From positions 2,432,001 to 2,496,000 of the forward strand of contig CBDCSU010000006.1 of assembly GCA_965221775.1 (NCBI GenBank): a stretch of DNA of 64,000 nucleotides, in the 5' to 3' direction. The notes under the pieces are model-generated. The model was not told the origin of the DNA. It did not search any database and saw nothing but the letters and a program-made list of their open reading frames with translations. The first letter of the stretch is position 1, and each line of letters starts with the position of its first letter. Positions 1 through 64,000 of the stretch are shown piece by piece. A program made the translations under genes and the position numbers. The stretch comes from Candidatus Latescibacterota bacterium. GTDB taxonomy: Bacteria; Latescibacterota; UBA2968; UBA8231.

Positions 1-2
1 TG

Positions 3-1550
3 GTCTGCGGCGACGTGGGCTACGGCAAGACGGAGGTGGCGGTGCGCGCCTCCTTCAAGGCCGTGTGCGACCACAAGCAGGTGGCGGTGCTGGTGCCGAC
101 GACGATCCTGGCGCAGCAGCACCTGCAGGTGTTCTCCGAGCGCATGGAGCCCTTCCCGGTGAGGGTGGAGGTCCTCTCCCGGTTCCGCACGGCGCGGGAG
201 CAGAAGCAGGTGGTGGAGGACGTGAAGGCGGGCAAGGTGGATATCCTCATCGGCACCCACCGCCTCCTGGGCCGGGACATCCGCTTCCGCGACCTGGGGC
301 TGCTGGTGGTCGACGAGGAGCAGCGCTTCGGCGTGCGCCACAAGGAGCGCCTGAAGCAGCTCAAGCGCCAGGTCGACGTCATCACCCTCACGGCGACGCC
401 TATCCCGCGGACCCTGCACATGTCCCTCATGGGGGCCCGCGACATGTCGGTGATCAACACGCCGCCCCAGGACCGGCTGCCGATCCACACCGAGATCATC
501 ACCTTCGACGAGGGCCGCATCGCCGCGGCCATCGAGCGCGAGGTGGAACGCGGAGGGCAGGTCTACTTCGTCCACAACCGCGTGCAGTCGATCCACGGCC
601 TGGCGCGGTTCCTGTCCGAGCTGCTGCCCCAGGTGCGCTTCGCCGTGGCCCACGGCCAGATGCCGGCGCGCCAGCTCGAGAAGATCATGTTCGACTTCCT
701 GGAACGGAAGTACGACTGCCTCGTCAGTACAATGATCATCGAGTCCGGCATCGACATCCCTTCCGTGAACACGATCCTGGTCAACCGCGCCGACATGCTG
801 GGTCTCTCCCAGCTCTACCAGATCCGCGGCCGCGTGGGGCGCTCGAAGGAGCGCGCCTTCGCCTACCTGCTGGTGCCCAAGGGCAAGCGGCTGACCCGCA
901 AGTCGCGCCTGCGCCTGCGCGCCGTGGAGGAGTTCGCCGACCTCGGCTCGGGCTTCAACATCGCCATGCGCGACATGGAGATCCGCGGCGCCGGCAACCT
1001 CCTGGGGGCGCAGCAGCACGGGTTCATCACCGCCGTCGGCTTCGACCTCTACACCCGGCTCCTCGACGAGGCGGTGCGGGAGCTGAAGGGCGAGCGGGTG
1101 GAGCACGCCGCCGATCCCGACATCAAGATCGCCGTCACCGCCTACCTGCCCGACGACTACGTGCCCGACACCGACCTCAAGATGGAGTTCTACCAGCGCC
1201 TGGCCGGGGCGGCGCGCATCGTCGACCTCCTGGCCGTGCGCGAGGAGCTGGAGGACCGCTTCGGCCGCCTCCCGTGGCAGGCGGCGTCGCTGCTCCACAT
1301 CATGGAGATCAAGGTCATGGCGCGGCAGCTGGGGCTGGAGGCGGTGCAGCTGGAGAAGTCCCGGTTCCGGATGGTCTTCCCCGAGACCCGGCAGGTCCCG
1401 CCCGCCGACCTGCGGCGGCTGGTGCAGAAGTCGTCGTCCGAGCTGGAGTTCAAGGTCGGCAAGGGGCTGACCATCGAGACCTTCCTGCGCGCCACGGACG
1501 AGCAGGAGCGGCTGGCGAAGGCCCGAGACCTTGTGGAACAACTGGTGTAG
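3..1550 (+). CDS. mfd: Transcription-repair coupling factor, 5'-truncated by the window edge
   Basis: GDVGYGKTEVA Walker A, DEEQRFGV, TATPIPRTL, QLYQIRGRVGRS, DMEIRGAGNLLG, then a TRCF C-terminal domain. Confidence 0.97.
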   Translation, partial: VCGDVGYGKTEVAVRASFKAVCDHKQVAVLVPTTILAQQHLQVFSERMEPFPVRVEVLSRFRTAREQKQVVEDVKAGKVDILIGTHRLLGRDIRFRDLGLLVVDEEQRFGVRHKERLKQLKRQVDVITLTATPIPRTLHMSLMGARDMSVINTPPQDRLPIHTEIITFDEGRIAAAIEREVERGGQVYFVHNRVQSIHGLARFLSELLPQVRFAVAHGQMPARQLEKIMFDFLERKYDCLVSTMIIESGIDIPSVNTILVNRADMLGLSQLYQIRGRVGRSKERAFAYLLVPKGKRLTRKSRLRLRAVEEFADLGSGFNIAMRDMEIRGAGNLLGAQQHGFITAVGFDLYTRLLDEAVRELKGERVEHAADPDIKIAVTAYLPDDYVPDTDLKMEFYQRLAGAARIVDLLAVREELEDRFGRLPWQAASLLHIMEIKVMARQLGLEAVQLEKSRFRMVFPETRQVPPADLRRLVQKSSSELEFKVGKGLTIETFLRATDEQERLAKARDLVEQLV

Positions 1551-2361
1551 CCGCCCGGCGGGGGCCCTCCTCCTGGCCGCCCTCGCCGGCTGCTCCTCGC
1601 CCGCGCGGGAGGAGGTGGTGGCCCGCGTGGGCGCCTCGTCCCTCACCCGGCTCGAGCTGGAGGCCCAGGTCCCCGGCGAGGCCGGGCCGGAGCAGCGGCG
1701 GCGGTTCGTGGAGGACTGGGTCCGCCGGCAGCTGCTCTACCAGGAGGCCCTGGAGAGGCAGGTCCACGAGAGGCCGAGGATCCAGCGTCTCGTCGAGCAG
1801 GCCCGCGAGGACGTCATCGTCGCCGCCTACCTCGACAGCGAGTTCGGGAGCCGGTCGATCGAGATCGACCCGGGGGAGGTGCAGAGCTACTACGACGGCA
1901 ACCCCGGGGAGTTCACGCGCCAGGAGGACGAGATCCGGGCGCAGCACATCCTCGTCGACTCGCGGCGCGACGCCGAGAGCCTGCGACAGGAACTGCTGCG
2001 CGACGGCGGCTTCGAGGGCCGCGCGGCCGAGGTCTCCCTCGATGCGGCGACGGCGGGTTCCTCGGGCGACCTCGGCTACTTCACCGCCCGGGAGAGGCCC
2101 GAGCTGTGGGAGGCCTGCGCCGACCTCCAGCCGGGGGAGGTCTCGGACGTGGTCGCCTCCGGCAGCGGCTGGCACATCGTGCGCCTGCGGGACCGCCGGA
2201 GGGCCGGCAGCCTGCGCTCCCTCGACGAAGCGGGGGTGCGGCAGCAGATCGAGGAGGCCCTGGTCCGCGAGGGGTACCGGGGGCGCATACACGCCCTCGT
2301 CGACAGCCTGCGGGAGGAGCACAGCTGGGAGATCGACGAAACCTTGTCGAGGGCTCCATGA
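1531..2361 (+). CDS. PpiC/parvulin-type peptidyl-prolyl isomerase, PrsA-like lipoprotein
   Basis: Lipobox LAGC; IRAQHILV, GDLGYF and GWHIV parvulin motifs. Confidence 0.85.
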   Translation: MWNNWCSRPAGALLLAALAGCSSPAREEVVARVGASSLTRLELEAQVPGEAGPEQRRRFVEDWVRRQLLYQEALERQVHERPRIQRLVEQAREDVIVAAYLDSEFGSRSIEIDPGEVQSYYDGNPGEFTRQEDEIRAQHILVDSRRDAESLRQELLRDGGFEGRAAEVSLDAATAGSSGDLGYFTARERPELWEACADLQPGEVSDVVASGSGWHIVRLRDRRRAGSLRSLDEAGVRQQIEEALVREGYRGRIHALVDSLREEHSWEIDETLSRAP

Positions 2362-3707
2362 AGGCTTGCGCGCGCTGGTTCCTCGGCCTCCTCGCCGGTT
2401 GCGCCCTCTTCCCCTCCCGGGGGCCGGCGGAGCCGGAGCTCCTGGACCGCATCGTCGCCGTCGTCGACGACCAGGTGGTGCTGTGGTCGGAGCTGGAGCT
2501 GAGGACCCTGCTCCAGCTGCAGCAGCAAGGGCGCAACCCGGCCTTCCTCGAGCTCGAGGACGTGGCCGAGGAGCGCCGCCGCGTCCTCGAGGACATGGTG
2601 GCCGAGCTGGTGGTGGTGAAGAAGGCCCAGAAGGACAGCATCGAGGTCGATCCGGTGCAGGTCGAGGAATACCTCAACGCCGAGTTCGGACGCATGCGCG
2701 CCTCCATGGGGCCGGGCGAGCTGGAGCAGCTCCTCGAGAACTCGGGCATGACCGAACGCCAGTTGAAGGCGAGGGAGCGCAAGCGCATCCGCAACCGCCT
2801 CCTCTACGACCAGATGGTCTCGCAGCTGGCCTACCAGCAGTACCTCACCCGGCGGGACGTGGAGGCGTTCCGCGAGGCCTGGCTCGATTCCCCGCCGCCG
2901 AAGGTCTCGGTGAGCCAGATCAACCTCAAGATCGTCCCCGCCGACTCGGTGCGTCTGCGAGCCCGGGAGCGGATCGACCGCATCCAGGAGCGCCTCGACT
3001 CGGGAGAGGAGTTCGCCGAGGTGGCCCGCCAGTTGTCGGAGGATCCCGGCACCGCCGCGGCGGGGGGAGACCTGGGGTGCTTCTCGCCGGGCACCCTCAC
3101 CGCCGACTTCGAGCGCGCCGCCGTCGACCTGCGTCCCGGCGAGACGAGCGCGCCGGTGCTGACGCGCTTCGGCTTCCACCTGATCCTGCTGCACGAGAAG
3201 CGCGAGGGGGAGATGTGCGTCAGCCACATCCTGGTGCGGGCGCGGACCACCGAGGCCGACCGGGAGCGGGTGCGGGACCGGCTCGAGGATCTGCGCCGCC
3301 GGGCCCTGGCGGGGCAGGACTTCGCCCAACTGGCGCGGGACCACTCCGAGGACGCGCAGTCGGCCCGCCAGGGCGGGCTGTGGCAGATCCTCGACCGCGC
3401 CGCCATTCCCGACGTCCTGAACCCCTTCATCGGGCACCTCGGTCTCGGCGGCGTGAGCGAGCCGGTCATCCTCGACACGGGCGGCCACATCTTCAAGATC
3501 AACGACGACTTCGCCACCCTGGAGGCACTGGTGCGCGAAGAGCGGGTCGCCCACCGCATGGAGGAGGTGATCGCCGAGTACCGGCAGGAGATCCACGTGG
3601 AGGAGCGCCTCGACGACGAGTGGCTCTGGGACCCCCTGGGCTCCGCTGCCGCCGACCCGGCTGCGCGGCAGGACTCCGCCGCCGAGGAGCCCGGGGGAGG
3701 CCGCTGA
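2358..3707 (+). CDS. SurA-like chaperone/PPIase with two parvulin domains
   Basis: Signal peptide, LDRIVAVVDDQVVLWSEL, SEDPGTAAAGGDLG, GFHLI, second VSHILV domain; ATGA overlap with the upstream gene. Confidence 0.88.
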   Translation: MKACARWFLGLLAGCALFPSRGPAEPELLDRIVAVVDDQVVLWSELELRTLLQLQQQGRNPAFLELEDVAEERRRVLEDMVAELVVVKKAQKDSIEVDPVQVEEYLNAEFGRMRASMGPGELEQLLENSGMTERQLKARERKRIRNRLLYDQMVSQLAYQQYLTRRDVEAFREAWLDSPPPKVSVSQINLKIVPADSVRLRARERIDRIQERLDSGEEFAEVARQLSEDPGTAAAGGDLGCFSPGTLTADFERAAVDLRPGETSAPVLTRFGFHLILLHEKREGEMCVSHILVRARTTEADRERVRDRLEDLRRRALAGQDFAQLARDHSEDAQSARQGGLWQILDRAAIPDVLNPFIGHLGLGGVSEPVILDTGGHIFKINDDFATLEALVREERVAHRMEEVIAEYRQEIHVEERLDDEWLWDPLGSAAADPAARQDSAAEEPGGGR

Positions 3708-3711
3708 GTCC

Positions 3712-4005
3712 GTGGTGCGCCTCGACGCCTTCCTGAAGAACGCGGGCCTCTTCAAGGCACGTTCCCAGGCGCGGCGGGCCTGCGACGAGGGCCGGGTGCG
3801 CATCGGCGGGACTCCGGCCCGCGGCTCCCGCGCCGTGCGCGTCGGCGAGATCCTCGAGGTCGAGGCCGGCGGCCACCGCCTGGAGGTGGAGGTCCTCGAC
3901 CTGCCGCCGCGGCCGGTGGCGCGCTCGCAGCGCTGCCGCTACGTACGCGAGCTGCGGCGCGAGGCCCTGCCGGTGGAGGTCCTGTCCTTTGATGACGAGC
4001 CCTGA
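3712..4005 (+). CDS. S4 RNA-binding protein (Hsp15/YabO-RqcP-like)
   Basis: MVRLDAFL...FKARSQARRACDEGRVRIGG...VRVGE S4 signature. Confidence 0.85.
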   Translation: MVRLDAFLKNAGLFKARSQARRACDEGRVRIGGTPARGSRAVRVGEILEVEAGGHRLEVEVLDLPPRPVARSQRCRYVRELRREALPVEVLSFDDEP

Positions 4006-4753
4006 GCCCGCCGTTCTCGAGCGCCGGCCGTACGAGGGCCTGGCCTCGATCTACGACTTCGTGATGCGCCACGTCGACTACCCGGCCTGGGCCAACTACG
4101 TCGCCTCCCTGCTGCGGCGCCACGACTGCGCGCCCGGCCGCCTTCTGGAGCTGGCCTGCGGCACGGGGAACGCCTCCTTCGCCCTGGCGGCGGCGGGTTA
4201 CCGCCTCACCGGGTACGACGCCTCCGAGGAGATGGTCCGGGTGGCCCGCGAGAAGGCCTCCCGCCAGCAGCGGGACCTGCGCTTCGGGGTCCGCGACCTG
4301 CGCGACCTGTCGGGCGTCGGGGAGCACGGGGCCGCCGTGTGCCTCTACGACAGCCTGAACTATCTGCTGAGCCTCGAAGAGGTGGGGCAGGCCCTGACCC
4401 AGGTGCATGGCGTGCTGTCGGAGGGCGCGGTCTTTATCTTCGACATCTGCACCGAGCAGAACTCCCTGCGTCACTTCAGGGACGTGCGCAGCTCCGAGCA
4501 CGGCCGCGGCTTCAGCTTTCGCCGCCATAGCCACTACTCCTCCGACGAACGCCTCCAGCACAACGACTTCGACATCTGCTTCGAGGACGGATCCCGGGTC
4601 CGGGAGACCCACGTGCAGCGCATCTACGAGTGCGGCGAGCTGGCCGCCGCCGTCGACGCCAGCCCCTTCGACCTCGTCGAGCTGCTCGACGGCTTCAGCC
4701 TGCGGCCGGGCTCCGACCTTTGCGACCGCGTCCACTTCGTCCTGCGCCGCTGA
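3992..4753 (+). CDS. Class I SAM-dependent methyltransferase
   Basis: LLELACGTG motif I, GYDASEEM, CLYDSLNYL, FIFDI. Confidence 0.9.
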   Translation: MTSPEPAVLERRPYEGLASIYDFVMRHVDYPAWANYVASLLRRHDCAPGRLLELACGTGNASFALAAAGYRLTGYDASEEMVRVAREKASRQQRDLRFGVRDLRDLSGVGEHGAAVCLYDSLNYLLSLEEVGQALTQVHGVLSEGAVFIFDICTEQNSLRHFRDVRSSEHGRGFSFRRHSHYSSDERLQHNDFDICFEDGSRVRETHVQRIYECGELAAAVDASPFDLVELLDGFSLRPGSDLCDRVHFVLRR

Positions 4754-4760
4754 GCCGCTC

Positions 4761-5738
4761 ATGCCCGCCCCTCCCACAGAGATCCCGGCCTCCGATTTCG
4801 ATGCCGCCGCCGACTTCCTGCGCGGCGGCGACGGCTTCCTGGTCACCTCCCACGTCAACGCCGACGGCGACGCCATCGGCGCGGTCCTGGCCATGGAGGG
4901 CCTGCTGCGCCAGCTCGGCAAGGCCTCGACGGCGGTCCTGGAGGAGAGGCCCGGCGACGCCTACGCCTTTCTCCCGGGGACCGCCGGCATCGTCGAGGCC
5001 GGCGCCGCGGGCGGCGGCCACCAGCGGGCCATCGTCCTCGATTGCTCCAACCTGGCGCGCACCGGCCCGGTGGCGGAGTGCCTCGCCGACGGCGCTTCCG
5101 TGCTCAACATCGACCACCATCCGGACAACCAGCGCTTCGGGTCGGCGAACCTGGCCTCCGAGGCCGTCTCCTCCACCTGCGAGATGCTCTACCACTTGGC
5201 CGTGCACATGGACCTGGAGCTCGACCGGACTCTGTCGGAGCTGCTCGCCGCGGGCCTCCTCTTCGACACCTGCTGCTTCCGCTATTCGCTGACCACGCCC
5301 ACGTCGATGGAGGTGGGTGCCGACCTCCGGCGCCGGGGGGCGCGGCTCGACCGCGTCGCCGACGGCCTCTACAGCAACGCCACCCTGGGCTCGGTCAAGC
5401 TTCTGGGGCGGGCCATCGACTCCCTCGAGCTGCACTGCGGGGACCGCGTCGCCCTCCTGGGGCTGAACCGGCGGGACCTGGCCCTGGGCGACCCCGAGGC
5501 GATCGTCAACTACGGTCTGATGGTGAGGGGCGTGGAGGCGGCGGCCCTGCTCAGGGAGGAGGAGCCGGGGCGGTTCCGCGTCAGCCTGAGGTCCCGCGGC
5601 GACGACGTGGACGTGAGCGCCGTGGCCCGCCACTTCGGCGGCGGCGGGCACCCCCAGGCCTCGGGCTGCCGCATCGAGGGAGAGGCGGCGGCGGTCCGGT
5701 CGCGCCTGCTGGCCGCCGTGGAGGAGATGCTGCGATGA
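4761..5738 (+). CDS. DHH/DHHA1 phosphoesterase (NrnA-like oligoribonuclease/pAp phosphatase)
   Basis: HVNADGDAIG, IDHH, VSLRSR, FGGGGHPQASGC. Confidence 0.9.
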   Translation: MPAPPTEIPASDFDAAADFLRGGDGFLVTSHVNADGDAIGAVLAMEGLLRQLGKASTAVLEERPGDAYAFLPGTAGIVEAGAAGGGHQRAIVLDCSNLARTGPVAECLADGASVLNIDHHPDNQRFGSANLASEAVSSTCEMLYHLAVHMDLELDRTLSELLAAGLLFDTCCFRYSLTTPTSMEVGADLRRRGARLDRVADGLYSNATLGSVKLLGRAIDSLELHCGDRVALLGLNRRDLALGDPEAIVNYGLMVRGVEAAALLREEEPGRFRVSLRSRGDDVDVSAVARHFGGGGHPQASGCRIEGEAAAVRSRLLAAVEEMLR

Positions 5739-6661
5739 ACTCCGGCCACCTGGTGACGCTCAAGGACTGGAGCGCCGAGGAGATCCTCCAGGTCGTCGAC
5801 GCCGGCCGGCGCCTCAAGGCCGACCCCGGGGCCTTCGCCGAGACCCTGAAGGGGCGTTCCCTGGCGCTGCTGTTCCAGAAGACCTCGACGCGGACGCGCT
5901 GCTCCGGCGAGGTCGGCATGGCTCAGCTCGGCGGAGACTCGGTCTACCTCGACTGGCGGGCCACCAACTTCGGACTCGCCGACCTGGCCGACGAGGTTCG
6001 CGTCCTGGGCCGCTACTTCGACTTCCTCCTGGTGCGCTTCCTGGCCCACGCCGACGTGGTCACGGCGGCAGAGGCCGCCGAGGCGCCGGTGATGAACGGC
6101 TGCTGCGACCGCTACCATCCGCTGCAGGCCTTGTGCGACCTGCAGACGGTGCAGGAGAAGCTCGGCCGCCTGGAGGGGGTGCGCCTCACCTACGTGGGGG
6201 TCCGCAACAACGTCACGAACTCGCTCATCGCCGCCGGCCTCAAGACCGGCATGCACGTCACCGTCGTGGCTCCCGAGGTGAACGAGGCCGCCGCCGACGA
6301 AGGGCTGCTGGCCGAGGCCCGGGCCTCCGGCCGCTACGTGGAGACCGACGATCCGGCGGAAGGAGTGGCCGGCTGCGACGTGGTCTACACCGACACCTGG
6401 CTCGACATGGAGTACTTCAACGATCCCGCCTTCGCCGAGGAGAAGGAGCGGCGCCTGCGCGCCCTGCGGCCCTACCAGCTGAGCCGCGACCTGCTCCGCG
6501 GCCTCGACCCGCTGATCATGCACTGCCTGCCCGCCCACCGTGGCTACGAGATCGAGGCGGAGCTGGTGGAGGACCGGCGCTCGGTGGTCTTCGACCAGGC
6601 CGAGAACCGCATGCACAGCCAGAAGGCGGTGCTCCTCAAGCTGGCCGGACTCCTGGGGTAG
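5735..6661 (+). CDS. argF: Ornithine carbamoyltransferase family protein
   Basis: FQKTSTRTR, HPLQALCD, MHCLPAHRG, FDQAENRMH; ATGA overlap. Confidence 0.85.
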   Translation: MNSGHLVTLKDWSAEEILQVVDAGRRLKADPGAFAETLKGRSLALLFQKTSTRTRCSGEVGMAQLGGDSVYLDWRATNFGLADLADEVRVLGRYFDFLLVRFLAHADVVTAAEAAEAPVMNGCCDRYHPLQALCDLQTVQEKLGRLEGVRLTYVGVRNNVTNSLIAAGLKTGMHVTVVAPEVNEAAADEGLLAEARASGRYVETDDPAEGVAGCDVVYTDTWLDMEYFNDPAFAEEKERRLRALRPYQLSRDLLRGLDPLIMHCLPAHRGYEIEAELVEDRRSVVFDQAENRMHSQKAVLLKLAGLLG

Positions 6662-6677
6662 AGTCCCCGGGGGCGCG

Positions 6678-7160
6678 TCAAGCGCCCCGCGCGTACGTCC
6701 CGCTGGCGCCGCCCCGCTTCTCCAGCAGGCGGACCTCGTCGATCACCATCTCGCGGTCGACGCCCTTGCACATGTCGTAGATCGTCAGCAGGGCCACCGC
6801 CGCGGCCGTGAGGGCCTCCATCTCCACGCCGGTGCGGTCCGCCAGGCGCGCCTCGGTCTCCACCTCGACGCGGTCCTCGCCGAGGGTGAACTCCACCTCG
6901 ACGGCGGTCAGGTTGAGGGAGTGGCACAGGGGGATGAGGTCCGCCGTCCTCTTGGCGGCCTGGATCCCGGCGATGCGCGCCGTCTCCAGGACGTTGCCCT
7001 TGGCCACGCTCTGCTCGGAGATGCGGCGCACCGTCTCGGGCCGCATGCGGATGCGGCCGCCGGCGCGCGCCAGGCGCTCGCTCACCGGCTTGTCGGAGAC
7101 ATCGACCATCTTCACGCGGCCCGACTCGTCGAGGTGGGTCAGGCGTCCGGAATCGGCCAC
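6678..7160 (-). CDS. moaC: Cyclic pyranopterin monophosphate synthase
   Basis: [30 protein letters not shown]. Confidence 0.96.
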
Positions 7161-7161
7161 G

Positions 7162-8532
7162 TCAGGACCCCCAGGGAGCGATCGCCTCTTTCAGGCCGCG
7201 GTAGCCCTCGAGGAAACCGGGCCTCGTCCCCCCGTAGACCTCGTCGAAGGCGTCCAGGGAGCGGTCGAGCCACCGGCGCAGCTCGGTGTGGCCGGGGTTG
7301 GCGTCGAGATAGGCGTGGCGGATGAGGACGAAGTGGATGCGCGGGTCGTAGGGCCGCTTGGTGCCGCCCATGGACTCGTCGCCGTCGAGGAGCCGCTCGA
7401 GCATGGCGTCGGCGGAGCCGAGGGTCTGCTCGTGAATGGGGGGGCCGGCCATGCGGTACATGACCGAGGTCATGTCGCGGCCGTTGCCGGTGGTGTAGCC
7501 CATGCGGCCCCAGAGGTCGTCCATCCTCGCCGCGGCGCCGACATGGTCGACGACGAGCTGGCCGAAGTGGCGCAGCGGGTCGGAGACGTCGGCGAGCAGG
7601 TCGGTGAGGCGGTCGCCGTCGAGGTCGGTGGCCAGGACGATGACCTCCTCCTTGTTGATGAGGTCCCAGAGCAGCAGGCCGTAGCTGGTGTCGGCGATGT
7701 GCTGCTCGATGCGGCCGCCCCAGCTCTCCATGCCGGCCTTGAAGTCCGGCGGCAGGAGGGAGATGATGCGGTCCACGTGCTCGCGGTGCTCCACGTAGCC
7801 GTCGACGGCGTACTTGCGGCCCACCTCGAAGCGCGTGCCCTGCAGCAGCCACGACAACAGGCCGGCGTTGATGCCGTCCTCCATGGCCTGGGTCGGCTTG
7901 AAGGCGACGCGTCCCAGGCGGCCGGTCTCGTGCACCATCTGCAGGAAGCGGCGGTTGGCGTAGGCCATCTGGATCCCCGGCGTGTTCATCTCGGAGTGGA
8001 TGAGGCCGGTCTCGCCGTCGACGTTGAAGCGGGGGCGGTCCTGCGAGTAGGGGAGGCAGGGCATGCAGCGGACGACGGTGATCGTGCCGTAGGGGCGGAC
8101 GTTGCAGTAGACCCCGGCCTGGGTGCGCAGCTGGGCGTTGCCGGACTTGCCCTTCACCACCACGCGGCCGCCGCGGCCGTCGTTGACGTAGGCGTCGCCG
8201 GCGGTGGACCACTTGATCGAGGTGCACGGCATGTTCCCGAACCAGGCCAGGGGGGCCAGGTCGAGGTCGTGGCGGTACTGGGCCCACATGGGAACACCGT
8301 AGTACGGCAGTCCGAGGACATCGAGGGCGGCGAGGGTGCCGAGGAGGGCGTAGGCGTCGGTGAGGGAGTGGGCCACGGGGTTCACCCCGGCGTCGTGGTT
8401 GCCGCCCTGCCAGATGACGGCCTCGGGATAGCCTTCGGGGCGCACCTCGCTGGGCTCGAAGAGCCCCTCGAGGAGGCCGAGGAGGTCGCTGCCGGCGGCC
8501 TCGGTGCGGGCGATGTCGAGCAGATCGATCAT
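7162..8532 (-). CDS. Highly divergent isocitrate/isopropylmalate dehydrogenase-family protein
   Basis: KSGNAQLR-x9-RP, R-x6-Y, FKPT, IADT, DGDRLTD and EQTLGSA align by eye with IDH catalytic motifs. Confidence 0.7.
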
Positions 8533-8765
8533 GGGGGTCCGCTAAGTTGTTGTTTTCGTTGAAGGAATGGGGATTTTCGCAGCCGTGGAAGATAGCCAGC
8601 CGAGGGTTTCCCGGCAACCCGGGTGCCCGCCGTGCCGGGAGCCGCCGGCGGTGCTTCCGCGGGCGGGATCGGGCGTCGGTCCGGGGCTGCCTTTGCGCCC
8701 GAGCGGCCGGGGGTGGAGGATGCGGCGCCCCATGGCCGGGGAGTGCGCCCGGGGAACGGGGGAGC

Positions 8766-8794
8766 TTGCGCTCTCCCGTCTCTGCCGGTAACTT
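8766..8794 (+). promoter_or_regulatory. Putative sigma70-type promoter of groEL
   Basis: TTGCGC-N17-TAACTT just upstream of the CIRCE. Confidence 0.55.
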
Positions 8795-8814
8795 CTCGGA
8801 CTGAGAAAAGACGG

Positions 8815-8841
8815 GTAGCACTCTCGCAACGGGAGTGCTAT
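8815..8841 (+). promoter_or_regulatory. CIRCE element (HrcA operator)
   Basis: gTAGCACTC-N9-GAGTGCTAt versus consensus TTAGCACTC-N9-GAGTGCTAA, upstream of groEL. Confidence 0.92.
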
Positions 8842-8853
8842 GGACTCTCGTAA

Positions 8854-10515
<1,662 letters not shown>

Positions 10516-10552
10516 GAGCGGGCAGCCCCGGCTGCACCGCGTGATCGACAAA

Positions 10553-10586
10553 GAAGGGGTCCACCGGTCGTCCGGTGGGCCCCTTC
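10553..10586. terminator. Stem-loop between convergent groEL and M23 genes
   Basis: GAAGGGGTCCACCGG-TCGT-CCGGTGGGCCCCTTC, 15-bp stem with one G-U pair. Confidence 0.7.
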
Positions 10587-10625
10587 GTGCATGTACCGCT
10601 GAGGGCGGGGAGGCTCCCCGCGCCC

Positions 10626-11390
10626 CTACAGCCAGAGCTGCTGACAGGCGGCGGTGCGGTCGCGGCCCTGCTCGAGGACCTGGAAGCGGAGCCCGGGGGG
10701 TGCGCCCGGCGGCCGGGCGGTCAGGCCGAGGGGCTGGCCCTTGTGCACGTAGTTCCCGGTCTCGACGGACAGGGCGCCGATCCCGGCGTAGCTCGTGATC
10801 AGGCCGTGGCCGTGGTCGAGACTCACCTCGTACCATCCCGAGGAGTGGTCGAAGCGCGTCCGCTCGACCCGCCCCGCGGCGCTGGCCCGCACCAGGGCTC
10901 CGCCCGGGGCCTGCAGCAGCACGCCCGGGTCGGTCTGGCTCCAGACGGGGGTGCGCACCGGCTTCAGGGTCGGCACCGAGGTCAGGTTCCCGTAACGGAG
11001 ACGGTGGATCAGGGGGATGAAGGCCTGCCGCTCCGGGGGGGCCTGCCCCGCGGCGGCCGGCCCCCCGGCGTCAGCCCCCCGCAGGCCGAAGGCCTCGGCC
11101 GTGAGCATGCGCAGCTGGTCGTTGCGGGTCTTGAGCCCCTGGAGGATCTCCTCGAGCTCCCCGATGGAGGCCACCTCCTCGGCGAGGATCGCCCGTTCGC
11201 GCTCCAGCCACTCGACCCGCTGCGCCAGGGAGTCGGCCCTCTGCTGGGCGCGCCAGCCGAGGGCGAGGAGTCCCACGAGGGCGGCGGCGATGAGGGCCAC
11301 CCCCCACAGGTAGAGGCGGGCGACCCTGAACTCGTAGGTGGGCCCGCCCTCCTCGGGGATGACCAGCAGGGTGAAGCCGCGCCTGAGCAA
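10626..11390 (-). CDS. M23/LytM-domain protein with TM segment and coiled coil, probably catalytically inactive
   Basis: VRASAAGRV, DHGHGLITSYA, VETGNYVHKGQPLG; the HxH zinc motif is replaced by PGLRF. Confidence 0.8.
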   Translation of the reverse strand: MLRRGFTLLVIPEEGGPTYEFRVARLYLWGVALIAAALVGLLALGWRAQQRADSLAQRVEWLERERAILAEEVASIGELEEILQGLKTRNDQLRMLTAEAFGLRGADAGGPAAAGQAPPERQAFIPLIHRLRYGNLTSVPTLKPVRTPVWSQTDPGVLLQAPGGALVRASAAGRVERTRFDHSSGWYEVSLDHGHGLITSYAGIGALSVETGNYVHKGQPLGLTARPPGAPPGLRFQVLEQGRDRTAACQQLWL

Positions 11391-11403
11391 GGGTCCCGCC
11401 GGC

Positions 11404-12225
11404 CTACCCGAAGATGCGGCGCCGCAGGCCGACGAAGAACTCCGCCTCCCGCGCCACGGCCGCGTCGAAGCCGTCCGCCGGGAGGTGGAACTCGCAGTGA
11501 ATCGACGCCGGGCCGCCGAAACCGTGGTCGCGCAGGATCTCGAAGACCGAGGTGAAATCGGCCATCCCCTGGCCGGCCTCGACCACGTCCCGGACCTTGC
11601 GGCCGTGCCCGTGGCGCTCCTCGCGGCGCAGCAGGAAGTCCTTCAGGGCCACCGCCGACAGGTGCTCCCGGTGGATGGCCAGGGCCACGGCGAACTCCTC
11701 GCCCTCGCCCACCAGATGCCCCGTGTCGAGGTAGGCGCCGACGCGGGCCGGATCTAGGCCGCGCAGCAGGTGAGCGAGCATGCCGGCATTCAGCCCCAGG
11801 CAGCGGTTGGAGTGGGTGTGGTAGACGACCTGCACCCCGTGGGCGGCGGCCAGCTCGCCCCAGCGGGTCAACTCGCCGCGGCAGGCGGCGACGGCCTCCC
11901 AGTAGTCGGCGGCGGGATCGAGCTTGAAGTAGCCGAGCTTCACCCGCGGCACCCCGGCCGCGGCCATCGCCTCGAGCAGGGGTTCGGCCCCGGGAGCGCC
12001 GGGGTCGACCAGGCCGGTGTCGGCCGTGATCAGGGGGATGTCGAGCCCCCGCCGCCGCAGGCTCTCGGCCGCCACCGGCAGGGCCTCGGAGACGTTGCCG
12101 GGATTCACCGGGTGGCCGGGCCTCACGGCGAGATCGTAGCCGTCGATGCCGAGGCGGCCGGCGAGGTCTCCCAGCTCGTCCACGCCGAGCGCGGCCAGCA
12201 TCTTCGAGAACACGATCAGCTTCAT
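11404..12225 (-). CDS. Sugar phosphate isomerase/epimerase (TIM barrel) family
   Basis: YLDTGHL, ALKDF, AGQGMADF, SIHCE. Confidence 0.8.
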   Translation of the reverse strand: MKLIVFSKMLAALGVDELGDLAGRLGIDGYDLAVRPGHPVNPGNVSEALPVAAESLRRRGLDIPLITADTGLVDPGAPGAEPLLEAMAAAGVPRVKLGYFKLDPAADYWEAVAACRGELTRWGELAAAHGVQVVYHTHSNRCLGLNAGMLAHLLRGLDPARVGAYLDTGHLVGEGEEFAVALAIHREHLSAVALKDFLLRREERHGHGRKVRDVVEAGQGMADFTSVFEILRDHGFGGPASIHCEFHLPADGFDAAVAREAEFFVGLRRRIFG

Positions 12226-12244
12226 CGGTCGGGGCGCCGGCGGC

Positions 12245-13057
12245 TCAGTCGGCGGTCAGGGTCAGCTCGGCGCGGCCGCCGAGCCCGTGGACCACGGGGA
12301 AGGTCATCTCCCGGGGCCTGCCCTCGGCGGGGCGGTAGCGCACCGTCGGCGGGAAGTAGGCGTAGAGCGCCGTGTGCCGCGGCCTCGAACTGTTGTTGGC
12401 GCCCGAGCCGTGCACGACCAGGCTGTGGAAGAGCAGGGCGCTGCCCGCCTTCAGGGGGACCTCCCGGCACTGGCCCATGTCGACGTCCTCGCGGTCGGTG
12501 AGGGGCTGGTCCCGCTCGCGGGTGATGCGGCCCCATCTCTGCGACCCCCACTTGTGGCTGCCCGGGATCACCTGGATGCAGCCGTTCTCCGGATCGCTGT
12601 CGGTGAGGGCGATGCTCACCGTCACCAGCGCCGGCGGCTCCATCGGCCAGTAGGGCGAGTCCTGGTGCAGGCCGTGGGCCGATCCGTGGTGGGCGGGCTT
12701 GAGCATGAGGGTGCTGCGGAAGAGGAGCAAATCGTCGCCGATGAGCATGCGGATCGTCTCGAGCAGCCGCGGGTGGGCGGCCAGATCGCGGAAGACCTCG
12801 GAGTGCTTCCCCGTCCTCTCGATCTTGCGCAGCACCGGACGCCCTTCCCCCGCGCCCGGGGCCGCGTAGGGCTCCAGCTGGAAGCTGCGCCGGCTCCGCT
12901 CCTCGTCCGACAGCCCGGCGGCCAGCGCGTGCAGGCGCTCGATCTCCCGGGCGCAGGCCTCGACCTCGTCCGCGTCGAGCATGCCCTCGAGCACGAGGTA
13001 GCCGTGCTCCTCGAAGAAGGTCCGCTTCTCTTCCGCCGGCAGGGTGGCCGTCGTCAT
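12245..13057 (-). CDS. Phytanoyl-CoA dioxygenase (PhyH) family protein
   Basis: FEEHGYLV, LHQD (HxD), GCIQVIPGSH, HGSGANNS-x2-R. Confidence 0.92.
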   Translation of the reverse strand: MTTATLPAEEKRTFFEEHGYLVLEGMLDADEVEACAREIERLHALAAGLSDEERSRRSFQLEPYAAPGAGEGRPVLRKIERTGKHSEVFRDLAAHPRLLETIRMLIGDDLLLFRSTLMLKPAHHGSAHGLHQDSPYWPMEPPALVTVSIALTDSDPENGCIQVIPGSHKWGSQRWGRITRERDQPLTDREDVDMGQCREVPLKAGSALLFHSLVVHGSGANNSSRPRHTALYAYFPPTVRYRPAEGRPREMTFPVVHGLGGRAELTLTAD

Positions 13058-13193
13058 CGTCTCGCTCCTGACGTGGGTCCGTGGGTCGCCGGCGGGGAAT
13101 CTACGGGACGGTCCGCGGCCCTGCCATCCCGGCGCCCGTCCCCTATCATTCGCGCAACCGCCCCCCCATCCTCCCTCCCGCAAGGTGCAACGC

Positions 13194-13775
13194 ATGCGAT
13201 CCAGATCCTCGATTCCCATCGGCGCCGCGCTGCTGGCAGCCTGCCTGGCCGGCGCCGACGAGCACCCGGTCCCGAAGGCGCCCGACCAGATCCGGCCTCT
13301 CCTCATCGGCAGCGAGGCCCCCGGCGGCGTCTGGCCCGATGCCGCCGGCGAACCGTTCGATCTCGGCGAGGCGCTGAAGGCGGGTCCCGCGGTGGTGGTG
13401 TTCTACCGCGCCCACTGGTGACCCCACTGCCGCAAGCAGTTGGTTCAACTGCAAGCAGACTCCGAGACGCTGAACGAGCTGGGATTCCGCATCGTCGCCG
13501 TGTGCATCGATCCACCGGAGGTGCTGGCGAAGACCGCGGTGGACTGGGGGCTGGGGATGCCCCTGCTCTCCGACCCGGAGCTGAAGCTGGCCCACGCGTA
13601 CGGTGTCGCCTTCCGGCCCGAGGGCCGGCCGGGGTTGCCCGTGCCCGCCGTGTTCCTCGTCACCGAGGGCCGGATCCGGTTCCAGTACGTGAACCCGACC
13701 TACCAGGTGCGGCTGGCGCGGGAGGTGCTGCTGGCGGCGGCCCGGGAGCTGTCGCCGCGGCGGCAGGAAGAGTGA
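13194..13775 (+). CDS. Exported AhpC/TSA peroxiredoxin-like selenoprotein (in-frame TGA 13419-13421 read as Sec; UPHC motif)
   Basis: VVVFYRAHW-TGA-PHCRKQL matches the family pattern FYRGxWCPxC; frame stays open to 13775 through LLSDP and PVPAVFLV; SECIS-like hairpin follows. Confidence 0.88.
13427..13458 (+). promoter_or_regulatory. Bacterial SECIS-like element
   Basis: Upper stem GCAGTTG-GTT-CAACTGC (13436-13452) with a G-first loop 21 nt after the TGA; lower stem CTGC/GCAG. Confidence 0.75.
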
Positions 13776-13788
13776 GTCCGGGCGGCCT

Positions 13789-14931
13789 TCAGACCGCCGC
13801 GTAGGCGAGTCCGAGCACGGCCAGCACCAGGCTGCAGGCCAGCCCCAGGCCGAAGGGCCGGGCGCCGCCGACGGCCAGGGAGCGCAGTTGCGTCATCAGG
13901 CCGACGGCGGCCATGGCCGCCGTGATCAGCCACTTCGCCCCGCCGGAGGCCAGTTGCGCCAGGTTGTACGTGCGGTCCCCCTCGCCGAAGAGGAAGCGGT
14001 CGGTCATGTGGAAGGTGACGTCGGGCAGGAACCCCGTGGTGCGCAGGAAGGCGGCGAGCACGAACAGCAGCAGGAAGCCCGGCACCAGCCCCTTGTAGTC
14101 GACCCGCCGGCCCACGTACGCCGTCCGGCGGCGGCGGTGGCGGGCGTAGAGGGCGCCGAGGAGGACCACCGCCGGACCCAGCATGGAGATGCGCACGAGC
14201 TTGACGATGGTGGCCACCTCGCCGGCGGTCTGGCCGTCCCCCGGGTGGGCGAATCCGGCGGCCAGCACCTGGGGCGTGGCGTGGATCGCCAGCCCGCACC
14301 AGAGGCCGTAGATCTCCGGCGACAGGGCCAGCACCGCGGCCAGGGCGGGGAAGGCGAGCATGGCCATCACCCCGAGGAGGTTCACGGTGGCCACCGAGAC
14401 CGCCACCTCCCGCTCCTCGCACTCCAGGACCGGCGCCGCGGCGACGATCGCCGAGGTGCCGCAGATGGCGGTGCCGAGGCCCAGGAGCAGGGCCGGCTTG
14501 CGGCCCAGGCCGAAGCGGGGGCCAAGGGCCCGGGCCAGAAGGACGACGAGCACGATGAGGACGACGACGGCGGCGAGCACGCCGAGGCCGATGCGGACCA
14601 GGTCGTGGAAGTCGAGACTGGCGCCGAGGAGGACGATGCCGACGAGCAGCACCCGGCGAATGACGAAGTCGGCTCCGGGCTTCAGGGCGGCGGTGGCCGG
14701 CACCAGGTTGCGCAGGGCCATGCCGAGGAGCAGGGCCAGCAGCACCGGGCTCAGGGGGTGCTGGCCGCCGGAGAGGGTGAAAGGCGGCCAGGGCAGGTCG
14801 TTGAGCTGAAAGGCGAGCCAGGCCAGGACGCCGCAGAGGAGGGCCCCCGGCACGGGGTGGCCGCGGTGCCACTGCGCCAGCTGCCGCCGGAAGCGGCTCT
14901 CGAAGGCCCTCTCCGTGCGCTGAATCGCCAC
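13789..14931 (-). CDS. YeiH / putative sulfate exporter family membrane protein
   Basis: [27 protein letters not shown]; multiple TM segments; GTG start is approximate. Confidence 0.88.
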
Positions 14932-14942
14932 CGCCGCCCGTC

Positions 14943-15900
14943 TCAGAGCCAGCCGCCGCCGAGGGCGTCGCGGTCGCGGAAGTACTCGGCCACCGAGAAG
15001 TAGCGGGTGCCCGTGTCGCACAGGACGGTGACCACCGTGGCCTCGGGGGGCAGCTCCTCGGCGACCTGCCGGGCGGCGACGACGTTGGCCCCCGAGGAGA
15101 TGCCCACCAGCAGCGACTCGCGGTTCGCCAGGGCCTCGGTCATGTCGAAGGCGTCGCGGTCCTCCACGGTGAGGACCGCGGTCGATGATCTCGCGGTTGA
15201 GGATCGGCGGCACGAAGCCGGCGCCGATCCCTTCGATGGCGTGGGGGCCGCCCTTGCCGCCGGAGAGCACCGCCGAGGCCGCCGGCTCGACGGCGACGAT
15301 CTCGACGCCCTCGATGGCATCCTTGAGCACCTGGCCGGCGCCGGTGATCGTGCCGCCCGTGCCGACGCCGGTGACGAAGGCGTCGATCCTCCCCCCGGTG
15401 GCCTCGAGGATCTCGGGGCCGGTGGTGCGGCGGTGGACCTCGGGGTTGGCCGGGTTCTCGAACTGGCGCAGCTCCAGGCAGTTCGGGTTGCGGTCGATGA
15501 TCTCGGCGGCGCGGCGCACGGCGCCGCCCATGTCCTGGTCGCCCGGGGTGAGCACCACCTCGGCGCCGTAGCGGGTCACCAGGGCCCGCCGCTCGAAGCT
15601 CATCGTCTCCGGCATGGTGAGGATCAGGCGGTAGCCGAGGCTGGAGCAGAGCATGGCCAGGCCGATGCCGGTGTTGCCGCTGGTGGCCTCCACGATCGTC
15701 GTCTCCGGCTCGAGCACGCCGCGGGCCTCGGCGTCGCGCACCATGCTCAGGGCGATGCGGTCCTTGACGCTGCCGCCGGGGTTGAGGTACTCCATCTTGC
15801 CGAGAATCGTCGCCCCGCCCTCGGGCGACAGGTGGCGCAGGCGGATCAGCGGCGTGCCGCCGATCATCTCCGTGACCCGGTCGTGAATCCCGGCCGCCAT
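14943..15900 (-). pseudogene. cysK: Cysteine synthase with a +1 frameshift near 15177 (pseudogene or sequence error)
   Basis: [32 protein letters not shown] in one frame; [10 protein letters not shown]...GISSGAN...CDTGTRY in another; one extra G in GAC CGC G GTC. Confidence 0.9.
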
Positions 15901-15905
15901 GGCGT

Positions 15906-17441
15906 TCACCGCAGGACCATCACTTTCCGCGTATAGCTGTCGCCGCCGGCGCGCAGCCGCAGGATGTAGACGCCGCTGCCGAGGCTGCGGCCGCCGGCCG
16001 CGGTCCCGTCCCAGCGCGCCCGGTAGCGCCCGGGTGGCATCCGGCCGCTGCGCAGCGTCACCAGGGGCCGGCCGAGGAGGTCGTGGACGCGCAGGTCCAC
16101 CTCCGTCTCGCGGGCGATCTCGAAAGGCAGGACGGTGCCGGCGTTGAAGGGGTTCGGGTAGGCCGGCTCCAGCCGGCTCGCCCGGGGCCGGGCCGCCTCG
16201 AGGCCGCTCACCGCCGTCGGCGGCGCCGTGCGGAAGCGGGCGAACCACAGCTCCAGGTTCGGATGGGGTCCGCTGCTGAAGACGGCGCAGGGCTCGTCGG
16301 GCAGCACGCTGCCGCTCGACGGTGAGATCCCGTAGAGGAACCACACGCTCTGCAGGCCGTGGCCGTCGAAGCCGGCCAGGTCGGCCCTGGTCCAGCTGCG
16401 CCCTCCCTCCTCGGCGCGGTAGAGCAACAGGGAGCTGCCATGCGTCACGGTCATCCACAACTCCCCGGGCCGCGCCGGCGCCTCGTAGACCGCGGCCACC
16501 GCCGCACCGCCGATGACCACCTCCTCCCACTGCTCCGTTCCCGGGTCCCGGCGGTAGACCATCAGCCGGTTGTTGCCGCCCTCGGGCTCGTACTGGCCGG
16601 TGAGGTAGAGGGCGCCGTCGGCCGCCCTCCACATCGCTTCGCCATAGGCGATGTTCTGCGTCCAGGGAACGACGTCGGCCACCACCTCGACCTCGGCCGA
16701 GAGGGGATCGGCGTAGGGCACGTAGAGGTAGTTGATGCGGTTGTAGTAGGAGCTGAGGTCGGCGTTGTTGCTGACCACGAGGTGGAAGCCGTCGCCGTCG
16801 GGCCAGATCACCGGGTAGAGCCAGGTGGTGTAGGGCTCCTCGGCGCGCTGCTCCCGGGCCAGCAGGTGAGGGCCGCCCCACTCGCCGGTGCCCAGATCGA
16901 CCCAGGCGACGAGGAAGGAGTAGGTGGCCGGGTCGGCGATGTAGCCGAGGACCAGGCGGTCGCCGTCCATGGCGGCGCCGACGTAGCCCGCCTTGCCCAG
17001 GCCCGCCGGCAGGGCCACCTCCTCGAAGCTGTCCGGGTCGCCGCGGCTCTGCTGGTGGAGGATGCGGGGACCGTCGAGGAGGCGGGGGTGGACGAGCACG
17101 AGCCGCCGCTGGCTGTCGAGCAGCACCAGGCCCGGCTGGTAGTCGTGGGTGCCCCAGTCGTAGAACCGCTTCCAGCCCTCCTCGCCGCCGCGGTAGACGA
17201 CGCCCTGGGCGGTGGAAGGATCGAGCCCCCACATGCCGACGGCGTAGAAGTCGTCGCCGTCGAAGACCAGCTTGGGCCCGTTGTAGCCGAAGTAGGGACT
17301 GACCCACGCCTCGCCCGTGTCGATGCGGGAGAGGGCGAAGTCGATGACCCCGTCCTGGGCGTGGAGAGAGAAGGGAAGGGCGAGGCCCAGCGACAGCAGC
17401 GCGAGCCGGAGGCGGGAGGCGGTGGGGCGGACGGGAATCAT
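15906..17441 (-). CDS. Secreted protein (possible beta-propeller) with FlgD-Ig/T9SS-like C-terminal domain
   Basis: Signal peptide ending LHA-Q; Asp-box-like EEGGRSW; YPNPFN...WDGT...SGVYILRL tail. Confidence 0.75.
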
Positions 17442-17506
17442 CTGGCACCTCCAGGGTCTGGAGCCTCCGCAAAGCAAGGGTCTGGGACACTCTGGCGACA
17501 GCCCGG

Positions 17507-18376
17507 TCACGCCGAGCCTCCCGGCGCCGGCTGGACCGCACCCCCCACCTCGATGCCGCCGTGGGAGGCGGTCCTCAGCCGCAGCAGGGAAGGCCGCCCC
17601 ATCTCGAATCCCTGCTCGACGCGCAGCTCGCCGCCGGCGGGGTCGAGGCCGCCCTGCACCGAGAGGCAGGCGCCCAGGCAGGCGGCGGCGGCGCCGCTGG
17701 CCGGGTCCTCCAGGGCCTCCTCGTCCCCCGGCAGGAAGAGCCGCGCCGAGAGGTGGTTGTCCGCCGAACGGGTCTCCCGGCAGAAGGCGTAGACCCGCGC
17801 GTGGAGGGCCTTGTGGCGCACCATGCGCACGCCGAAGGCGCGGAAGGCGGCGGCGTCGAGGTGGCAGGCGTGCAGCTCCTCCAGCCCCGCGAGGGGGACG
17901 ATGAGGATGGGGAGACCGGCGCCGGTGAGCCGCGGCGGTTCCAGCTCCCCGGGGGCCGGACCGCGCAGCCCCAGGGTGGCGCGGACCTCGGGGGCGGGCC
18001 AGTCGGAGCCCAGCTCGATGGTCGGCGCCGTGAGCCAGGCGGTGCCGTCCTCGAAGCGGACGTCCACGTCGCCGAGGGCCATGGCCAGGACCACCTCTTC
18101 CGGCTCTCCGGTGAGCAGGTGCTCCCGCGCCGCCCGGGCGGCGCCGAGGGCGGCGTGGCCCGAGAACGGGATCTGCCGGCTCGCGGTGAACACCTCCACG
18201 CGGCACGGTCCGCTGCCGGCCGTCGGCGGCAGGAGGAAGGCGGTCTCCCGGCTGTCGTGCGCCGCGGCCTCGGCCATCATCTCGCGGGAGTCCAGCGGCT
18301 CGTCGAGGAGGCGCACGGCCAGCGGATTGCCTCCCGCCCCCTCGTGGGTGAAGACGTCGAGGACGAGATCAGCCAT
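17507..18376 (-). CDS. PhzF-family isomerase/epimerase
   Basis: [37 protein letters not shown]. Confidence 0.9.
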
Positions 18377-20510
18377 CGTCCGCACCCGGCGCCGCGAGCA
18401 GCAGGTCGTCCGTGGGCGGCTCCTCGGCCACGGCCAGCACCCCCACGAAGGCGCGGGCGGCGGCGGGATCGTTGGTGAACACGGCCCCGCGCGAGATCTG
18501 CCGCCCGTCGCCGGACATCTCCAGGGGCAGGCGCTGCCGCAGGCGGTCGGCCCAGGCCGCGGCCGAGGCGTGGCCGGCGGCGCGCAGGTCCTTCAGCCGC
18601 CACAGGCGCCAGACCGCGGACCTCGAGGCCAGCACCCGCCTCTGCAGGGCCAGGCCCACCCGGCCCATGGTCAGCCGCGGGTTCAGCTCCACCACGGGCT
18701 TGAGCCGCAGGCCGCCGTCCGCCGCGTCCTGGTACACGAGGGCGTCCACCCCCAGCGGCCCCCGGAATTCCGGCGGCAGTCGGCGGCCGAGATCTTCTCC
18801 GAGGCGACGGTAGAGCCGCTGCAGCCGGCGGCCGTCGCGCCCGTCGCCGTAGAGGAACCGCCTCGTCTCCTGGTCGAGGCCGGAGACCCGGTCGTGGAGC
18901 ACGACCCCCTGGAAGCGCCCCCCGGCGCCGGTGAGGAAGCGGGTGATCCCGGCCAGGCGCAGGTCGCCGTCGTCCTCGATCTCGTACTGGGCCGACAGGT
19001 CGAGGAGGAGGTCCAGCCAGGGCTCGACGACGACGTTGCCGTCCTCCTGCAGGACCCCTCCCAGCCAGCGGCGGTGATGCTCCGGCAGCTCGGGGGAGTC
19101 GAGGAAGATCCGGCGCCCGCCGGCGGTCCCGAAGGCCGCCTTCACCACCGCCCGCCGCCAGCCCGCCGCGAATCCAGCCGCCAGCGCCGCGGCGGCCTCC
19201 GCCTCGGTGGCGCAGGACGCGCCCACCACCTCCGGGCCGCAGAGCCAGTCCCCCTCCTCCTCGCGCAGCGACGGGAGGACCGCGGCCAGCCAGGCGGCGC
19301 TCCAGGCCTTGGAGTAGAGCTGCCGCCTCTCCTCGTCCCAGAGGCTCCCCACCGGTTCGCCCGCCGGCAGCTGGTCCGCCAGCGGGCCGAGGGCGGCGAC
19401 GCTGTCCGGCGCCCAGCCCCAGGGCCGCAGCCCGGTGAGCCGGCGCCCGTCCAGGGCTTCCGGCACCGGCTGCGCCGCCGGGTCCCACTCCACCAGCTCC
19501 GGCACCGGCAGTCCCGCCGTTCGCAACTCCTGCAGGTAGGCCAGCCGCGGCCGCTCGGGGACGACCACCACGTCGTCGGGGGCCGCCAGGAAGGCGGGCA
19601 GCAGCGCCAGGTCGCGGGACAGGTCCCGGAGCGGCGCCGGCGGCGTGAAGGGGGCGCCCCGGCCGGCGGCCAGGTCGCACAGGGGGTTGAACCAGTGGAG
19701 CCGGGGGCAGCGCCCGTGGGAGTGCACGAACAGCTCCAGCTCGTCGACGAAGGCCCTGGGCAGTCCCGCCCGGAGCCGGCCTTCCCGGTTGAAGCCGATC
19801 CCCTTGGCGCGGCTCGGGCTCAGGGGGAACCCGAGGGCCTGGCGGAAGGACTCCCACTCGCTCTGCGACGGGGCGCGCCAGGTGTTGAACCAGTTCAGGC
19901 CGTGGCGCACGTGGCCGATCTCGTCGCGGTAGATGCGCCCCATGAGGGCCGCCGTATCGGCGTCGCCCAACTCGTCGAAGAGCCGCTGGTAGTGGGGGGC
20001 ATAGTCGAGGTTCGCCTGCTCCAGGGTGAGGCTCAGGCGGGTGACGAAGTCCAGGGGCGTCGGCATGGGCGAGATGGCGCGCCAGAAGAAGTCGCTCACC
20101 GGGATCTGGCCGAAGGCGACGCCGGCGCCGCGGATCCGCTCCAGGTAGAGGCGCAGGTGCTCCTGCTCGTCGAGCAGGGTCCGGGCCACGCCGCGGCGGA
20201 ACCGGGCCGGGGCGCCGGGGAACTTCAGCAGCACCAGGGCCATCAGCTCCGCCGCCATCAGCTCGTGGTTGGCGAAGAAGTGCAGCACGAGACCGCGGTC
20301 CTCGTCTCGCTCCAGGGAGCGCACCTCGTCGAAGGCGACGCGCCCGGTCTCGCTCCAGCGGTCGAGGGCCAGCTCCGGCGGCCGCCCCGGGCCGTCGGGG
20401 GAGGTCACCGGGCGCCCCGGACGCTCGTCGGTCAGGCGGCCGGGGGCGGTGAGCTTGTGCTCCAGGGTGTCGCCGAAGAGCACGGCCTCGGCCAGCTCGC
20501 GGATCTCCAT
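18369..20510 (-). CDS. DUF455-type ferritin-like domain fused to an ATP-grasp-like domain
   Basis: FANHELMAAE, DEQEH, LEQANLD, DEIGH; C-half VVKAAFGTAG, VVEPW, GPLGVD, VELNPRLTMG. Confidence 0.75.
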   Translation of the reverse strand: MEIRELAEAVLFGDTLEHKLTAPGRLTDERPGRPVTSPDGPGRPPELALDRWSETGRVAFDEVRSLERDEDRGLVLHFFANHELMAAELMALVLLKFPGAPARFRRGVARTLLDEQEHLRLYLERIRGAGVAFGQIPVSDFFWRAISPMPTPLDFVTRLSLTLEQANLDYAPHYQRLFDELGDADTAALMGRIYRDEIGHVRHGLNWFNTWRAPSQSEWESFRQALGFPLSPSRAKGIGFNREGRLRAGLPRAFVDELELFVHSHGRCPRLHWFNPLCDLAAGRGAPFTPPAPLRDLSRDLALLPAFLAAPDDVVVVPERPRLAYLQELRTAGLPVPELVEWDPAAQPVPEALDGRRLTGLRPWGWAPDSVAALGPLADQLPAGEPVGSLWDEERRQLYSKAWSAAWLAAVLPSLREEEGDWLCGPEVVGASCATEAEAAAALAAGFAAGWRRAVVKAAFGTAGGRRIFLDSPELPEHHRRWLGGVLQEDGNVVVEPWLDLLLDLSAQYEIEDDGDLRLAGITRFLTGAGGRFQGVVLHDRVSGLDQETRRFLYGDGRDGRRLQRLYRRLGEDLGRRLPPEFRGPLGVDALVYQDAADGGLRLKPVVELNPRLTMGRVGLALQRRVLASRSAVWRLWRLKDLRAAGHASAAAWADRLRQRLPLEMSGDGRQISRGAVFTNDPAAARAFVGVLAVAEEPPTDDLLLAAPGADDG

Positions 20511-20627
20511 GGCGAAAAGCTACCCTTCCACAGGAGCGCCGGCGACCTTTCATCTCTCGTGGCGGGAGTCGGGACCAGGGCCTACAATGACCGCTCTTCA
20601 CTTTCGGATCACACGGGGACGGCAGCG

Positions 20628-22511
20628 ATGGCGAAACGCAAGAGCAGCACCAGGTCGCGGGACGTGACCCGCCGGGGGGACATCCCCCGCACCTTCGAGA
20701 CCCGGACGGGGGAGTTCAACTACACGCGCCAGGAGTCGATGGTGCCCATGCGCGACGGTGTGAAGCTCTTCACGCTGATCTTCATCCCCGAGGGCGCGTC
20801 GCGGAAGATGCCGATCGTGCTCACGCGCACCCCCTACGACGCCAAGGGCCGCGGCACCCGTTCCCACAGTCCCGACATCGCCATGGTCCTGCCCCCGGCC
20901 GACGAGGACCTCGTGCGCGATGGCTACATCCTCGTCTACCAGGACGTGCGCGGGCGTTTCGGCTCCAAGGGCAAGTACACCATGACCATGCCGGTGCGCG
21001 GTCCCTTCAATGAAAGCGAGGTCGACCAGGTCACCGACGCCTGGGACACGGTGGAGTGGCTGGTTCAGAACGTGGAGGGCAACAACGGCCGCGTCGGCAT
21101 CACCGGCACCTCCTACGACGGCCTCCTCACCCTCATGGCCCTCATCGACCCCCATCCGGCGCTGAAGGCGGCGGTCCCCGTCAACCCCATGGTCGACTCC
21201 TGGCTCGGGGACGACTTCTACCGCCACGGGGCCTTCCGCACCGTCATGCTCCAGTACGTCTACCGCCAGACCTCGACCAAGAACGCCAGCCACTCCATTC
21301 CCTGGGGCTACCGCGACCACTACCAGGCCGTCCTCGAGGCCGGCTCGATCGGCGAGCTGGGCCGCCGTTACGGGGCCGACCGGCTGCCGGCCTGGAGGCG
21401 GCTGCTGGACCACCCGGCGTACGACGACTACTGGAAGGACCAGGCCCTGCAGGAGCACCTGGCCCGGGCGCCGCGGCGGGTGCCCGTCCTCAGCGTGCAC
21501 AGCCTCTTCGACGCCGAGGACCTCTACGGCGCCGTGCTCAGCCACGCGGCGATGGCGAAGAACGACCCCCGGGGGGCGCGCACGCACCTGGTCATCGGGC
21601 CCTGGTCGCACGCGCAGACCTGGGGCGAGGGCTCCGCCCTCGGCAGCCTCAAGTGGGGGGAGGACACGGGCCTGCGCTTCCGCCGCGACATGCTCAAGCC
21701 CTTCTGGGACCACCATCTCAAGCGCAAGCGGCCGGCCGAGCCGCTGCCGCGGGTGACGGCCTTCGAGACCGGGAGCAACCGCTGGCGCCAGTACCGGAGC
21801 TGGCCGCCGGTGCAGGAGACCGAGACCCGGCGGCTCTACCTGCAGCCGGAGGGGGGCCTCTCCTTCGACGCGCCTGCCGCCGGCGAGAGCTGCACCGAGT
21901 ATGTCTCGGACCCGGCCAGCCCGGTGCCCTACCGGGTGCGCCCGATCATCCCGCCCTTCGCCGGGGAGGGCACCTGGTTCCGCTGGCTGGTCGACGATCA
22001 GCGGCCGTTCTCCGACCGCACCGACGTCCTCGTCTTCGTCAGCGAGACCCTCCGGGAGCCCCTCACCCTGAGCGGCGAGCCCGCGGCCACCCTCTTCGCC
22101 TCGACCACGGGGACCGACGCCGACTGGGTGGTCAAGCTCATCGACCTCTACCCCGACGAGGTTCCGGCGGACCGGGACATGGGCGGCTACCAGTTCATGA
22201 TCTCGGGCGACATCCTGCGCGGCCGCTACCGCGAGAGCTTCGAGGAGGCGGCGCCGATCCCGCCCGGGCAGGTGCTGCCCTACCGCGTCCTCATGCCCCA
22301 CGTGAACCACACATTTCTGCCGGGGCACCGCGTCATGGTGCACGTGCAGAGCTCGTGGTTCCCGGTCTGCGACCGCAACCCGCAGACCTTCGTGGAGCAG
22401 ATCGCCTGGGCCCGTCCCGAGGATTTCCGCAAGGCGACCCACGCCATCCACCACGACCGCGAGGCAGCCAGCTTCCTCGAGCTGCCCGTGCGCAAGGGAG
22501 ATCAACCGTGA
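20628..22511 (+). CDS. CocE/NonD family hydrolase (alpha-amino acid ester hydrolase-like)
   Basis: VPMRDGVKL, RTPY, QDVRGRFGSKG, GTSYDG nucleophile, GPWSH, VQSSWFP. Confidence 0.93.
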   Translation: MAKRKSSTRSRDVTRRGDIPRTFETRTGEFNYTRQESMVPMRDGVKLFTLIFIPEGASRKMPIVLTRTPYDAKGRGTRSHSPDIAMVLPPADEDLVRDGYILVYQDVRGRFGSKGKYTMTMPVRGPFNESEVDQVTDAWDTVEWLVQNVEGNNGRVGITGTSYDGLLTLMALIDPHPALKAAVPVNPMVDSWLGDDFYRHGAFRTVMLQYVYRQTSTKNASHSIPWGYRDHYQAVLEAGSIGELGRRYGADRLPAWRRLLDHPAYDDYWKDQALQEHLARAPRRVPVLSVHSLFDAEDLYGAVLSHAAMAKNDPRGARTHLVIGPWSHAQTWGEGSALGSLKWGEDTGLRFRRDMLKPFWDHHLKRKRPAEPLPRVTAFETGSNRWRQYRSWPPVQETETRRLYLQPEGGLSFDAPAAGESCTEYVSDPASPVPYRVRPIIPPFAGEGTWFRWLVDDQRPFSDRTDVLVFVSETLREPLTLSGEPAATLFASTTGTDADWVVKLIDLYPDEVPADRDMGGYQFMISGDILRGRYRESFEEAAPIPPGQVLPYRVLMPHVNHTFLPGHRVMVHVQSSWFPVCDRNPQTFVEQIAWARPEDFRKATHAIHHDREAASFLELPVRKGDQP

Positions 22512-23770
22512 AAGTCGAATCGATCGAGCTGACCCTCCTCGACCTCCCCTTCACGAAGCACACCGGCAAGCACATGCAGTACTGGCTCCCCCACTGGCGC
22601 ATCGTGCAGATCTGCCGGCTCACCATGAGCAACGGCGTCGTCGGCTTCGGCGAGACGATCCCCAACTACACCTGGGCCAAGGTGCCCGAGGGGATCGAGG
22701 AGCGCGTCCTGGGCCGCGAGGCGGACGAGCTGATGTGGGAGGACGACCTCGGCGCCGGCGTGCAGATGGCCCTCTTCGACGCCGTGGGCAAGCACGAGAG
22801 CGTGCCCGTCCACAAGCTCCTGGGTTCCCAGGTGCGCGACTACGCGCCCCTGTCGTGGTGGGCCATGGACATGCCGCCCCGGGACTGGGCCCGCCAGTGC
22901 CGCGCGGCCGTGAAGGCCGGGTACATGTCGGCCAAGCTGAAGGCGCGCACCTGGTACGACATGCACGCCGGGATCCGGGCCATCCTCGAGGTGGTGCCGC
23001 CCCAGTTCCGCCTCGACCTCGACTACAACTCGACCCTGGACAACACCTCCAACGCCGTGGAGCATCTCAAGTCCCTCGAGCGCTACGAGCAGGTCGCCAT
23101 GATCGAGAGCCCCATCCCCCAGAGCGACGTGCCCGGCAACAAGCAGATCCGCCGGCGCGTGGACCGGGCCGTGGCCATGCACTTCGGCCAGCCGCCGATC
23201 GAGACCGCCCTGGCCGAGGACGTGACCGACGGCTTCGTCGTCTCCGGCGGCGCCAGCCAGGTCCGCTCGCAGTCGGAGATCACCCATTCCGCCAACAAGC
23301 CCTTCTGGCTGCAGCTCGTGGGCACCGGCATCACCACCACCTGGGCCGCCCACCTCGGCGCCGTCTGCCCCGAGGCCAAGTGGCCGGCCATCACCTGCAT
23401 GAACATCTGGAAGAAGCAGCTCATCCGATCCGCCATCGTGCTGCGCGGCGGCTATCACCGGGTGCCGGACGGGCCCGGCCTCGGCGTCGAGCTGGACGAG
23501 GGACTCGTGGAGAAGCACGCCGTCGACTACGACTGGCTCGATCCCCCGAGGCACGTCTACCGGTACGCCAGGGCGAGCGGCGAGGTCACGTACTTCGGAT
23601 GCGGCAAGCAGGAGCTGACCCGCGTCTACCCCGACCTGGCCATGCCGGTGAGCGAGGCGGGGTCGGAGTGCGTGCCCGTGGAGGACGACGGCTCGGAGGA
23701 GTTCGAGGAGATCTGGCAGGCGGTGCAGGACGGGCGGACGCTGCGGCGGCAGGAAGGACGCGGGAAGTAG
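22508..23770 (+). CDS. Mandelate racemase/muconate lactonizing enzyme (enolase superfamily) protein
   Basis: GVVGFGE, ALFDAVGK, KLK, LDYN, IESP, PDGPGLGVELD; GTGA overlap. Confidence 0.88.
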   Translation: MKVESIELTLLDLPFTKHTGKHMQYWLPHWRIVQICRLTMSNGVVGFGETIPNYTWAKVPEGIEERVLGREADELMWEDDLGAGVQMALFDAVGKHESVPVHKLLGSQVRDYAPLSWWAMDMPPRDWARQCRAAVKAGYMSAKLKARTWYDMHAGIRAILEVVPPQFRLDLDYNSTLDNTSNAVEHLKSLERYEQVAMIESPIPQSDVPGNKQIRRRVDRAVAMHFGQPPIETALAEDVTDGFVVSGGASQVRSQSEITHSANKPFWLQLVGTGITTTWAAHLGAVCPEAKWPAITCMNIWKKQLIRSAIVLRGGYHRVPDGPGLGVELDEGLVEKHAVDYDWLDPPRHVYRYARASGEVTYFGCGKQELTRVYPDLAMPVSEAGSECVPVEDDGSEEFEEIWQAVQDGRTLRRQEGRGK

Positions 23771-23781
23771 GGGATTCCGCC

Positions 23782-24759
23782 ATGAACGTGCCTCCCAGTG
23801 ACGGCATCCGTGTCGGCGTGGCAGACCTCCGGAAGCTGGTCGTCGAGATCTTCCGGGCCGTGCCGATCCCGGCGGACCACGCCCGGCTCGTCGCCGGCAA
23901 GCTGGTGGAGTGCGACCTGCGCGGCGTCGTCAGCCACGGGGTCGTGCAGGCGCACCGCTACGTGCGCTCCTTCCAGGACGGCTCGGTCAACCCCGACCCC
24001 GAGATCCGCGTGCTCAAGGAGGGGCCCGCCACCGCCGCTCTCACCGGCGACGGCGGCCTGGGTTACCTCGTCGCTGCCCGGGCGATGGAGATGGCCATCT
24101 CAAGGGCGCGGGAGTTGGGCATCGGCGCGGCCACCTCCACCTGCCACGGCCACCTCGGCAGCGCCGGCATCTACGCGCGCATGGCCATGGGCCAGGACCT
24201 GATCGGCATCTGCACCTCCGGCCGCAGCGCCGCCGACAACTACAGCCGCGAGCAGACGATCCGCGGCTCCATCCAGGGCAGCCCGCCCCTGGCCTTCGGC
24301 ATGCCCGCCGGGGAGGGGAAGCCGGCCTTCCTCCTCGACTTCGCCAGCCACTTCGCCATCGACGACGACACATTTCTGAAATACCCGCCGGTTTTCATAA
24401 AGGCGATCGGCATATCGCATGTGGGCAACATCCTCTCGGGCACCCTCGGCGGGCAGATGCTGCCGGAGTTCTCGCGGGGGAACGTCGAGTTCCGCGGCGC
24501 CGATCAGTCGGGCTTCTTCCTCGCCATCGACGTGGACCGGTTCTCCGACCTGGACGCCTTCAAGGCGGACATGGACCACCTGATGGACGAGGCCAGCCGC
24601 ATGAAGCCCCTGCCCGGCTTCAGCGAGTCCTACCTGCCCGGCGGCAAGGAGCTGGAGCGGGAGGCCGAGTACCGCCGGGACGGCGTGCCGGTCTCGGCGG
24701 GGGCGGTGAAGGGGCTGGAGGAAGTGGCGCGGGAGCTGTCGGTCGCGACCCCGTGGTAG
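23782..24759 (+). CDS. Ldh_2 (malate/L-lactate/ureidoglycolate-type) oxidoreductase
   Basis: DLRGVVSHG, GDGGLG, HLGSAG, FFLAIDV, YLPGG. Confidence 0.88.
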   Translation: MNVPPSDGIRVGVADLRKLVVEIFRAVPIPADHARLVAGKLVECDLRGVVSHGVVQAHRYVRSFQDGSVNPDPEIRVLKEGPATAALTGDGGLGYLVAARAMEMAISRARELGIGAATSTCHGHLGSAGIYARMAMGQDLIGICTSGRSAADNYSREQTIRGSIQGSPPLAFGMPAGEGKPAFLLDFASHFAIDDDTFLKYPPVFIKAIGISHVGNILSGTLGGQMLPEFSRGNVEFRGADQSGFFLAIDVDRFSDLDAFKADMDHLMDEASRMKPLPGFSESYLPGGKELEREAEYRRDGVPVSAGAVKGLEEVARELSVATPW

Positions 24760-24797
24760 CCGCGGGACCGGTCAGTCGATGGTAGATCCGCAGGCCT

Positions 24798-25841
24798 TCA
24801 GCGGTGCTGATCGTGCTCCAGTTCGATGCGGTAGCAGGCAAGGCCGACAAGCGCGTTGCCCAGGGTATTGAGAATCAGCTCGAAGCTCGGTTCCCCGCCC
24901 TCCGCCGAAGCCTCCGGAAGCCAGTGCCCGTCCGGGTGCTGCGCCGTCACCAGGTACGCCGCGCACTTCCGGGCGGCGTCCCGGTACTCCTCCGTGGGCG
25001 CGACCTGCTGAAGCTCGGCAAGACCCCACAAGAACTTGTGACACTCCACGCAGAGGTACAGCTCGTCGCGAGCCAGGAACATGTCGGCATAGCGGCGGGC
25101 GCAGGCGAGGTGAGCGGGATCCCCGGTGAGGCGGTGCAGCCTCACCAGCAGCGCCATGGCGGGTCCGAACCGCGCCGGCCGCTGAGCGGCGCCTCTCAGA
25201 TCGACGTAGTGCCGTGAGCTGCGCTCGCGGAAGAAGGGGGGAGCGCCGCCGCCGCGTCCATCCCAGTCGGCGGTGAGCTGCCGGTTGGAGTCGAACCCGG
25301 CCGCAGGGTCCGCCTGCCCCTGCCACAGTTCGTCCAGGAACCCCGCGGCTCGGCGGGCTCCTTCGATGCGCCCCGCCGCCAAGAGCCCCAGTCCCGCCAT
25401 GCCGGCGGTCATGGCTCCCTGCAGTCCCTCGCCCGAGGCGCGCGCTGCCGCGGAATCCCAGAAGCCGCCGGTGCGGCGGTCCTGGTAGGCGGTCAGGTCA
25501 TCGGCCAGCGCCTGCTGCAGATCATGGCGCTCGCACAGCGCCGCCCCCCACGCCAGCCAGCCGCGGTCGTAGGTGTTCACCGGACGGGAGCGGTCGACCT
25601 CGTCGGGCAGCTTGAGGGTGCCGTCGGCGGCCAGCAGGTGCGCGGCGACCCAGTCGAGGACGAGGGCCGCCGTTCCTCTTCGGCCGTTCAGCGCCAGGGC
25701 GGCGGGGACCTTGTAGTACAGCCCCGGCGCGCGGTTGCCACCGATGCAGCCGTAGGCGTCGATGTGGGATGTCAGCCAGGCGGCTGCGCGCTCGGCGGAA
25801 CGAGCGACGGCGGGGCCGCTGTCGGTGGGAATGCGGGGCAT
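24798..25841 (-). CDS. Hypothetical protein, probable (alpha/alpha)-barrel fold
   Basis: Helical repeats with YQDxxTGGFW and AQHPDGHW (QW-like) motifs; start uncertain. Confidence 0.55.
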   Translation of the reverse strand: MPRIPTDSGPAVARSAERAAAWLTSHIDAYGCIGGNRAPGLYYKVPAALALNGRRGTAALVLDWVAAHLLAADGTLKLPDEVDRSRPVNTYDRGWLAWGAALCERHDLQQALADDLTAYQDRRTGGFWDSAAARASGEGLQGAMTAGMAGLGLLAAGRIEGARRAAGFLDELWQGQADPAAGFDSNRQLTADWDGRGGGAPPFFRERSSRHYVDLRGAAQRPARFGPAMALLVRLHRLTGDPAHLACARRYADMFLARDELYLCVECHKFLWGLAELQQVAPTEEYRDAARKCAAYLVTAQHPDGHWLPEASAEGGEPSFELILNTLGNALVGLACYRIELEHDQHR

Positions 25842-25947
25842 GGCAGGCAAGATGCTGGGAGGGGGGTCACCGTGCAACCCGGCGGTGGCTGCCGTTGGTG
25901 ACGCATCGGGGCGGCCCGGGGGGGACATGAAGCCGGAGCTGATCTCC

Positions 25948-25976
25948 TTGTCAGACCGCGTCCGCCGGAGTATGGT
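25948..25976 (+). promoter_or_regulatory. Putative sigma70-type promoter of LRR gene 1
   Basis: TTGTCA-N17-TATGGT; overlapped by the inverted repeat TGTCAGA...TCTGACA. Confidence 0.55.
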
Positions 25977-26071
25977 AGCCTCTGACAGGCAACCCTCTCT
26001 CCGCCGGGCTCTCAATGCACATGTCCCCGTCCCGGCAAACTGGAGAGCCACCTCTGTCCTGGCATGGTTTC

Positions 26072-27670
26072 ATGGCCAGCACCGCCCTGTCCCGCCCTCT
26101 CCTGTCCCTCCTTCGAGCCGGAGTTCTCCTGTCCCTGAGCGCCACCGCCGCGGTGGCGCAGACGGAGTTCCCCTTCGCCGCCGGCACCGACGCTGCCGGC
26201 CGGGCCGAGGCGGTGAGCGATTCCGCCGGCCAGGTGATGATCGAGTCGCCGGAGTTCCCCCGCGGCCTGTGGGTGGAGGTGGTGGATGAGACTGGGCAGG
26301 CGCTGGCTGGCATCGAGGTTGAGTACCAGGGCCGAGCCGACAGCCTGGTGGTCATCTGGGTCGTCGACCCGTCCGGCCTGCGGCAGGAGACGCTGCAATG
26401 GAGCCGCCCTGCGGGGGATTCCCTGCACCTTGCCCTCAAGGCTGCGGACCCCGCTCACCTGCCACCGGAACTGGCTTCCGTTGACTGGCGGATCGACCCG
26501 GCCGCCGAGGAACTTCCGATGCTGAACCCTGTGGAAGGGCCCCGACTCGCCGGCTGGGGGGACTTGACGGCCATCCTCCAGGAGCGCTGGCAAGGCCACA
26601 CAGGGCGGGTGGTGGTGCAGGTCGACAGCACTGCCCTGGCCGTGGACTTGTCCCACCCGGAGGCGGTAGAGAGGCTGGTCGACTACCTGGAGAGGCGCTT
26701 ACCTGTACCGGGAGAAGAGATAGCGTCCTTTGTACAGGTGATCCTGGCTCCACGAACATTCGAGAGAGAGCTTGCTCTGCTCGACGACTCGATCGCCCTC
26801 ACCACTTCCTACGTGCTGGTCCCGGGATCCGATCTGGAAGAATGGGTATTGGCGGGGCTCGGTAGGTCCAGCGGTCCGGTCACCTTGTCGGAAGCCGTGG
26901 CGGTGACATGGCTCGGACTTCGGTTCCGGCAGATCGTCGACATCAGCCCCCTGGCCGCCTTGACCAACTTGGAAGGGCTGGACCTGAGTTGGAATCGGAT
27001 CGTCGATGTGAGTCCTCTGGCCGCCTTGACCAACTTGGAAGAGCTGAGGCTGGCTCGCAACGAGATCGTGGAAGTGAGTTCTCTGGCCGCCTTGACCAAC
27101 TTGGAACAGCTGAGGCTGGAGTACAACCAGATCGTGGATGTGAGTCCTCTGGCCTACTTGACCAACTTGGAATGGCTGTGGCTGAAGGACAACCAGATCG
27201 TGGATGTCAGTCCTCTGGCCTACTTGACCAACTTGGAAGGGCTGGACCTGCATTGGAATCGGATCGTGGATGTGAGTTCTCTGGCCGCCTTGACCAACTT
27301 GGAAGGGCTGAGGCTGAGTTGGAACCAGATTGTCGACGTGAGTTCTCTGGCCGCCTTGACCAACTTGGAAGGGCTGGACCTGGGTTGGAATCGGATCGTG
27401 GAAGTGAGTTCTCTGGCCGCCTTGACCAACTTGTGGGAGCTGAGGCTGGAGTACAACCAGATTGTCGATGTGAGTCCTCTGGCCGCCTTGACCAACTTGG
27501 AAGAGCTGAGGCTGGAGGGCAACCAGATCGTGGATGTGGGCCCCTTGGTGGCCAGTCCCGGCCTGGGTGAAGGTGATACCATACATCTGAGCGACAACCC
27601 ACTCAGCGACGAGGCCATCAACGAACAGATCCCCGCCTTGGAAGCACGGGGTGTCCAGGTGGACTACTGA
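26072..27670 (+). CDS. Secreted internalin-like leucine-rich repeat protein 1
   Basis: Signal peptide (AVA-Q), N-terminal domain shared with LRR2, about ten 22-aa LRRs, cap GLGEGDTIHLSDNPL. Confidence 0.92.
   Translation: MASTALSRPLLSLLRAGVLLSLSATAAVAQTEFPFAAGTDAAGRAEAVSDSAGQVMIESPEFPRGLWVEVVDETGQALAGIEVEYQGRADSLVVIWVVDPSGLRQETLQWSRPAGDSLHLALKAADPAHLPPELASVDWRIDPAAEELPMLNPVEGPRLAGWGDLTAILQERWQGHTGRVVVQVDSTALAVDLSHPEAVERLVDYLERRLPVPGEEIASFVQVILAPRTFERELALLDDSIALTTSYVLVPGSDLEEWVLAGLGRSSGPVTLSEAVAVTWLGLRFRQIVDISPLAALTNLEGLDLSWNRIVDVSPLAALTNLEELRLARNEIVEVSSLAALTNLEQLRLEYNQIVDVSPLAYLTNLEWLWLKDNQIVDVSPLAYLTNLEGLDLHWNRIVDVSSLAALTNLEGLRLSWNQIVDVSSLAALTNLEGLDLGWNRIVEVSSLAALTNLWELRLEYNQIVDVSPLAALTNLEELRLEGNQIVDVGPLVASPGLGEGDTIHLSDNPLSDEAINEQIPALEARGVQVDY
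26969..27562 (+). repeat. Nine tandem 66-bp LRR-coding units
   Basis: Near-invariant ctggcc(gcc/tac)ttgaccaacttg frame every 66 nt. Confidence 0.97.
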
Positions 27671-27685
27671 CCCGCCCCCACCGCC

Positions 27686-27905
27686 CCCCTCCTGCCAAAG
27701 GAGCCCCGCCATGCACCTTCGACTCATCCTCCTCACCGCCCTGCTGCTGACCCCCCTGCCCGCCCTCGGCATCGGCTACGTGTACACCGGCGTCGGCGAC
27801 GACGGCCGCCAACACCTGGAGCTGACGTCGGTCACCGTGGACGTGCGCATCGACCAGCGGGTGGCGCGCCCGCGCACCGACCAGATCTTCACCAACCATG
27901 CCGAG
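27686..27905 (+). repeat. Direct repeat copy 1 (RBS plus first 65 codons of the VIT-vWA gene); copy 2 at 29773-29992
   Basis: 220 bp, 12 mismatches by hand count, offset 2087 bp. Confidence 0.95.
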
Positions 27906-27929
27906 GGTTGCTGGCAAGATGACGTTTGA
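27711..27929 (+). pseudogene. Truncated 5' stub of the VIT-vWA gene
   Basis: MHLRLILLTALLL...IFTNHAE, then unrelated GCWQDDV-stop. Confidence 0.9.
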
Positions 27930-28004
27930 CAGGAATTCTCCTCCGCGCCGGCACTCGGCCTTGTCTGCGATCCGGCAATCCCGGCTCTCGCCTGGCACCA
28001 CTCC

Positions 28005-29762
28005 ATGAATAGAGACACACCACGCCGTCCTCCCCTGCCATCCCTCCTTCGAGCCGTAGTTCTCCTGGCCCTGGCCGCCACTGCGGCGGCATCGCAGACG
28101 GAGTTCCCTTATGTCGCCGGCACCGACAGCAACGGCTGGGCGCAGGCGGTAAGCAATGCCGCTGGCCGAGTGCTGATCGAGTCGGCGGAGGTACCCCGTG
28201 GCCTGTGGGTGGACCTGATGGATGAAGGAGGGCAGCCGCTGGCCGGCATCCAGGTCGAGCACGAGGGCCATGGCTTCCTTGGCGCCGGTCTCGAATACTG
28301 GGTGATCCTTCGCTTCGTCGATCCGGCGGGGCTGCGTCAGGAGGTGCTGCTGTGGACTCTCGCACGGAGCGGCACATCCTACACCACGGTTGACGACGTA
28401 GATCCCCTGCTCCTGGAGCTCGGACCTGTAGAGCCCGTGGACCTGCCGCCGGGGCTGGCCTCCATTGAGTGGAGGATTGACTCAGGCGTGTATCTGGAGA
28501 ACTCAAGCCGGCTGGCGGGCTGGGGTGCAGTGGAGGCCTTTCTGCAGGAGCGGTGGAAGGGGCAGGGAGGGCGGGCCGTGGTCAAACTGGGGTTACCCGG
28601 AGCAGAGCGAGACGGCCGTGCCATCGGTGTCGATCTGGATCGGGTGGACGCCTTGGAGACCCTGATGAAACACTTGGAGGGAACGTATCAGCCCGTGACC
28701 GGACCCTTGGCGTCCCTGCCTCTCTTCTTCACCGCACGTGGAAGGAGCATCGCCTCCTGGAGAAAAGGGGTGTTTCTTGGTGTCTCTCCGTTTGAGGACG
28801 AGTCGCTGGACTACGCGTTATACCTGCGTCACCTGGACTCCATTGAGAAAATCACTTCCCTTGATAGCCTCAGAGCATTCAATTCAGGGGTCCATAGTCT
28901 GGCCGGTGTGGAGCACCTGGTCAACCTGGCATACCTGGACCTGGAAAAGAACGATGTTGTCGATTTGAGCCCGCTGGTACCTCTGATCAACTTGAGGTGG
29001 CTGTCACTACTTGAGAACGAGATCGTCGATGTGGGTCCCTTGGCCGCCTTGACCAAACTGGAACGACTGGACTTGGGAAAGAACCGGATCGTCGATGTGG
29101 GTCCCTTGACCGCCCTGACAAAGTTGAAGGTACTGTCCCTGTGGCAGAACCGGATCGTCGATGTGAGCCTGGCCTCCCTGACCAACTTGGAAAGGCTGTA
29201 CCTATCGAGCAACCGGATCGTCGACCTGGATCCCTTGGCCGCCTTGACCAAGTTGGCAGTACTGCAGCTGGTGGACAACGGGATCGTCGATGTGGGTCCC
29301 CTGGCCGCTCTGACCAACCTGAAAAGGCTGTGGCTGGCGAAAAACGAGATCGTCGACCTGAGCCCCTTGGCCTCCCTGAGCCGCTTGGAACGGCTGGACC
29401 TGTGGGGGAACGGGATCGTCGATGTGGGTCCCTTGGCCTCTCTGACCAGCTTGGACACGCTGAGTCTGGCTTACGCCCGGATCGTCGACCTGAGTCCTCT
29501 GGCCGGCCTGACCGGCTTGAAAGAGCTGGACCTGTCGGGCAACCGAATCGTCGACCTGAGTCCTCTTGCTTCCTTGGCCAGCCTGGAACACCTGGACCTG
29601 CAAAGAAACAGAATCCACGACATCAGTTCCCTTGTCGCCAACGCCGGCCTGGGTAAGGGTGACTATGTGAATCTGTGGTATAACCAGCTCGATCTCGATG
29701 ACCAGGCCGTCAAGGAACAGATCGCCACCCTGAAGGCCAGAGGTGTACGCGTCTACTACTGA
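28005..29762 (+). CDS. Secreted internalin-like leucine-rich repeat protein 2
   Basis: Same leader and N-domain (QTEFPYVAGTD...PRGLWV...LAGIQVE), about twelve LRRs, same C-cap type. Confidence 0.92.
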   Translation: MNRDTPRRPPLPSLLRAVVLLALAATAAASQTEFPYVAGTDSNGWAQAVSNAAGRVLIESAEVPRGLWVDLMDEGGQPLAGIQVEHEGHGFLGAGLEYWVILRFVDPAGLRQEVLLWTLARSGTSYTTVDDVDPLLLELGPVEPVDLPPGLASIEWRIDSGVYLENSSRLAGWGAVEAFLQERWKGQGGRAVVKLGLPGAERDGRAIGVDLDRVDALETLMKHLEGTYQPVTGPLASLPLFFTARGRSIASWRKGVFLGVSPFEDESLDYALYLRHLDSIEKITSLDSLRAFNSGVHSLAGVEHLVNLAYLDLEKNDVVDLSPLVPLINLRWLSLLENEIVDVGPLAALTKLERLDLGKNRIVDVGPLTALTKLKVLSLWQNRIVDVSLASLTNLERLYLSSNRIVDLDPLAALTKLAVLQLVDNGIVDVGPLAALTNLKRLWLAKNEIVDLSPLASLSRLERLDLWGNGIVDVGPLASLTSLDTLSLAYARIVDLSPLAGLTGLKELDLSGNRIVDLSPLASLASLEHLDLQRNRIHDISSLVANAGLGKGDYVNLWYNQLDLDDQAVKEQIATLKARGVRVYY

Positions 29763-29772
29763 CCTCCGCCGT

Positions 29773-29992
29773 CCCCTCCTGCCAAAGGAGCCCCGCCATG
29801 CACCTTCGACTCATCCTCCTCACCGCCCTGCTGCTGACCCCGCTGCCCGCCCTCGGCATCGGCTATGTGTACACCGGCGTGGGCGACGACGGCCGCCAGC
29901 ATCTGGAGCTGTCGTCGGTCACGGTGGAGGTGCGCATCGACGAGCGGGTGGCGCGCACGCGCACCGACCAGATCTTCACCAACCACGCGGAG
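29773..29992 (+). repeat. Direct repeat copy 2 (5' end of the intact VIT-vWA gene)
   Basis: Matches 27686-27905. Confidence 0.95.
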
Positions 29993-32077
29993 TGGGAGGT
30001 GGAGGGGATCTACGAGTTCACCCTGCCCGAGGGGGCGATCATCACCGACCTGGTGCTGTGGATCGGGGACAAGCGGGTGCAGGGGCTGATCATGGAGAAG
30101 GAGGAGGCGCGGCAGGTCTACGACGACATCGTGCGCCAGCGGATCGACCCGGCCCTGATCGAACAGGTGACGCCGAACCAGTTCCGGCTGAGCATCTTCC
30201 CCTTCCCGGCCCAGGGCAGCCGCCGGGTGGAGTTCGAGTACATGCAGCTGCTCGACGCGCGCAACGGCCGCATCGACTACACCTTCCCGCTGGCGCCGGA
30301 GACCGACCAGGCGCTGCAGATGGAGCTGTTCGTGCTGCGCGCCCACGTGCGCAGCCAGCACGCATTTGAGGCGACCACTTCAGGCCTGCCGCGGATCACC
30401 GAGGTGGACCGGCCGGATGCGCACACGGCGAACGTGTTCTACGGCGACGAGGACCTGACGCCGCGGGAGGACTTCACCCTCAGCCTGCAGCGGACCGGGG
30501 ATCTGCTGCTGCCGACGGTGCTCAGCTTCGCGCCGGAGGAGGACGAGGCCCTGGGCTACTACGCCCTGTGGCTGCCGCCGCTGCCGGAGCTGACCGATGA
30601 GGGCCCGCTGCCGCGCAGCCTGACCTTCGTCATCGACATCTCGTCGAGCATGCAGCGGGGCAAGCTGGGGGCGGTGAAGGGGGCGCTGGTGGCGGCGCTG
30701 GAGAATCTGGTGGAGAAGGACCTGTTCAACATCGTCGTCTTCAGCCACCGGGCCGACGCCTTCGCCGCGGCGCCGGTGCCGGCCAGCGCGTCGAACAGGG
30801 AGTCGGCGGCGGCCTTCATCAACCGGCAGGACGCGTTGGGGGTGAGCAACTTCGAGGCGGGTCTCGGAAGGGCGATGCAACAGGCTTTCCCCGCCGGGCG
30901 GGTGAACCACGTCATCTTCCTCACCGACGGCCTGCCGAACATCGGCGAGATCGAGCTGGAGCCGCTGAGCGAGTTGGTGGGGCAGTGGTCGGGGGGGAAA
31001 GCGCGGCTGTTCACCATCGGCGTCGGCCGCGACGTGGACCAGAACTTCCTGACGGCGCTGGCCGAGGAGCACGGCGGGGAGGCTCACTTCCTGTCGGAGG
31101 AGGGGGACATCGAGGAGGCGCTGCGGGTGCTGTTCGAGGAGTTCACCTTCCCGGTGCTGCTGGTGGACGAGCTGTCCTTCGGCTCGGCGGACATCCATGA
31201 CGTGCATCCCCGGGGCGTGGAGGCCCTGGCCGCGGGGCGGGAACTGTTCCAGGTGGGCCGCTACCAGCAGGGCGGGCTCTTCACCCTGAGCGTGAGCGGC
31301 CAAGTGGGGGACCGGGACGTGTCGAAGGACTTTTCCCTGGAGTTCACCCATACCGACGTTTCCCTGGAATTGTTGCCTCGATTGTGGGCCTACCAGAAGG
31401 TGCTGGCCCTGGAGGAGCAGATCGCCCGCTTCGGCCCCGAGCCGGAGCTGCTCGACGACATCCTGGCCCTGGGGCTCGACTACCGCCTGGTGACCCGGCG
31501 CACGTCCCTCTTTGCCCCGGACGAGGGCGTGGAGGTCAACCCCGAGCCGCGGGACGGGGAGCCTTCCTGGGCCCCCACGGCGGTGGAGGAGACGGGACAG
31601 ACCGCCCACTGGCTGGGCCGCGACTTCGTCCTGCAGGATGACATCTGGATCGACATGGCCTACGAGCCCGGGATGCCGAGGCAGCTCTACGAGGGCCTGG
31701 CCCGTCAGCCCGCGGAACTGGCCGCCTTCGCCCAACTGGGCCAGGCCATGCTGGTGGTGTTGGAGGAGCGGGCCTGGGAGATCCTCCCCGGCCGCCCGAT
31801 CCTGCACCAGAACGCGCCCAACCCCTTCAACGCCTCCACCGTGATCCGCTTCCTGGTTCCCGTGGGACTGGGTGACGCGGAGGTCCGCCTGAGGATCTAC
31901 AACCTGAGTGGACAGGTGGTGCGGGAGCTGCAGTTGGATGCCCCCGGGGCCGGCGAGCACCGCCTGTCCTGGGACGGCCGCGACGAGTTCGGCCGGGAGG
32001 CGGCCAGCGGCGTTTACGTCTACCGCCTGGAAGCCCGGGAGTGGGCGGTGCACCGGCGCATGCTGCTGCTGCGCTGA
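29798..32077 (+). CDS. Secreted VIT + von Willebrand A domain protein with FlgD-Ig/T9SS-like C-terminal domain
   Basis: EGIYEFTLPEGA (VIT), DISSSM MIDAS, IFLTDG, FTIGVG, NAPNPFN...WDGRD...SGVYVYRL. Confidence 0.92.
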   Translation: MHLRLILLTALLLTPLPALGIGYVYTGVGDDGRQHLELSSVTVEVRIDERVARTRTDQIFTNHAEWEVEGIYEFTLPEGAIITDLVLWIGDKRVQGLIMEKEEARQVYDDIVRQRIDPALIEQVTPNQFRLSIFPFPAQGSRRVEFEYMQLLDARNGRIDYTFPLAPETDQALQMELFVLRAHVRSQHAFEATTSGLPRITEVDRPDAHTANVFYGDEDLTPREDFTLSLQRTGDLLLPTVLSFAPEEDEALGYYALWLPPLPELTDEGPLPRSLTFVIDISSSMQRGKLGAVKGALVAALENLVEKDLFNIVVFSHRADAFAAAPVPASASNRESAAAFINRQDALGVSNFEAGLGRAMQQAFPAGRVNHVIFLTDGLPNIGEIELEPLSELVGQWSGGKARLFTIGVGRDVDQNFLTALAEEHGGEAHFLSEEGDIEEALRVLFEEFTFPVLLVDELSFGSADIHDVHPRGVEALAAGRELFQVGRYQQGGLFTLSVSGQVGDRDVSKDFSLEFTHTDVSLELLPRLWAYQKVLALEEQIARFGPEPELLDDILALGLDYRLVTRRTSLFAPDEGVEVNPEPRDGEPSWAPTAVEETGQTAHWLGRDFVLQDDIWIDMAYEPGMPRQLYEGLARQPAELAAFAQLGQAMLVVLEERAWEILPGRPILHQNAPNPFNASTVIRFLVPVGLGDAEVRLRIYNLSGQVVRELQLDAPGAGEHRLSWDGRDEFGREAASGVYVYRLEAREWAVHRRMLLLR

Positions 32078-32091
32078 GGGGAACGGATCAA

Positions 32092-32123
32092 GCCTCGGCC
32101 CCTGGAGGTTCAGGGGCCGGGGC
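32092..32123. terminator. Stem-loop between convergent genes
   Basis: GCCTCGGCCCCTG-GAGGTT-CAGGGGCCGGGGC. Confidence 0.6.
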
Positions 32124-32152
32124 CGGGGGTGCGGAGGCCGGCCACGCGCCGA

Positions 32153-32410
32153 TCAGCCGGGCAATCCGCGTTCGTCGTAGAGCAGATCGCCGTGCTCGGT
32201 GGCGGAGGGGCCCGGCCCCAGGAGCCGGGCACAGCGCTCCGCGATGGCGCGCAGCTCCCTCTTGCGGGTCTCGACGCTGCGCTTCCGCTTCTCCCGCGCC
32301 AGACGTTCCTGCAGGGCCACGGTGATCGCCCGGGTCTTGGTCTCGCCGGTCAGTCGGGCGAGCTCGCCGGCGAGCCGGCAGGTCTCGTCGTTCTTGATGT
32401 TCAGGCTCAT
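32153..32410 (-). CDS. VapB-type antitoxin (Rv0623-like), no adjacent toxin
   Basis: MSLNIKNDET...LARLTGETKT...LYDERGLP. Confidence 0.88.
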   Translation of the reverse strand: MSLNIKNDETCRLAGELARLTGETKTRAITVALQERLAREKRKRSVETRKRELRAIAERCARLLGPGPSATEHGDLLYDERGLPG

Positions 32411-32459
32411 TTCTGCCCCAGTCTAAGCGGCGCCGTCACCGCGCTCCACACCATCGCAG

Positions 32460-33557
32460 TCATTCGGACGGCAGGACCGGCGCCCCCTCGCCCGCCCCCC
32501 GCACCGCCCCGGCCCCGGCGATGACCACCTCCATCGCCCGCAGGCCGTCCCGGTGGGTCACCGCGAAGGGCTCGCCGGTGCGGCAGCGGGCGACGAAGTC
32601 GGCCACCTCGGCCTTGTAGGCATTCCCGAAGCGGCGGATGAAGACGGGCACGGGCTCGCCGTAGTCGCGCAGCTCGAAGGCGTGTTTCTCGATGACCTCG
32701 TGGTCGCGGCCGAAGGCTTCCACCCGCGCCCGCAGGGGGTCCTCGTCGAAGTGGCCCACGTGGATCAGGCCCTCGGCGCCGTAGATGAAGGTCTCGTTGC
32801 GGTAGCCGGCGACGTGGTTGCGGCTCACCTGGATCTGGGCCGTCGCCTCGTCGCCGAACCACATCTGCACGAAGACGTCGTCGAAGTCCTCCTCCACGAC
32901 GCCGGGGATGCGCTGGTTGTGCAGGCGCGCGCCGACGCCGGTGATCGCCGTGGGCGCGCCGCCGCCGAGCCAGAGGATCTCGTCGGCGTTGTGCACGGCC
33001 ATGTCCGCCAGTAGTCCCGGGCTCTGGTAGCCCGGGGGCGGCGGCTCGGGGTCCTCCAGCACGGAGACGGTCTTGAAGAGGCGGCCGATGGCGTTGGCGC
33101 GCAGCAGCTCCCGGGCCCGCAGAAGGGCCTCGTCGTAGCGCCGCTGGAAGGCGAGCATCACCGCCCGGCGGCGGGCCTCGTCGGCCTCGAGCCAGGCCGC
33201 CAGGTCGCGGGCCTCCTCGAGGGAGTCGGCCAGGGGCTTCTCGAGCAGCACCCGGCCGCCGGCATTCACCATCGCCTCGGTGTCGCGCCGGTGGTCCCGT
33301 GTGCGCGAGGCGATGACGGCGGCGTCGGCCACACCGGCGTCGGCCAGGGCCTCCGCCGAGTCGAAGGCGGCCACCGGCTCTCGCCCGCCCTCGCTCAACC
33401 GCGCCGCAACCCGCTGCGCCGTGTCCCCGTGGCGGTCGGCCACGGCCACCAGGCGGCAGGCGCCGGTCTCGGCCCCCACCTCCTGCACGTGCCGGGCGTG
33501 GAAGAGGCCGATCCGCCCGACGCCGATGGCGGCGACTCGCAGTGGATCCGGGGTCAT
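32460..33557 (-). CDS. Gfo/Idh/MocA oxidoreductase (inositol dehydrogenase-like)
   Basis: IGVGRIG, LLEKP, FQRRYD, DMAVHNAD. Confidence 0.9.
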   Translation of the reverse strand: MTPDPLRVAAIGVGRIGLFHARHVQEVGAETGACRLVAVADRHGDTAQRVAARLSEGGREPVAAFDSAEALADAGVADAAVIASRTRDHRRDTEAMVNAGGRVLLEKPLADSLEEARDLAAWLEADEARRRAVMLAFQRRYDEALLRARELLRANAIGRLFKTVSVLEDPEPPPPGYQSPGLLADMAVHNADEILWLGGGAPTAITGVGARLHNQRIPGVVEEDFDDVFVQMWFGDEATAQIQVSRNHVAGYRNETFIYGAEGLIHVGHFDEDPLRARVEAFGRDHEVIEKHAFELRDYGEPVPVFIRRFGNAYKAEVADFVARCRTGEPFAVTHRDGLRAMEVVIAGAGAVRGAGEGAPVLPSE

Positions 33558-33573
33558 CGGGCCTGGCCCCGCC

Positions 33574-34461
33574 TCACTCCCAGTACTTGCCGTAGAGGGT
33601 CCAAAGGCGCGCCCGCGCCTCGGGGCTGATCGCCTCCGGGGCCGTGATCACGGCGAATCGGGCGGAGCCGTGGCACTCGCAGTCGGCGGCGGCCGGCAGC
33701 CGCCCCGAGAAGCTGCGCACGATGCGGCAGCCCAGCTCGGCGTTGGCCCGCAGGATCTCGACCACCGTCTCCACCGAGACGTTCTCCTCGGTCTCGTGCC
33801 AGCAGTCGTAGTCGGTGCCCATGGCCAGCAGGGCGTAGCAGAGCTCCGCCTCGCGGGCCAGCTTGGCCTCGGGGATGGCGGTCATGCCGATGACCGTGGC
33901 GTCCACGGCGCGGCGGTAGAAGTGGGACTCGGCCTTCGTCGAGAACTGCGGCCCCTCCATGCAGACGTAGGTGCCGCCTTCGTGCACGGTGGCGCCGCAC
34001 TCCCGGGCCGCCGCCGCCAGGCAGGCGGTCATCCCGCCGCCGCAGAAGGGGTCGGCCAGCGACACGTGGCCGGCGATGCCGTCACCGAAGAAGGTCGCCG
34101 GCCGCAGGCCGCGGGTGCGGTCGAAGATCTGGTCGGGGATGACCATGTCTCCGGGCCGGATGTGCTCCTTCATGATGCCCACGGCGCTCACCGCCAGCAG
34201 GTGGGTGACGCCCGCCGACTTCATGGCGTGGATGTTGGCGCGGTAGGGGACCTCGGAGGGCAGCAGCCGGTGGCCGCGGCCGTGGCGGGGGAGGAAGAAC
34301 ACGGTGCGGCCGTCGATGAGGGTTTCCACCAACAGGTCGGAGGGCGGGCCGAAGGGGGTCTCGATCTCGTGCTCGCCGACGACTTCGGCGCCCTCCATCT
34401 GGTAGACCCCGGAGCCGCCGATGACGCCGAGCTTCACGGGGGCGCCGCCGGAGGGCGTCAT
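33574..34461 (-). CDS. mtnP: S-methyl-5'-thioadenosine phosphorylase
   Basis: GVIGGSG, RHGRGH, MEGPQFSTKAES, GMTAIPEAKLAREAE, TDYDCW. Confidence 0.92.
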   Translation of the reverse strand: MTPSGGAPVKLGVIGGSGVYQMEGAEVVGEHEIETPFGPPSDLLVETLIDGRTVFFLPRHGRGHRLLPSEVPYRANIHAMKSAGVTHLLAVSAVGIMKEHIRPGDMVIPDQIFDRTRGLRPATFFGDGIAGHVSLADPFCGGGMTACLAAAARECGATVHEGGTYVCMEGPQFSTKAESHFYRRAVDATVIGMTAIPEAKLAREAELCYALLAMGTDYDCWHETEENVSVETVVEILRANAELGCRIVRSFSGRLPAAADCECHGSARFAVITAPEAISPEARARLWTLYGKYWE

Positions 34462-35357
34462 CGCTCTCGCCCCGCGCCTCCGGCGGAGAGGCCGAGCAGC
34501 CCGAGGGAGTCGCGCTCGATGATCGCCTCGATGGCGTCGGGGTCCACCCTGGGCAGCGCCGTGCCCTCGACGATGTCGTTGACGGCGCGCAGGCGCTCGA
34601 TCGACTCGCCCACCTCGGTGATCGGCCAGTCGCTGCCGAAGAGGATCTTGTCGAGGACGTTCCACTCCGAGGCCTTGACCATCTGCTCCCAGAAGGAGAA
34701 GGGCCGGTAGAAATTGGCGGAGAGGTCGGCGTAGACGTTCGGGTGCTTGCGGACGACGACGCAGGTCTCCACCTGCCAAGGGTGGCCGAGATGGGCCATG
34801 ATCATGCGCAGCTCCGGGTAGCGCATGGCGATCTCGTCGATGACGAGGGGATGGGCGTAGCGGATCGGCGCGTCCTGCACCGGCGAGGTGCCCTGGTGCA
34901 GCATGATGGGCAGGCCGTGGCGCTGGGCGTAGTCGTAGACGGCCAGGGCCCGCGGCTCGAGGGGGTCGAAGTTCTGGTAGTTGGCGCCGAGCTTGACGCC
35001 CTGCATGCCCAGGTCGGCGCGGCAGCGCTCCAGCTCGTCGAGGCAGCCGGGGTCGAAGGGGTGGACGGCGGCGAAGCCGATGAGCCGGCCGGGGTGGGCG
35101 GCGGCGAACTCGGTGACGGCGTCGTTGATGTTGCCCTGCGACCAGTCCGGGTCGGCGGGATAGGCGGCGCCCCCGGGGCTCATGGCGATGCCGAAGACGA
35201 CGGAGACCTCGGCCGGCGCCTGGCCGGCGAAGTAGTCCTGCCAGGTGGTGGTGACGTTCACGGCGCGGTCGGGGCGCCACTTGTCGTTGAGTTCGGGCTC
35301 GGCCCCCGGAGGCAGCTCCCGGTGCCGGGGCGGGTGGGTGTGGATGTCGACGATCAT
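34458..35357 (-). CDS. Amidohydrolase-2 family protein
   Basis: DIHTH, MLHQG, MAHLGHPW, LFGSDWP. Confidence 0.9.
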   Translation of the reverse strand: MIVDIHTHPPRHRELPPGAEPELNDKWRPDRAVNVTTTWQDYFAGQAPAEVSVVFGIAMSPGGAAYPADPDWSQGNINDAVTEFAAAHPGRLIGFAAVHPFDPGCLDELERCRADLGMQGVKLGANYQNFDPLEPRALAVYDYAQRHGLPIMLHQGTSPVQDAPIRYAHPLVIDEIAMRYPELRMIMAHLGHPWQVETCVVVRKHPNVYADLSANFYRPFSFWEQMVKASEWNVLDKILFGSDWPITEVGESIERLRAVNDIVEGTALPRVDPDAIEAIIERDSLGLLGLSAGGAGRER

Positions 35358-36427
35358 CGGCTCTCCTCCGGAAGGGGCAGGTCGACGCGCAGCTTGTCGG
35401 CCCACTGCCGGACCTGCCGCCAGGTCTCGTCGTCGACGGAGATGCCCTCCTTCTGCCGGCGCCGCTGCACCTGGCCCTCGATCTCGCCCGGCAGGAGGAT
35501 GCCGTCGAAGCCGGCCGCCGGCGGCGACGACTTCACGTGGGCGAAGAAGCGCTCCGCGTGGCGGTGGAACTCGTCGAGGGGCAGGAAGCGCTCCACGTCG
35601 AGGGCGATGAGCAGGACGCCGTTGCCGAGGGGCTGGCCGCCGCCGATGCAGCCGGTGCCGCTCAGGGCGCCGGCGAGCAGCTCCAGGGCGACGTTGAGGC
35701 CGTACCCCTTGTGGCCGGCGGCGCTGCCGCCCAGGGGCAGGATGCTGCCCCGCGGCTCCCCGTAGAGGACGTTCGGATCCGTCGTCGGCCGGCCCTCCGC
35801 GTCGATCAGCCAGCCTTCGGGGACCGGTTCCCCGCGGTTGCTCTGGACCCGCACCTTGCCCTCGGCCACCACCGTGGTGGTCATGTCGAGGACCACGGGG
35901 TCGCCGTCGGAGCGCGGGGCCCCGAAGGCCAGGGGGTCGGTGGCGAGGCGGGCCTCGGTGCCGCCCCAGGGGGCCATGCGGTAGGCGGGGATGCCGACGG
36001 CGTTGACCAGGAGCAGGGCCGCCAGGTCGCGGCGGGCGAGGCGCTCCACGTAGCTGCCCAGGCGGCCGATGTGGCTGGCGCCGCGCACGGTGACGGCGGC
36101 GAGGCCGTGGCCGGAGGCCTTCTCGGAGGCGAGTTCGACGGCCCGGGTCATGGCCACCTGGCCGAAGCCCCAATGGCCGTCGAGGACGGCGGTGATCGAC
36201 GTCTCGCGCGCGACCTCGACCTCGGCGGCGGGATCGATGCGGCCGTCCTCGATGGCGGCGAGGTACTGGGGGACGCGGATGAGGCCGTGGGAGTCGTGGC
36301 CGGCGCAGTTGGCCTCGGCGAGGAGGCCGGCCACGGTGCGCGCGTCCTCGGGGGAGGTGCCGGCGGCGGCGAAGAGAGCGGCGGCGGCGTCGGCGATCTG
36401 GTCCATCGTCAGGGTCGGCATGCGCAT
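35354..36427 (-). CDS. Ldh_2 family oxidoreductase
   Basis: GHDSHG, DGHWGFGQ, HIGRLG, GHKGYGL, LLPGE. Confidence 0.92.
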   Translation of the reverse strand: MRMPTLTMDQIADAAAALFAAAGTSPEDARTVAGLLAEANCAGHDSHGLIRVPQYLAAIEDGRIDPAAEVEVARETSITAVLDGHWGFGQVAMTRAVELASEKASGHGLAAVTVRGASHIGRLGSYVERLARRDLAALLLVNAVGIPAYRMAPWGGTEARLATDPLAFGAPRSDGDPVVLDMTTTVVAEGKVRVQSNRGEPVPEGWLIDAEGRPTTDPNVLYGEPRGSILPLGGSAAGHKGYGLNVALELLAGALSGTGCIGGGQPLGNGVLLIALDVERFLPLDEFHRHAERFFAHVKSSPPAAGFDGILLPGEIEGQVQRRRQKEGISVDDETWRQVRQWADKLRVDLPLPEESR

Positions 36428-36491
36428 AGAATCGGGGGTGGCGCCCCCTTCGGCAACGGCCCCCGGCGAACCGCTATATTCCCACCCCCCC

Positions 36492-38921
36492 ATGCCGACG
36501 GACACCGACACCCTCGTACAGATCCCCGTTCGCGACCTGGTCGCCTTCGTGCTGCGCTCCGGCGACCTGGGGTCCGCCTTCCTCTCCGCCAACCGGGCCG
36601 TCGAGGGCACGCGGGGCCACCGCTTCGTGCAGGACCAGCGGCCGGAGGAGTACCGCAGCGAGGTGCCGGTGCGCTGCACGGTCGACGCCGGCGGCTCCCT
36701 CTCCCTGCAGATCACGGGGCGCGTCGACGGCGTCCTCCACGACGGCGGCGACCTGCTGGTGGAGGAGATCAAGACCACCTACGGCGCCCTCGAGGAGCGC
36801 CCCGACAACCCCCTGCACTGGGGACAGGCCAAGACCTATGCCCACATCCTGGCGCGGGACCTGCGGCCGCAGCGCGTCGAGGTGCGGCTCACCTACGTGC
36901 AGCTCGACAGCGGCCAGGTGCTGGAGGACGGGCGCCCCTTCACGCCGGAGGAGCTGGCCGCCTTCTTCGACGATCTCGTGGGCCGCTACCTGCACTGGGC
37001 CCGGGCCTGGCACGAGTGGTGCGGCCGGCGGGACGCATCCATCGCGGACCTCGCCTTCCCCTTCCCGGAATACCGCCCCGGCCAGCAGGAACTGTCCGAG
37101 GCGGTGCGCGAGACGATCGCCTCCGAGGGGCGGCTCTTCGCCATGGCCCCCACCGGCATCGGCAAGACGATGTCCGTCCTCTTCCCGGCGGTGCGGGCCC
37201 TGGGCGAGGGCCAGGTGGAGAAGGTCTTCTACCTCACCGCCAAGACCAGCGGCCGCACCGTGGCCGAGAGCGCCCTCGACGACCTGCGCGCCTCCGGCCT
37301 GCGCCTCAAGTCGTGCACCATCACCGCCCGCGACCGCATCTGCTTCAACGCCCGCGGCGGCCGCCCCTGCGACATGGAGACGTGCGAGTACGCCCTCGGC
37401 TACTACGACCGCGTCAACGACGCCCTCGAGGACGCCTTCCGCACCCACGACGACTTCACGCGAGCCCACATCGAGGAGACGGCCCGCAAGCACACGGTCT
37501 GCCCCTTCGAGCTGGGACTCGACCTCTCCCTGCTATCCGACGTCCTCATCTGCGACTACAACTACGTCTTCGATCCCAAGGCCTATCTCAAGCGCTACTT
37601 CCTCGAGTCCAGCGGCGACTACGCCTTCCTCGTCGACGAGGCCCACAACCTCGTGGAGCGCGCCCGCGACATGTACTCGGCCGAGATCCGCCGCGGCGAG
37701 GTGCGGGCCATGATCAAGGCCCTGGGCGAATCGCAGCCGGCCATCGTCCACGTCCTCGGCACCCTCGACCTCTACCTGGCGGCCCAGGTGCGCCGCTGCG
37801 ACGACGAGGGCGACGGCCGCGGCTGGCTGGACCGCGAGCCCCCCGAGGACCTGCTGCCCCTGCTTACGCGGATCCAGGCCGAGATCGAGCCGGTCCTGGC
37901 CAGGAACCGTCCGGCGCCGTGGCGCGAGGCTTTGACCGACCTGTTCTTCACCATCGCCGCCTTCCTGCGCGTGGCCGACCTCTTCGACGGCCGCTACGTC
38001 ACCTACGGCGAGAAGCGGGGCCGCGGCGACCTGCTGCTGCGCCTGTTCTGCCTCGACCCGTCGGGCCGCATCGGGCAGTCCCTCGAGCGCGGCCGCTCGG
38101 CGACCTTCTTCTCCGCCACCCTCACCCCCCTCGACTACTTCCGCCGGCTCCTCGGCGGCGGACGCGAGGACTTCGCCCTGCAGCTCGACTCGCCCTTTCC
38201 GCGGGAGAACCTGCTGGTCATGGTGGCCGACCACATCGACACCAGCTACCGCGGCCGGGGCCGCTCGTATGACGACGTGGCCGCCGCCATCGCCGCCGCC
38301 GTCGGCGGGCGCCGCGGCAACTACATGGTCTACTTCCCCTCCTACAAGTACCTGCAGGAGGTGCTGCCGCGGTTCGAGGCCGTGGCGCCGCCCGGCACCC
38401 TCGCCATGGCCCAGCTGCCGGGCATGAGGGAGGCGCAGAAAGAGCAGTTCCTCGGCCTCTTCCGGGTCGACAATCCGACCACCGTCGTCGGCTTCGCGGT
38501 CATGGGCGGCATCTTCGGCGAGGGCATCGACCTGGCGGGGGAGCGCCTCGTGGGGGCCGTCGTCGTCGGCGTCGGCCTGCCGCAGATCTGCCTGGAGCGG
38601 GACCTGATCCGCGGCTACTACGACGAGGAGGAGAACGCCGGCTTCGCCTACGGCTACGCCTACCCGGGGATGAACCGCGTCCTCCAGGCCGCCGGCCGCG
38701 TCATCCGCTCCGACACCGACCGCGGGCTGCTGCTGCTCGTGGACAAGCGGTTCTCGCGCGCCGACTACCGGGAGCTGTACCCGCCGTCCTGGGGCTCGCC
38801 GCGGGTCACGCGCAGCGACGCGGCGATCCGCGAGGAGGTGGGTGCCTTCTGGGGCGGCACCGCGGCGCCGGTGGTTGCGCCGTCGAGCCTGTTTGAAGCC
38901 CGCCCGGGAGGAACCCCGTGA
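36492..38921 (+). CDS. DinG/XPD-type Fe-S DNA helicase with N-terminal PD-(D/E)XK nuclease-like domain
   Basis: GRVDG...EEIKT, APTGIGKT, four Cys (ICF, PCDMETC, VCPF), DEAHNL, FSATL, QAAGRVIR. Confidence 0.92.
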   Translation: MPTDTDTLVQIPVRDLVAFVLRSGDLGSAFLSANRAVEGTRGHRFVQDQRPEEYRSEVPVRCTVDAGGSLSLQITGRVDGVLHDGGDLLVEEIKTTYGALEERPDNPLHWGQAKTYAHILARDLRPQRVEVRLTYVQLDSGQVLEDGRPFTPEELAAFFDDLVGRYLHWARAWHEWCGRRDASIADLAFPFPEYRPGQQELSEAVRETIASEGRLFAMAPTGIGKTMSVLFPAVRALGEGQVEKVFYLTAKTSGRTVAESALDDLRASGLRLKSCTITARDRICFNARGGRPCDMETCEYALGYYDRVNDALEDAFRTHDDFTRAHIEETARKHTVCPFELGLDLSLLSDVLICDYNYVFDPKAYLKRYFLESSGDYAFLVDEAHNLVERARDMYSAEIRRGEVRAMIKALGESQPAIVHVLGTLDLYLAAQVRRCDDEGDGRGWLDREPPEDLLPLLTRIQAEIEPVLARNRPAPWREALTDLFFTIAAFLRVADLFDGRYVTYGEKRGRGDLLLRLFCLDPSGRIGQSLERGRSATFFSATLTPLDYFRRLLGGGREDFALQLDSPFPRENLLVMVADHIDTSYRGRGRSYDDVAAAIAAAVGGRRGNYMVYFPSYKYLQEVLPRFEAVAPPGTLAMAQLPGMREAQKEQFLGLFRVDNPTTVVGFAVMGGIFGEGIDLAGERLVGAVVVGVGLPQICLERDLIRGYYDEEENAGFAYGYAYPGMNRVLQAAGRVIRSDTDRGLLLLVDKRFSRADYRELYPPSWGSPRVTRSDAAIREEVGAFWGGTAAPVVAPSSLFEARPGGTP

Positions 38922-38959
38922 GTGCGGCACCCGCCCGGCGCGCCATCGTCGCCGGCATG
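38918..38959 (+). repeat. Vestigial 5' stub of the AlkP-family gene; 38928-38959 is identical to 40081-40112
   Basis: cacccgcccggcgcgccatcgtcgccggcatg occurs twice; VSAAPARRAIVAGM versus MSTSPARRAIVAGM. Confidence 0.93.
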
Positions 38960-38982
38960 CACAGATTCAACTGTCCGGGAGA

Positions 38983-40059
38983 ATGAAGATGAAAGTCGGA
39001 AAGTTCATGATGCCGTTGCATCCGCCGCAGAAGGACCGCACCCAGACCTTCGATGAAGACATCGAGTGCGTGTTGTGGGCCGAGGAACTGGGCTTCAGCG
39101 AAGCCTGGATCGGGCAGCACCACACCGCCACGTGGGAGCCGATCCCCGCCAACGATGTGTTCATCGCCCACGTCCTGCCGCAGACGGAGAGGATCCGGCT
39201 GGGCACGGGGGTCACCATCATGACCCAGCATCATCCGGCGAACGTGGCGGTTCGTCTCGCCTATCTCGATCACCTGTCCAAGGGACGGATCAACGTCGGC
39301 TTCGGGCAGGGGGGCGTGCCGACGGACTGGCCGCTCTTCGATTTGCCGGACCCGCGCATCCAGGGTCTGATGAACCTGGAGGCGATGGACATCGTCCTGA
39401 AACTGTGGACGGAAGAGGGTCCCTTCGAGTTCAAGGGGGATTACTGGAACGTCACCATGGCGGAGAGAGTCCCCGAACTCGGGCTGGGGGAGGTGCTGAA
39501 GCCGTATCAGAAGCCGCATCCGCCGATCGCCATGAGCATCGTCAAGGAGGAATCGATGGCAGCCACCACGGGCGGCCGGCGCGGGTTCCTGCCGATCAGC
39601 ATCAACATGGCGCCCTTCCACAAGGTGAAACGGCATTGGGAGGTGTACTGCGAGGGGGCCGCGGAAGGGGGCCGGCCCGAACCGGACCGGCGCGACTGGC
39701 GGATCTCGCGCAGCATCTGCGTGGGCGAGACGGACGCCGAGGCGCGGGAACACGCCCTCGGCGGCGCCTTTGCGGACTCGCTGGTCTACCTTCGCGGCAT
39801 GCTCGGGATCGCCAACATGCTGGACCTGCCCAAGAGGGACCCGGACATGTCCGATGCCGACCTCACGCGCGAGTACTTCATCGACGAGATCGCCATCGTC
39901 GGCAGTCCCGACACGGTGACCGCGCGCCTGCAGGAGCTGTACGACGTGACCGGCGGTTTCGGCACGGTGCTGATGATCGGCCACGACTGGGACGACAAGG
40001 CGAAGATGAAGCGCTCCATGGAACTGATGGCGAAGGAAGTCATCCCACGTCTTCCATAG
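38983..40059 (+). CDS. Luciferase-like (LLM) flavin-dependent oxidoreductase
   Basis: AEELGFSEAWIGQHH, IRLGTGV, LDHLSKGR, PYQKPHPP, VGSPDTV. Confidence 0.93.
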   Translation: MKMKVGKFMMPLHPPQKDRTQTFDEDIECVLWAEELGFSEAWIGQHHTATWEPIPANDVFIAHVLPQTERIRLGTGVTIMTQHHPANVAVRLAYLDHLSKGRINVGFGQGGVPTDWPLFDLPDPRIQGLMNLEAMDIVLKLWTEEGPFEFKGDYWNVTMAERVPELGLGEVLKPYQKPHPPIAMSIVKEESMAATTGGRRGFLPISINMAPFHKVKRHWEVYCEGAAEGGRPEPDRRDWRISRSICVGETDAEAREHALGGAFADSLVYLRGMLGIANMLDLPKRDPDMSDADLTREYFIDEIAIVGSPDTVTARLQELYDVTGGFGTVLMIGHDWDDKAKMKRSMELMAKEVIPRLP

Positions 40060-40070
40060 AAAGAGAGCCA

Positions 40071-41978
40071 ATGAGCACGTCACCCGCCCGGCGCGCCATC
40101 GTCGCCGGCATGGACGGCGCCAGCATGGAGCTGGTGAAGCGCCTGGCCGAAGCCGGCCACATGCCCAACGTGCGCGCCCTGATGAATGCGGGCGTCTGGC
40201 GCCCGATGGTCGGCGTCTTCCCCACCCTCACGCCGCCGGGCTGGACGGCCCTGTCCACCGGCTCGTGGCCGGGGACCCACGGGGTGATGGACTTCAACAT
40301 CCGCCACGTGGGCGAGGGCCTGGACCGCACCCTCTGGGGGATCGACACCTCCCTGTCGCGCTCGGAGTACATCTGGAACGCCTTCGAGCGCGGCGGCAAG
40401 AAGCCGATCCTGGTGAAATGGGAGATGTCGTGGCCGCCCACGGTGCGCCAGGGGGTGCAGGTGGAGGGCACCGGCCCCGGCGTCTCCAACCATCACCAGG
40501 TGGCCGGGTACCACCTCTTCGTGGGCGGCAAGTGGGCGCCGCGGCGGCTGGAGGCCCAGCGCGACCCGGAGACCCTCGACCCGAGCGCCCTGCAGGGGGT
40601 GCGCGAGTTCGATCCCGTGACCCTGGAAGAGGCCCGCGGCTGGATGGGACTGCCCGCCTCGAAGCGGATGCCGAAGGAGGCGGCCCTCACCATCCAGCCC
40701 CTGGCCAGGGGCCGCGAGGAGATGAACCGCGGCCGGGAGGGCACGCCGATGCAGCTGCACGCCCTGATCTACGCCAGCGGCCGGGGCGGCTACGACCGAG
40801 TGCGGATCTGCCGCTCGAAGAACGCGGGCCGGCCCCTGGCCGACCTCGGCGTGGGCGAGTGGAGCGACTGGTGGCTGGACCGCTTCGAGATCGACGGCCG
40901 CAAGGTGCGCGGATACGTGCGCGCCAAACTGATCACCCTGTCGGCGCGGGCCGACGCCTTCGAGCTCTTCATCCCCCAGATCTGGCCGCCCGACGGCTAC
41001 ACGAAGCCGGCCTCCGTGGCCCGCGAGATCGACCGCCACGTGGGCAACTTCCTGCAGAACCCGGCCCGCGACGCCCTCGGCCTGATCGACGACGACACCT
41101 ACTTCGAGCTGCTCGAGTTCCACCACGAGCGCCTCGCCGACGTGGCCGAGTACCTCGCCGGCTCCCGGGACTGGGACCTGCTGATGACGGAGACCCACGC
41201 CTCCGACTACACCAGCCACTTCTTCCTGCGCGCCGCCGATCCCCACTCCGGGGCGCCGCCGTCGGTGCAGCGGCGCTGCCGCGAGGGGGTGGAGCGCACC
41301 TACGCCTCCATCGACCGCTGGATCGGCCGCCTGCGCCGGCTCGCCGGCGACGACACCGCCTTCTTCGTGGTCTCCGACCACGGCGGCACCTCGCAGCAGC
41401 ACACCGTCGTCAACGTGGCGGCGGTGCTGGAGCAGGCTGGGTTCCTGAAATACGAGGGCCGCGGCCGCAACCGGCGCATCGACTGGACGCGCACCCGGGC
41501 GGCCGATGTGGGCCTCGTGCACATCTTCGTGAACCTCAAGGGGCGGGAGCCCGGCGGCATCGTCGATCCCGGGGACTACGACGCCACCTGCCGGGAGATC
41601 ATCCAGGCGCTCCACGACTACAAGGACCCGGAGACGGGGCGGCGGCCTTTCGCCCTCGCCCTGACCCGCGAGGACGCGGAGATGGTGAACCTGTGGTCGG
41701 ACCGGGTGGGCGACGTGGTCTACGCCCTGCGCCCGGAGTTCGACGGCGCCCACGGCAAGCAGCTGCCCTCCGTCGCCTTCGGCATGGCCGGCCAGCACTC
41801 GACCTTCATCGCCGCCGGCGCCGGCGTGCGCCGCGGGGGCCGGCTCGACCGCCAGGTGCGCGTCATCGACGTGGCGCCCACGATCTGCTACCTCACGGGA
41901 GCGCCGATGCCGCGCGATGTGGAGGGCGGGGTGATCTACGAGGCGGTGAGGGACGTGGATTTGCACCGGGTGGGGTGA
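40071..41978 (+). CDS. Alkaline phosphatase superfamily protein (nucleotide pyrophosphatase/phosphodiesterase-like)
   Basis: GMDGA, PTLTPPGWTALSTG, VVSDHG, IDVAPT. Confidence 0.9.
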   Translation: MSTSPARRAIVAGMDGASMELVKRLAEAGHMPNVRALMNAGVWRPMVGVFPTLTPPGWTALSTGSWPGTHGVMDFNIRHVGEGLDRTLWGIDTSLSRSEYIWNAFERGGKKPILVKWEMSWPPTVRQGVQVEGTGPGVSNHHQVAGYHLFVGGKWAPRRLEAQRDPETLDPSALQGVREFDPVTLEEARGWMGLPASKRMPKEAALTIQPLARGREEMNRGREGTPMQLHALIYASGRGGYDRVRICRSKNAGRPLADLGVGEWSDWWLDRFEIDGRKVRGYVRAKLITLSARADAFELFIPQIWPPDGYTKPASVAREIDRHVGNFLQNPARDALGLIDDDTYFELLEFHHERLADVAEYLAGSRDWDLLMTETHASDYTSHFFLRAADPHSGAPPSVQRRCREGVERTYASIDRWIGRLRRLAGDDTAFFVVSDHGGTSQQHTVVNVAAVLEQAGFLKYEGRGRNRRIDWTRTRAADVGLVHIFVNLKGREPGGIVDPGDYDATCREIIQALHDYKDPETGRRPFALALTREDAEMVNLWSDRVGDVVYALRPEFDGAHGKQLPSVAFGMAGQHSTFIAAGAGVRRGGRLDRQVRVIDVAPTICYLTGAPMPRDVEGGVIYEAVRDVDLHRVG

Positions 41979-42025
41979 GCAGCGGGCGGCTGCCGTTCAG
42001 TCAGGGCGTCCTCGTGTGGGCGGGG

Positions 42026-42053
42026 TTGACGGTGCTTGTGCAGCCCGTACTCT
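42026..42053 (+). promoter_or_regulatory. Putative sigma70 promoter pointing into the intergenic structured region
   Basis: TTGACG-N16-TACTCT with no convincing downstream CDS on this strand. Confidence 0.5.
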
Positions 42054-42080
42054 CTCCCAAGTTGGATTCGGAGGAGTAGC

Positions 42081-42156
42081 CACGCTCCATCGGGTTGAAA
42101 GGTTGGGATGGAGATTCTGCACGCTCCATCGGGTTCAAGTGTGGGATGGAGTCTTG
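42081..42156. repeat. Two tandem imperfect units (39 and 37 bp), each an internal hairpin
   Basis: CACGCTCCATCGGGTT...TGGGATGGAG twice; stem CTCCATC/GATGGAG. Confidence 0.9.
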
Positions 42157-42215
42157 CAGGCTGCCCTCCTTGGGGGCAGGAGGTGACAGCCTCCTCGCCC
42201 CCGCTATAAGCGGCA

Positions 42216-42258
42216 GATGCCCCCGACCCTGATCACCGGGCCGGGGGCATCGCTTTGT
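42216..42258 (+). terminator. Intrinsic terminator-like hairpin
   Basis: GATGCCCCCG...CGGGGGCATC followed by GCTTTGT. Confidence 0.6.
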
Positions 42259-42271
42259 ACGGAGAGAACCG

Positions 42272-42299
42272 AACCTACCGAGGATGATGGCGGGGTCAA
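42272..42299 (-). promoter_or_regulatory. Putative convergent (antisense) promoter
   Basis: TTGACC-N16-TAGGTT on the minus strand. Confidence 0.35.
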
Positions 42300-42340
42300 G
42301 ATTCAGGAAGGCGCTGGACCCCCCTACCCCTGCAAACGCA

Positions 42341-43414
42341 TCAGCCCTCCAACGCCGGCACGCCGTGGGCCGCCGCGAAGCGCGGGTTCCAGGCCACCGC
42401 TCCCGACTGCACGTCCGCCAGCGCCAACCGCTCCCCGTCGCGCTCGGCCGACGCGTTGGCGCCCAGCACCGCGGCGAGGCTGTTCAGGCTCGGCCCGTAG
42501 GGGCTGAGCGTCGCCGACGGGTCGGCGGCCTTCACCGCGCCGACAAAGGCCTCCGCCTGCAGCGCGAAGGACGCCCGCCCTTCGGCCTCCTCCTCCCACA
42601 CTGTCTCGCCGTTCTCCACCACCTTCGCCGCCGACCACTCGATCAGGGCGTCGTCGCAGACGATCAGCACCTCGCGCCGTCCCGTCTGCACGTTGGTGAG
42701 CACCCGCGAGGTGGTGAAGCTGCCCGTGACCCCGGAATCGAAGCGGTAGTTCACGTCGTACGCGTGGGGCAGGTTCATCGGCTCGGGCCCCACCCCGGGC
42801 TCGCGCCAGTGGTAGAAGGCGGAGACCTGGGCGATGTCGCCGAGCCAGTAGCGCACGAGGTCGACCATGTGGATGGTGTTCTCCACGAAGGAGCCGCCGC
42901 ACTCCTCGTAGCGGCTGGTCCACCAGCGGATGGGGCTGCCGCTGTAGAGCAGTTGCACCTGCGCGTGGCGCGGGGTCAGGGACGCGAGCCGTTCGCGGAC
43001 GACCGCCGACGACGGGCAGTAGCGGCTGTTGAAGCCGACCTGGGAGACGACGCCGGCCTTCTCGATGGCGGCGGCGAACTCCACGGCCTGGGCGATGTCG
43101 AGGCTCACCGGCTTTTCCACGAAGAGGTGGAGGCCGTGCTCGGCGGCCAGCCGCACCTGGTCGGTGTGCAGGGTCGGCGGCAGGTTGACGTACACGGCGT
43201 CGAGGGACTCGCGCTCCAGCATGCGCTCGTAGTCGGTGTAGACCGCCCTGGCGCCGAAGGCGGCGGCTTGCTCACGGCCCGTCCCCTCGCTCACGTCGCA
43301 GAAGGCGGTGAACTCCGCCTCGCCCGCCTCCACCAGGGGTTGCAGGGCGGGCAGGTGGGCGCGCTGGGTGATGAACCCCACGCCGATGAATCCCAGTCTC
43401 ACGGGTGCGGCCAT
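42341..43414 (-). CDS. Gfo/Idh/MocA oxidoreductase
   Basis: GFIGVG, FVEKP, VGFNSRY, ENTIHMVD. Confidence 0.9.
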   Translation of the reverse strand: MAAPVRLGFIGVGFITQRAHLPALQPLVEAGEAEFTAFCDVSEGTGREQAAAFGARAVYTDYERMLERESLDAVYVNLPPTLHTDQVRLAAEHGLHLFVEKPVSLDIAQAVEFAAAIEKAGVVSQVGFNSRYCPSSAVVRERLASLTPRHAQVQLLYSGSPIRWWTSRYEECGGSFVENTIHMVDLVRYWLGDIAQVSAFYHWREPGVGPEPMNLPHAYDVNYRFDSGVTGSFTTSRVLTNVQTGRREVLIVCDDALIEWSAAKVVENGETVWEEEAEGRASFALQAEAFVGAVKAADPSATLSPYGPSLNSLAAVLGANASAERDGERLALADVQSGAVAWNPRFAAAHGVPALEG

Positions 43415-44310
43415 CAGGCCTCCTCGATCTGGCGGATCAGCTCCGCGTCCAGGGGTCCGGCGTCCGAAGCGGCGACGGACCGTTCCAGCTCGGCGACGCT
43501 GTCGACGCCGGAGAGGACGGTCCCCACGCGGGCATCCGACAGCAGGTAGCGCAGCCCCGCGTCGGCGGGGCTCAGGCCGTGGCGGGCCAGGACCGCCTCG
43601 ACCCGCTCCAGCCTCTCGTAGCGTTCCTCGAAGCGGCCCTGCTGCCGCCAGTGGTCCCGCCGCGATCCGAGGAGCCCGGCGTGCAATGGCGAGGCGCAGA
43701 TGAGGGCGGCGTCGGCGGCGACGGCGGCCGGCACCAGGGCCTCGCGGGCGTCCTGCACCAGCAGGTCGTACTTCAGGTAGGTGATGACGGAGACGAACTC
43801 GTCCGTGGCGCCGAGCATGCGCACCATGAGATCGAGGTCGGCGCCGGTGAGGCCGATGTGGGTCGCCAGACCCTGCTCGCGCAGCTCGATGAGCGCCTCG
43901 AGGGTGCGCCCCTTGCCGAAGACCCCCTCCCAGCCGGCCTTCTCGGTCTCGTGGATCTGCACCAGGTCGACGCGGTCCCGCTGCAGCCGCTTCAGGCTGG
44001 CCTCGAAGCCGCGCATCACCGTATCGCGCGTGTAGTCGAAGGGCTCGGGGAGGTAGCCCACCTTGGTGGCCAGGAAGAAGGGCTGCTCCACCCCCTTCAG
44101 CGCGTGGCCCAGGACCTCCTCGCTGCGGCCGCTGCCGTAGAGGGGGGCCGTGTCGATGTAGTTGACCCCCAGCTCCAGGGCGCGCTCGACGATGGCGGCA
44201 CCGTGGGAGACGGGCCGCGGGCCGAACTCGGGGCGGCCGTAGAACCAGGCGCCGCCGAGGGCGATCTCGCTGACCTGCCAGCCGGTCTTGCCGAACCGGC
44301 GGTAGCGCAT
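43414..44310 (-). CDS. Aldo/keto reductase
   Basis: MRYRRFGKTG, IDTAPLYG, LATKVG, SLKRLQRDRVDLVQIH. Confidence 0.92.
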   Translation of the reverse strand: MRYRRFGKTGWQVSEIALGGAWFYGRPEFGPRPVSHGAAIVERALELGVNYIDTAPLYGSGRSEEVLGHALKGVEQPFFLATKVGYLPEPFDYTRDTVMRGFEASLKRLQRDRVDLVQIHETEKAGWEGVFGKGRTLEALIELREQGLATHIGLTGADLDLMVRMLGATDEFVSVITYLKYDLLVQDAREALVPAAVAADAALICASPLHAGLLGSRRDHWRQQGRFEERYERLERVEAVLARHGLSPADAGLRYLLSDARVGTVLSGVDSVAELERSVAASDAGPLDAELIRQIEEA

Positions 44311-44738
44311 CAGGAGGAGGCCGACGGCGGCCGGGCCTGGCGCTCGCCGTAGGACACGTCGCAGAGGTCGTCGCAGGCCATCTCGGGCGGGACCCGCCCG
44401 AAGCGGTGGCGGTTGCGGGCGATCACGGCATACCCCAGGCGGAAGAGCCAGGTGAGCACGGGCACCCGGTAGAGCCAGGCCACCAAGTGCAGGGGCGGCA
44501 GCCGCCGGTAGATCTGGTAGACGCCGTCGGCGCCGACGTGGACGGTCTCCGCGTCGGGCACGAGCCGCAGGCCGGTGTTGAAGTCGCTGTGCTTCAGCAG
44601 CGGGAAGCGCTCCTCGGCGCCGGGGGCCTGCCGCGGCAGGTACTCGAACTGCCCGTCGCGGTCGAGGCGCTGGATGCGGGTCACGCTCCACCGGCAGAAG
44701 CGGCACTCGCCGTCGTATACGACTACGGGTCGATTCAT
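44310..44738 (-). CDS. DCC1-like thiol-disulfide oxidoreductase (DUF393)
   Basis: YDGECRFC, YAVIARNRHR. Confidence 0.88.
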   Translation of the reverse strand: MNRPVVVYDGECRFCRWSVTRIQRLDRDGQFEYLPRQAPGAEERFPLLKHSDFNTGLRLVPDAETVHVGADGVYQIYRRLPPLHLVAWLYRVPVLTWLFRLGYAVIARNRHRFGRVPPEMACDDLCDVSYGERQARPPSASS

Positions 44739-44805
44739 GGTGGGGAGAAAGGAACGGAAAGGATCGAGATTCGCAAGACTTGCCTCCGGTTGCCGCCGCA
44801 GCCGG

Positions 44806-47220
44806 TCAACTCCGGTTCTCTCTACGCTCTCTGAAGACCAGGACCAAAGCTCCTGCAAGGGAGACCGCGGCGAGCAGTAGAAGACTCTTGCGGAGAGGAG
44901 AGAGCCGCGCCGTGATCACGATCTCGTGCTCGCCGGCATCCAGTGGGATGGCCATGAAGCGGCCGGCGGTCTCCATCGGCTGCACCGGCGTCCCGTCAAC
45001 GGTGACCTGCAGATAGGGCCAGTACCCATAGGCCAGGCGCGCATGGCACTTTGCGGAGACAGTGACCTTCATCTTCACCTGCTGATGGTCGACCCGGTGG
45101 GCCAGGACCTGCGCCGTCGGGTTCGTCCCCAGGTCGACGTCGTCCTCCAGGTCCCGGACGAGGATGCGCTCACAGGAAAAGTCGCTCCCGAAGTGGAGGC
45201 CGGTCCGGGTGATGATCCACAGGGCAAGGGCGACCCGATCGTCCAGGTCCTCCCCGAAGCGGGAATGGATGCTGGTGAGATCGACGGTCCTCTCGTCGTA
45301 ACCGGCCAGCCTCCCCGAGACCCTGATGGGGCCGTAGTTGTCCAAGGAAAAGCCGAAACCGGATGTCTTCTCTTCTGATGTGACGATCAGGTGACGTGTG
45401 TTCAGTAGATGGAAACCAGCCCACAGGGAGTTGCGGGCAGGGTGGGCCTTGAATTCCTCGACCGATGCCATTTGCGGCATCAGTCCGTGGGCCCACTCGG
45501 TGAAAGGGCTGGTGAAGGCATCGAGGGTGCGTAACTCGCCGGGATGGAAGGTCTCGGCGATCGGGGTCTTCCCTATGTAGAGCATGCGCGCCAGCCGCAG
45601 GGTCGGGTAGATGCCCTCGGCGATCCACTGGGCCCGGTAGTTGGGCAGGTCCAAGTGCTCCGGGAATGGCTTGGCCCCATCGGTGACCTGGGTGAAAAGC
45701 TCCGGTGGCCAACCCGTGGGTGTCTCGGCAGGAGTGGCATAGGGCTGAAGGAAGGTGGTGGGAAACAGATCGACGAACACCGCCAGGAGCAAGAGGGAGC
45801 ACCAGCGGCTGCCCGTGATTCCCCAGGGAGGGTTCTTCGTGAGCATATGGGCGCCGATGCCGACGGCCAAGGCGAGGAGGAAAGTCAGGAAGAGCAGGTA
45901 GCGCGAGGCGTTGAAGGCATGGATCAACGGCAGGGAGCTGATGGGCGGCAAGCGATAGGCGAAGATGAGCAGGAGCGTAAGGATCAGGCACAACCAGCAC
46001 GCGGCGAAGCGCTTGTCTCTACGTCTCAGCACGGCCACGCCGCCGGCGATGGCAATGACACACAACGAGACGCCCAGGTAACCGCCGTACCAGTGGAGGT
46101 GATCGGGGGGAACCAGCCAGAAGCGAAAGTTCGACCAACTCAGGAGGTGCAGCCAGCTGGGGTCGGGAAGCCCGGACAGGTTCATGGCGAAGTCGTGCAT
46201 GCGGGTATGACCACGCTCGAAGTACATCCCCACGTTCATGTAGGATCCGAAGACGATCCCTAGAGCGAAGAGAAGGACTCCGGCGCGAAGGATTGCCACC
46301 CTATCCGAGCAACCCCAACAGGACCAGAGGCGCACAACGCTGTAGCAGCCCGCCAGGGCCATGGCGAAGGCTCCGTAGCCGGGGTGGGTGAGAGTGAGCA
46401 GGGCCAAACTTGCCCCTCCCAGGAGGGCCGTCGGCATCCTGCGCGGCCCATCGACCACCTGCTCGATCCAGTAGAATGCCCACGGTAGGAACGCGTAGAA
46501 CAGGGACAAGGACAGGCGTCCCATCAACAGGACGTGCTGGGTGTGCCAGAAGCAGAGGGCATAGGCCAGTCCGGCGATGAAGCCGGCGGCGCGCGAGCGG
46601 CAGAGGCTGGCCGTAAGGAGGTACATGCCGATGCCCGAGAGCACGTGGGCGGGGCCCAGGATCAGCTTCAGAGACAGGTAGAAATCGCCGAGAACCAGGT
46701 CGACGAGCCCTGCGAGGTAGAAGAAGACGAAGCCGTAGGTCTGGAAGACGGGAGAGCCGGTGCCGATGTAGAACGTCCAGATGGGCACCTGGCCGTCGGC
46801 GATGGCCTGGGCGGCAATCCAGGAGTGGGCGAGGTGGTGGGCTGCGTCAGCGGCCCAACTCGGCTCGCCGCGGGCGAAGTAGAACCGGCCGCAGACGAAC
46901 AGAGAGGCCGTGAGCAGCCACAGGGTTTTTCCCGGACTGGCGAAGCAGTCCTGCAGGAACGCAGTGAGTACCCGGTGGCGTGCCTCCTGGTAGATAAGCA
47001 GCGCCGCACCGAGGAGGAACAGGATCGCGAGCAGCGCATCCAGAGGGCCGAAGATGATCGGTTCCTCCAGGACGGCCGAGAGGAACCTGCCCCATGTGCC
47101 ATAGGTCTGGCTCGGTGACAGCACCCAGAGCTTGGTCATGGTGACATACTGGATGCAGACCGACAAGGCGCCGAGAGAGATCAGCACCCACAGCGTGGGG
47201 AACTGAATCCTGCCTTTCAC
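44806..47220 (-). CDS. Polytopic membrane protein (YfhO / PTPS-related, GT-C-like)
   Basis: Many TM segments, PIWTFYIGTGSPVF, C-terminal YWPYLQVTVDG...AGEHEI; weaker GC3 bias than neighbours. Confidence 0.7.
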   Translation of the reverse strand: MKGRIQFPTLWVLISLGALSVCIQYVTMTKLWVLSPSQTYGTWGRFLSAVLEEPIIFGPLDALLAILFLLGAALLIYQEARHRVLTAFLQDCFASPGKTLWLLTASLFVCGRFYFARGEPSWAADAAHHLAHSWIAAQAIADGQVPIWTFYIGTGSPVFQTYGFVFFYLAGLVDLVLGDFYLSLKLILGPAHVLSGIGMYLLTASLCRSRAAGFIAGLAYALCFWHTQHVLLMGRLSLSLFYAFLPWAFYWIEQVVDGPRRMPTALLGGASLALLTLTHPGYGAFAMALAGCYSVVRLWSCWGCSDRVAILRAGVLLFALGIVFGSYMNVGMYFERGHTRMHDFAMNLSGLPDPSWLHLLSWSNFRFWLVPPDHLHWYGGYLGVSLCVIAIAGGVAVLRRRDKRFAACWLCLILTLLLIFAYRLPPISSLPLIHAFNASRYLLFLTFLLALAVGIGAHMLTKNPPWGITGSRWCSLLLLAVFVDLFPTTFLQPYATPAETPTGWPPELFTQVTDGAKPFPEHLDLPNYRAQWIAEGIYPTLRLARMLYIGKTPIAETFHPGELRTLDAFTSPFTEWAHGLMPQMASVEEFKAHPARNSLWAGFHLLNTRHLIVTSEEKTSGFGFSLDNYGPIRVSGRLAGYDERTVDLTSIHSRFGEDLDDRVALALWIITRTGLHFGSDFSCERILVRDLEDDVDLGTNPTAQVLAHRVDHQQVKMKVTVSAKCHARLAYGYWPYLQVTVDGTPVQPMETAGRFMAIPLDAGEHEIVITARLSPLRKSLLLLAAVSLAGALVLVFRERRENRS

Positions 47221-47283
47221 GAGGCTGCTCCCAGAAAGGCGAGACGGGTTGTCGGTGAACCGCCGGGGGTGGTGCAGGCCGAG

Positions 47284-48402
47284 CTACGGAACCACCACCA
47301 CCTTCATCGAGCCTTCGCTGCCCGTCACCTCGATGCCCTTCTCGGTCTCGTCCAGGCCCAGGGTGTGGGTGATGAAGCGGTCCAGCGGCGCGCGGGTGCT
47401 CCTGAGGAAGGAGAGGGCCGTCTTGAACTGCATCGCCGGGTAGGCCCACATGCCGCGGATGTCGAGGTCCTTGAAGCAGACCTGGTTCGGGCGGATCTCG
47501 ACGCCGCCGGGGTCGGTGAAGTGGCCCACCTCGACGACGATGCCGCCGCGGCGCACGAAGTCGAGGGACTCCTTGAAGACGACGGGCACGCCGGCGGTCT
47601 CGATGACGATGTCGGGGCCGACGCCGTGGGTCAGCTCCTGCACCTGCTCCAGGCGCTCGTCGAGGGAGGCATCGGCGGCGATGACGTGGTGGGCCCCCAT
47701 GGCCTCGGCCAGGGTCAGCCGCGAGGCGCTCAGGTCGGAGGCGATGATGCAGTCGGTGCCGACGTGGGCGAGGGCGGCGATGACGAGCTGGCCGATGGGG
47801 CCGGCGCCGAGGACCATGACCGACTTGTCCATGCCGAGGCCCTCGGAGATGTGGGGGATGCCCGGCGCCAGGGCGCGCTCCACGGCGCGGGTGGCGACGG
47901 CGGCGGGCTCGGTGAGGACGGCGATCTCGGGCGAGAGGCCCTCGGGGATCTTGAAGATCCAGGAGCGGGGGGTCAGGTGCATGTACTCGGCGAAGCCGCC
48001 CCGCGGCGCCGGGGCCACATCGCTGGAGACGAAGCCGTGGACGTAGCGGTTGGCGCACAGGGCCGGGCGCTGGGGCTGGTGCAGGCAGTACCAGCAGCGG
48101 CCGCAGGCCTGGGAGCTGGGGGTGGTGGTGACGAGATCGCCTTCGGCGATGGGACCGCCGATGACGGCCATCTCCTCGGTCGCCTGCGGCCCTAGCTCCT
48201 CGATGACGCCCACCAGCTCGTGGCCGGGGATCACCGGGAACTGCAGCGGCATGTGGCCGGCGTACATGTGCTTGTCGGAGCCGCAGATGCCGGCGCGCTC
48301 CACCTTCAGCAGGATCTCGTCGCCGCCGATGGCGGGCCTCGGGAACTCGCGCAGCTCCACGGCCCCGGGGCCGGTCATGACGGCGGCCTTCACGGCGGCC
48401 AT
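47284..48402 (-). CDS. Zinc-binding (MDR) dehydrogenase
   Basis: GICGSD, GHE, CGRCWYC, GAGPIG. Confidence 0.92.
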   Translation of the reverse strand: MAAVKAAVMTGPGAVELREFPRPAIGGDEILLKVERAGICGSDKHMYAGHMPLQFPVIPGHELVGVIEELGPQATEEMAVIGGPIAEGDLVTTTPSSQACGRCWYCLHQPQRPALCANRYVHGFVSSDVAPAPRGGFAEYMHLTPRSWIFKIPEGLSPEIAVLTEPAAVATRAVERALAPGIPHISEGLGMDKSVMVLGAGPIGQLVIAALAHVGTDCIIASDLSASRLTLAEAMGAHHVIAADASLDERLEQVQELTHGVGPDIVIETAGVPVVFKESLDFVRRGGIVVEVGHFTDPGGVEIRPNQVCFKDLDIRGMWAYPAMQFKTALSFLRSTRAPLDRFITHTLGLDETEKGIEVTGSEGSMKVVVVP

Positions 48403-48404
48403 GG

Positions 48405-49550
48405 TCAGCGCACCTTGCCGCGGGCGGCCACGGGCCACACGGCCTCGAGCCGGCCGCCGCGCACGGCGTAGAGGTCGTCGTAGAGGTTGACGGTGGTGCA
48501 GCCGTGGCCGGGGATGAACTCGATCACGTCGCCGCACTCCAGGTGGCAGTCCCCTCCCTTGGCGCGCAGCCGGCCGTGCTCCTCCGACAGGGACTCGCAC
48601 TCCAGGTGGCGCAGGCCCTGCGGGTCCCAGCCGACCTCCACGCCCTCCCGCGACGGCAGCTTGACGAGGGGGAAGCCGTGCTCGGGGGTCGCCGCCTTGA
48701 GGCCGGCGTCGGTGATCACCTGCTCCGGCGTGGGCCGGCTGGTGACCGTGGTGAGCACGGTCATGGCGTTGCGGAAGCCGAGGCCGAGGCGGCCGTAGGC
48801 GGCGTCCATGAGCGCGTAGGAGCCGGCCTGCACCTCGGTGACGGCGTCGTAGGTGGTGCTCACGTAGTAGTCGCCGGTGGCCGAGGTGCTGACGATCTCC
48901 ACGGGCAGGCCGTCGGCCTTCACCCGGCCGGCGCAGTCGGAGAGCCGCTGCAGGCACTCGCGGGCGCCGGACTCGCGTTCCCCGGCGTCCTCCAGGGCGA
49001 CGATGTGGCCTTGGTATCCCATGAGGCCGGCGAAGCGCAGGTGCTCGGCGCGGTGGGCGGCGCGGCACAGCTCCAGGGCCTCGTCGGAGCTGGCCAGCAC
49101 GCCGCAGCGGTTGTGGCCGATGTTGACCTCCACCAGGATCCGCGGGGTGACGCCGGCGGCGCCGGCGGCGGCGTCGAGGTCGGCGAGGTTGTCGGGGTGG
49201 TCGACGGCGGCCATGATGTCGCAGCGGCGGGCCAGGGTCATGAGGCGTTCCACCTTGCGGCGGCCCACGACCTCGTTGGCGATGAGCACGTCGTCGATGC
49301 CGGCCTCGGCCATGACCTCGGCCTCGCCGACCTTGGCGCAGGTGACGCCGATGGCGCCGGCCTGCAGCTGCATGTGGGCGATGGCGGGGGTCTTGTGGGA
49401 CTTGGTGTGGGGGCGCAGGTGCTTGCCCGCGGCCTCGAAGTGGCCGGCGAGCTTCCTGATGTTGAACTCCAGGTCGTCGAGATCGACCAGCAGGGCGGGG
49501 GTGTCGATCTCGGCGACGGGCATGCCGATGTACTCTTCGGGGCTCACCAT
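48405..49550 (-). CDS. PLP fold-type III enzyme (D-threonine aldolase / DSD1-like)
   Basis: DTPALLVD, RPHTKSHK, GLMGYQGH, DAGLK, SEEHG, PGHGCTTVN. Confidence 0.9.
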   Translation of the reverse strand: MVSPEEYIGMPVAEIDTPALLVDLDDLEFNIRKLAGHFEAAGKHLRPHTKSHKTPAIAHMQLQAGAIGVTCAKVGEAEVMAEAGIDDVLIANEVVGRRKVERLMTLARRCDIMAAVDHPDNLADLDAAAGAAGVTPRILVEVNIGHNRCGVLASSDEALELCRAAHRAEHLRFAGLMGYQGHIVALEDAGERESGARECLQRLSDCAGRVKADGLPVEIVSTSATGDYYVSTTYDAVTEVQAGSYALMDAAYGRLGLGFRNAMTVLTTVTSRPTPEQVITDAGLKAATPEHGFPLVKLPSREGVEVGWDPQGLRHLECESLSEEHGRLRAKGGDCHLECGDVIEFIPGHGCTTVNLYDDLYAVRGGRLEAVWPVAARGKVR

Positions 49551-50800
49551 TCCAGCAGATCGTTCCTTTCGTCGAAACTCATGTCAGCGGGTTTCTCCAG
49601 CACGGACAGGTCGGGGCGCGCTTCCACCTCCCTGGCGTAGGCCTCGGAAACCAGCAGCTCGCCGAGGTGCAGGGTGTTGCGGATGCGCAGGACCTTCGCC
49701 TTCGCGGGCTCCACGAACCCGACGGTGGTCAGGGCCTGTTCCAGGCACTCGCGGTCGGTGGGGAAGTGGACGGGCACGGCGGCGCCGGAGGGGGAGTTCC
49801 CCGTCATGCAGTTGATGACGGTGGCGTTCACGTCCATGGCGTCGACGAGGCGCTGGTGGCAGTACTCGGCCATGCCGATGCCGGCGGCGTTGCCGTGGGT
49901 CTCCGGGGTCAGGCCGCGGACGAAGATGCGCGTCACCTTGGGGAACTCCTTGGCGGCGGCGCAGTGGTCGTAGTACTTGCGCCCCACCACGTTGGTGTCC
50001 ATGCCGGAGCCGGAGATGTTCTTGCCCATCTGGTCGACGATGAGCAGGTCGACCTGGTCGAAGGGCAGGCGCGGCATCCACTGCTTGGCCAGGACCAGCA
50101 GCTCCTTCTCACGCTCGACGAACCGGTCGGGGGGCACGGCGTCGATCGCGGCCGTCCGGTCGTACTGGTTCTCGACGATGGCCAGCCCGAAGAGGACCCG
50201 GCACTTGTCGATCACCTCCTGGCCGACGGCGCGGACGATGCGGTCGAAGGAGTACTGGACGATCGCCTGGTGGTAGACGGCGGCGCCCCGGTGCTTGCCC
50301 AGGCCGATGAGCATCATCTTGTGCAGGCCGGACTCGATCTCGCCCACGAACCCGGTGTGGGGCTTGACCCGCCCGGCGACGACCACGTGGTCGGCCTCGC
50401 TGGCGTACCTGTCGAAGTAGACGGGCACCTCGCCCTCGACGGTGCCGACCTGGACGACCTCCATGGTCGAGCGGATCGGGCAGCCGACGAACTCCTCGGT
50501 CACGCCGTAGCTCTCGACGATCTCGCGCTGGCCCTCGGCGGTGCCGCCGCCGTGGCTGCCCATGGCCGGCACGATGAAGGGCTCGGCGCCGAGCTCCTTC
50601 AGGGCCTCCACCATGGCGCGGGTGATGACGGCGATGTTGTTGACGCCGCGGCTGCCCACGGTGACGGCCACCGAGTCGCCCCGGGCCACCTTGCGGGACA
50701 GGTCCAGCGTTTCGATGCGCTCCTTCACGGTGCCGGGGATGTCCCCGATCTCCGGCGCTTCGAAGTGCTGGCGCACCTTCATCATCCTTGGGAATGGCAT
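49544..50800 (-). CDS. Lactate racemase (LarA)-like domain protein
   Basis: GSRG, PAMGSHGG, RVKPHT, GKNISGSGMD. Confidence 0.75.
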   Translation of the reverse strand: MPFPRMMKVRQHFEAPEIGDIPGTVKERIETLDLSRKVARGDSVAVTVGSRGVNNIAVITRAMVEALKELGAEPFIVPAMGSHGGGTAEGQREIVESYGVTEEFVGCPIRSTMEVVQVGTVEGEVPVYFDRYASEADHVVVAGRVKPHTGFVGEIESGLHKMMLIGLGKHRGAAVYHQAIVQYSFDRIVRAVGQEVIDKCRVLFGLAIVENQYDRTAAIDAVPPDRFVEREKELLVLAKQWMPRLPFDQVDLLIVDQMGKNISGSGMDTNVVGRKYYDHCAAAKEFPKVTRIFVRGLTPETHGNAAGIGMAEYCHQRLVDAMDVNATVINCMTGNSPSGAAVPVHFPTDRECLEQALTTVGFVEPAKAKVLRIRNTLHLGELLVSEAYAREVEARPDLSVLEKPADMSFDERNDLLEW

Positions 50801-50813
50801 GGTTCCTCCAGGG

Positions 50814-51977
50814 TCAGAGTCCGCAGGACTTGCGGAACAGCTCTTCCATGTCTGACAAGGTCGTCTTGCGCGGGTTCACCTGCACGTTGCCGCTGCGCAT
50901 GGCGGCCTCCGCCAGGCCCTCGATGTCCGGGTCCTCGACGCCGGCGCCGCACAGGTGCCCGGGGATGCCGAGGTCCTCGTTGAGGCGGCGCACCGCCTCC
51001 ACCGCCAGGCAGGCGGCGTCGTAGTCCCCGTGGCCCTCGGTATCCTCGCCGAGGGCGGCGGCGACGGCGGCGAACTCGGGGATCCGCGCCTGCAGGTTGT
51101 ACTCCATCACGTGGGGCAGGATGACGGCGTTGGCCAGGCCGTGGTGAACGCCGTGGCGGGCGCCGACGGGATGGGACATGGCGTGCACGTTGCCGAGGCG
51201 AGTCTGGGAGAAGGCCAGGCCCGCCAGGCAGCTGGCGATCAGCATGTTCCCGGTCGCCTCGAGCTCGTGGTCGTTGGCGCAGGCCCGGCGCAGGTTGCCG
51301 CCGATCAGCTCGATGGCGCCCAGGGCGAGGCCCTCGGTGAAGGGCGTGGAGAGCAGGCTGGTGTACGACTCGAGGGCGTGGGTCAGGGCGTCCATGCCCG
51401 TGGGGCCGCCCACGGAAGCGGGCAGGGCGACGGCCAGCTCCGGGTCGAGGACGGCCGCCCGGGGCGCGATGCGCCAGCTGATGACGGGCTCCTTGTTGCG
51501 CGTCCGCGGGTGGGTGAGCACGGCGAAGGGGGTCACCTCGCTGCCGGTGCCGTAGGTGGTGGGCACGCAGACCAGGGGCGGCAGCTCGCGGACGACCTTG
51601 TCCAAGTAGCCGATGTAGCTGCCGATGCGGCCGCCGTGGCTGACGATGACGCCGACCATCTTGGCCACGTCCATGGGGGAGCCGCCGCCGACGCCGAGGA
51701 GGGCCCCGCAGCCGTCGCGTCCGTAGAGGCGGGCCCCCGAGGAGACGTTGCGGGCCACGGGATTGGCGGTGACGTCGGTGAACAACGCCCACGCTACGCC
51801 GGCGTCGTCGAGGGTGGAGGTGACGCGCTCGACCACGCCGGCCTTCTCCAGGCCCCGGTCGGAGACGACGAGGACCTTCTCGCCCTCGGGCAGGAGCTCG
51901 GGCACGCGGGCGACCGAGCCGGCCCCGTGGACGACGCGGGTCGGAGAGCGGAAGTCGAAACTGTTCGGAAGGGCCAT
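50814..51977 (-). CDS. Iron-containing alcohol dehydrogenase
   Basis: GGGSPMD, PTTYGTGSE, GMDALTHALE, HAMSH, HGLAN. Confidence 0.93.
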   Translation of the reverse strand: MALPNSFDFRSPTRVVHGAGSVARVPELLPEGEKVLVVSDRGLEKAGVVERVTSTLDDAGVAWALFTDVTANPVARNVSSGARLYGRDGCGALLGVGGGSPMDVAKMVGVIVSHGGRIGSYIGYLDKVVRELPPLVCVPTTYGTGSEVTPFAVLTHPRTRNKEPVISWRIAPRAAVLDPELAVALPASVGGPTGMDALTHALESYTSLLSTPFTEGLALGAIELIGGNLRRACANDHELEATGNMLIASCLAGLAFSQTRLGNVHAMSHPVGARHGVHHGLANAVILPHVMEYNLQARIPEFAAVAAALGEDTEGHGDYDAACLAVEAVRRLNEDLGIPGHLCGAGVEDPDIEGLAEAAMRSGNVQVNPRKTTLSDMEELFRKSCGL

Positions 51978-52137
51978 CGCCGGCCGGAAGCGTTGGGGTT
52001 GGGAGGGGCGAAGGTAGGGGGGACCGGATGGGCGGGCAAGGACGGGACGCCTTAGACTAGGCGCCGAGGCCCTGTCCCCGAAGGCCGCGGTTCCGAGCGT
52101 GCCCACGGACGCCGGCGGGACTCTGTGACGACCTCCT

Positions 52138-53784
52138 GTGATCGGCTCCCTCCGCAACCGCCGCGTGCTGCTGTGCCTGCTGGCCTCGCTGGCGGTGCAC
52201 ATGCTCTTCCTCTGGGCTTACCAGCGCTGGGCGGCCGAACGGGTGCTGCAAGTGCTGCGCCCGGCGCGCTTCGAGCTGGCCCCGGCCCTGGAGCCGCAGC
52301 GCTTCGAGCCGGCGCCGCGCGCCTCGGTGCCCGATGTGGTGATGGAGCAGTTGCGCCTGGCGGAGCTGATGGAGGCGCCTCTGCCCGAGGACGCGGCGGC
52401 GGTGCCGTCGGTGGGGCTGGAGGGCCTGGCGCCGCAGCCGGGCCTGGAGGACGATCCCGGGCTGAAACCCGACATCCTGCCGGGGGACACCCTCTCCTAC
52501 GAAGACGCCCTCACCGACCTCTACCGCCGCAAGCTCGTGGAGCTGCACGGGCGCCGCATCCGGGTGCTGCCCCTGGCCGACACCACCTCCGAGGCCGGGC
52601 GCCGCCGCAGCCGGGCCCGGGAGATCATCAACCGCGCCATCGAGGCCATGGGCGGGCTCGAGCGGCTGCAGGCGATCCGGGACAAGACGGTCCGGGTCGA
52701 GAGGTGGGACAGCGAACGACAGGTCTGGCATCCGATGGACGTGCGCTCCTACCTGCGCGGCCGGCGCTACCGCGTCGACACCGCTCCTGATGTGGCGCGG
52801 GGACACGACGGCCGGCAGAGCTGGTACCTGCGCTACGGACTGCTCCTGCCCCCCCGGGACGAGAGCTACAACGCCGAGCGCTGGGACTTCCTGTCGCGGT
52901 TCCGCGGCGACGGCGTGATCGTCGAGTACGTGGGCCACCGGGAGATGCAGTTCCGGACCCTGGCAGCGGTGCGCGTCATCGACACGAAGTTCGGCCGCCA
53001 GCGCCTCGCCTACTTCGACCCGGGCGACAGCCTGCTTCACGCCGAAGTGGAGGGCGGCCGAACGACCACCTACAGGCAGTACCGGGAGACCGGAGGCGTG
53101 CTGACGCCCTTCGAGGTCCTGGTCGGGCAAGTCTCCTCATTTCGAGTCGCTCGCTACCGCTGGCTCACCGAGTTGAACACGGGTCTGACCGAGGACCTGT
53201 TCGGGGTGCCGGAGGAGGTTTCCTGGGAGCCGGAGTGGGTGCGGATCGTGGTCTTCGAGCACGCTCCCGTGCCGCCGGGAGGTCCCGCCGCGCTGCGCCT
53301 TCAGGTGGAGGATCTGGCCCAGGGGGAGGTCCCGTCCGACGATCCGCGGGCCGTGGCGATGCAGGGGCGGGTCGTCGGGGGCGTTCCCTGGCTCGGCTCC
53401 TTCGACACGCACCTGCTGGACACCTACATGAAGAAGAAGGTGCAGGCGGCCGGCGTACTGGCCGGTACGGATCCCCCGGAGTGGCGGCTAACCTGGCGGG
53501 TGGAGGAGTTCTGGATCAAACCCCCGGGCGAGCCACGGCAGTATGTGACGCTGAAGATCGCCGTGGAGGTACAGAGCCTGCGGGACGACGGCCTGTGGGT
53601 GGGAGCGTGGAGCGACCGCTGGCTCCTCGCGGGGCCCGCCATCGACAAGGACCGCGCCGACGCCGTCACGAACGAGGTGCTCCTCCTGGCCTCGGCGGGC
53701 ATCAGGCAGCTCCTCGACGCCCGCGCCGCCGCGGCTCAGCCGGCGTCGACTCCGAGCGCCGGAAGCAGCTCCGGCAGCGAGTAG
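52138..53784 (+). CDS. Hypothetical membrane-anchored protein (TonB-like anchor, possible LolA-like domain)
   Basis: ASLAVH TM segment, Pro/acid-rich linker, IINRAIEAMGGLERLQAI. Confidence 0.6.
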   Translation: MIGSLRNRRVLLCLLASLAVHMLFLWAYQRWAAERVLQVLRPARFELAPALEPQRFEPAPRASVPDVVMEQLRLAELMEAPLPEDAAAVPSVGLEGLAPQPGLEDDPGLKPDILPGDTLSYEDALTDLYRRKLVELHGRRIRVLPLADTTSEAGRRRSRAREIINRAIEAMGGLERLQAIRDKTVRVERWDSERQVWHPMDVRSYLRGRRYRVDTAPDVARGHDGRQSWYLRYGLLLPPRDESYNAERWDFLSRFRGDGVIVEYVGHREMQFRTLAAVRVIDTKFGRQRLAYFDPGDSLLHAEVEGGRTTTYRQYRETGGVLTPFEVLVGQVSSFRVARYRWLTELNTGLTEDLFGVPEEVSWEPEWVRIVVFEHAPVPPGGPAALRLQVEDLAQGEVPSDDPRAVAMQGRVVGGVPWLGSFDTHLLDTYMKKKVQAAGVLAGTDPPEWRLTWRVEEFWIKPPGEPRQYVTLKIAVEVQSLRDDGLWVGAWSDRWLLAGPAIDKDRADAVTNEVLLLASAGIRQLLDARAAAAQPASTPSAGSSSGSE

Positions 53785-54323
53785 ATCACGGGACCGTCTC
53801 CGTTCTCGCCGTCCCCGTGGTTGTCCAGGTGCACGTAGGGAACGCCCGCGGCCTCCGAGGCCATGCGGTCGTAGCGCCCGTCGCCGACGAAGACCGCCTC
53901 GCCGGCGGCCACGCCGAGCCGTTCCAGGGCCAGCCACAGCAGGTCCGGGGCCGGCTTCAGCACTCCGTCCTCCCGGCAGAGCATCACGTCGAAGCTCAGC
54001 CCGAAGGTTGTCACCACCATCTCCATGGCCTCGCGGTGGTTGTTGGTGATCAGGGCGCGTCTGAGGGGCAGGCGGTCCAGCCCCTCGAACAGCTCCGCCA
54101 GCCCCTCGTTGGGGGCCGCGGCCACGGCCGCCTCCAGCTCGGTCTCGCGGACCATGCCGTCGGCGCGGCGGGCCTCGTCGGGCGGCAGCGCGTAGATGTG
54201 CTCCATGATGCCGGTGCCCTCGGGCACGCCGACGCGCGCGCGCAGGGTCTTCCAGTCGATGTGAGGGACGGTCAGGGTGCCGTCCATGTCGAAGAGGATC
54301 GCCTGCAGATTGTCGTTTCTCAT
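53736..54323 (-). CDS. HAD-family hydrolase
   Basis: FDMDGTL, ITNN, KPAP, FVGD. Confidence 0.9.
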   Translation of the reverse strand: MRNDNLQAILFDMDGTLTVPHIDWKTLRARVGVPEGTGIMEHIYALPPDEARRADGMVRETELEAAVAAAPNEGLAELFEGLDRLPLRRALITNNHREAMEMVVTTFGLSFDVMLCREDGVLKPAPDLLWLALERLGVAAGEAVFVGDGRYDRMASEAAGVPYVHLDNHGDGENGDGPVIYSLPELLPALGVDAG

Positions 54324-54583
54324 GCCGCCTAAGTTGCGCCCCGGGGCCGTGGAGGGACAGGGCCGGCAGGGCCAGCCGGAAGGAGGCCGCCGCGGTTCGG
54401 GCCGCGGTTTGCGTCCCCGAGGCCGCGGTCCGTGCGTAGGCCGGAGGCACCGACGCCAGCGCCGGGGGCATCATGAAGCTGGTCCACGTCCGCACCGCCG
54501 CCGCTCAGCCGGGCGCGACTCCGGCCGCCGTCGGCTAACAACCCCGGCAGCGACCAGGCCACGGGACCATCGACTCCGGGAGG

Positions 54584-55654
54584 ATGTCCATGCGAAGACG
54601 AGTACTGGGCCGCACGGGCCTGCAGGTCAGCGAGATCGCCATCGGGGGCATCGGGCCCATGGGCAAGTACGGCCCGGTCGCCGCCGACGGCACCTCCCCA
54701 CGTGACCCGGGCCGGCCAACGGGTACCTACCGCGGCAACCCCCACTTCGAGGTCGCGCCCGAGGGATTCGCCCGCACCATGGCGCGCGCCGAGGAGCTGG
54801 GCGTCAACCTCCTCGACACGGCGCCCTCCTACGGCCGCAGCGAGGAGGTCTTCGGCCACTACCTGCGCGACCCCGCCCGCCGCAGGAACTGGGTGGTGTG
54901 CACCAAGACCGGCGTCTGCGGCAGCATGGGCGACGGCGAGGCCCTGCGCGGCGACGAGATTGCCGCCCAGGCCGAGGCCAGCCTCGCGCGGCTGCAGATC
55001 GACGAGATCGACCTCCTCCTCATCCACAGCGTCGACCAGTACGGCGAAGGTCCGCGCGCCGTGGAGCGGATCATCCGCTCCGGCATGGTGGAGGCCCTGG
55101 AGCGGCTGAAAGCGGCGGGCAAGATCCGGCACTACGGGGTCAGCGGCATGCTGCCCGAGCTGACCGCGGCCGTCCGCACGGGGCTCTTCGACGTGGCCCT
55201 CACCTACAACACCCACAACCTGCTGGTCCGCGACGCGGAGAAGGAGTTCCTGCCCGTGGCGGCGGAGCAGAACCTGGGCGTGCTGCTCGCCGGCGTCTTT
55301 CACGGCGGTCTGCTCTCGGGAGACGCGGCCTGCCAGTCCCTGACGGCGATCGAGCGGTTCTACGAGAAGGGTGACCCGGGGCTCCACGAGACCACCCGGA
55401 TCCTCGAGGGCGCGCGCAGGCTGCAGGAGTTCGCCGGAGGGAGCGCTTCCGACCTGCGCCGCCTCGGCATCCGCTTCGCCCTGTCGAACCCGGAGGTCTC
55501 GTCCATCGTCTCGGGGATCCGCAGCATCGCCGAGATCGAGGAGAACGTGTCCGCCGCCTCCCAGGGTCCGCTCTCCGATGACGAGCTGGCCCGGCTCGCG
55601 GAGGTCACCGTGGACCTGCCCGAGATCACCTGGCGGTCCCCGGCCGCGGCATGA
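54584..55654 (+). CDS. Aldo/keto reductase
   Basis: LGRTGLQVSEI, LDTAPSYG, CTKTG, SLARLQIDEIDLLLIH. Confidence 0.92.
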   Translation: MSMRRRVLGRTGLQVSEIAIGGIGPMGKYGPVAADGTSPRDPGRPTGTYRGNPHFEVAPEGFARTMARAEELGVNLLDTAPSYGRSEEVFGHYLRDPARRRNWVVCTKTGVCGSMGDGEALRGDEIAAQAEASLARLQIDEIDLLLIHSVDQYGEGPRAVERIIRSGMVEALERLKAAGKIRHYGVSGMLPELTAAVRTGLFDVALTYNTHNLLVRDAEKEFLPVAAEQNLGVLLAGVFHGGLLSGDAACQSLTAIERFYEKGDPGLHETTRILEGARRLQEFAGGSASDLRRLGIRFALSNPEVSSIVSGIRSIAEIEENVSAASQGPLSDDELARLAEVTVDLPEITWRSPAAA

Positions 55655-55997
55655 GCATGGGACGCATAGGCAAGCTGGAGGCCTTGCGGAAGCGCTTCGA
55701 GGAGGGCAGCGTCCGCTTCTTCGCCAGGCACGGCGTGAGGCTCCACGGCTTCTTCGAGATCGGCGAGGTCCCGGCGGAGGCGGTGGCCGAGCACTCCGCC
55801 GGCGGTATCGTGCGGCCCACCGCCGGCACCCGGTTCGGGCGCGACGAGGTGGCCAGCGCGACGCCGTCTGGCGGCGGTTCGTCGCCGACCCCGAGTGGCA
55901 TGCCCTGCGCGCCGAGAGCGAGGAGCGCCACGGCGCCATCGTCGCGGAGGAGTGCACGGTCATCCTGACGCCGGGGGCCTGCTCGCCGATGCAGTAG
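55651..55997 (+). pseudogene. NIPSNAP-family remnant with a frameshifting deletion near 55854
   Basis: GKLEALRKRF...FARHG in one frame; RDAVWRRFVADPEW...LTPGACSPMQ in another. Confidence 0.75.
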
Positions 55998-56244
55998 TGG
56001 GGGATCTGCGCGTCACCTCTTGTGCCGTTTTCCCCACCCATAGCGCGTAGAATCTCAGGTTGTCCAAGCTCCCAATGCAGGGATCGGCTTGTGGGACTTC
56101 GCTACGTGCGCAACTTCCACGAGGGTGCGCGAATCAGTTTGGACCTGATTCTACCGAGCTTGGAGCAATCTCAAGAGTTTGGACCCCTCAAGATACCTGC
56201 GATACCGCACGTTCGGTTGCACGCCTCATGGAGTTGCTTACCAG

Positions 56245-57006
56245 CTACTCTGCCTCACAAGGGTCGTTACTGGTATCGTTAGACTCTCCCGATGTGGGCT
56301 CTGTAGCGCCTGCTGTCGGGAGTTTCCCTCTTACCTTCTGGAGCATCGCCTCAACGATCAGCAGATCTTCAGGGTCTCGAATGACAAGGGTCGACCTCAT
56401 GCCCGGGCCGGCTATTGTAATGCTGAATTCCCCATCCGGGTCTACCGAGGGCACCGATATATCGGCTGGCTGAACCGCATGCTCCTCGTGATCGGTTTCG
56501 TCATGGTCAGGTGTGAGATCCTCCTCCTCCGACGTGCTGGATTGGACCAGTCTGCCGTCCTCAGTGAGTAGGCCGATTTCCGTGGCCCCTTCGATGAAGT
56601 AACGCCGGATTGCGCTCGCACTTTTCTCGTTGACGTCAAACTCTCGGATCAGGAGTCTCGCCAGGATCTCTCCAGGGAGCTTCTCGCCTCGGAACCGAGT
56701 GAAGACTTGGTTGAACAGAGGAACGTTCAAGAATGCCTGCCGGAGCAAGTTGCGTTTCTCATCCTCACTGTATGCTAGGCGGTACTGGTTGAATTGCTCT
56801 GTCACCGCCAATTCGCCTGACTTGCTGGTGACCAGTCCATACTTGACGGCCGCGCTGATCACAGCCGAGAATGCGCCACCCACCTTCTTCTTCATGCCAT
56901 CGGCGCAAGTCTGGACTGTACATCTGCCTCCAAGGCTAGAGACGGCTTCGGCTAGCTCGAGTGCGTCACGAAGCGACCTCCTGGGGTACTCTATTACTTT
57001 CGGCAT
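56245..57006 (-). CDS. Hypothetical protein, probable tandem winged-helix fold; lower GC
   Basis: YPRRSLRDALE...AAVKYGLV...LAVTE, acidic linker; atypical codon usage. Confidence 0.7.
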   Translation of the reverse strand: MPKVIEYPRRSLRDALELAEAVSSLGGRCTVQTCADGMKKKVGGAFSAVISAAVKYGLVTSKSGELAVTEQFNQYRLAYSEDEKRNLLRQAFLNVPLFNQVFTRFRGEKLPGEILARLLIREFDVNEKSASAIRRYFIEGATEIGLLTEDGRLVQSSTSEEEDLTPDHDETDHEEHAVQPADISVPSVDPDGEFSITIAGPGMRSTLVIRDPEDLLIVEAMLQKVRGKLPTAGATEPTSGESNDTSNDPCEAE

Positions 57007-57453
57007 GCCACGCTGCTCTCCTCGGCAAATATGGGTCCGGCACAAAAGGCAATGAGCGGGAGCTATAAGGAAAGCCTGAGGCGGCTATTGTCAAGGGGGC
57101 CACAAGTCAAAAGATCGGTTTATTTGGACCGAAATTTATATAAGATCCTTGAAAACAACTACTTAATGGATATTTCCATGGGGAGAATATTCCTCATTCA
57201 AGGGCTTCTTCAGAACCTATCTTGGGCAAATGGGCCGTGGTGGAGCAAGTCGAATCGCGCTATTCTTCGACAGTCGGGACTTGGATGGCTCGGCCTATGA
57301 AGACAGGAAGGAGCCCTAAAGGAGAGTTCGTCACACCCCTCTTGGGCCGGACGGGGCGGCGTGACGGTGCGGGGATGGTGGCGCCATTCTGGAGAGAGGT
57401 CGTCGTGCCTCTACTGCAGGTCTGACGCCGATGTCGACTCCCGTCGGCTAAGC

Positions 57454-58257
57454 CTACCCGTAGGCGCCGCTCGGCAGGAAGCCGAGGAGACGGCGGAGCC
57501 GCTCGTCTGCGCCCGCGTACACATGCTCCGGCATCTGGTAGTTCATGAAGGGATGGTACTTGTGGCCGATCACGCGCCGGGCGTAGCTGATCTGGGTGAT
57601 GTAGCGCGTGCGGTCGCTCTGGTTGGGGGCGCCCCGGTGCCAGACCTGGTTGTTGAACATGATCACGCTCCCCGCCGGGCCGACGTTGGAGACCACCCGG
57701 TCCTCGTAGCCGCTGCCCTCCATCGGGTTCGGCGGCCCGGCGCCGATCAGGTGCGAGCGCGGCACGGTCTGGGTGGGCCCGTGCTCGACGGTGTCGACGT
57801 CGGTGAGGTAGTAGTTGCAGGTGAAGAGCAGCACCGGCAGATGGACGTTGTCGGGCGGCTCCCCGTGGGTGACCTCGAAGTGGGGGGGATCGTCCTGGTG
57901 CCAGCCGCTGATGCCGCCGCCGGTGGGCGTGCGGAAGCTGTTGTTGTGGATCACGTGGCAGTCCGGCGCCACCAGGCGCTCGGCGAAGGTGACGATCGGC
58001 TCCAGGTCGAAGAGCCGCAGGTTGGCCGCGCTCGTCTCGAACATGCGGGGGTGGAGCTGCTTCCCGGTCCCCGCCTCGGGGCTGGCGAGAGCGCTCTCGA
58101 GGTCGCGGCGCAGCTCGGCGCACCAGTCGGGCGGCAGCACGTTGCGCAGGAAGAGGCAGCCGTCCCGGTGGAAGCGCTGGATCCAGTCGTTGATGATGCC
58201 GTCGACGGGGGGCTGGTGGGCGAGGCAGGACTGCTCTGTGGACAGTGAAGTGGTCAT
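57454..58257 (-). CDS. Phytanoyl-CoA dioxygenase (PhyH) family protein
   Basis: FHRDGC, WHQD, GPTQTVPRSH, WHRGAPNQSDRTR. Confidence 0.92.
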   Translation of the reverse strand: MTTSLSTEQSCLAHQPPVDGIINDWIQRFHRDGCLFLRNVLPPDWCAELRRDLESALASPEAGTGKQLHPRMFETSAANLRLFDLEPIVTFAERLVAPDCHVIHNNSFRTPTGGGISGWHQDDPPHFEVTHGEPPDNVHLPVLLFTCNYYLTDVDTVEHGPTQTVPRSHLIGAGPPNPMEGSGYEDRVVSNVGPAGSVIMFNNQVWHRGAPNQSDRTRYITQISYARRVIGHKYHPFMNYQMPEHVYAGADERLRRLLGFLPSGAYG

Positions 58258-58375
58258 GGTGTATGGTGTTTCCCCTTGCCAGAGAGTCGGTCGGTGGCTG
58301 CGGGTCCAAGCTAAGCAGGATCGGCGGTTGGGGTCCAACAACCCGCTTTCACGTCATACCAACGAAAGGAATCAC

Positions 58376-59446
58376 ATGCAGAGTTCCGATCCACTTGAGA
58401 GAGGCCTCGCAGCCGGTGAGGCGGCGGCTTCTGCAGCGGGCACCACATCGCAGACATCCGGAGGTGGCGGGCGCATGTATGTGCGCACCCAGGGGTTTGG
58501 CTCAACGGATGCCGAGCTGCGCTTCCTGCAGCGGTGCGGCGTGCGCCACAAGGCGGCCAACTTCCCTTTCCACCGTGACCGCGGCTGGGTCCTGGAGGAA
58601 CTGGTCCAGGAGAGGGAGCGCCACGAGGCCTTCGGCCTGTCGCTGGACATGAGTCTGCTGCCCATCTACCAGGAGTTCCCCAGCATCATCTACTGGGGCA
58701 AGAGCCCCGATCGCGACCGCGACATCGACCTCGTGTGCGAGATGATCCGGACCGCGTCGCGCGCCGGCATCGATTCGCTCCGCTACAACACTTGCGTCCT
58801 GCCCATCGACCGGACGGAGCGGGAAGAGGGCCGTGGCGGCTACTTCCACACGGCCTTCCGCCTGGAGAAGATCTCGGCGGAAGATCAAGCGAAGCTCACC
58901 GAGGTTGGGCGGGTCACCGCCGAGATGCACTGGGAGCGGATCGAGTATCTCCTCGAACGCATGATCCCCGTGGCAGAGGAGTTCAAGGTTCGCCTGGGCA
59001 ATTCCCAGGAGGACCCCGCCACACCCCTCGGATACAGAGGCGTCGACAAGGTCCTCAATGAGTTCGAGGGCATGAAGCGCTTCATCGAGATCGAGCGCAG
59101 CCCGTACCATGGCTGGAACTTCTGCGTCGGCTCCGTCGCTGAAGGGCTGGAAGATCCGGCCAGCGAGATCTACCCGATCATCGACTACTTCGGCAGCCGC
59201 GATACGATCTTCCTGGTTCACTATCGCAACCTGCTGGGGGGGCGTTACAGCTTCCGCGAGGCCCTGCCCGACGAGGGGGACATGGACTTTCACCTGGTCT
59301 TGAAGGCCCTCAAGGACACAGGCTACTGCTACGGCATCGACCCCGACCACGTCCCGAGCACCGCCGACGACCCGAAGGGCCACTACCAGTCCTATGCCTA
59401 CTGCTTCGGCTACATCAATGCCATGATTCAGGCGGTCTACGGGTAG
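58376..59446 (+). CDS. Mannonate dehydratase (UxuA)-like TIM-barrel protein
   Basis: LERMIPVAEEFKVRL, NFCVGS, VHYRN, PDEGDMD, PDHVP, FGYINA. Confidence 0.8.
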   Translation: MQSSDPLERGLAAGEAAASAAGTTSQTSGGGGRMYVRTQGFGSTDAELRFLQRCGVRHKAANFPFHRDRGWVLEELVQERERHEAFGLSLDMSLLPIYQEFPSIIYWGKSPDRDRDIDLVCEMIRTASRAGIDSLRYNTCVLPIDRTEREEGRGGYFHTAFRLEKISAEDQAKLTEVGRVTAEMHWERIEYLLERMIPVAEEFKVRLGNSQEDPATPLGYRGVDKVLNEFEGMKRFIEIERSPYHGWNFCVGSVAEGLEDPASEIYPIIDYFGSRDTIFLVHYRNLLGGRYSFREALPDEGDMDFHLVLKALKDTGYCYGIDPDHVPSTADDPKGHYQSYAYCFGYINAMIQAVYG

Positions 59447-59474
59447 GTCGGCTGATTGAGGGAGGGGAGGCTTG

Positions 59475-59900
59475 ATGCAGGTCCGAATTGCTGACTCCGC
59501 CTCGGCGCTGGAAGTCGTCGGCAGCCTGCTGCTTCAACTCAGATCGGGATACGACTTGGGCAGCATGGTCTCCCAGATCAAGGCGCAGCAGGGGAGAGGC
59601 TACACGGTGGCGTATGCCGAGGAGGGTGGCCGGGCGATCTGTGCGGCGGGCTTCGTGATCGAGACCCGACTGGCCTGGGGGAAGCACATGTACATCGAAG
59701 ATCTGGTCACCGACTCGGAGCGGCGTTCCTCGGGCCTGGGCCGGGTCATGATGGATTGGCTCAAGGGCCACGCACGGGAGCATGGGTGCGAGCAGATCCA
59801 CCTGGACTCAGGCGTCCAGAGGTTCCCTGCCCACAGGTTCTATCTTCGCGAGGGGTACAATATCGCCAGTCATCACTTCTCGATTGTGGGACTGAGATGA
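59475..59900 (+). CDS. GNAT N-acetyltransferase
   Basis: YIEDLVTD, RSSGLG, LDSGVQR, AHRFY. Confidence 0.92.
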   Translation: MQVRIADSASALEVVGSLLLQLRSGYDLGSMVSQIKAQQGRGYTVAYAEEGGRAICAAGFVIETRLAWGKHMYIEDLVTDSERRSSGLGRVMMDWLKGHAREHGCEQIHLDSGVQRFPAHRFYLREGYNIASHHFSIVGLR

Positions 59901-59942
59901 CCAGGCGGAACGCCCGGTCTGAGTTGGAAGGGAGCCAGTAGG

Positions 59943-60164
59943 ATGGGAGTCGACTTCGGTCTTCTGGTACTTGCTCCCCGTTTGGCTCTCTGGGTCCTGC
60001 TTTTGCTCGTCGGTGTCGAGGCACACCGAAGGTACAAGCTGGCAAGTCTGCCCTGGCTGGCCTTGTACATTGTTGCATCTTACGGAGTGGAAGTGGTCTG
60101 GGAGGCGCTCGGAGCCCATGGCATCCTCTGGCGCGTCCCTGCTCGCGCCCCACTCCGAGCCTGA
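59943..60164 (+). pseudogene. Truncated paralog of the adjacent membrane protein
   Basis: LLLLVGVEAHRRYKLASLPWLALY aligns with LLLIFGIKTSRSCKLQSLPWLGVY of 60179-60655. Confidence 0.6.
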
Positions 60165-60178
60165 AGGGAGGACGTAGG

Positions 60179-60655
60179 ATGGAACCGGGTTTGGGTATCG
60201 TTGCAGTTCTGGCTTGGGCTCCCACCCTTGTCCTGTGCGCTCTGCTTCTGATCTTCGGTATCAAGACGAGCCGAAGCTGCAAGCTCCAGAGTCTGCCCTG
60301 GTTGGGGGTGTACGTCTTCCTGTCGGTCGTATTGTCCTTGTCGTGGCCCGTTCTGGTCCGCCACGCGATCGACAGCGTGGGCATGGAGCGCGTTCCCTTC
60401 GGATGGAGTGTGTCGACCTTCGCAGTCCTCCTGCACTATGGCGGCGCCTTCCTCTCAAACCTGGCCGGACTGGTCCTGGGCATTCTGATTCTGGCAGACA
60501 TGTTGTTCCTGCTTTCAAAGTCGGGTGTCGCCGTAGAAGGCGGACTTCTGAACAGGCTCATGCGGTTGCGTGAGTGGAGCACCATCCTGGGGGGCGCAAT
60601 TGTCGTCCTGCTGTTGTCGAAGCTGAGCGTGGTGGCCTATCTGCGGAAATTGTGA
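60179..60655 (+). CDS. Hypothetical membrane protein (about 4 TM)
   Basis: GGAGG RBS; four hydrophobic segments. Confidence 0.7.
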   Translation: MEPGLGIVAVLAWAPTLVLCALLLIFGIKTSRSCKLQSLPWLGVYVFLSVVLSLSWPVLVRHAIDSVGMERVPFGWSVSTFAVLLHYGGAFLSNLAGLVLGILILADMLFLLSKSGVAVEGGLLNRLMRLREWSTILGGAIVVLLLSKLSVVAYLRKL

Positions 60656-60747
60656 GAACGGCCCGACAGGATGTCGCCGGGAAGGGCAGCGGCCTCTCCA
60701 GGTTTCCCACCGCACTCGAATCCGCCACGATCAGGAGGAGGACACCC

Positions 60748-63288
60748 ATGTTGCGTCGCTCCACTGTGACCTCGTGCGCCATCTGCGTGTTTGCGCTCGC
60801 AACCGTTGCTGCGGCCATCGAGGAGGCGTCGTTGCCGGCCGTCTGGCAGGTCAGGCTCGACCCTGATGATTCTGGCTTGAAGGAGCGCTGGAACGCCGCC
60901 GACCTTGATGACGGCGAGTGGACCGCACTGCGCACCGACGAATGGGAGGGTTGGGAGAACCAGGGGCTGACGGCAGAGGCCGATCTTGGCTGGTACCGCG
61001 TCCGCTATGAGGTGCCGGAGGCGCTCGAGAGCAAGAAGCACGTCTACTTGTATTTCAACTGCGTGGACGAGCAGGCCTGGGTCTGGTTGAACGGGCGGAG
61101 GGTTGGGGAGCGTACCCTCGTCAGCGAGGGGCTTGTGGGCTCAAAGAGCGAGAGACGCGATGGCATGTGGGTTGCTCCTTTCGCCTTGGAGATCCAGGAG
61201 CACCTGCGCGGGGAGGGACCAGACGTGTTTGCGGTGCGGGTGAAACGGGGAGGGGATGCCGGGGGTGGCGTCTGGAAACCCGTGTACCTCTTTGCCAGTG
61301 ATACACCGTTGGAACTCAGCGAGATGACCTCGCGCGCCGAAGCGATGAATGCCCGAACTCTCGAGGCGAAGGAGCCGACGGTTCAGTACGAGGTCTGGAC
61401 GACGAACCCGTACGATCCGATCTATCCGGATACGCAGGGCACGGGTCCGGTCAAGATCAAGCAGACAGGCGTCGCCGCATCACATGCCCACAGCCTCACG
61501 GACGGAATCCGCGCCACGGGCACCTGCGGGGAATACGTGCCCTTGGCCATCCACGTGCGCAACCACGGCGATTCCCCACTTCCGGTCCGTTTCGACCTGG
61601 CCGGCGTCCGCCACGAGTCAACCAAGCTGCAGTTGCGCACGGATCGCGTGCAGGTCCACCTCGTGGACTACATCCTGACGCGTCTCAAGAAGCTGGTGCC
61701 CGATCCATTGCCGCTGGCCAACAGCGCCAACAGCTTGCGCCTCAGCCCCGGTGAGACGGGCAGTCTCTTCGTGCTGATCGATACGCGCGGCATGCCGGCG
61801 GGCCTGTGGAAGGGCCGCGCGCGTTTCACCCCCTTGCGCAGCGGCCCCAAGCTGGAAATCCCCTTTGAGCTGGAGGTGGCCCCGGTCGTTCTGCCGCAGC
61901 GGGTGCCGATCTGGGTCACATTCTGGTCCTACTCGCCGTCCCATGGCTGGATGTCCGAGGGCCGGGGACAGAACAAGCCCTACATGGACTTGATGCGGCG
62001 AACAGGCACGAACGTCGTGCAGATGTCGTACCGTGACGGGGCACCGCGGCCGATCCTGAACGAGAGCAACGAGATTGTGGGAATCACAATCGATGAGTTC
62101 GACCGGATGATGCTCCGCCGTGAGTTCACGCATCACGACTATCTGGTCGTCGGGCTCACGATCCGCCGCGGGACGAACCGCTGGGGACCGCACTTCCTCG
62201 AAGCCGAGCACGAGCAGTGGAAACGGAATTTCCTCGCCTACACCAGAATGCTCGCACACCACATCCGCGGCAACTACGGCCTGGCCGATGATCGATGGGG
62301 TCTGTACCTGAATGACGAGCACATCGGTGACGACTTTCTGCCCCTCGGGAAACTGGTGCGGGAGGCCGACCCGCGCATTCAGATCTGGGCCAACCGGATC
62401 GAGGATCTCGAGACGACGAAGAAGGCCGAGCCGTACATCGACGTGATCGTTCCCTACAGTCCGTGGCTCTCGGCAAAGGGACTTGGGTTCGGCCGCAACG
62501 ACGAGGCCGAGAGGTTCTTCCTGGAAACAGGCAAACCGTGGTGGGCCTACCGGCACGCCTTCTGGACCAGCCCCGAGCGCGCCGCCATACCGCGCGCCAA
62601 CCCGCACTCGCCGCACGACATGCTGCGCAGCCGGCCGTGGCTGGCCTGGAAGCTCGGACTTGACGGATACGGTTTCTGGGTCTTCACCGCGCCTCGGTGG
62701 TGGGGGCGTTACGATGGATTTCCCGACGTCGCCCCGAAGGGGCCGTACACCAATGTGGGCTTCGTCTACATGGGACACGATGGCCCCATCACCAGCCGGC
62801 GACTGGAAGCCTACCGCGATGGATGGGAAGACTACAAACTTCTCTGGATCGTAAGGCAGGCGGCTCAGATCGAGGGCCAGGACCCGCAGTTGGCCCGACA
62901 AGCGCTCGATGAAATCGATTCGGCGGTTGAACACGTACTGGCGGGGGCAAGCCAGGACAAGCTTGAACAGATGAGGCGGAGACTCATCGAGCACGCCATT
63001 CAACTGGCGGAGGCGGAACCCCTGAGCGCCATGATCACCGGCGTGGAGACAACGCGCCGCAGCGCCGTGGTTCGACTCTCATCGCCGCAACCCGTGCGGG
63101 TATGGACCTGGGTCAACCGCGGCCGCAATCACCGCCGGTTCATCGACGCATCGCGCCAGACACACACCCCGACTGTGACAATCGACAATCTCGTGCCCGG
63201 TGAGCAGTGCAAGCTCACATTCGTCGTCGGCGGCCCCCACGGCCAGCAGAGGGTGCTGCAGCACGAAGTGGTCACGCAGGGTTGGTAG
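60748..63288 (+). CDS. Secreted glycoside hydrolase-like protein (GH2-type sugar-binding domain plus GH123/DUF4091-like region)
   Basis: Signal peptide, GWYR...LYFNCVDEQAWVWLNG...GGVWKPV, SRRLEAYRDGWEDY; AGGAGG RBS. Confidence 0.75.
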   Translation: MLRRSTVTSCAICVFALATVAAAIEEASLPAVWQVRLDPDDSGLKERWNAADLDDGEWTALRTDEWEGWENQGLTAEADLGWYRVRYEVPEALESKKHVYLYFNCVDEQAWVWLNGRRVGERTLVSEGLVGSKSERRDGMWVAPFALEIQEHLRGEGPDVFAVRVKRGGDAGGGVWKPVYLFASDTPLELSEMTSRAEAMNARTLEAKEPTVQYEVWTTNPYDPIYPDTQGTGPVKIKQTGVAASHAHSLTDGIRATGTCGEYVPLAIHVRNHGDSPLPVRFDLAGVRHESTKLQLRTDRVQVHLVDYILTRLKKLVPDPLPLANSANSLRLSPGETGSLFVLIDTRGMPAGLWKGRARFTPLRSGPKLEIPFELEVAPVVLPQRVPIWVTFWSYSPSHGWMSEGRGQNKPYMDLMRRTGTNVVQMSYRDGAPRPILNESNEIVGITIDEFDRMMLRREFTHHDYLVVGLTIRRGTNRWGPHFLEAEHEQWKRNFLAYTRMLAHHIRGNYGLADDRWGLYLNDEHIGDDFLPLGKLVREADPRIQIWANRIEDLETTKKAEPYIDVIVPYSPWLSAKGLGFGRNDEAERFFLETGKPWWAYRHAFWTSPERAAIPRANPHSPHDMLRSRPWLAWKLGLDGYGFWVFTAPRWWGRYDGFPDVAPKGPYTNVGFVYMGHDGPITSRRLEAYRDGWEDYKLLWIVRQAAQIEGQDPQLARQALDEIDSAVEHVLAGASQDKLEQMRRRLIEHAIQLAEAEPLSAMITGVETTRRSAVVRLSSPQPVRVWTWVNRGRNHRRFIDASRQTHTPTVTIDNLVPGEQCKLTFVVGGPHGQQRVLQHEVVTQGW

Positions 63289-63310
63289 TACCCTCTCGGG
63301 AGGGAGTGGC

Positions 63311-64000
63311 CTACAGCGCGCCTGACAGCGCCAGGGTGACCCGGCGCATGGGGCGTATCTCTCGTTCGGACAGGATGTAGTGGTAGCGCAGCAGGTTGTC
63401 GGCGCGCAGGGTCAGCGTCGCCGGGCCGATGCGGCGCTCGACGAAGGCGTCCACCAGGTAGACCGGCAGGTGGTCGCGCCCGCACTCGGCGAACAGTCCT
63501 GACACCCTCTCGAAGCGGCTCGTGTAGCGGAAGGTGAGCCCGCCGCGGGTCATCCCCCGCGCCAATCCGAGGTTGGTGGTGACGGCGTGGCGGGAACGGT
63601 ACGGCAGCGGCGCGGTCTGCCCGGGAGCCAAGTCGTCGTGACAGTACGGCGGCAGAGGCACCCCCTCGGCGAGGAACTCCTCGGCGTCGACGTAGGTGTA
63701 GGAGGCTTTCCAGAGCGCCCCGAGGGGAAGGGCCAGCTGCTGCTCCAGCTCCAGGCCGCGAATGCGGGCGCGGGAGATGTTGCGGAAGCTGGCCCTCGGG
63801 ACGACCGTGGAAGTCGGGTCCGGCCGGGCCTCGATCAGCCCTTCGAACTCGTTCCAGAACAGGGCGGCGTCGACGGAGAGGGTTCCTCCCAGGACGCGGC
63901 GGATCCCCGCCTCGTAGGACCAGCTGCTCTCCGAACCGAGATCGGGGTTCGGACAGACGAGGATTCCCGAGGCGTCGGCCTGCACGTGGATCTCGGTCAC
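63311..64000 (-). CDS. TonB-dependent receptor, C-terminal part (5'-truncated by the window edge)
   Basis: NPDLGSESSWSYEAG, ARIRGLE, ADNLL, terminal beta-strand RRVTLALSGAL. Confidence 0.88.
   Translation of the reverse strand: MTEIHVQADASGILVCPNPDLGSESSWSYEAGIRRVLGGTLSVDAALFWNEFEGLIEARPDPTSTVVPRASFRNISRARIRGLELEQQLALPLGALWKASYTYVDAEEFLAEGVPLPPYCHDDLAPGQTAPLPYRSRHAVTTNLGLARGMTRGGLTFRYTSRFERVSGLFAECGRDHLPVYLVDAFVERRIGPATLTLRADNLLRYHYILSEREIRPMRRVTLALSGAL

Follow-up and report, generated by a model that had tools for sequence, protein, structure and literature searches.

Genes between direct repeats of a neighbouring gene's 5' end in a sponge-associated bacterium: candidate scars of insertion-duplication by general recombination

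Genes can be added beside a resident gene in several ways that leave the resident intact. It is well known that some integrative elements bring a copy of the end of their target gene and so restore that gene, and the replacement end carried by such an island leaves a partial duplicate. Integron cassettes add single accessory genes with the neighbour undamaged. The target duplications made by transposons and insertion sequences measure 2-14 bp. Host recombination can produce larger duplications. In the E. coli experiments described in PMC3240628, 56 of the 60 recombinants sought as products of homology-facilitated illegitimate recombination (HFIR) were single crossovers of re-circularised molecules, and the 14 single-crossover recombinants that were sequenced carried duplications of the homologous locus of 109-950 bp. 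Arrays of orphan modules are described as growing by repeated entry (PMC5361080). [quoted passage not shown]

The DNA analysed here (the window) is a stretch of 64,000 nt of contig CBDCSU010000006.1 in assembly GCA_965221775.1, and coordinates are positions in this window. The host is an uncultured sponge-associated bacterium. A preliminary description of the window had reported two accessory genes, each lying between direct repeats of the 5' end of the next gene, and had proposed that they may be recombinase-free single-gene cassettes landing behind resident expression signals. The repeats were confirmed, as were the dead stub formed by each upstream copy and the intact gene started by each downstream copy. 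The idea of a dedicated cassette was not supported. We favour, with modest confidence, the reading that both repeats are insertion-duplication scars left by general recombination and repair of the host, anchored on a conserved neighbour gene. The first case has the following features:

26015..27670, + strand: LRR1, the resident leucine-rich-repeat gene, 551 aa (Pfam LRR_4/LRR_8)
27671..27905, + strand: repeat copy 1, leader and first 195 nt of the VIT-vWA gene, a dead stub (ORF to 27929), 220 nt at 95% identity to 29773-29992
27906..28004, + strand: novel joint and unique LRR2 leader, without counterpart upstream of LRR1
28005..29762, + strand: LRR2, the inserted gene, 585 aa (Pfam LRR)
29763..29992, + strand: repeat copy 2, the leader with the 5' part that starts the intact VIT-vWA gene
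29798..32077, + strand: VIT-vWA-FlgD_ig, the anchor gene, 759 aa (Pfam VIT, VWA, FlgD_ig)

The direct repeats of this case (27686-27905 and 29773-29992) contain about 25-35 nt of leader and the initial 195 nt of the VIT-vWA gene. The upstream copy begins with an ATG at 27711, continues into unrelated sequence after 27905 and reaches a stop at 27929; it has no Pfam match. Four of the 12 differences between the two copies are specific to the stub. Six or seven others are common to the live VIT 5' end and to a VIT-vWA paralogue on contig C5, which is 98.4% identical over 1563 nt. The upstream flank and 5' part of LRR1 are syntenic in the relatives G002, G006 and G007, and its 3' end is similar to the LRR gene that abuts VIT in G006 and in paralogous loci. 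The joint between LRR2 (GC 60.7%, GC3 0.74) and VIT looks natural, and the sole novel joint is therefore 27905/27906.

The description of the inserted genes as accessory cargo needs a correction here: LRR2 is not unrelated cargo, because it is a paralogue of the upstream LRR1. The two genes align across much of their length at 73-81% DNA identity, with about 55% amino acid identity in the N-domain. LRR2 is nevertheless no recent copy of LRR1, since the stub has only four private changes but the LRR genes are far diverged. Plain tandem duplication as the only cause of this case was considered and rejected. It predicts equal divergence along both units, and the young stub (95%) and the old LRR genes do not show it. 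Across 41 genomes no LRR protein exceeds 59% identity to the N-terminal 318 aa of LRR2, and none of 45 pattern matches to LRR2 in the genome contigs was confirmed as a close relative, so that no donor was found. The LRR2 leader (27906-28040) is matched neither upstream of LRR1 nor at six related loci. Among relatives the VIT locus holds from one to three LRR genes. In G019 it carries two stubs with one common joint, which suggests amplification by unequal crossover.

The second case involves a luciferase-like monooxygenase (LLM) and an AlkP-superfamily gene:

36069..38921, + strand: PD-(D/E)XK / DEAD_2 helicase (Pfam)
38918..38962, + strand: repeat copy 1, first ~45 nt of AlkP, a dead stub (from the repeat and a shuffle test)
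38963..38982, + strand: LLM leader and its ribosome-binding site, with homology to what precedes LLM in operon-bearing loci
38983..40059, + strand: LLM, luciferase-like monooxygenase, the inserted gene, 358 aa (Pfam Bac_luciferase)
40060..40070, + strand: 11-nt remnant of the LLM-AlkP spacer (from comparison with longer spacers)
40071..41978, + strand: AlkP-superfamily type I phosphodiesterase, the anchor gene, 635 aa (Pfam Phosphodiest)

The repeats (38919-38962 and 40072-40115) are 44 nt long at 91% identity. Within them is a 32-nt core without mismatches, present twice in the window; in 100 dinucleotide shuffles not a single match to it turned up. The upstream copy is a stub of 22 codons whose GTG overlaps the helicase stop. 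In four of four other members of the genus examined, the helicase alignment ends at residue 928-929 of 950 and the stop follows soon after an FWG/FWE motif; in the window the last ~21 helicase codons (about 38856-38918) are read from LLM-AlkP operon spacer. The GC content of LLM is 64.2%, versus 71-72% in the adjoining genes.

The origin of this repeat can be followed in other genomes. AlkP lies directly after LLM in 13 of the 48 LLM loci examined, and 11 of those 13 have neither the helicase nor the stub. The order LLM-spacer-AlkP forms a natural operon in these 11 other genomes, and the duplicated block corresponds to the operon's own spacer and the AlkP 5' end. The 11 plain operon loci have spacers of about 60-400 nt; that of G007, still in front of the live AlkP gene, measures 84 nt. 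The G002 stub extends to at least +69 of AlkP (probably about +84) and has an internal 24-nt deletion. By these comparisons the duplicated block was originally longer than it is now, at least 100-145 nt (69-84 nt or more of AlkP together with spacer). The G007 spacer and that of another locus, L080, are homologous at both ends. Given the natural operon and these homologous spacers, the repeat is the stretch common to an incoming operon piece and the resident spacer-AlkP. In the LLM tree the three filled genomes stand beside the operon group rather than within it, and the depth is roughly that seen for AlkP; the arrival of LLM therefore need not postdate that of AlkP. A single acquisition, with the stub made in another way, fits this case equally well.

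The LLM-AlkP pair has passed from family to family within one phylum. G040 was considered as its donor and rejected. The AlkP gene in that genome has about 69-71% GC, whereas the 600-nt bins around it have 45-62%, and both sides carry transposase genes a few kb away at most, which makes G040 a recipient.

Sites with and without the insert were found among relatives, a comparison that the preliminary description had proposed. The LLM site is filled in G002 and G007, which have the same structure with lineage-specific decay. It is empty in G004 and G006, where both flanks overlap on 51-54 nt. G004 is the closest relative, and its AlkP falls within the filled clade with 100/100 support. Its single spacer resembles a chimera of copies 1 and 2, and G004 thus probably lost LLM by recombination between the repeats.

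The joints themselves were checked in assembled contigs of public runs. The 27905/27906 joint is crossed, with 0-12 differences, by contigs of the runs X15, X1, X2 and X3 from four studies, of which three are further studies and one run is possibly the window's own source. The joints between stub and LLM and between LLM and AlkP are likewise crossed by such contigs. Co-assembly of two strains, one of three findings named in advance as overturning the proposal, is thus contradicted by contigs (rather than by long reads). The other two, a lack of further cases and a lack of relatives with empty sites, do not hold either.

Similar structures recur elsewhere in the genome. A k-mer scan combined with a crude home-made gene finder, with a subset of rows examined further, gave at least five further repeat-flanked insertions, four of which have empty sites in relatives. 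The cargo is mostly defence-like. Empty sites were found in G002 and G007 for a PtuA-like + PLD cargo and for an HTH cargo, in G004 for a ThsB cargo and in G006 for a PDC-S01 ATPase cargo. These sites, together with those of LLM, show that the target was duplicated and not lost. For an AbiEii cargo (L117) no empty site was present in the four relatives searched. A candidate at C6:1266942, with a PLD-nuclease-like cargo and a repeat of 479 nt, has its cargo only in G000 and G004 and lacks a clean empty site because the region is variable in all relatives. Repeats in two other cases measure about 130 and 144 nt. The anchor gene differs for every cargo and the repeat differs in every case, and inspection by eye of the cargo ends in four cases revealed no common motif. 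In some of these further cases it is the 3' end of a gene that is duplicated; in others the cargo is in opposite orientation or consists of two genes. Such cases, and the natural operon partnership of LLM, speak against a dedicated single-gene cassette that lands behind resident expression signals. The intact target gene needs no cassette design either, because a duplication that straddles a gene end always leaves one complete copy.

How might ordinary recombination build such a structure? According to the insertion-duplication reading, a gene would be added beside a conserved anchor through homology to the leader and the initial 45-200 nt of that anchor, with one non-homologous joint. The product would run from the old 5' end, now a stub, through the new gene to the complete anchor gene. 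The favoured route would begin with a fragment from a related strain or a paralogous locus in which the new gene already stood before the same anchor. This fragment would be circularised, or would bridge two sister chromosomes, and a single homologous crossover would then duplicate the shared segment. The insert could be removed again by recombination between the two repeat copies. Insertions within genes would be lost by selection. Such a process would need neither an enzyme nor a site or cassette of its own; the genome encodes homologues of Ku and ComEC. The crossover route and the donor are what we infer. Each insert is flanked by a contiguous piece of the target locus, 220 nt in the first case and at least 100-145 nt originally in the second, within a range of 0.1-1 kb. 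A natural joint of cargo and anchor exists elsewhere for LLM (11 plain loci of 48). None was found for LRR2 or for ThsB, for which the best of 80 loci was 71% identical and no donor context was found. The missing LRR2 and ThsB donors, the structure of the PtuA-like case and the LLM and AlkP trees are points against the reading.

The PtuA-like case argues against a natural cargo-anchor joint in some detail. On contig C4, the copy before the intact amidohydrolase retains ~60 nt of the 3' end of the upstream gene, and a frameshifted pseudogene copy (85%) of the downstream small gene adjoins the cargo. The case looks more like a 1.6-kb tandem duplication made in place, one copy of which was overwritten. 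Extended to all cases, duplication in place forms the strongest rival, which we regard as possible but doubtful. Template switching in replication, unequal exchange between sisters or a short tandem duplication would re-copy 40-480 nt of the target, and foreign or ectopic DNA would be captured at the joint or overwrite it later. Both repeat copies would then stem from the resident, and the donor would not have to carry the same neighbour. The variable number of LRR genes at the VIT locus and the paired stubs of G019 agree with this account, and neither tree shows a sign that LLM is younger than AlkP here. Tandem duplications triggered by transformation are also among the events documented in PMC3784515. 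The N-domains of LRR1 and LRR2 are, however, too diverged to stem from a duplication no older than the stub, and the LRR2 leader without a counterpart upstream of LRR1 is a further difficulty. In the LLM case the left edge of the repeat is also the edge of operon-spacer homology, which duplication in place would have to treat as a coincidence.

A true cassette cycle without recombinase is improbable. Here the cargo would leave as a circle with one anchor copy and enter any genome having that anchor, such that gene ends serve as portable attachment sites. The apparent loss of LLM in G004 fits the reversibility of such a cycle, and the recurrence with accessory and defence cargo and the movement of LLM-AlkP between families, with its high-GC copy near transposase genes in G040, are in keeping with it. 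But every cargo sits at a different anchor, and none was seen to recur at its anchor with the same joint in unrelated backgrounds. Double crossover in flanking genes would account for strain-to-strain spread without circles. No circle joint or empty-site joint was among the 15 joints listed, which come from assembled contigs and not from reads and say nothing about absence. A narrower version is a long shot, to which we give slightly more credence: in sponge symbionts, RecA would pop the repeat-flanked gene out as a circle with one anchor copy, which would travel and re-enter genomes with the same anchor by single crossover. If true, this RecA circle cycle would offer members of the sponge microbiome a general way to trade genes for defence and eukaryote-like (LRR) genes.

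Decayed integrase-borne islands are slightly less probable again than the general cassette cycle. The repeats would be attL and attR, and the integrase would have targeted a gene end, brought a replacement end and then been lost or acted in trans. The genome does contain seven tyrosine-recombinase matches, the nearest about 89 kb off. As first described, however, no integrase or transposase is adjacent: a Pfam scan found no recombinase or transposase domain in the 13 ORFs between 22.7 and 43.5 kb and no recombinase domain in the cargo (window ORFs and 30 proteins of the other cases). A repeat search of the window detected no inverted repeats at the cargo ends, terminal ones included. The repeats, at ~100-480 nt and located in another gene each time, do not resemble the core site of a recombinase, and the relation of LLM to AlkP is that of a natural operon. 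An assembly artefact, with stubs arising from strain co-assembly or from collapse between two VIT loci, is very improbable: the genome is metagenome-derived with an estimated contamination of 7.75% and holds the near-identical VIT paralogue on another contig, but the bridging contigs at all three joints and the separately decayed filled sites of G002 and G007 stand against it.

Under the insertion-duplication reading, the scars record the entry and exit of LRR, defence and metabolic operon genes in a compact symbiont genome without mobile-element enzymes; the LLM-AlkP case adds a two-gene operon that moves between families of a single phylum. If such scars prove common in long-read metagenome genomes, they would offer a cheap marker to date and polarise the gain and loss of genes, and could help to locate hot spots beside conserved genes and to separate recombination-driven from integrase-driven gain.

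How do these scars compare with the systems described at the outset? Unlike integron cassettes and integrase islands, they have no integrase within 89 kb, their cargo ends bear neither a hairpin nor inverted repeats, and the repeat differs from case to case. They differ from transposon and insertion sequence events in the absence of a transposase domain at 22.7-43.5 kb and of terminal inverted repeats, and in duplications of 40-480 nt. As in the orphan modules described for Rhs, CDI and T6SS effector-immunity arrays, a new module displaces the old end as a dead fragment, but those modules are toxin tips in which the 5' anchor is conserved and the 3' ends are displaced, whereas the window cases concern ordinary genes and a displaced 5' end (PMC5361080). 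The LRR-VIT locus resembles the lpl cluster as described in PMC2568036 in that it gains and loses LRR genes and that the recombining unit spans gene boundaries. Exchange at lpl proceeds through the conserved centre of paralogues, whereas the LRR-VIT joint is marked by a piece of VIT, a different gene that lies downstream. The likeness to HFIR, as presented in PMC3240628 and PMC5361080, lies in one homologous anchor, one illegitimate joint and foreign DNA beside a conserved gene. Classical HFIR in these accounts combines insertion with a deletion in the recipient, whereas recipient DNA is duplicated here, and a circle or two sister chromosomes are therefore needed. The scars are also like the Campbell-type insertion-duplications reported in PMC3240628, with direct duplications flanking the insert, one non-homologous closure joint and no dedicated recombinase. 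Their repeats, ~100-480 nt when first formed, fall within the 109-950 bp of that study. It worked with a laboratory plasmid construct in a conjugation assay, and the products here are natural and fixed, with decay of the stubs and a circle that we only infer. Most likely, the two repeats of the window belong to this known kind of process, ordinary recombination beside a conserved neighbour, and not to a new cassette system.

In two places in the window, a single accessory gene lies between direct repeats of the 5' end of the next gene: LRR2 before a VIT-vWA gene (case 1) and LLM before AlkP (case 2). Both repeats were confirmed. The case 1 copies lie at 27686-27905 and 29773-29992 (220 nt, 95% identity) and the case 2 copies at 38919-38962 and 40072-40115 (44 nt, 91% identity). 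The exact 32-nt core of the latter occurs twice in the window, with 0 matches in 100 shuffles. As the preliminary description had stated, the upstream copy is a dead stub in both cases and the downstream copy starts the intact gene.

Genes at the two sites
26015-27670, LRR1, immediately 5' of the case 1 stub
28005-29762, LRR2, between the two case 1 repeat copies
29798-32077, VIT-vWA-FlgD_ig gene (Pfam)
36069-38921, PD-(D/E)XK/DEAD_2 helicase, its stop overlapping the GTG of a 22-codon stub
38983-40059, LLM, luciferase-like monooxygenase, between the case 2 repeat copies
40071-41978, AlkP-superfamily type I phosphodiesterase, 635 aa, starting in the downstream repeat copy

The genome (G000) comprises 5.36 Mb at about 70% GC in six contigs. 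Comparison of assembled contigs placed the stretch in sponge and marine metagenome runs. Co-assembly had been raised as a possible source of the repeats, and the joints proved to be crossed by contigs of several runs, from four studies at the stub/LRR2 joint. The LLM arrangement is also found in the relatives G002 and G007, each with its own decay. The repeat-flanked structures are probably not an assembly artefact.

Metagenome contigs across the joints
27764-29802, stub/LRR2, run X15 (0 differences; possibly the window's own source)
27856-29802, stub/LRR2, run X1
27773-29131, stub/LRR2, run X2
27782-28443, stub/LRR2, run X3
38930-39998, stub/LLM, run X2
39517-40110, LLM/AlkP, run X1

Relatives for case 2 were sought by searching 41 genomes with 36800-42100, followed by local alignment. 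The site is filled in G002 and G007. In G004 and G006 the helicase runs directly into AlkP and the query flanks overlap on 51 and 54 nt, which identifies both as empty sites. The stub keeps about 45 nt of AlkP in G000 and about 46 nt in G007; in G002 it reaches at least +69 (probably about +84) with an internal 24-nt deletion. The spacer before the live AlkP measures 84 nt in G007 and 10-11 nt in G000 and G002. The longer stub of G002 and the longer spacer of G007 indicate an original block of at least ~100-145 nt, which would have comprised the spacer and the AlkP 5' end and been shortened later by deletions. In each of the four other members of the genus that were compared, the aligned part of the helicase extends to residue 928-929 of 950 and the stop lies shortly past an FWG/FWE motif, so that the last ~21 codons of the window helicase are read from operon spacer. 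At 38918-38986 of the window, and in G007, the TGA of the stub ORF overlaps the LLM start (ATGA); with the helicase stop overlapping the stub start, a translational coupling chain is possible in these two genomes. The stub is out of frame in G002.

The source of this spacer is indicated by a scan of species-representative genomes for LLM (49 loci, 48 examined). AlkP lies directly 3' of LLM in 13 of the 48, two of which, like the window, have the helicase and a stub. The remaining 11 (L057-L061, L077-L080, L083, L085) are plain LLM-spacer-AlkP, with spacers of about 60-400 nt and a single AlkP-5' match each, hence no stub. Judged by this conserved order, LLM-spacer-AlkP is a natural two-gene operon; the 11 genomes have about 60% GC and are labelled Candidatus Latescibacterota or Gemmatimonadota. 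The G007 spacer shares its first ~25 nt and last ~30 nt with that of L080. The case 2 repeat thus appears to be exactly the stretch common to a resident spacer-AlkP and an incoming LLM-spacer-AlkP piece. Sponge symbionts labelled Poribacteria (L062-L066 and others) carry LLM at 78-83% amino acid identity without AlkP, which hints at exchange of LLM between phyla in sponges. G040, from another family, has LLM-AlkP at 89% nucleotide identity (L030, G040:C5:2219000-2237000, 10049-13072). It was ruled out as donor: its AlkP has about 69-71% GC vs 45-62% in neighbouring 600-nt bins, and IS-type transposase genes lie within a few kb on either side, marking it as a recipient. A second 133-nt copy of the G040 AlkP 3' end, with the same end base, lies 6.6 kb off (L030 3336-3468). 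Window 58342-59446 matches G040:C3:565747-566851 at 82% nucleotide identity and may be another transferred segment.

The history of the case 2 insertion can be read in two ways. Spacer-AlkP may have arrived first and LLM later through a crossover, or a single acquisition may have formed the stub at entry, with G004 and G006 undergoing later deletions. Across the genome, G004 is the nearest relative (92-96% in syntenic blocks vs about 83-95% for G002, G006 and G007). A clade of G000, G007 and G004 receives 100/100 support in the AlkP tree; G006 falls outside it, with its placement among operon-bearing rows unresolved. Within this clade the insertion is common to G000 and G007, and its absence from G004 is therefore most likely a loss of LLM. 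The single G004 spacer agrees with copy 1 in its left part and with copy-2/operon-type sequence in its right part, which may be the product expected of recombination between the two repeats, on a basis of about 25-30 nt. The LLM tree groups the three filled genomes in a clade of their own (98/97), beside the 11 operon rows and not within them; there is therefore no visible sign in this lineage that LLM is younger than AlkP.

The case 1 repeat contains the brief leader of the VIT-vWA-FlgD_ig gene together with its first 195 nt. The stub has its ATG at 27711, departs from VIT sequence past 27905 and terminates at 27929; no Pfam match was found for it. LRR1 and LRR2 are paralogues (73-81% identity across much of their length), which makes tandem duplication of an LRR with the VIT 5' end the obvious reading. 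A simple recent event was rejected because a young stub clashes in age with old LRR divergence. The stub differs from the live VIT 5' end at 12 positions. Four are private to the stub (two synonymous, two not), indicating a young stub with about 2% drift; one is private to the live copy, and at six or seven the live copy agrees with a VIT paralogue on contig C5. The N-terminal 318 aa of LRR2 reach at most 54-59% identity to any LRR protein in the 41 genomes (55% to LRR1), with any match in only six of them, G000 included. Neither the region 5' of LRR1 nor six related loci hold a counterpart of the LRR2 leader (99 nt). The LRR2-leader-VIT joint is laid out like other LRR-VIT joints, leaving 27905/27906 as the only novel joint. 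The LRR1 flank and 3' end match the sole LRR abutting VIT in G006, a locus representing the unoccupied state. LRR genes at the VIT locus number one in G006, two in G002 and three in G007, none with stubs. The C5 paralogue (G000:C5:720920-723268, L031) is 98.4% identical over 1563 nt (window 29993-31555) vs 92-93% for the orthologues in G002 and G007, a pattern suggesting that two LRR-VIT loci of G000 recently underwent gene conversion. In G019, from another genus, an LRR array before VIT (L033, G019:C1:292000-305000) holds two VIT-5' stubs of ~125 nt at about 4370-4494 and 6243-6367 of the locus; their common novel joint suggests amplification of a stub-LRR unit. LRR1 (26818-27645) and LRR2 (28922-29665) contain 66-nt periodic repeats (22-aa LRR units), and their GC3 is low (0.78 and 0.74; other genes of the genome reach 0.94-0.97).

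Genome-wide recurrence, as the preliminary description had anticipated, was borne out by a k-mer scan of G000 for direct repeats of at least 30 nt, 0.3-6 kb apart (915 pairs). Gene calls came from a home-made GC3-based finder (4342 genes); the scan is crude and its counts are only a lower-quality guide. One copy covered a predicted gene start in 64 pairs. Filtering required that the other copy was no full paralogue, that the gene reached 450 nt and that one gene or more intervened, and left nine rows: cases 1 and 2, three new candidates, the LRR1/LRR2 paralogy, two internal repeats of a large surface protein and one weak row (61 nt, 82%). A mirror scan of 3' ends gave 18 rows, of which three were pursued, plus one already among the nine.

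Further repeat-flanked cargo loci in G000
C4:1158.7 kb, repeat ~130 nt (TIM-barrel gene end and amidohydrolase start), cargo PtuA-like ATPase and PLD-like protein; empty in G002 and G007, filled in G004
C6:1926 kb, repeat ~100 nt, cargo two small opposite-strand genes, one HTH; empty in G002 and G007
C5:1119.7 kb, repeat 40 nt and a 102-nt piece of MFS gene 3' end, cargo 3.4 kb including ThsB; empty in G004
C5:651 kb, repeat 144 nt (Kelch gene 3' end), cargo PDC-S01-type ATPase; empty in G006
C6:1266.9 kb, repeat 479 nt at 97% (DUF362 gene 3' end), cargo PLD-nuclease-like, 666 aa, in G000 and G004 only; no clean empty site in relatives
L117, repeat 56 nt, cargo AbiEii; no empty site found in four relatives

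Empty sites, also predicted, were thus found at four loci besides case 2. At G006:C1:2845013-2845968, three fragments abut end to end, remote from their home loci (two from the C6:1268 kb PLD-nuclease-like cargo, one from the C4:1161 kb amidohydrolase), in what looks like a patchwork of captured DNA. At G000:C5:923100-926400, near-identical repeats (97-100%) at offsets of multiples of about 606-609 nt lie in and next to a 1381-aa surface-protein gene and break it into several ORFs; they are either a real expansion or an assembly problem.

The cases share one anatomy: the cargo is flanked on either side by the same uninterrupted segment of the target, which spans a gene end. Repeats initially measured about 100-480 nt; 40 nt and a separate 102-nt piece are seen in one fresh case. 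Each case uses a different gene, with cargo in either orientation. The claimed lack of an adjacent integrase or transposase held: scans of cargo proteins revealed no recombinase domain, and the tyrosine recombinase nearest to cases 1 and 2 is about 89 kb off. These features argue for general recombination or repair and not a site-specific system. The proposed dedicated cassette mechanism is not upheld, given the natural LLM-AlkP operon and the different gene in each case; it is most likely ordinary homology-anchored recombination, which would add a gene and leave a repeat scar that can be undone. Duplication of a gene start would truncate the upstream copy and keep the downstream one whole, and with duplication of a gene end the roles would be reversed; a duplication within a gene would disrupt it and so be lost. 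The target stays intact because a duplication straddling a gene end leaves one whole copy, and no design is needed. Ku and ComEC homologues in G000 make end joining and DNA uptake conceivable and back them weakly. The main rival is duplication in place with captured DNA, by template switching, unequal sister exchange, or tandem duplication and then overwriting. It best fits the PtuA-like case, where about 60 nt from the end of the upstream gene persist in the copy before the intact gene, and the small downstream gene has a frameshifted, 85%-identical copy next to the cargo. Homology-anchored recombination remains the preferred reading, and the chief use of its scars would be to mark where uncultured symbionts have gained and lost genes.

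The literature searched yielded no account of such a pattern from sponge symbionts. Tests for an integron cassette, an integrase-borne island and a transposon were negative. Classical homology-facilitated illegitimate recombination (HFIR) is expected to delete, whereas the G000 cases show duplication. In evolutionary appearance, the stubs resemble the displaced 'orphan' ends of Rhs, CDI and T6SS arrays, which have been attributed to a homologous exchange paired with an illegitimate one (PMC5361080). A further resemblance is to clusters of tandem paralogues in which the unit of evolution extends across gene boundaries (PMC2568036). In an E. coli study, true HFIR gave insertion with deletion, and 56 of 60 recombinants sought as HFIR products had arisen instead by single crossover of molecules that were partly degraded and re-circularised; the 14 sequenced had 109-950 bp duplications of the homologous locus (PMC3240628). 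Such single-crossover insertion-duplication has the same architecture as the G000 cases, and that study is their closest experimental precedent in the literature consulted (PMC3240628).
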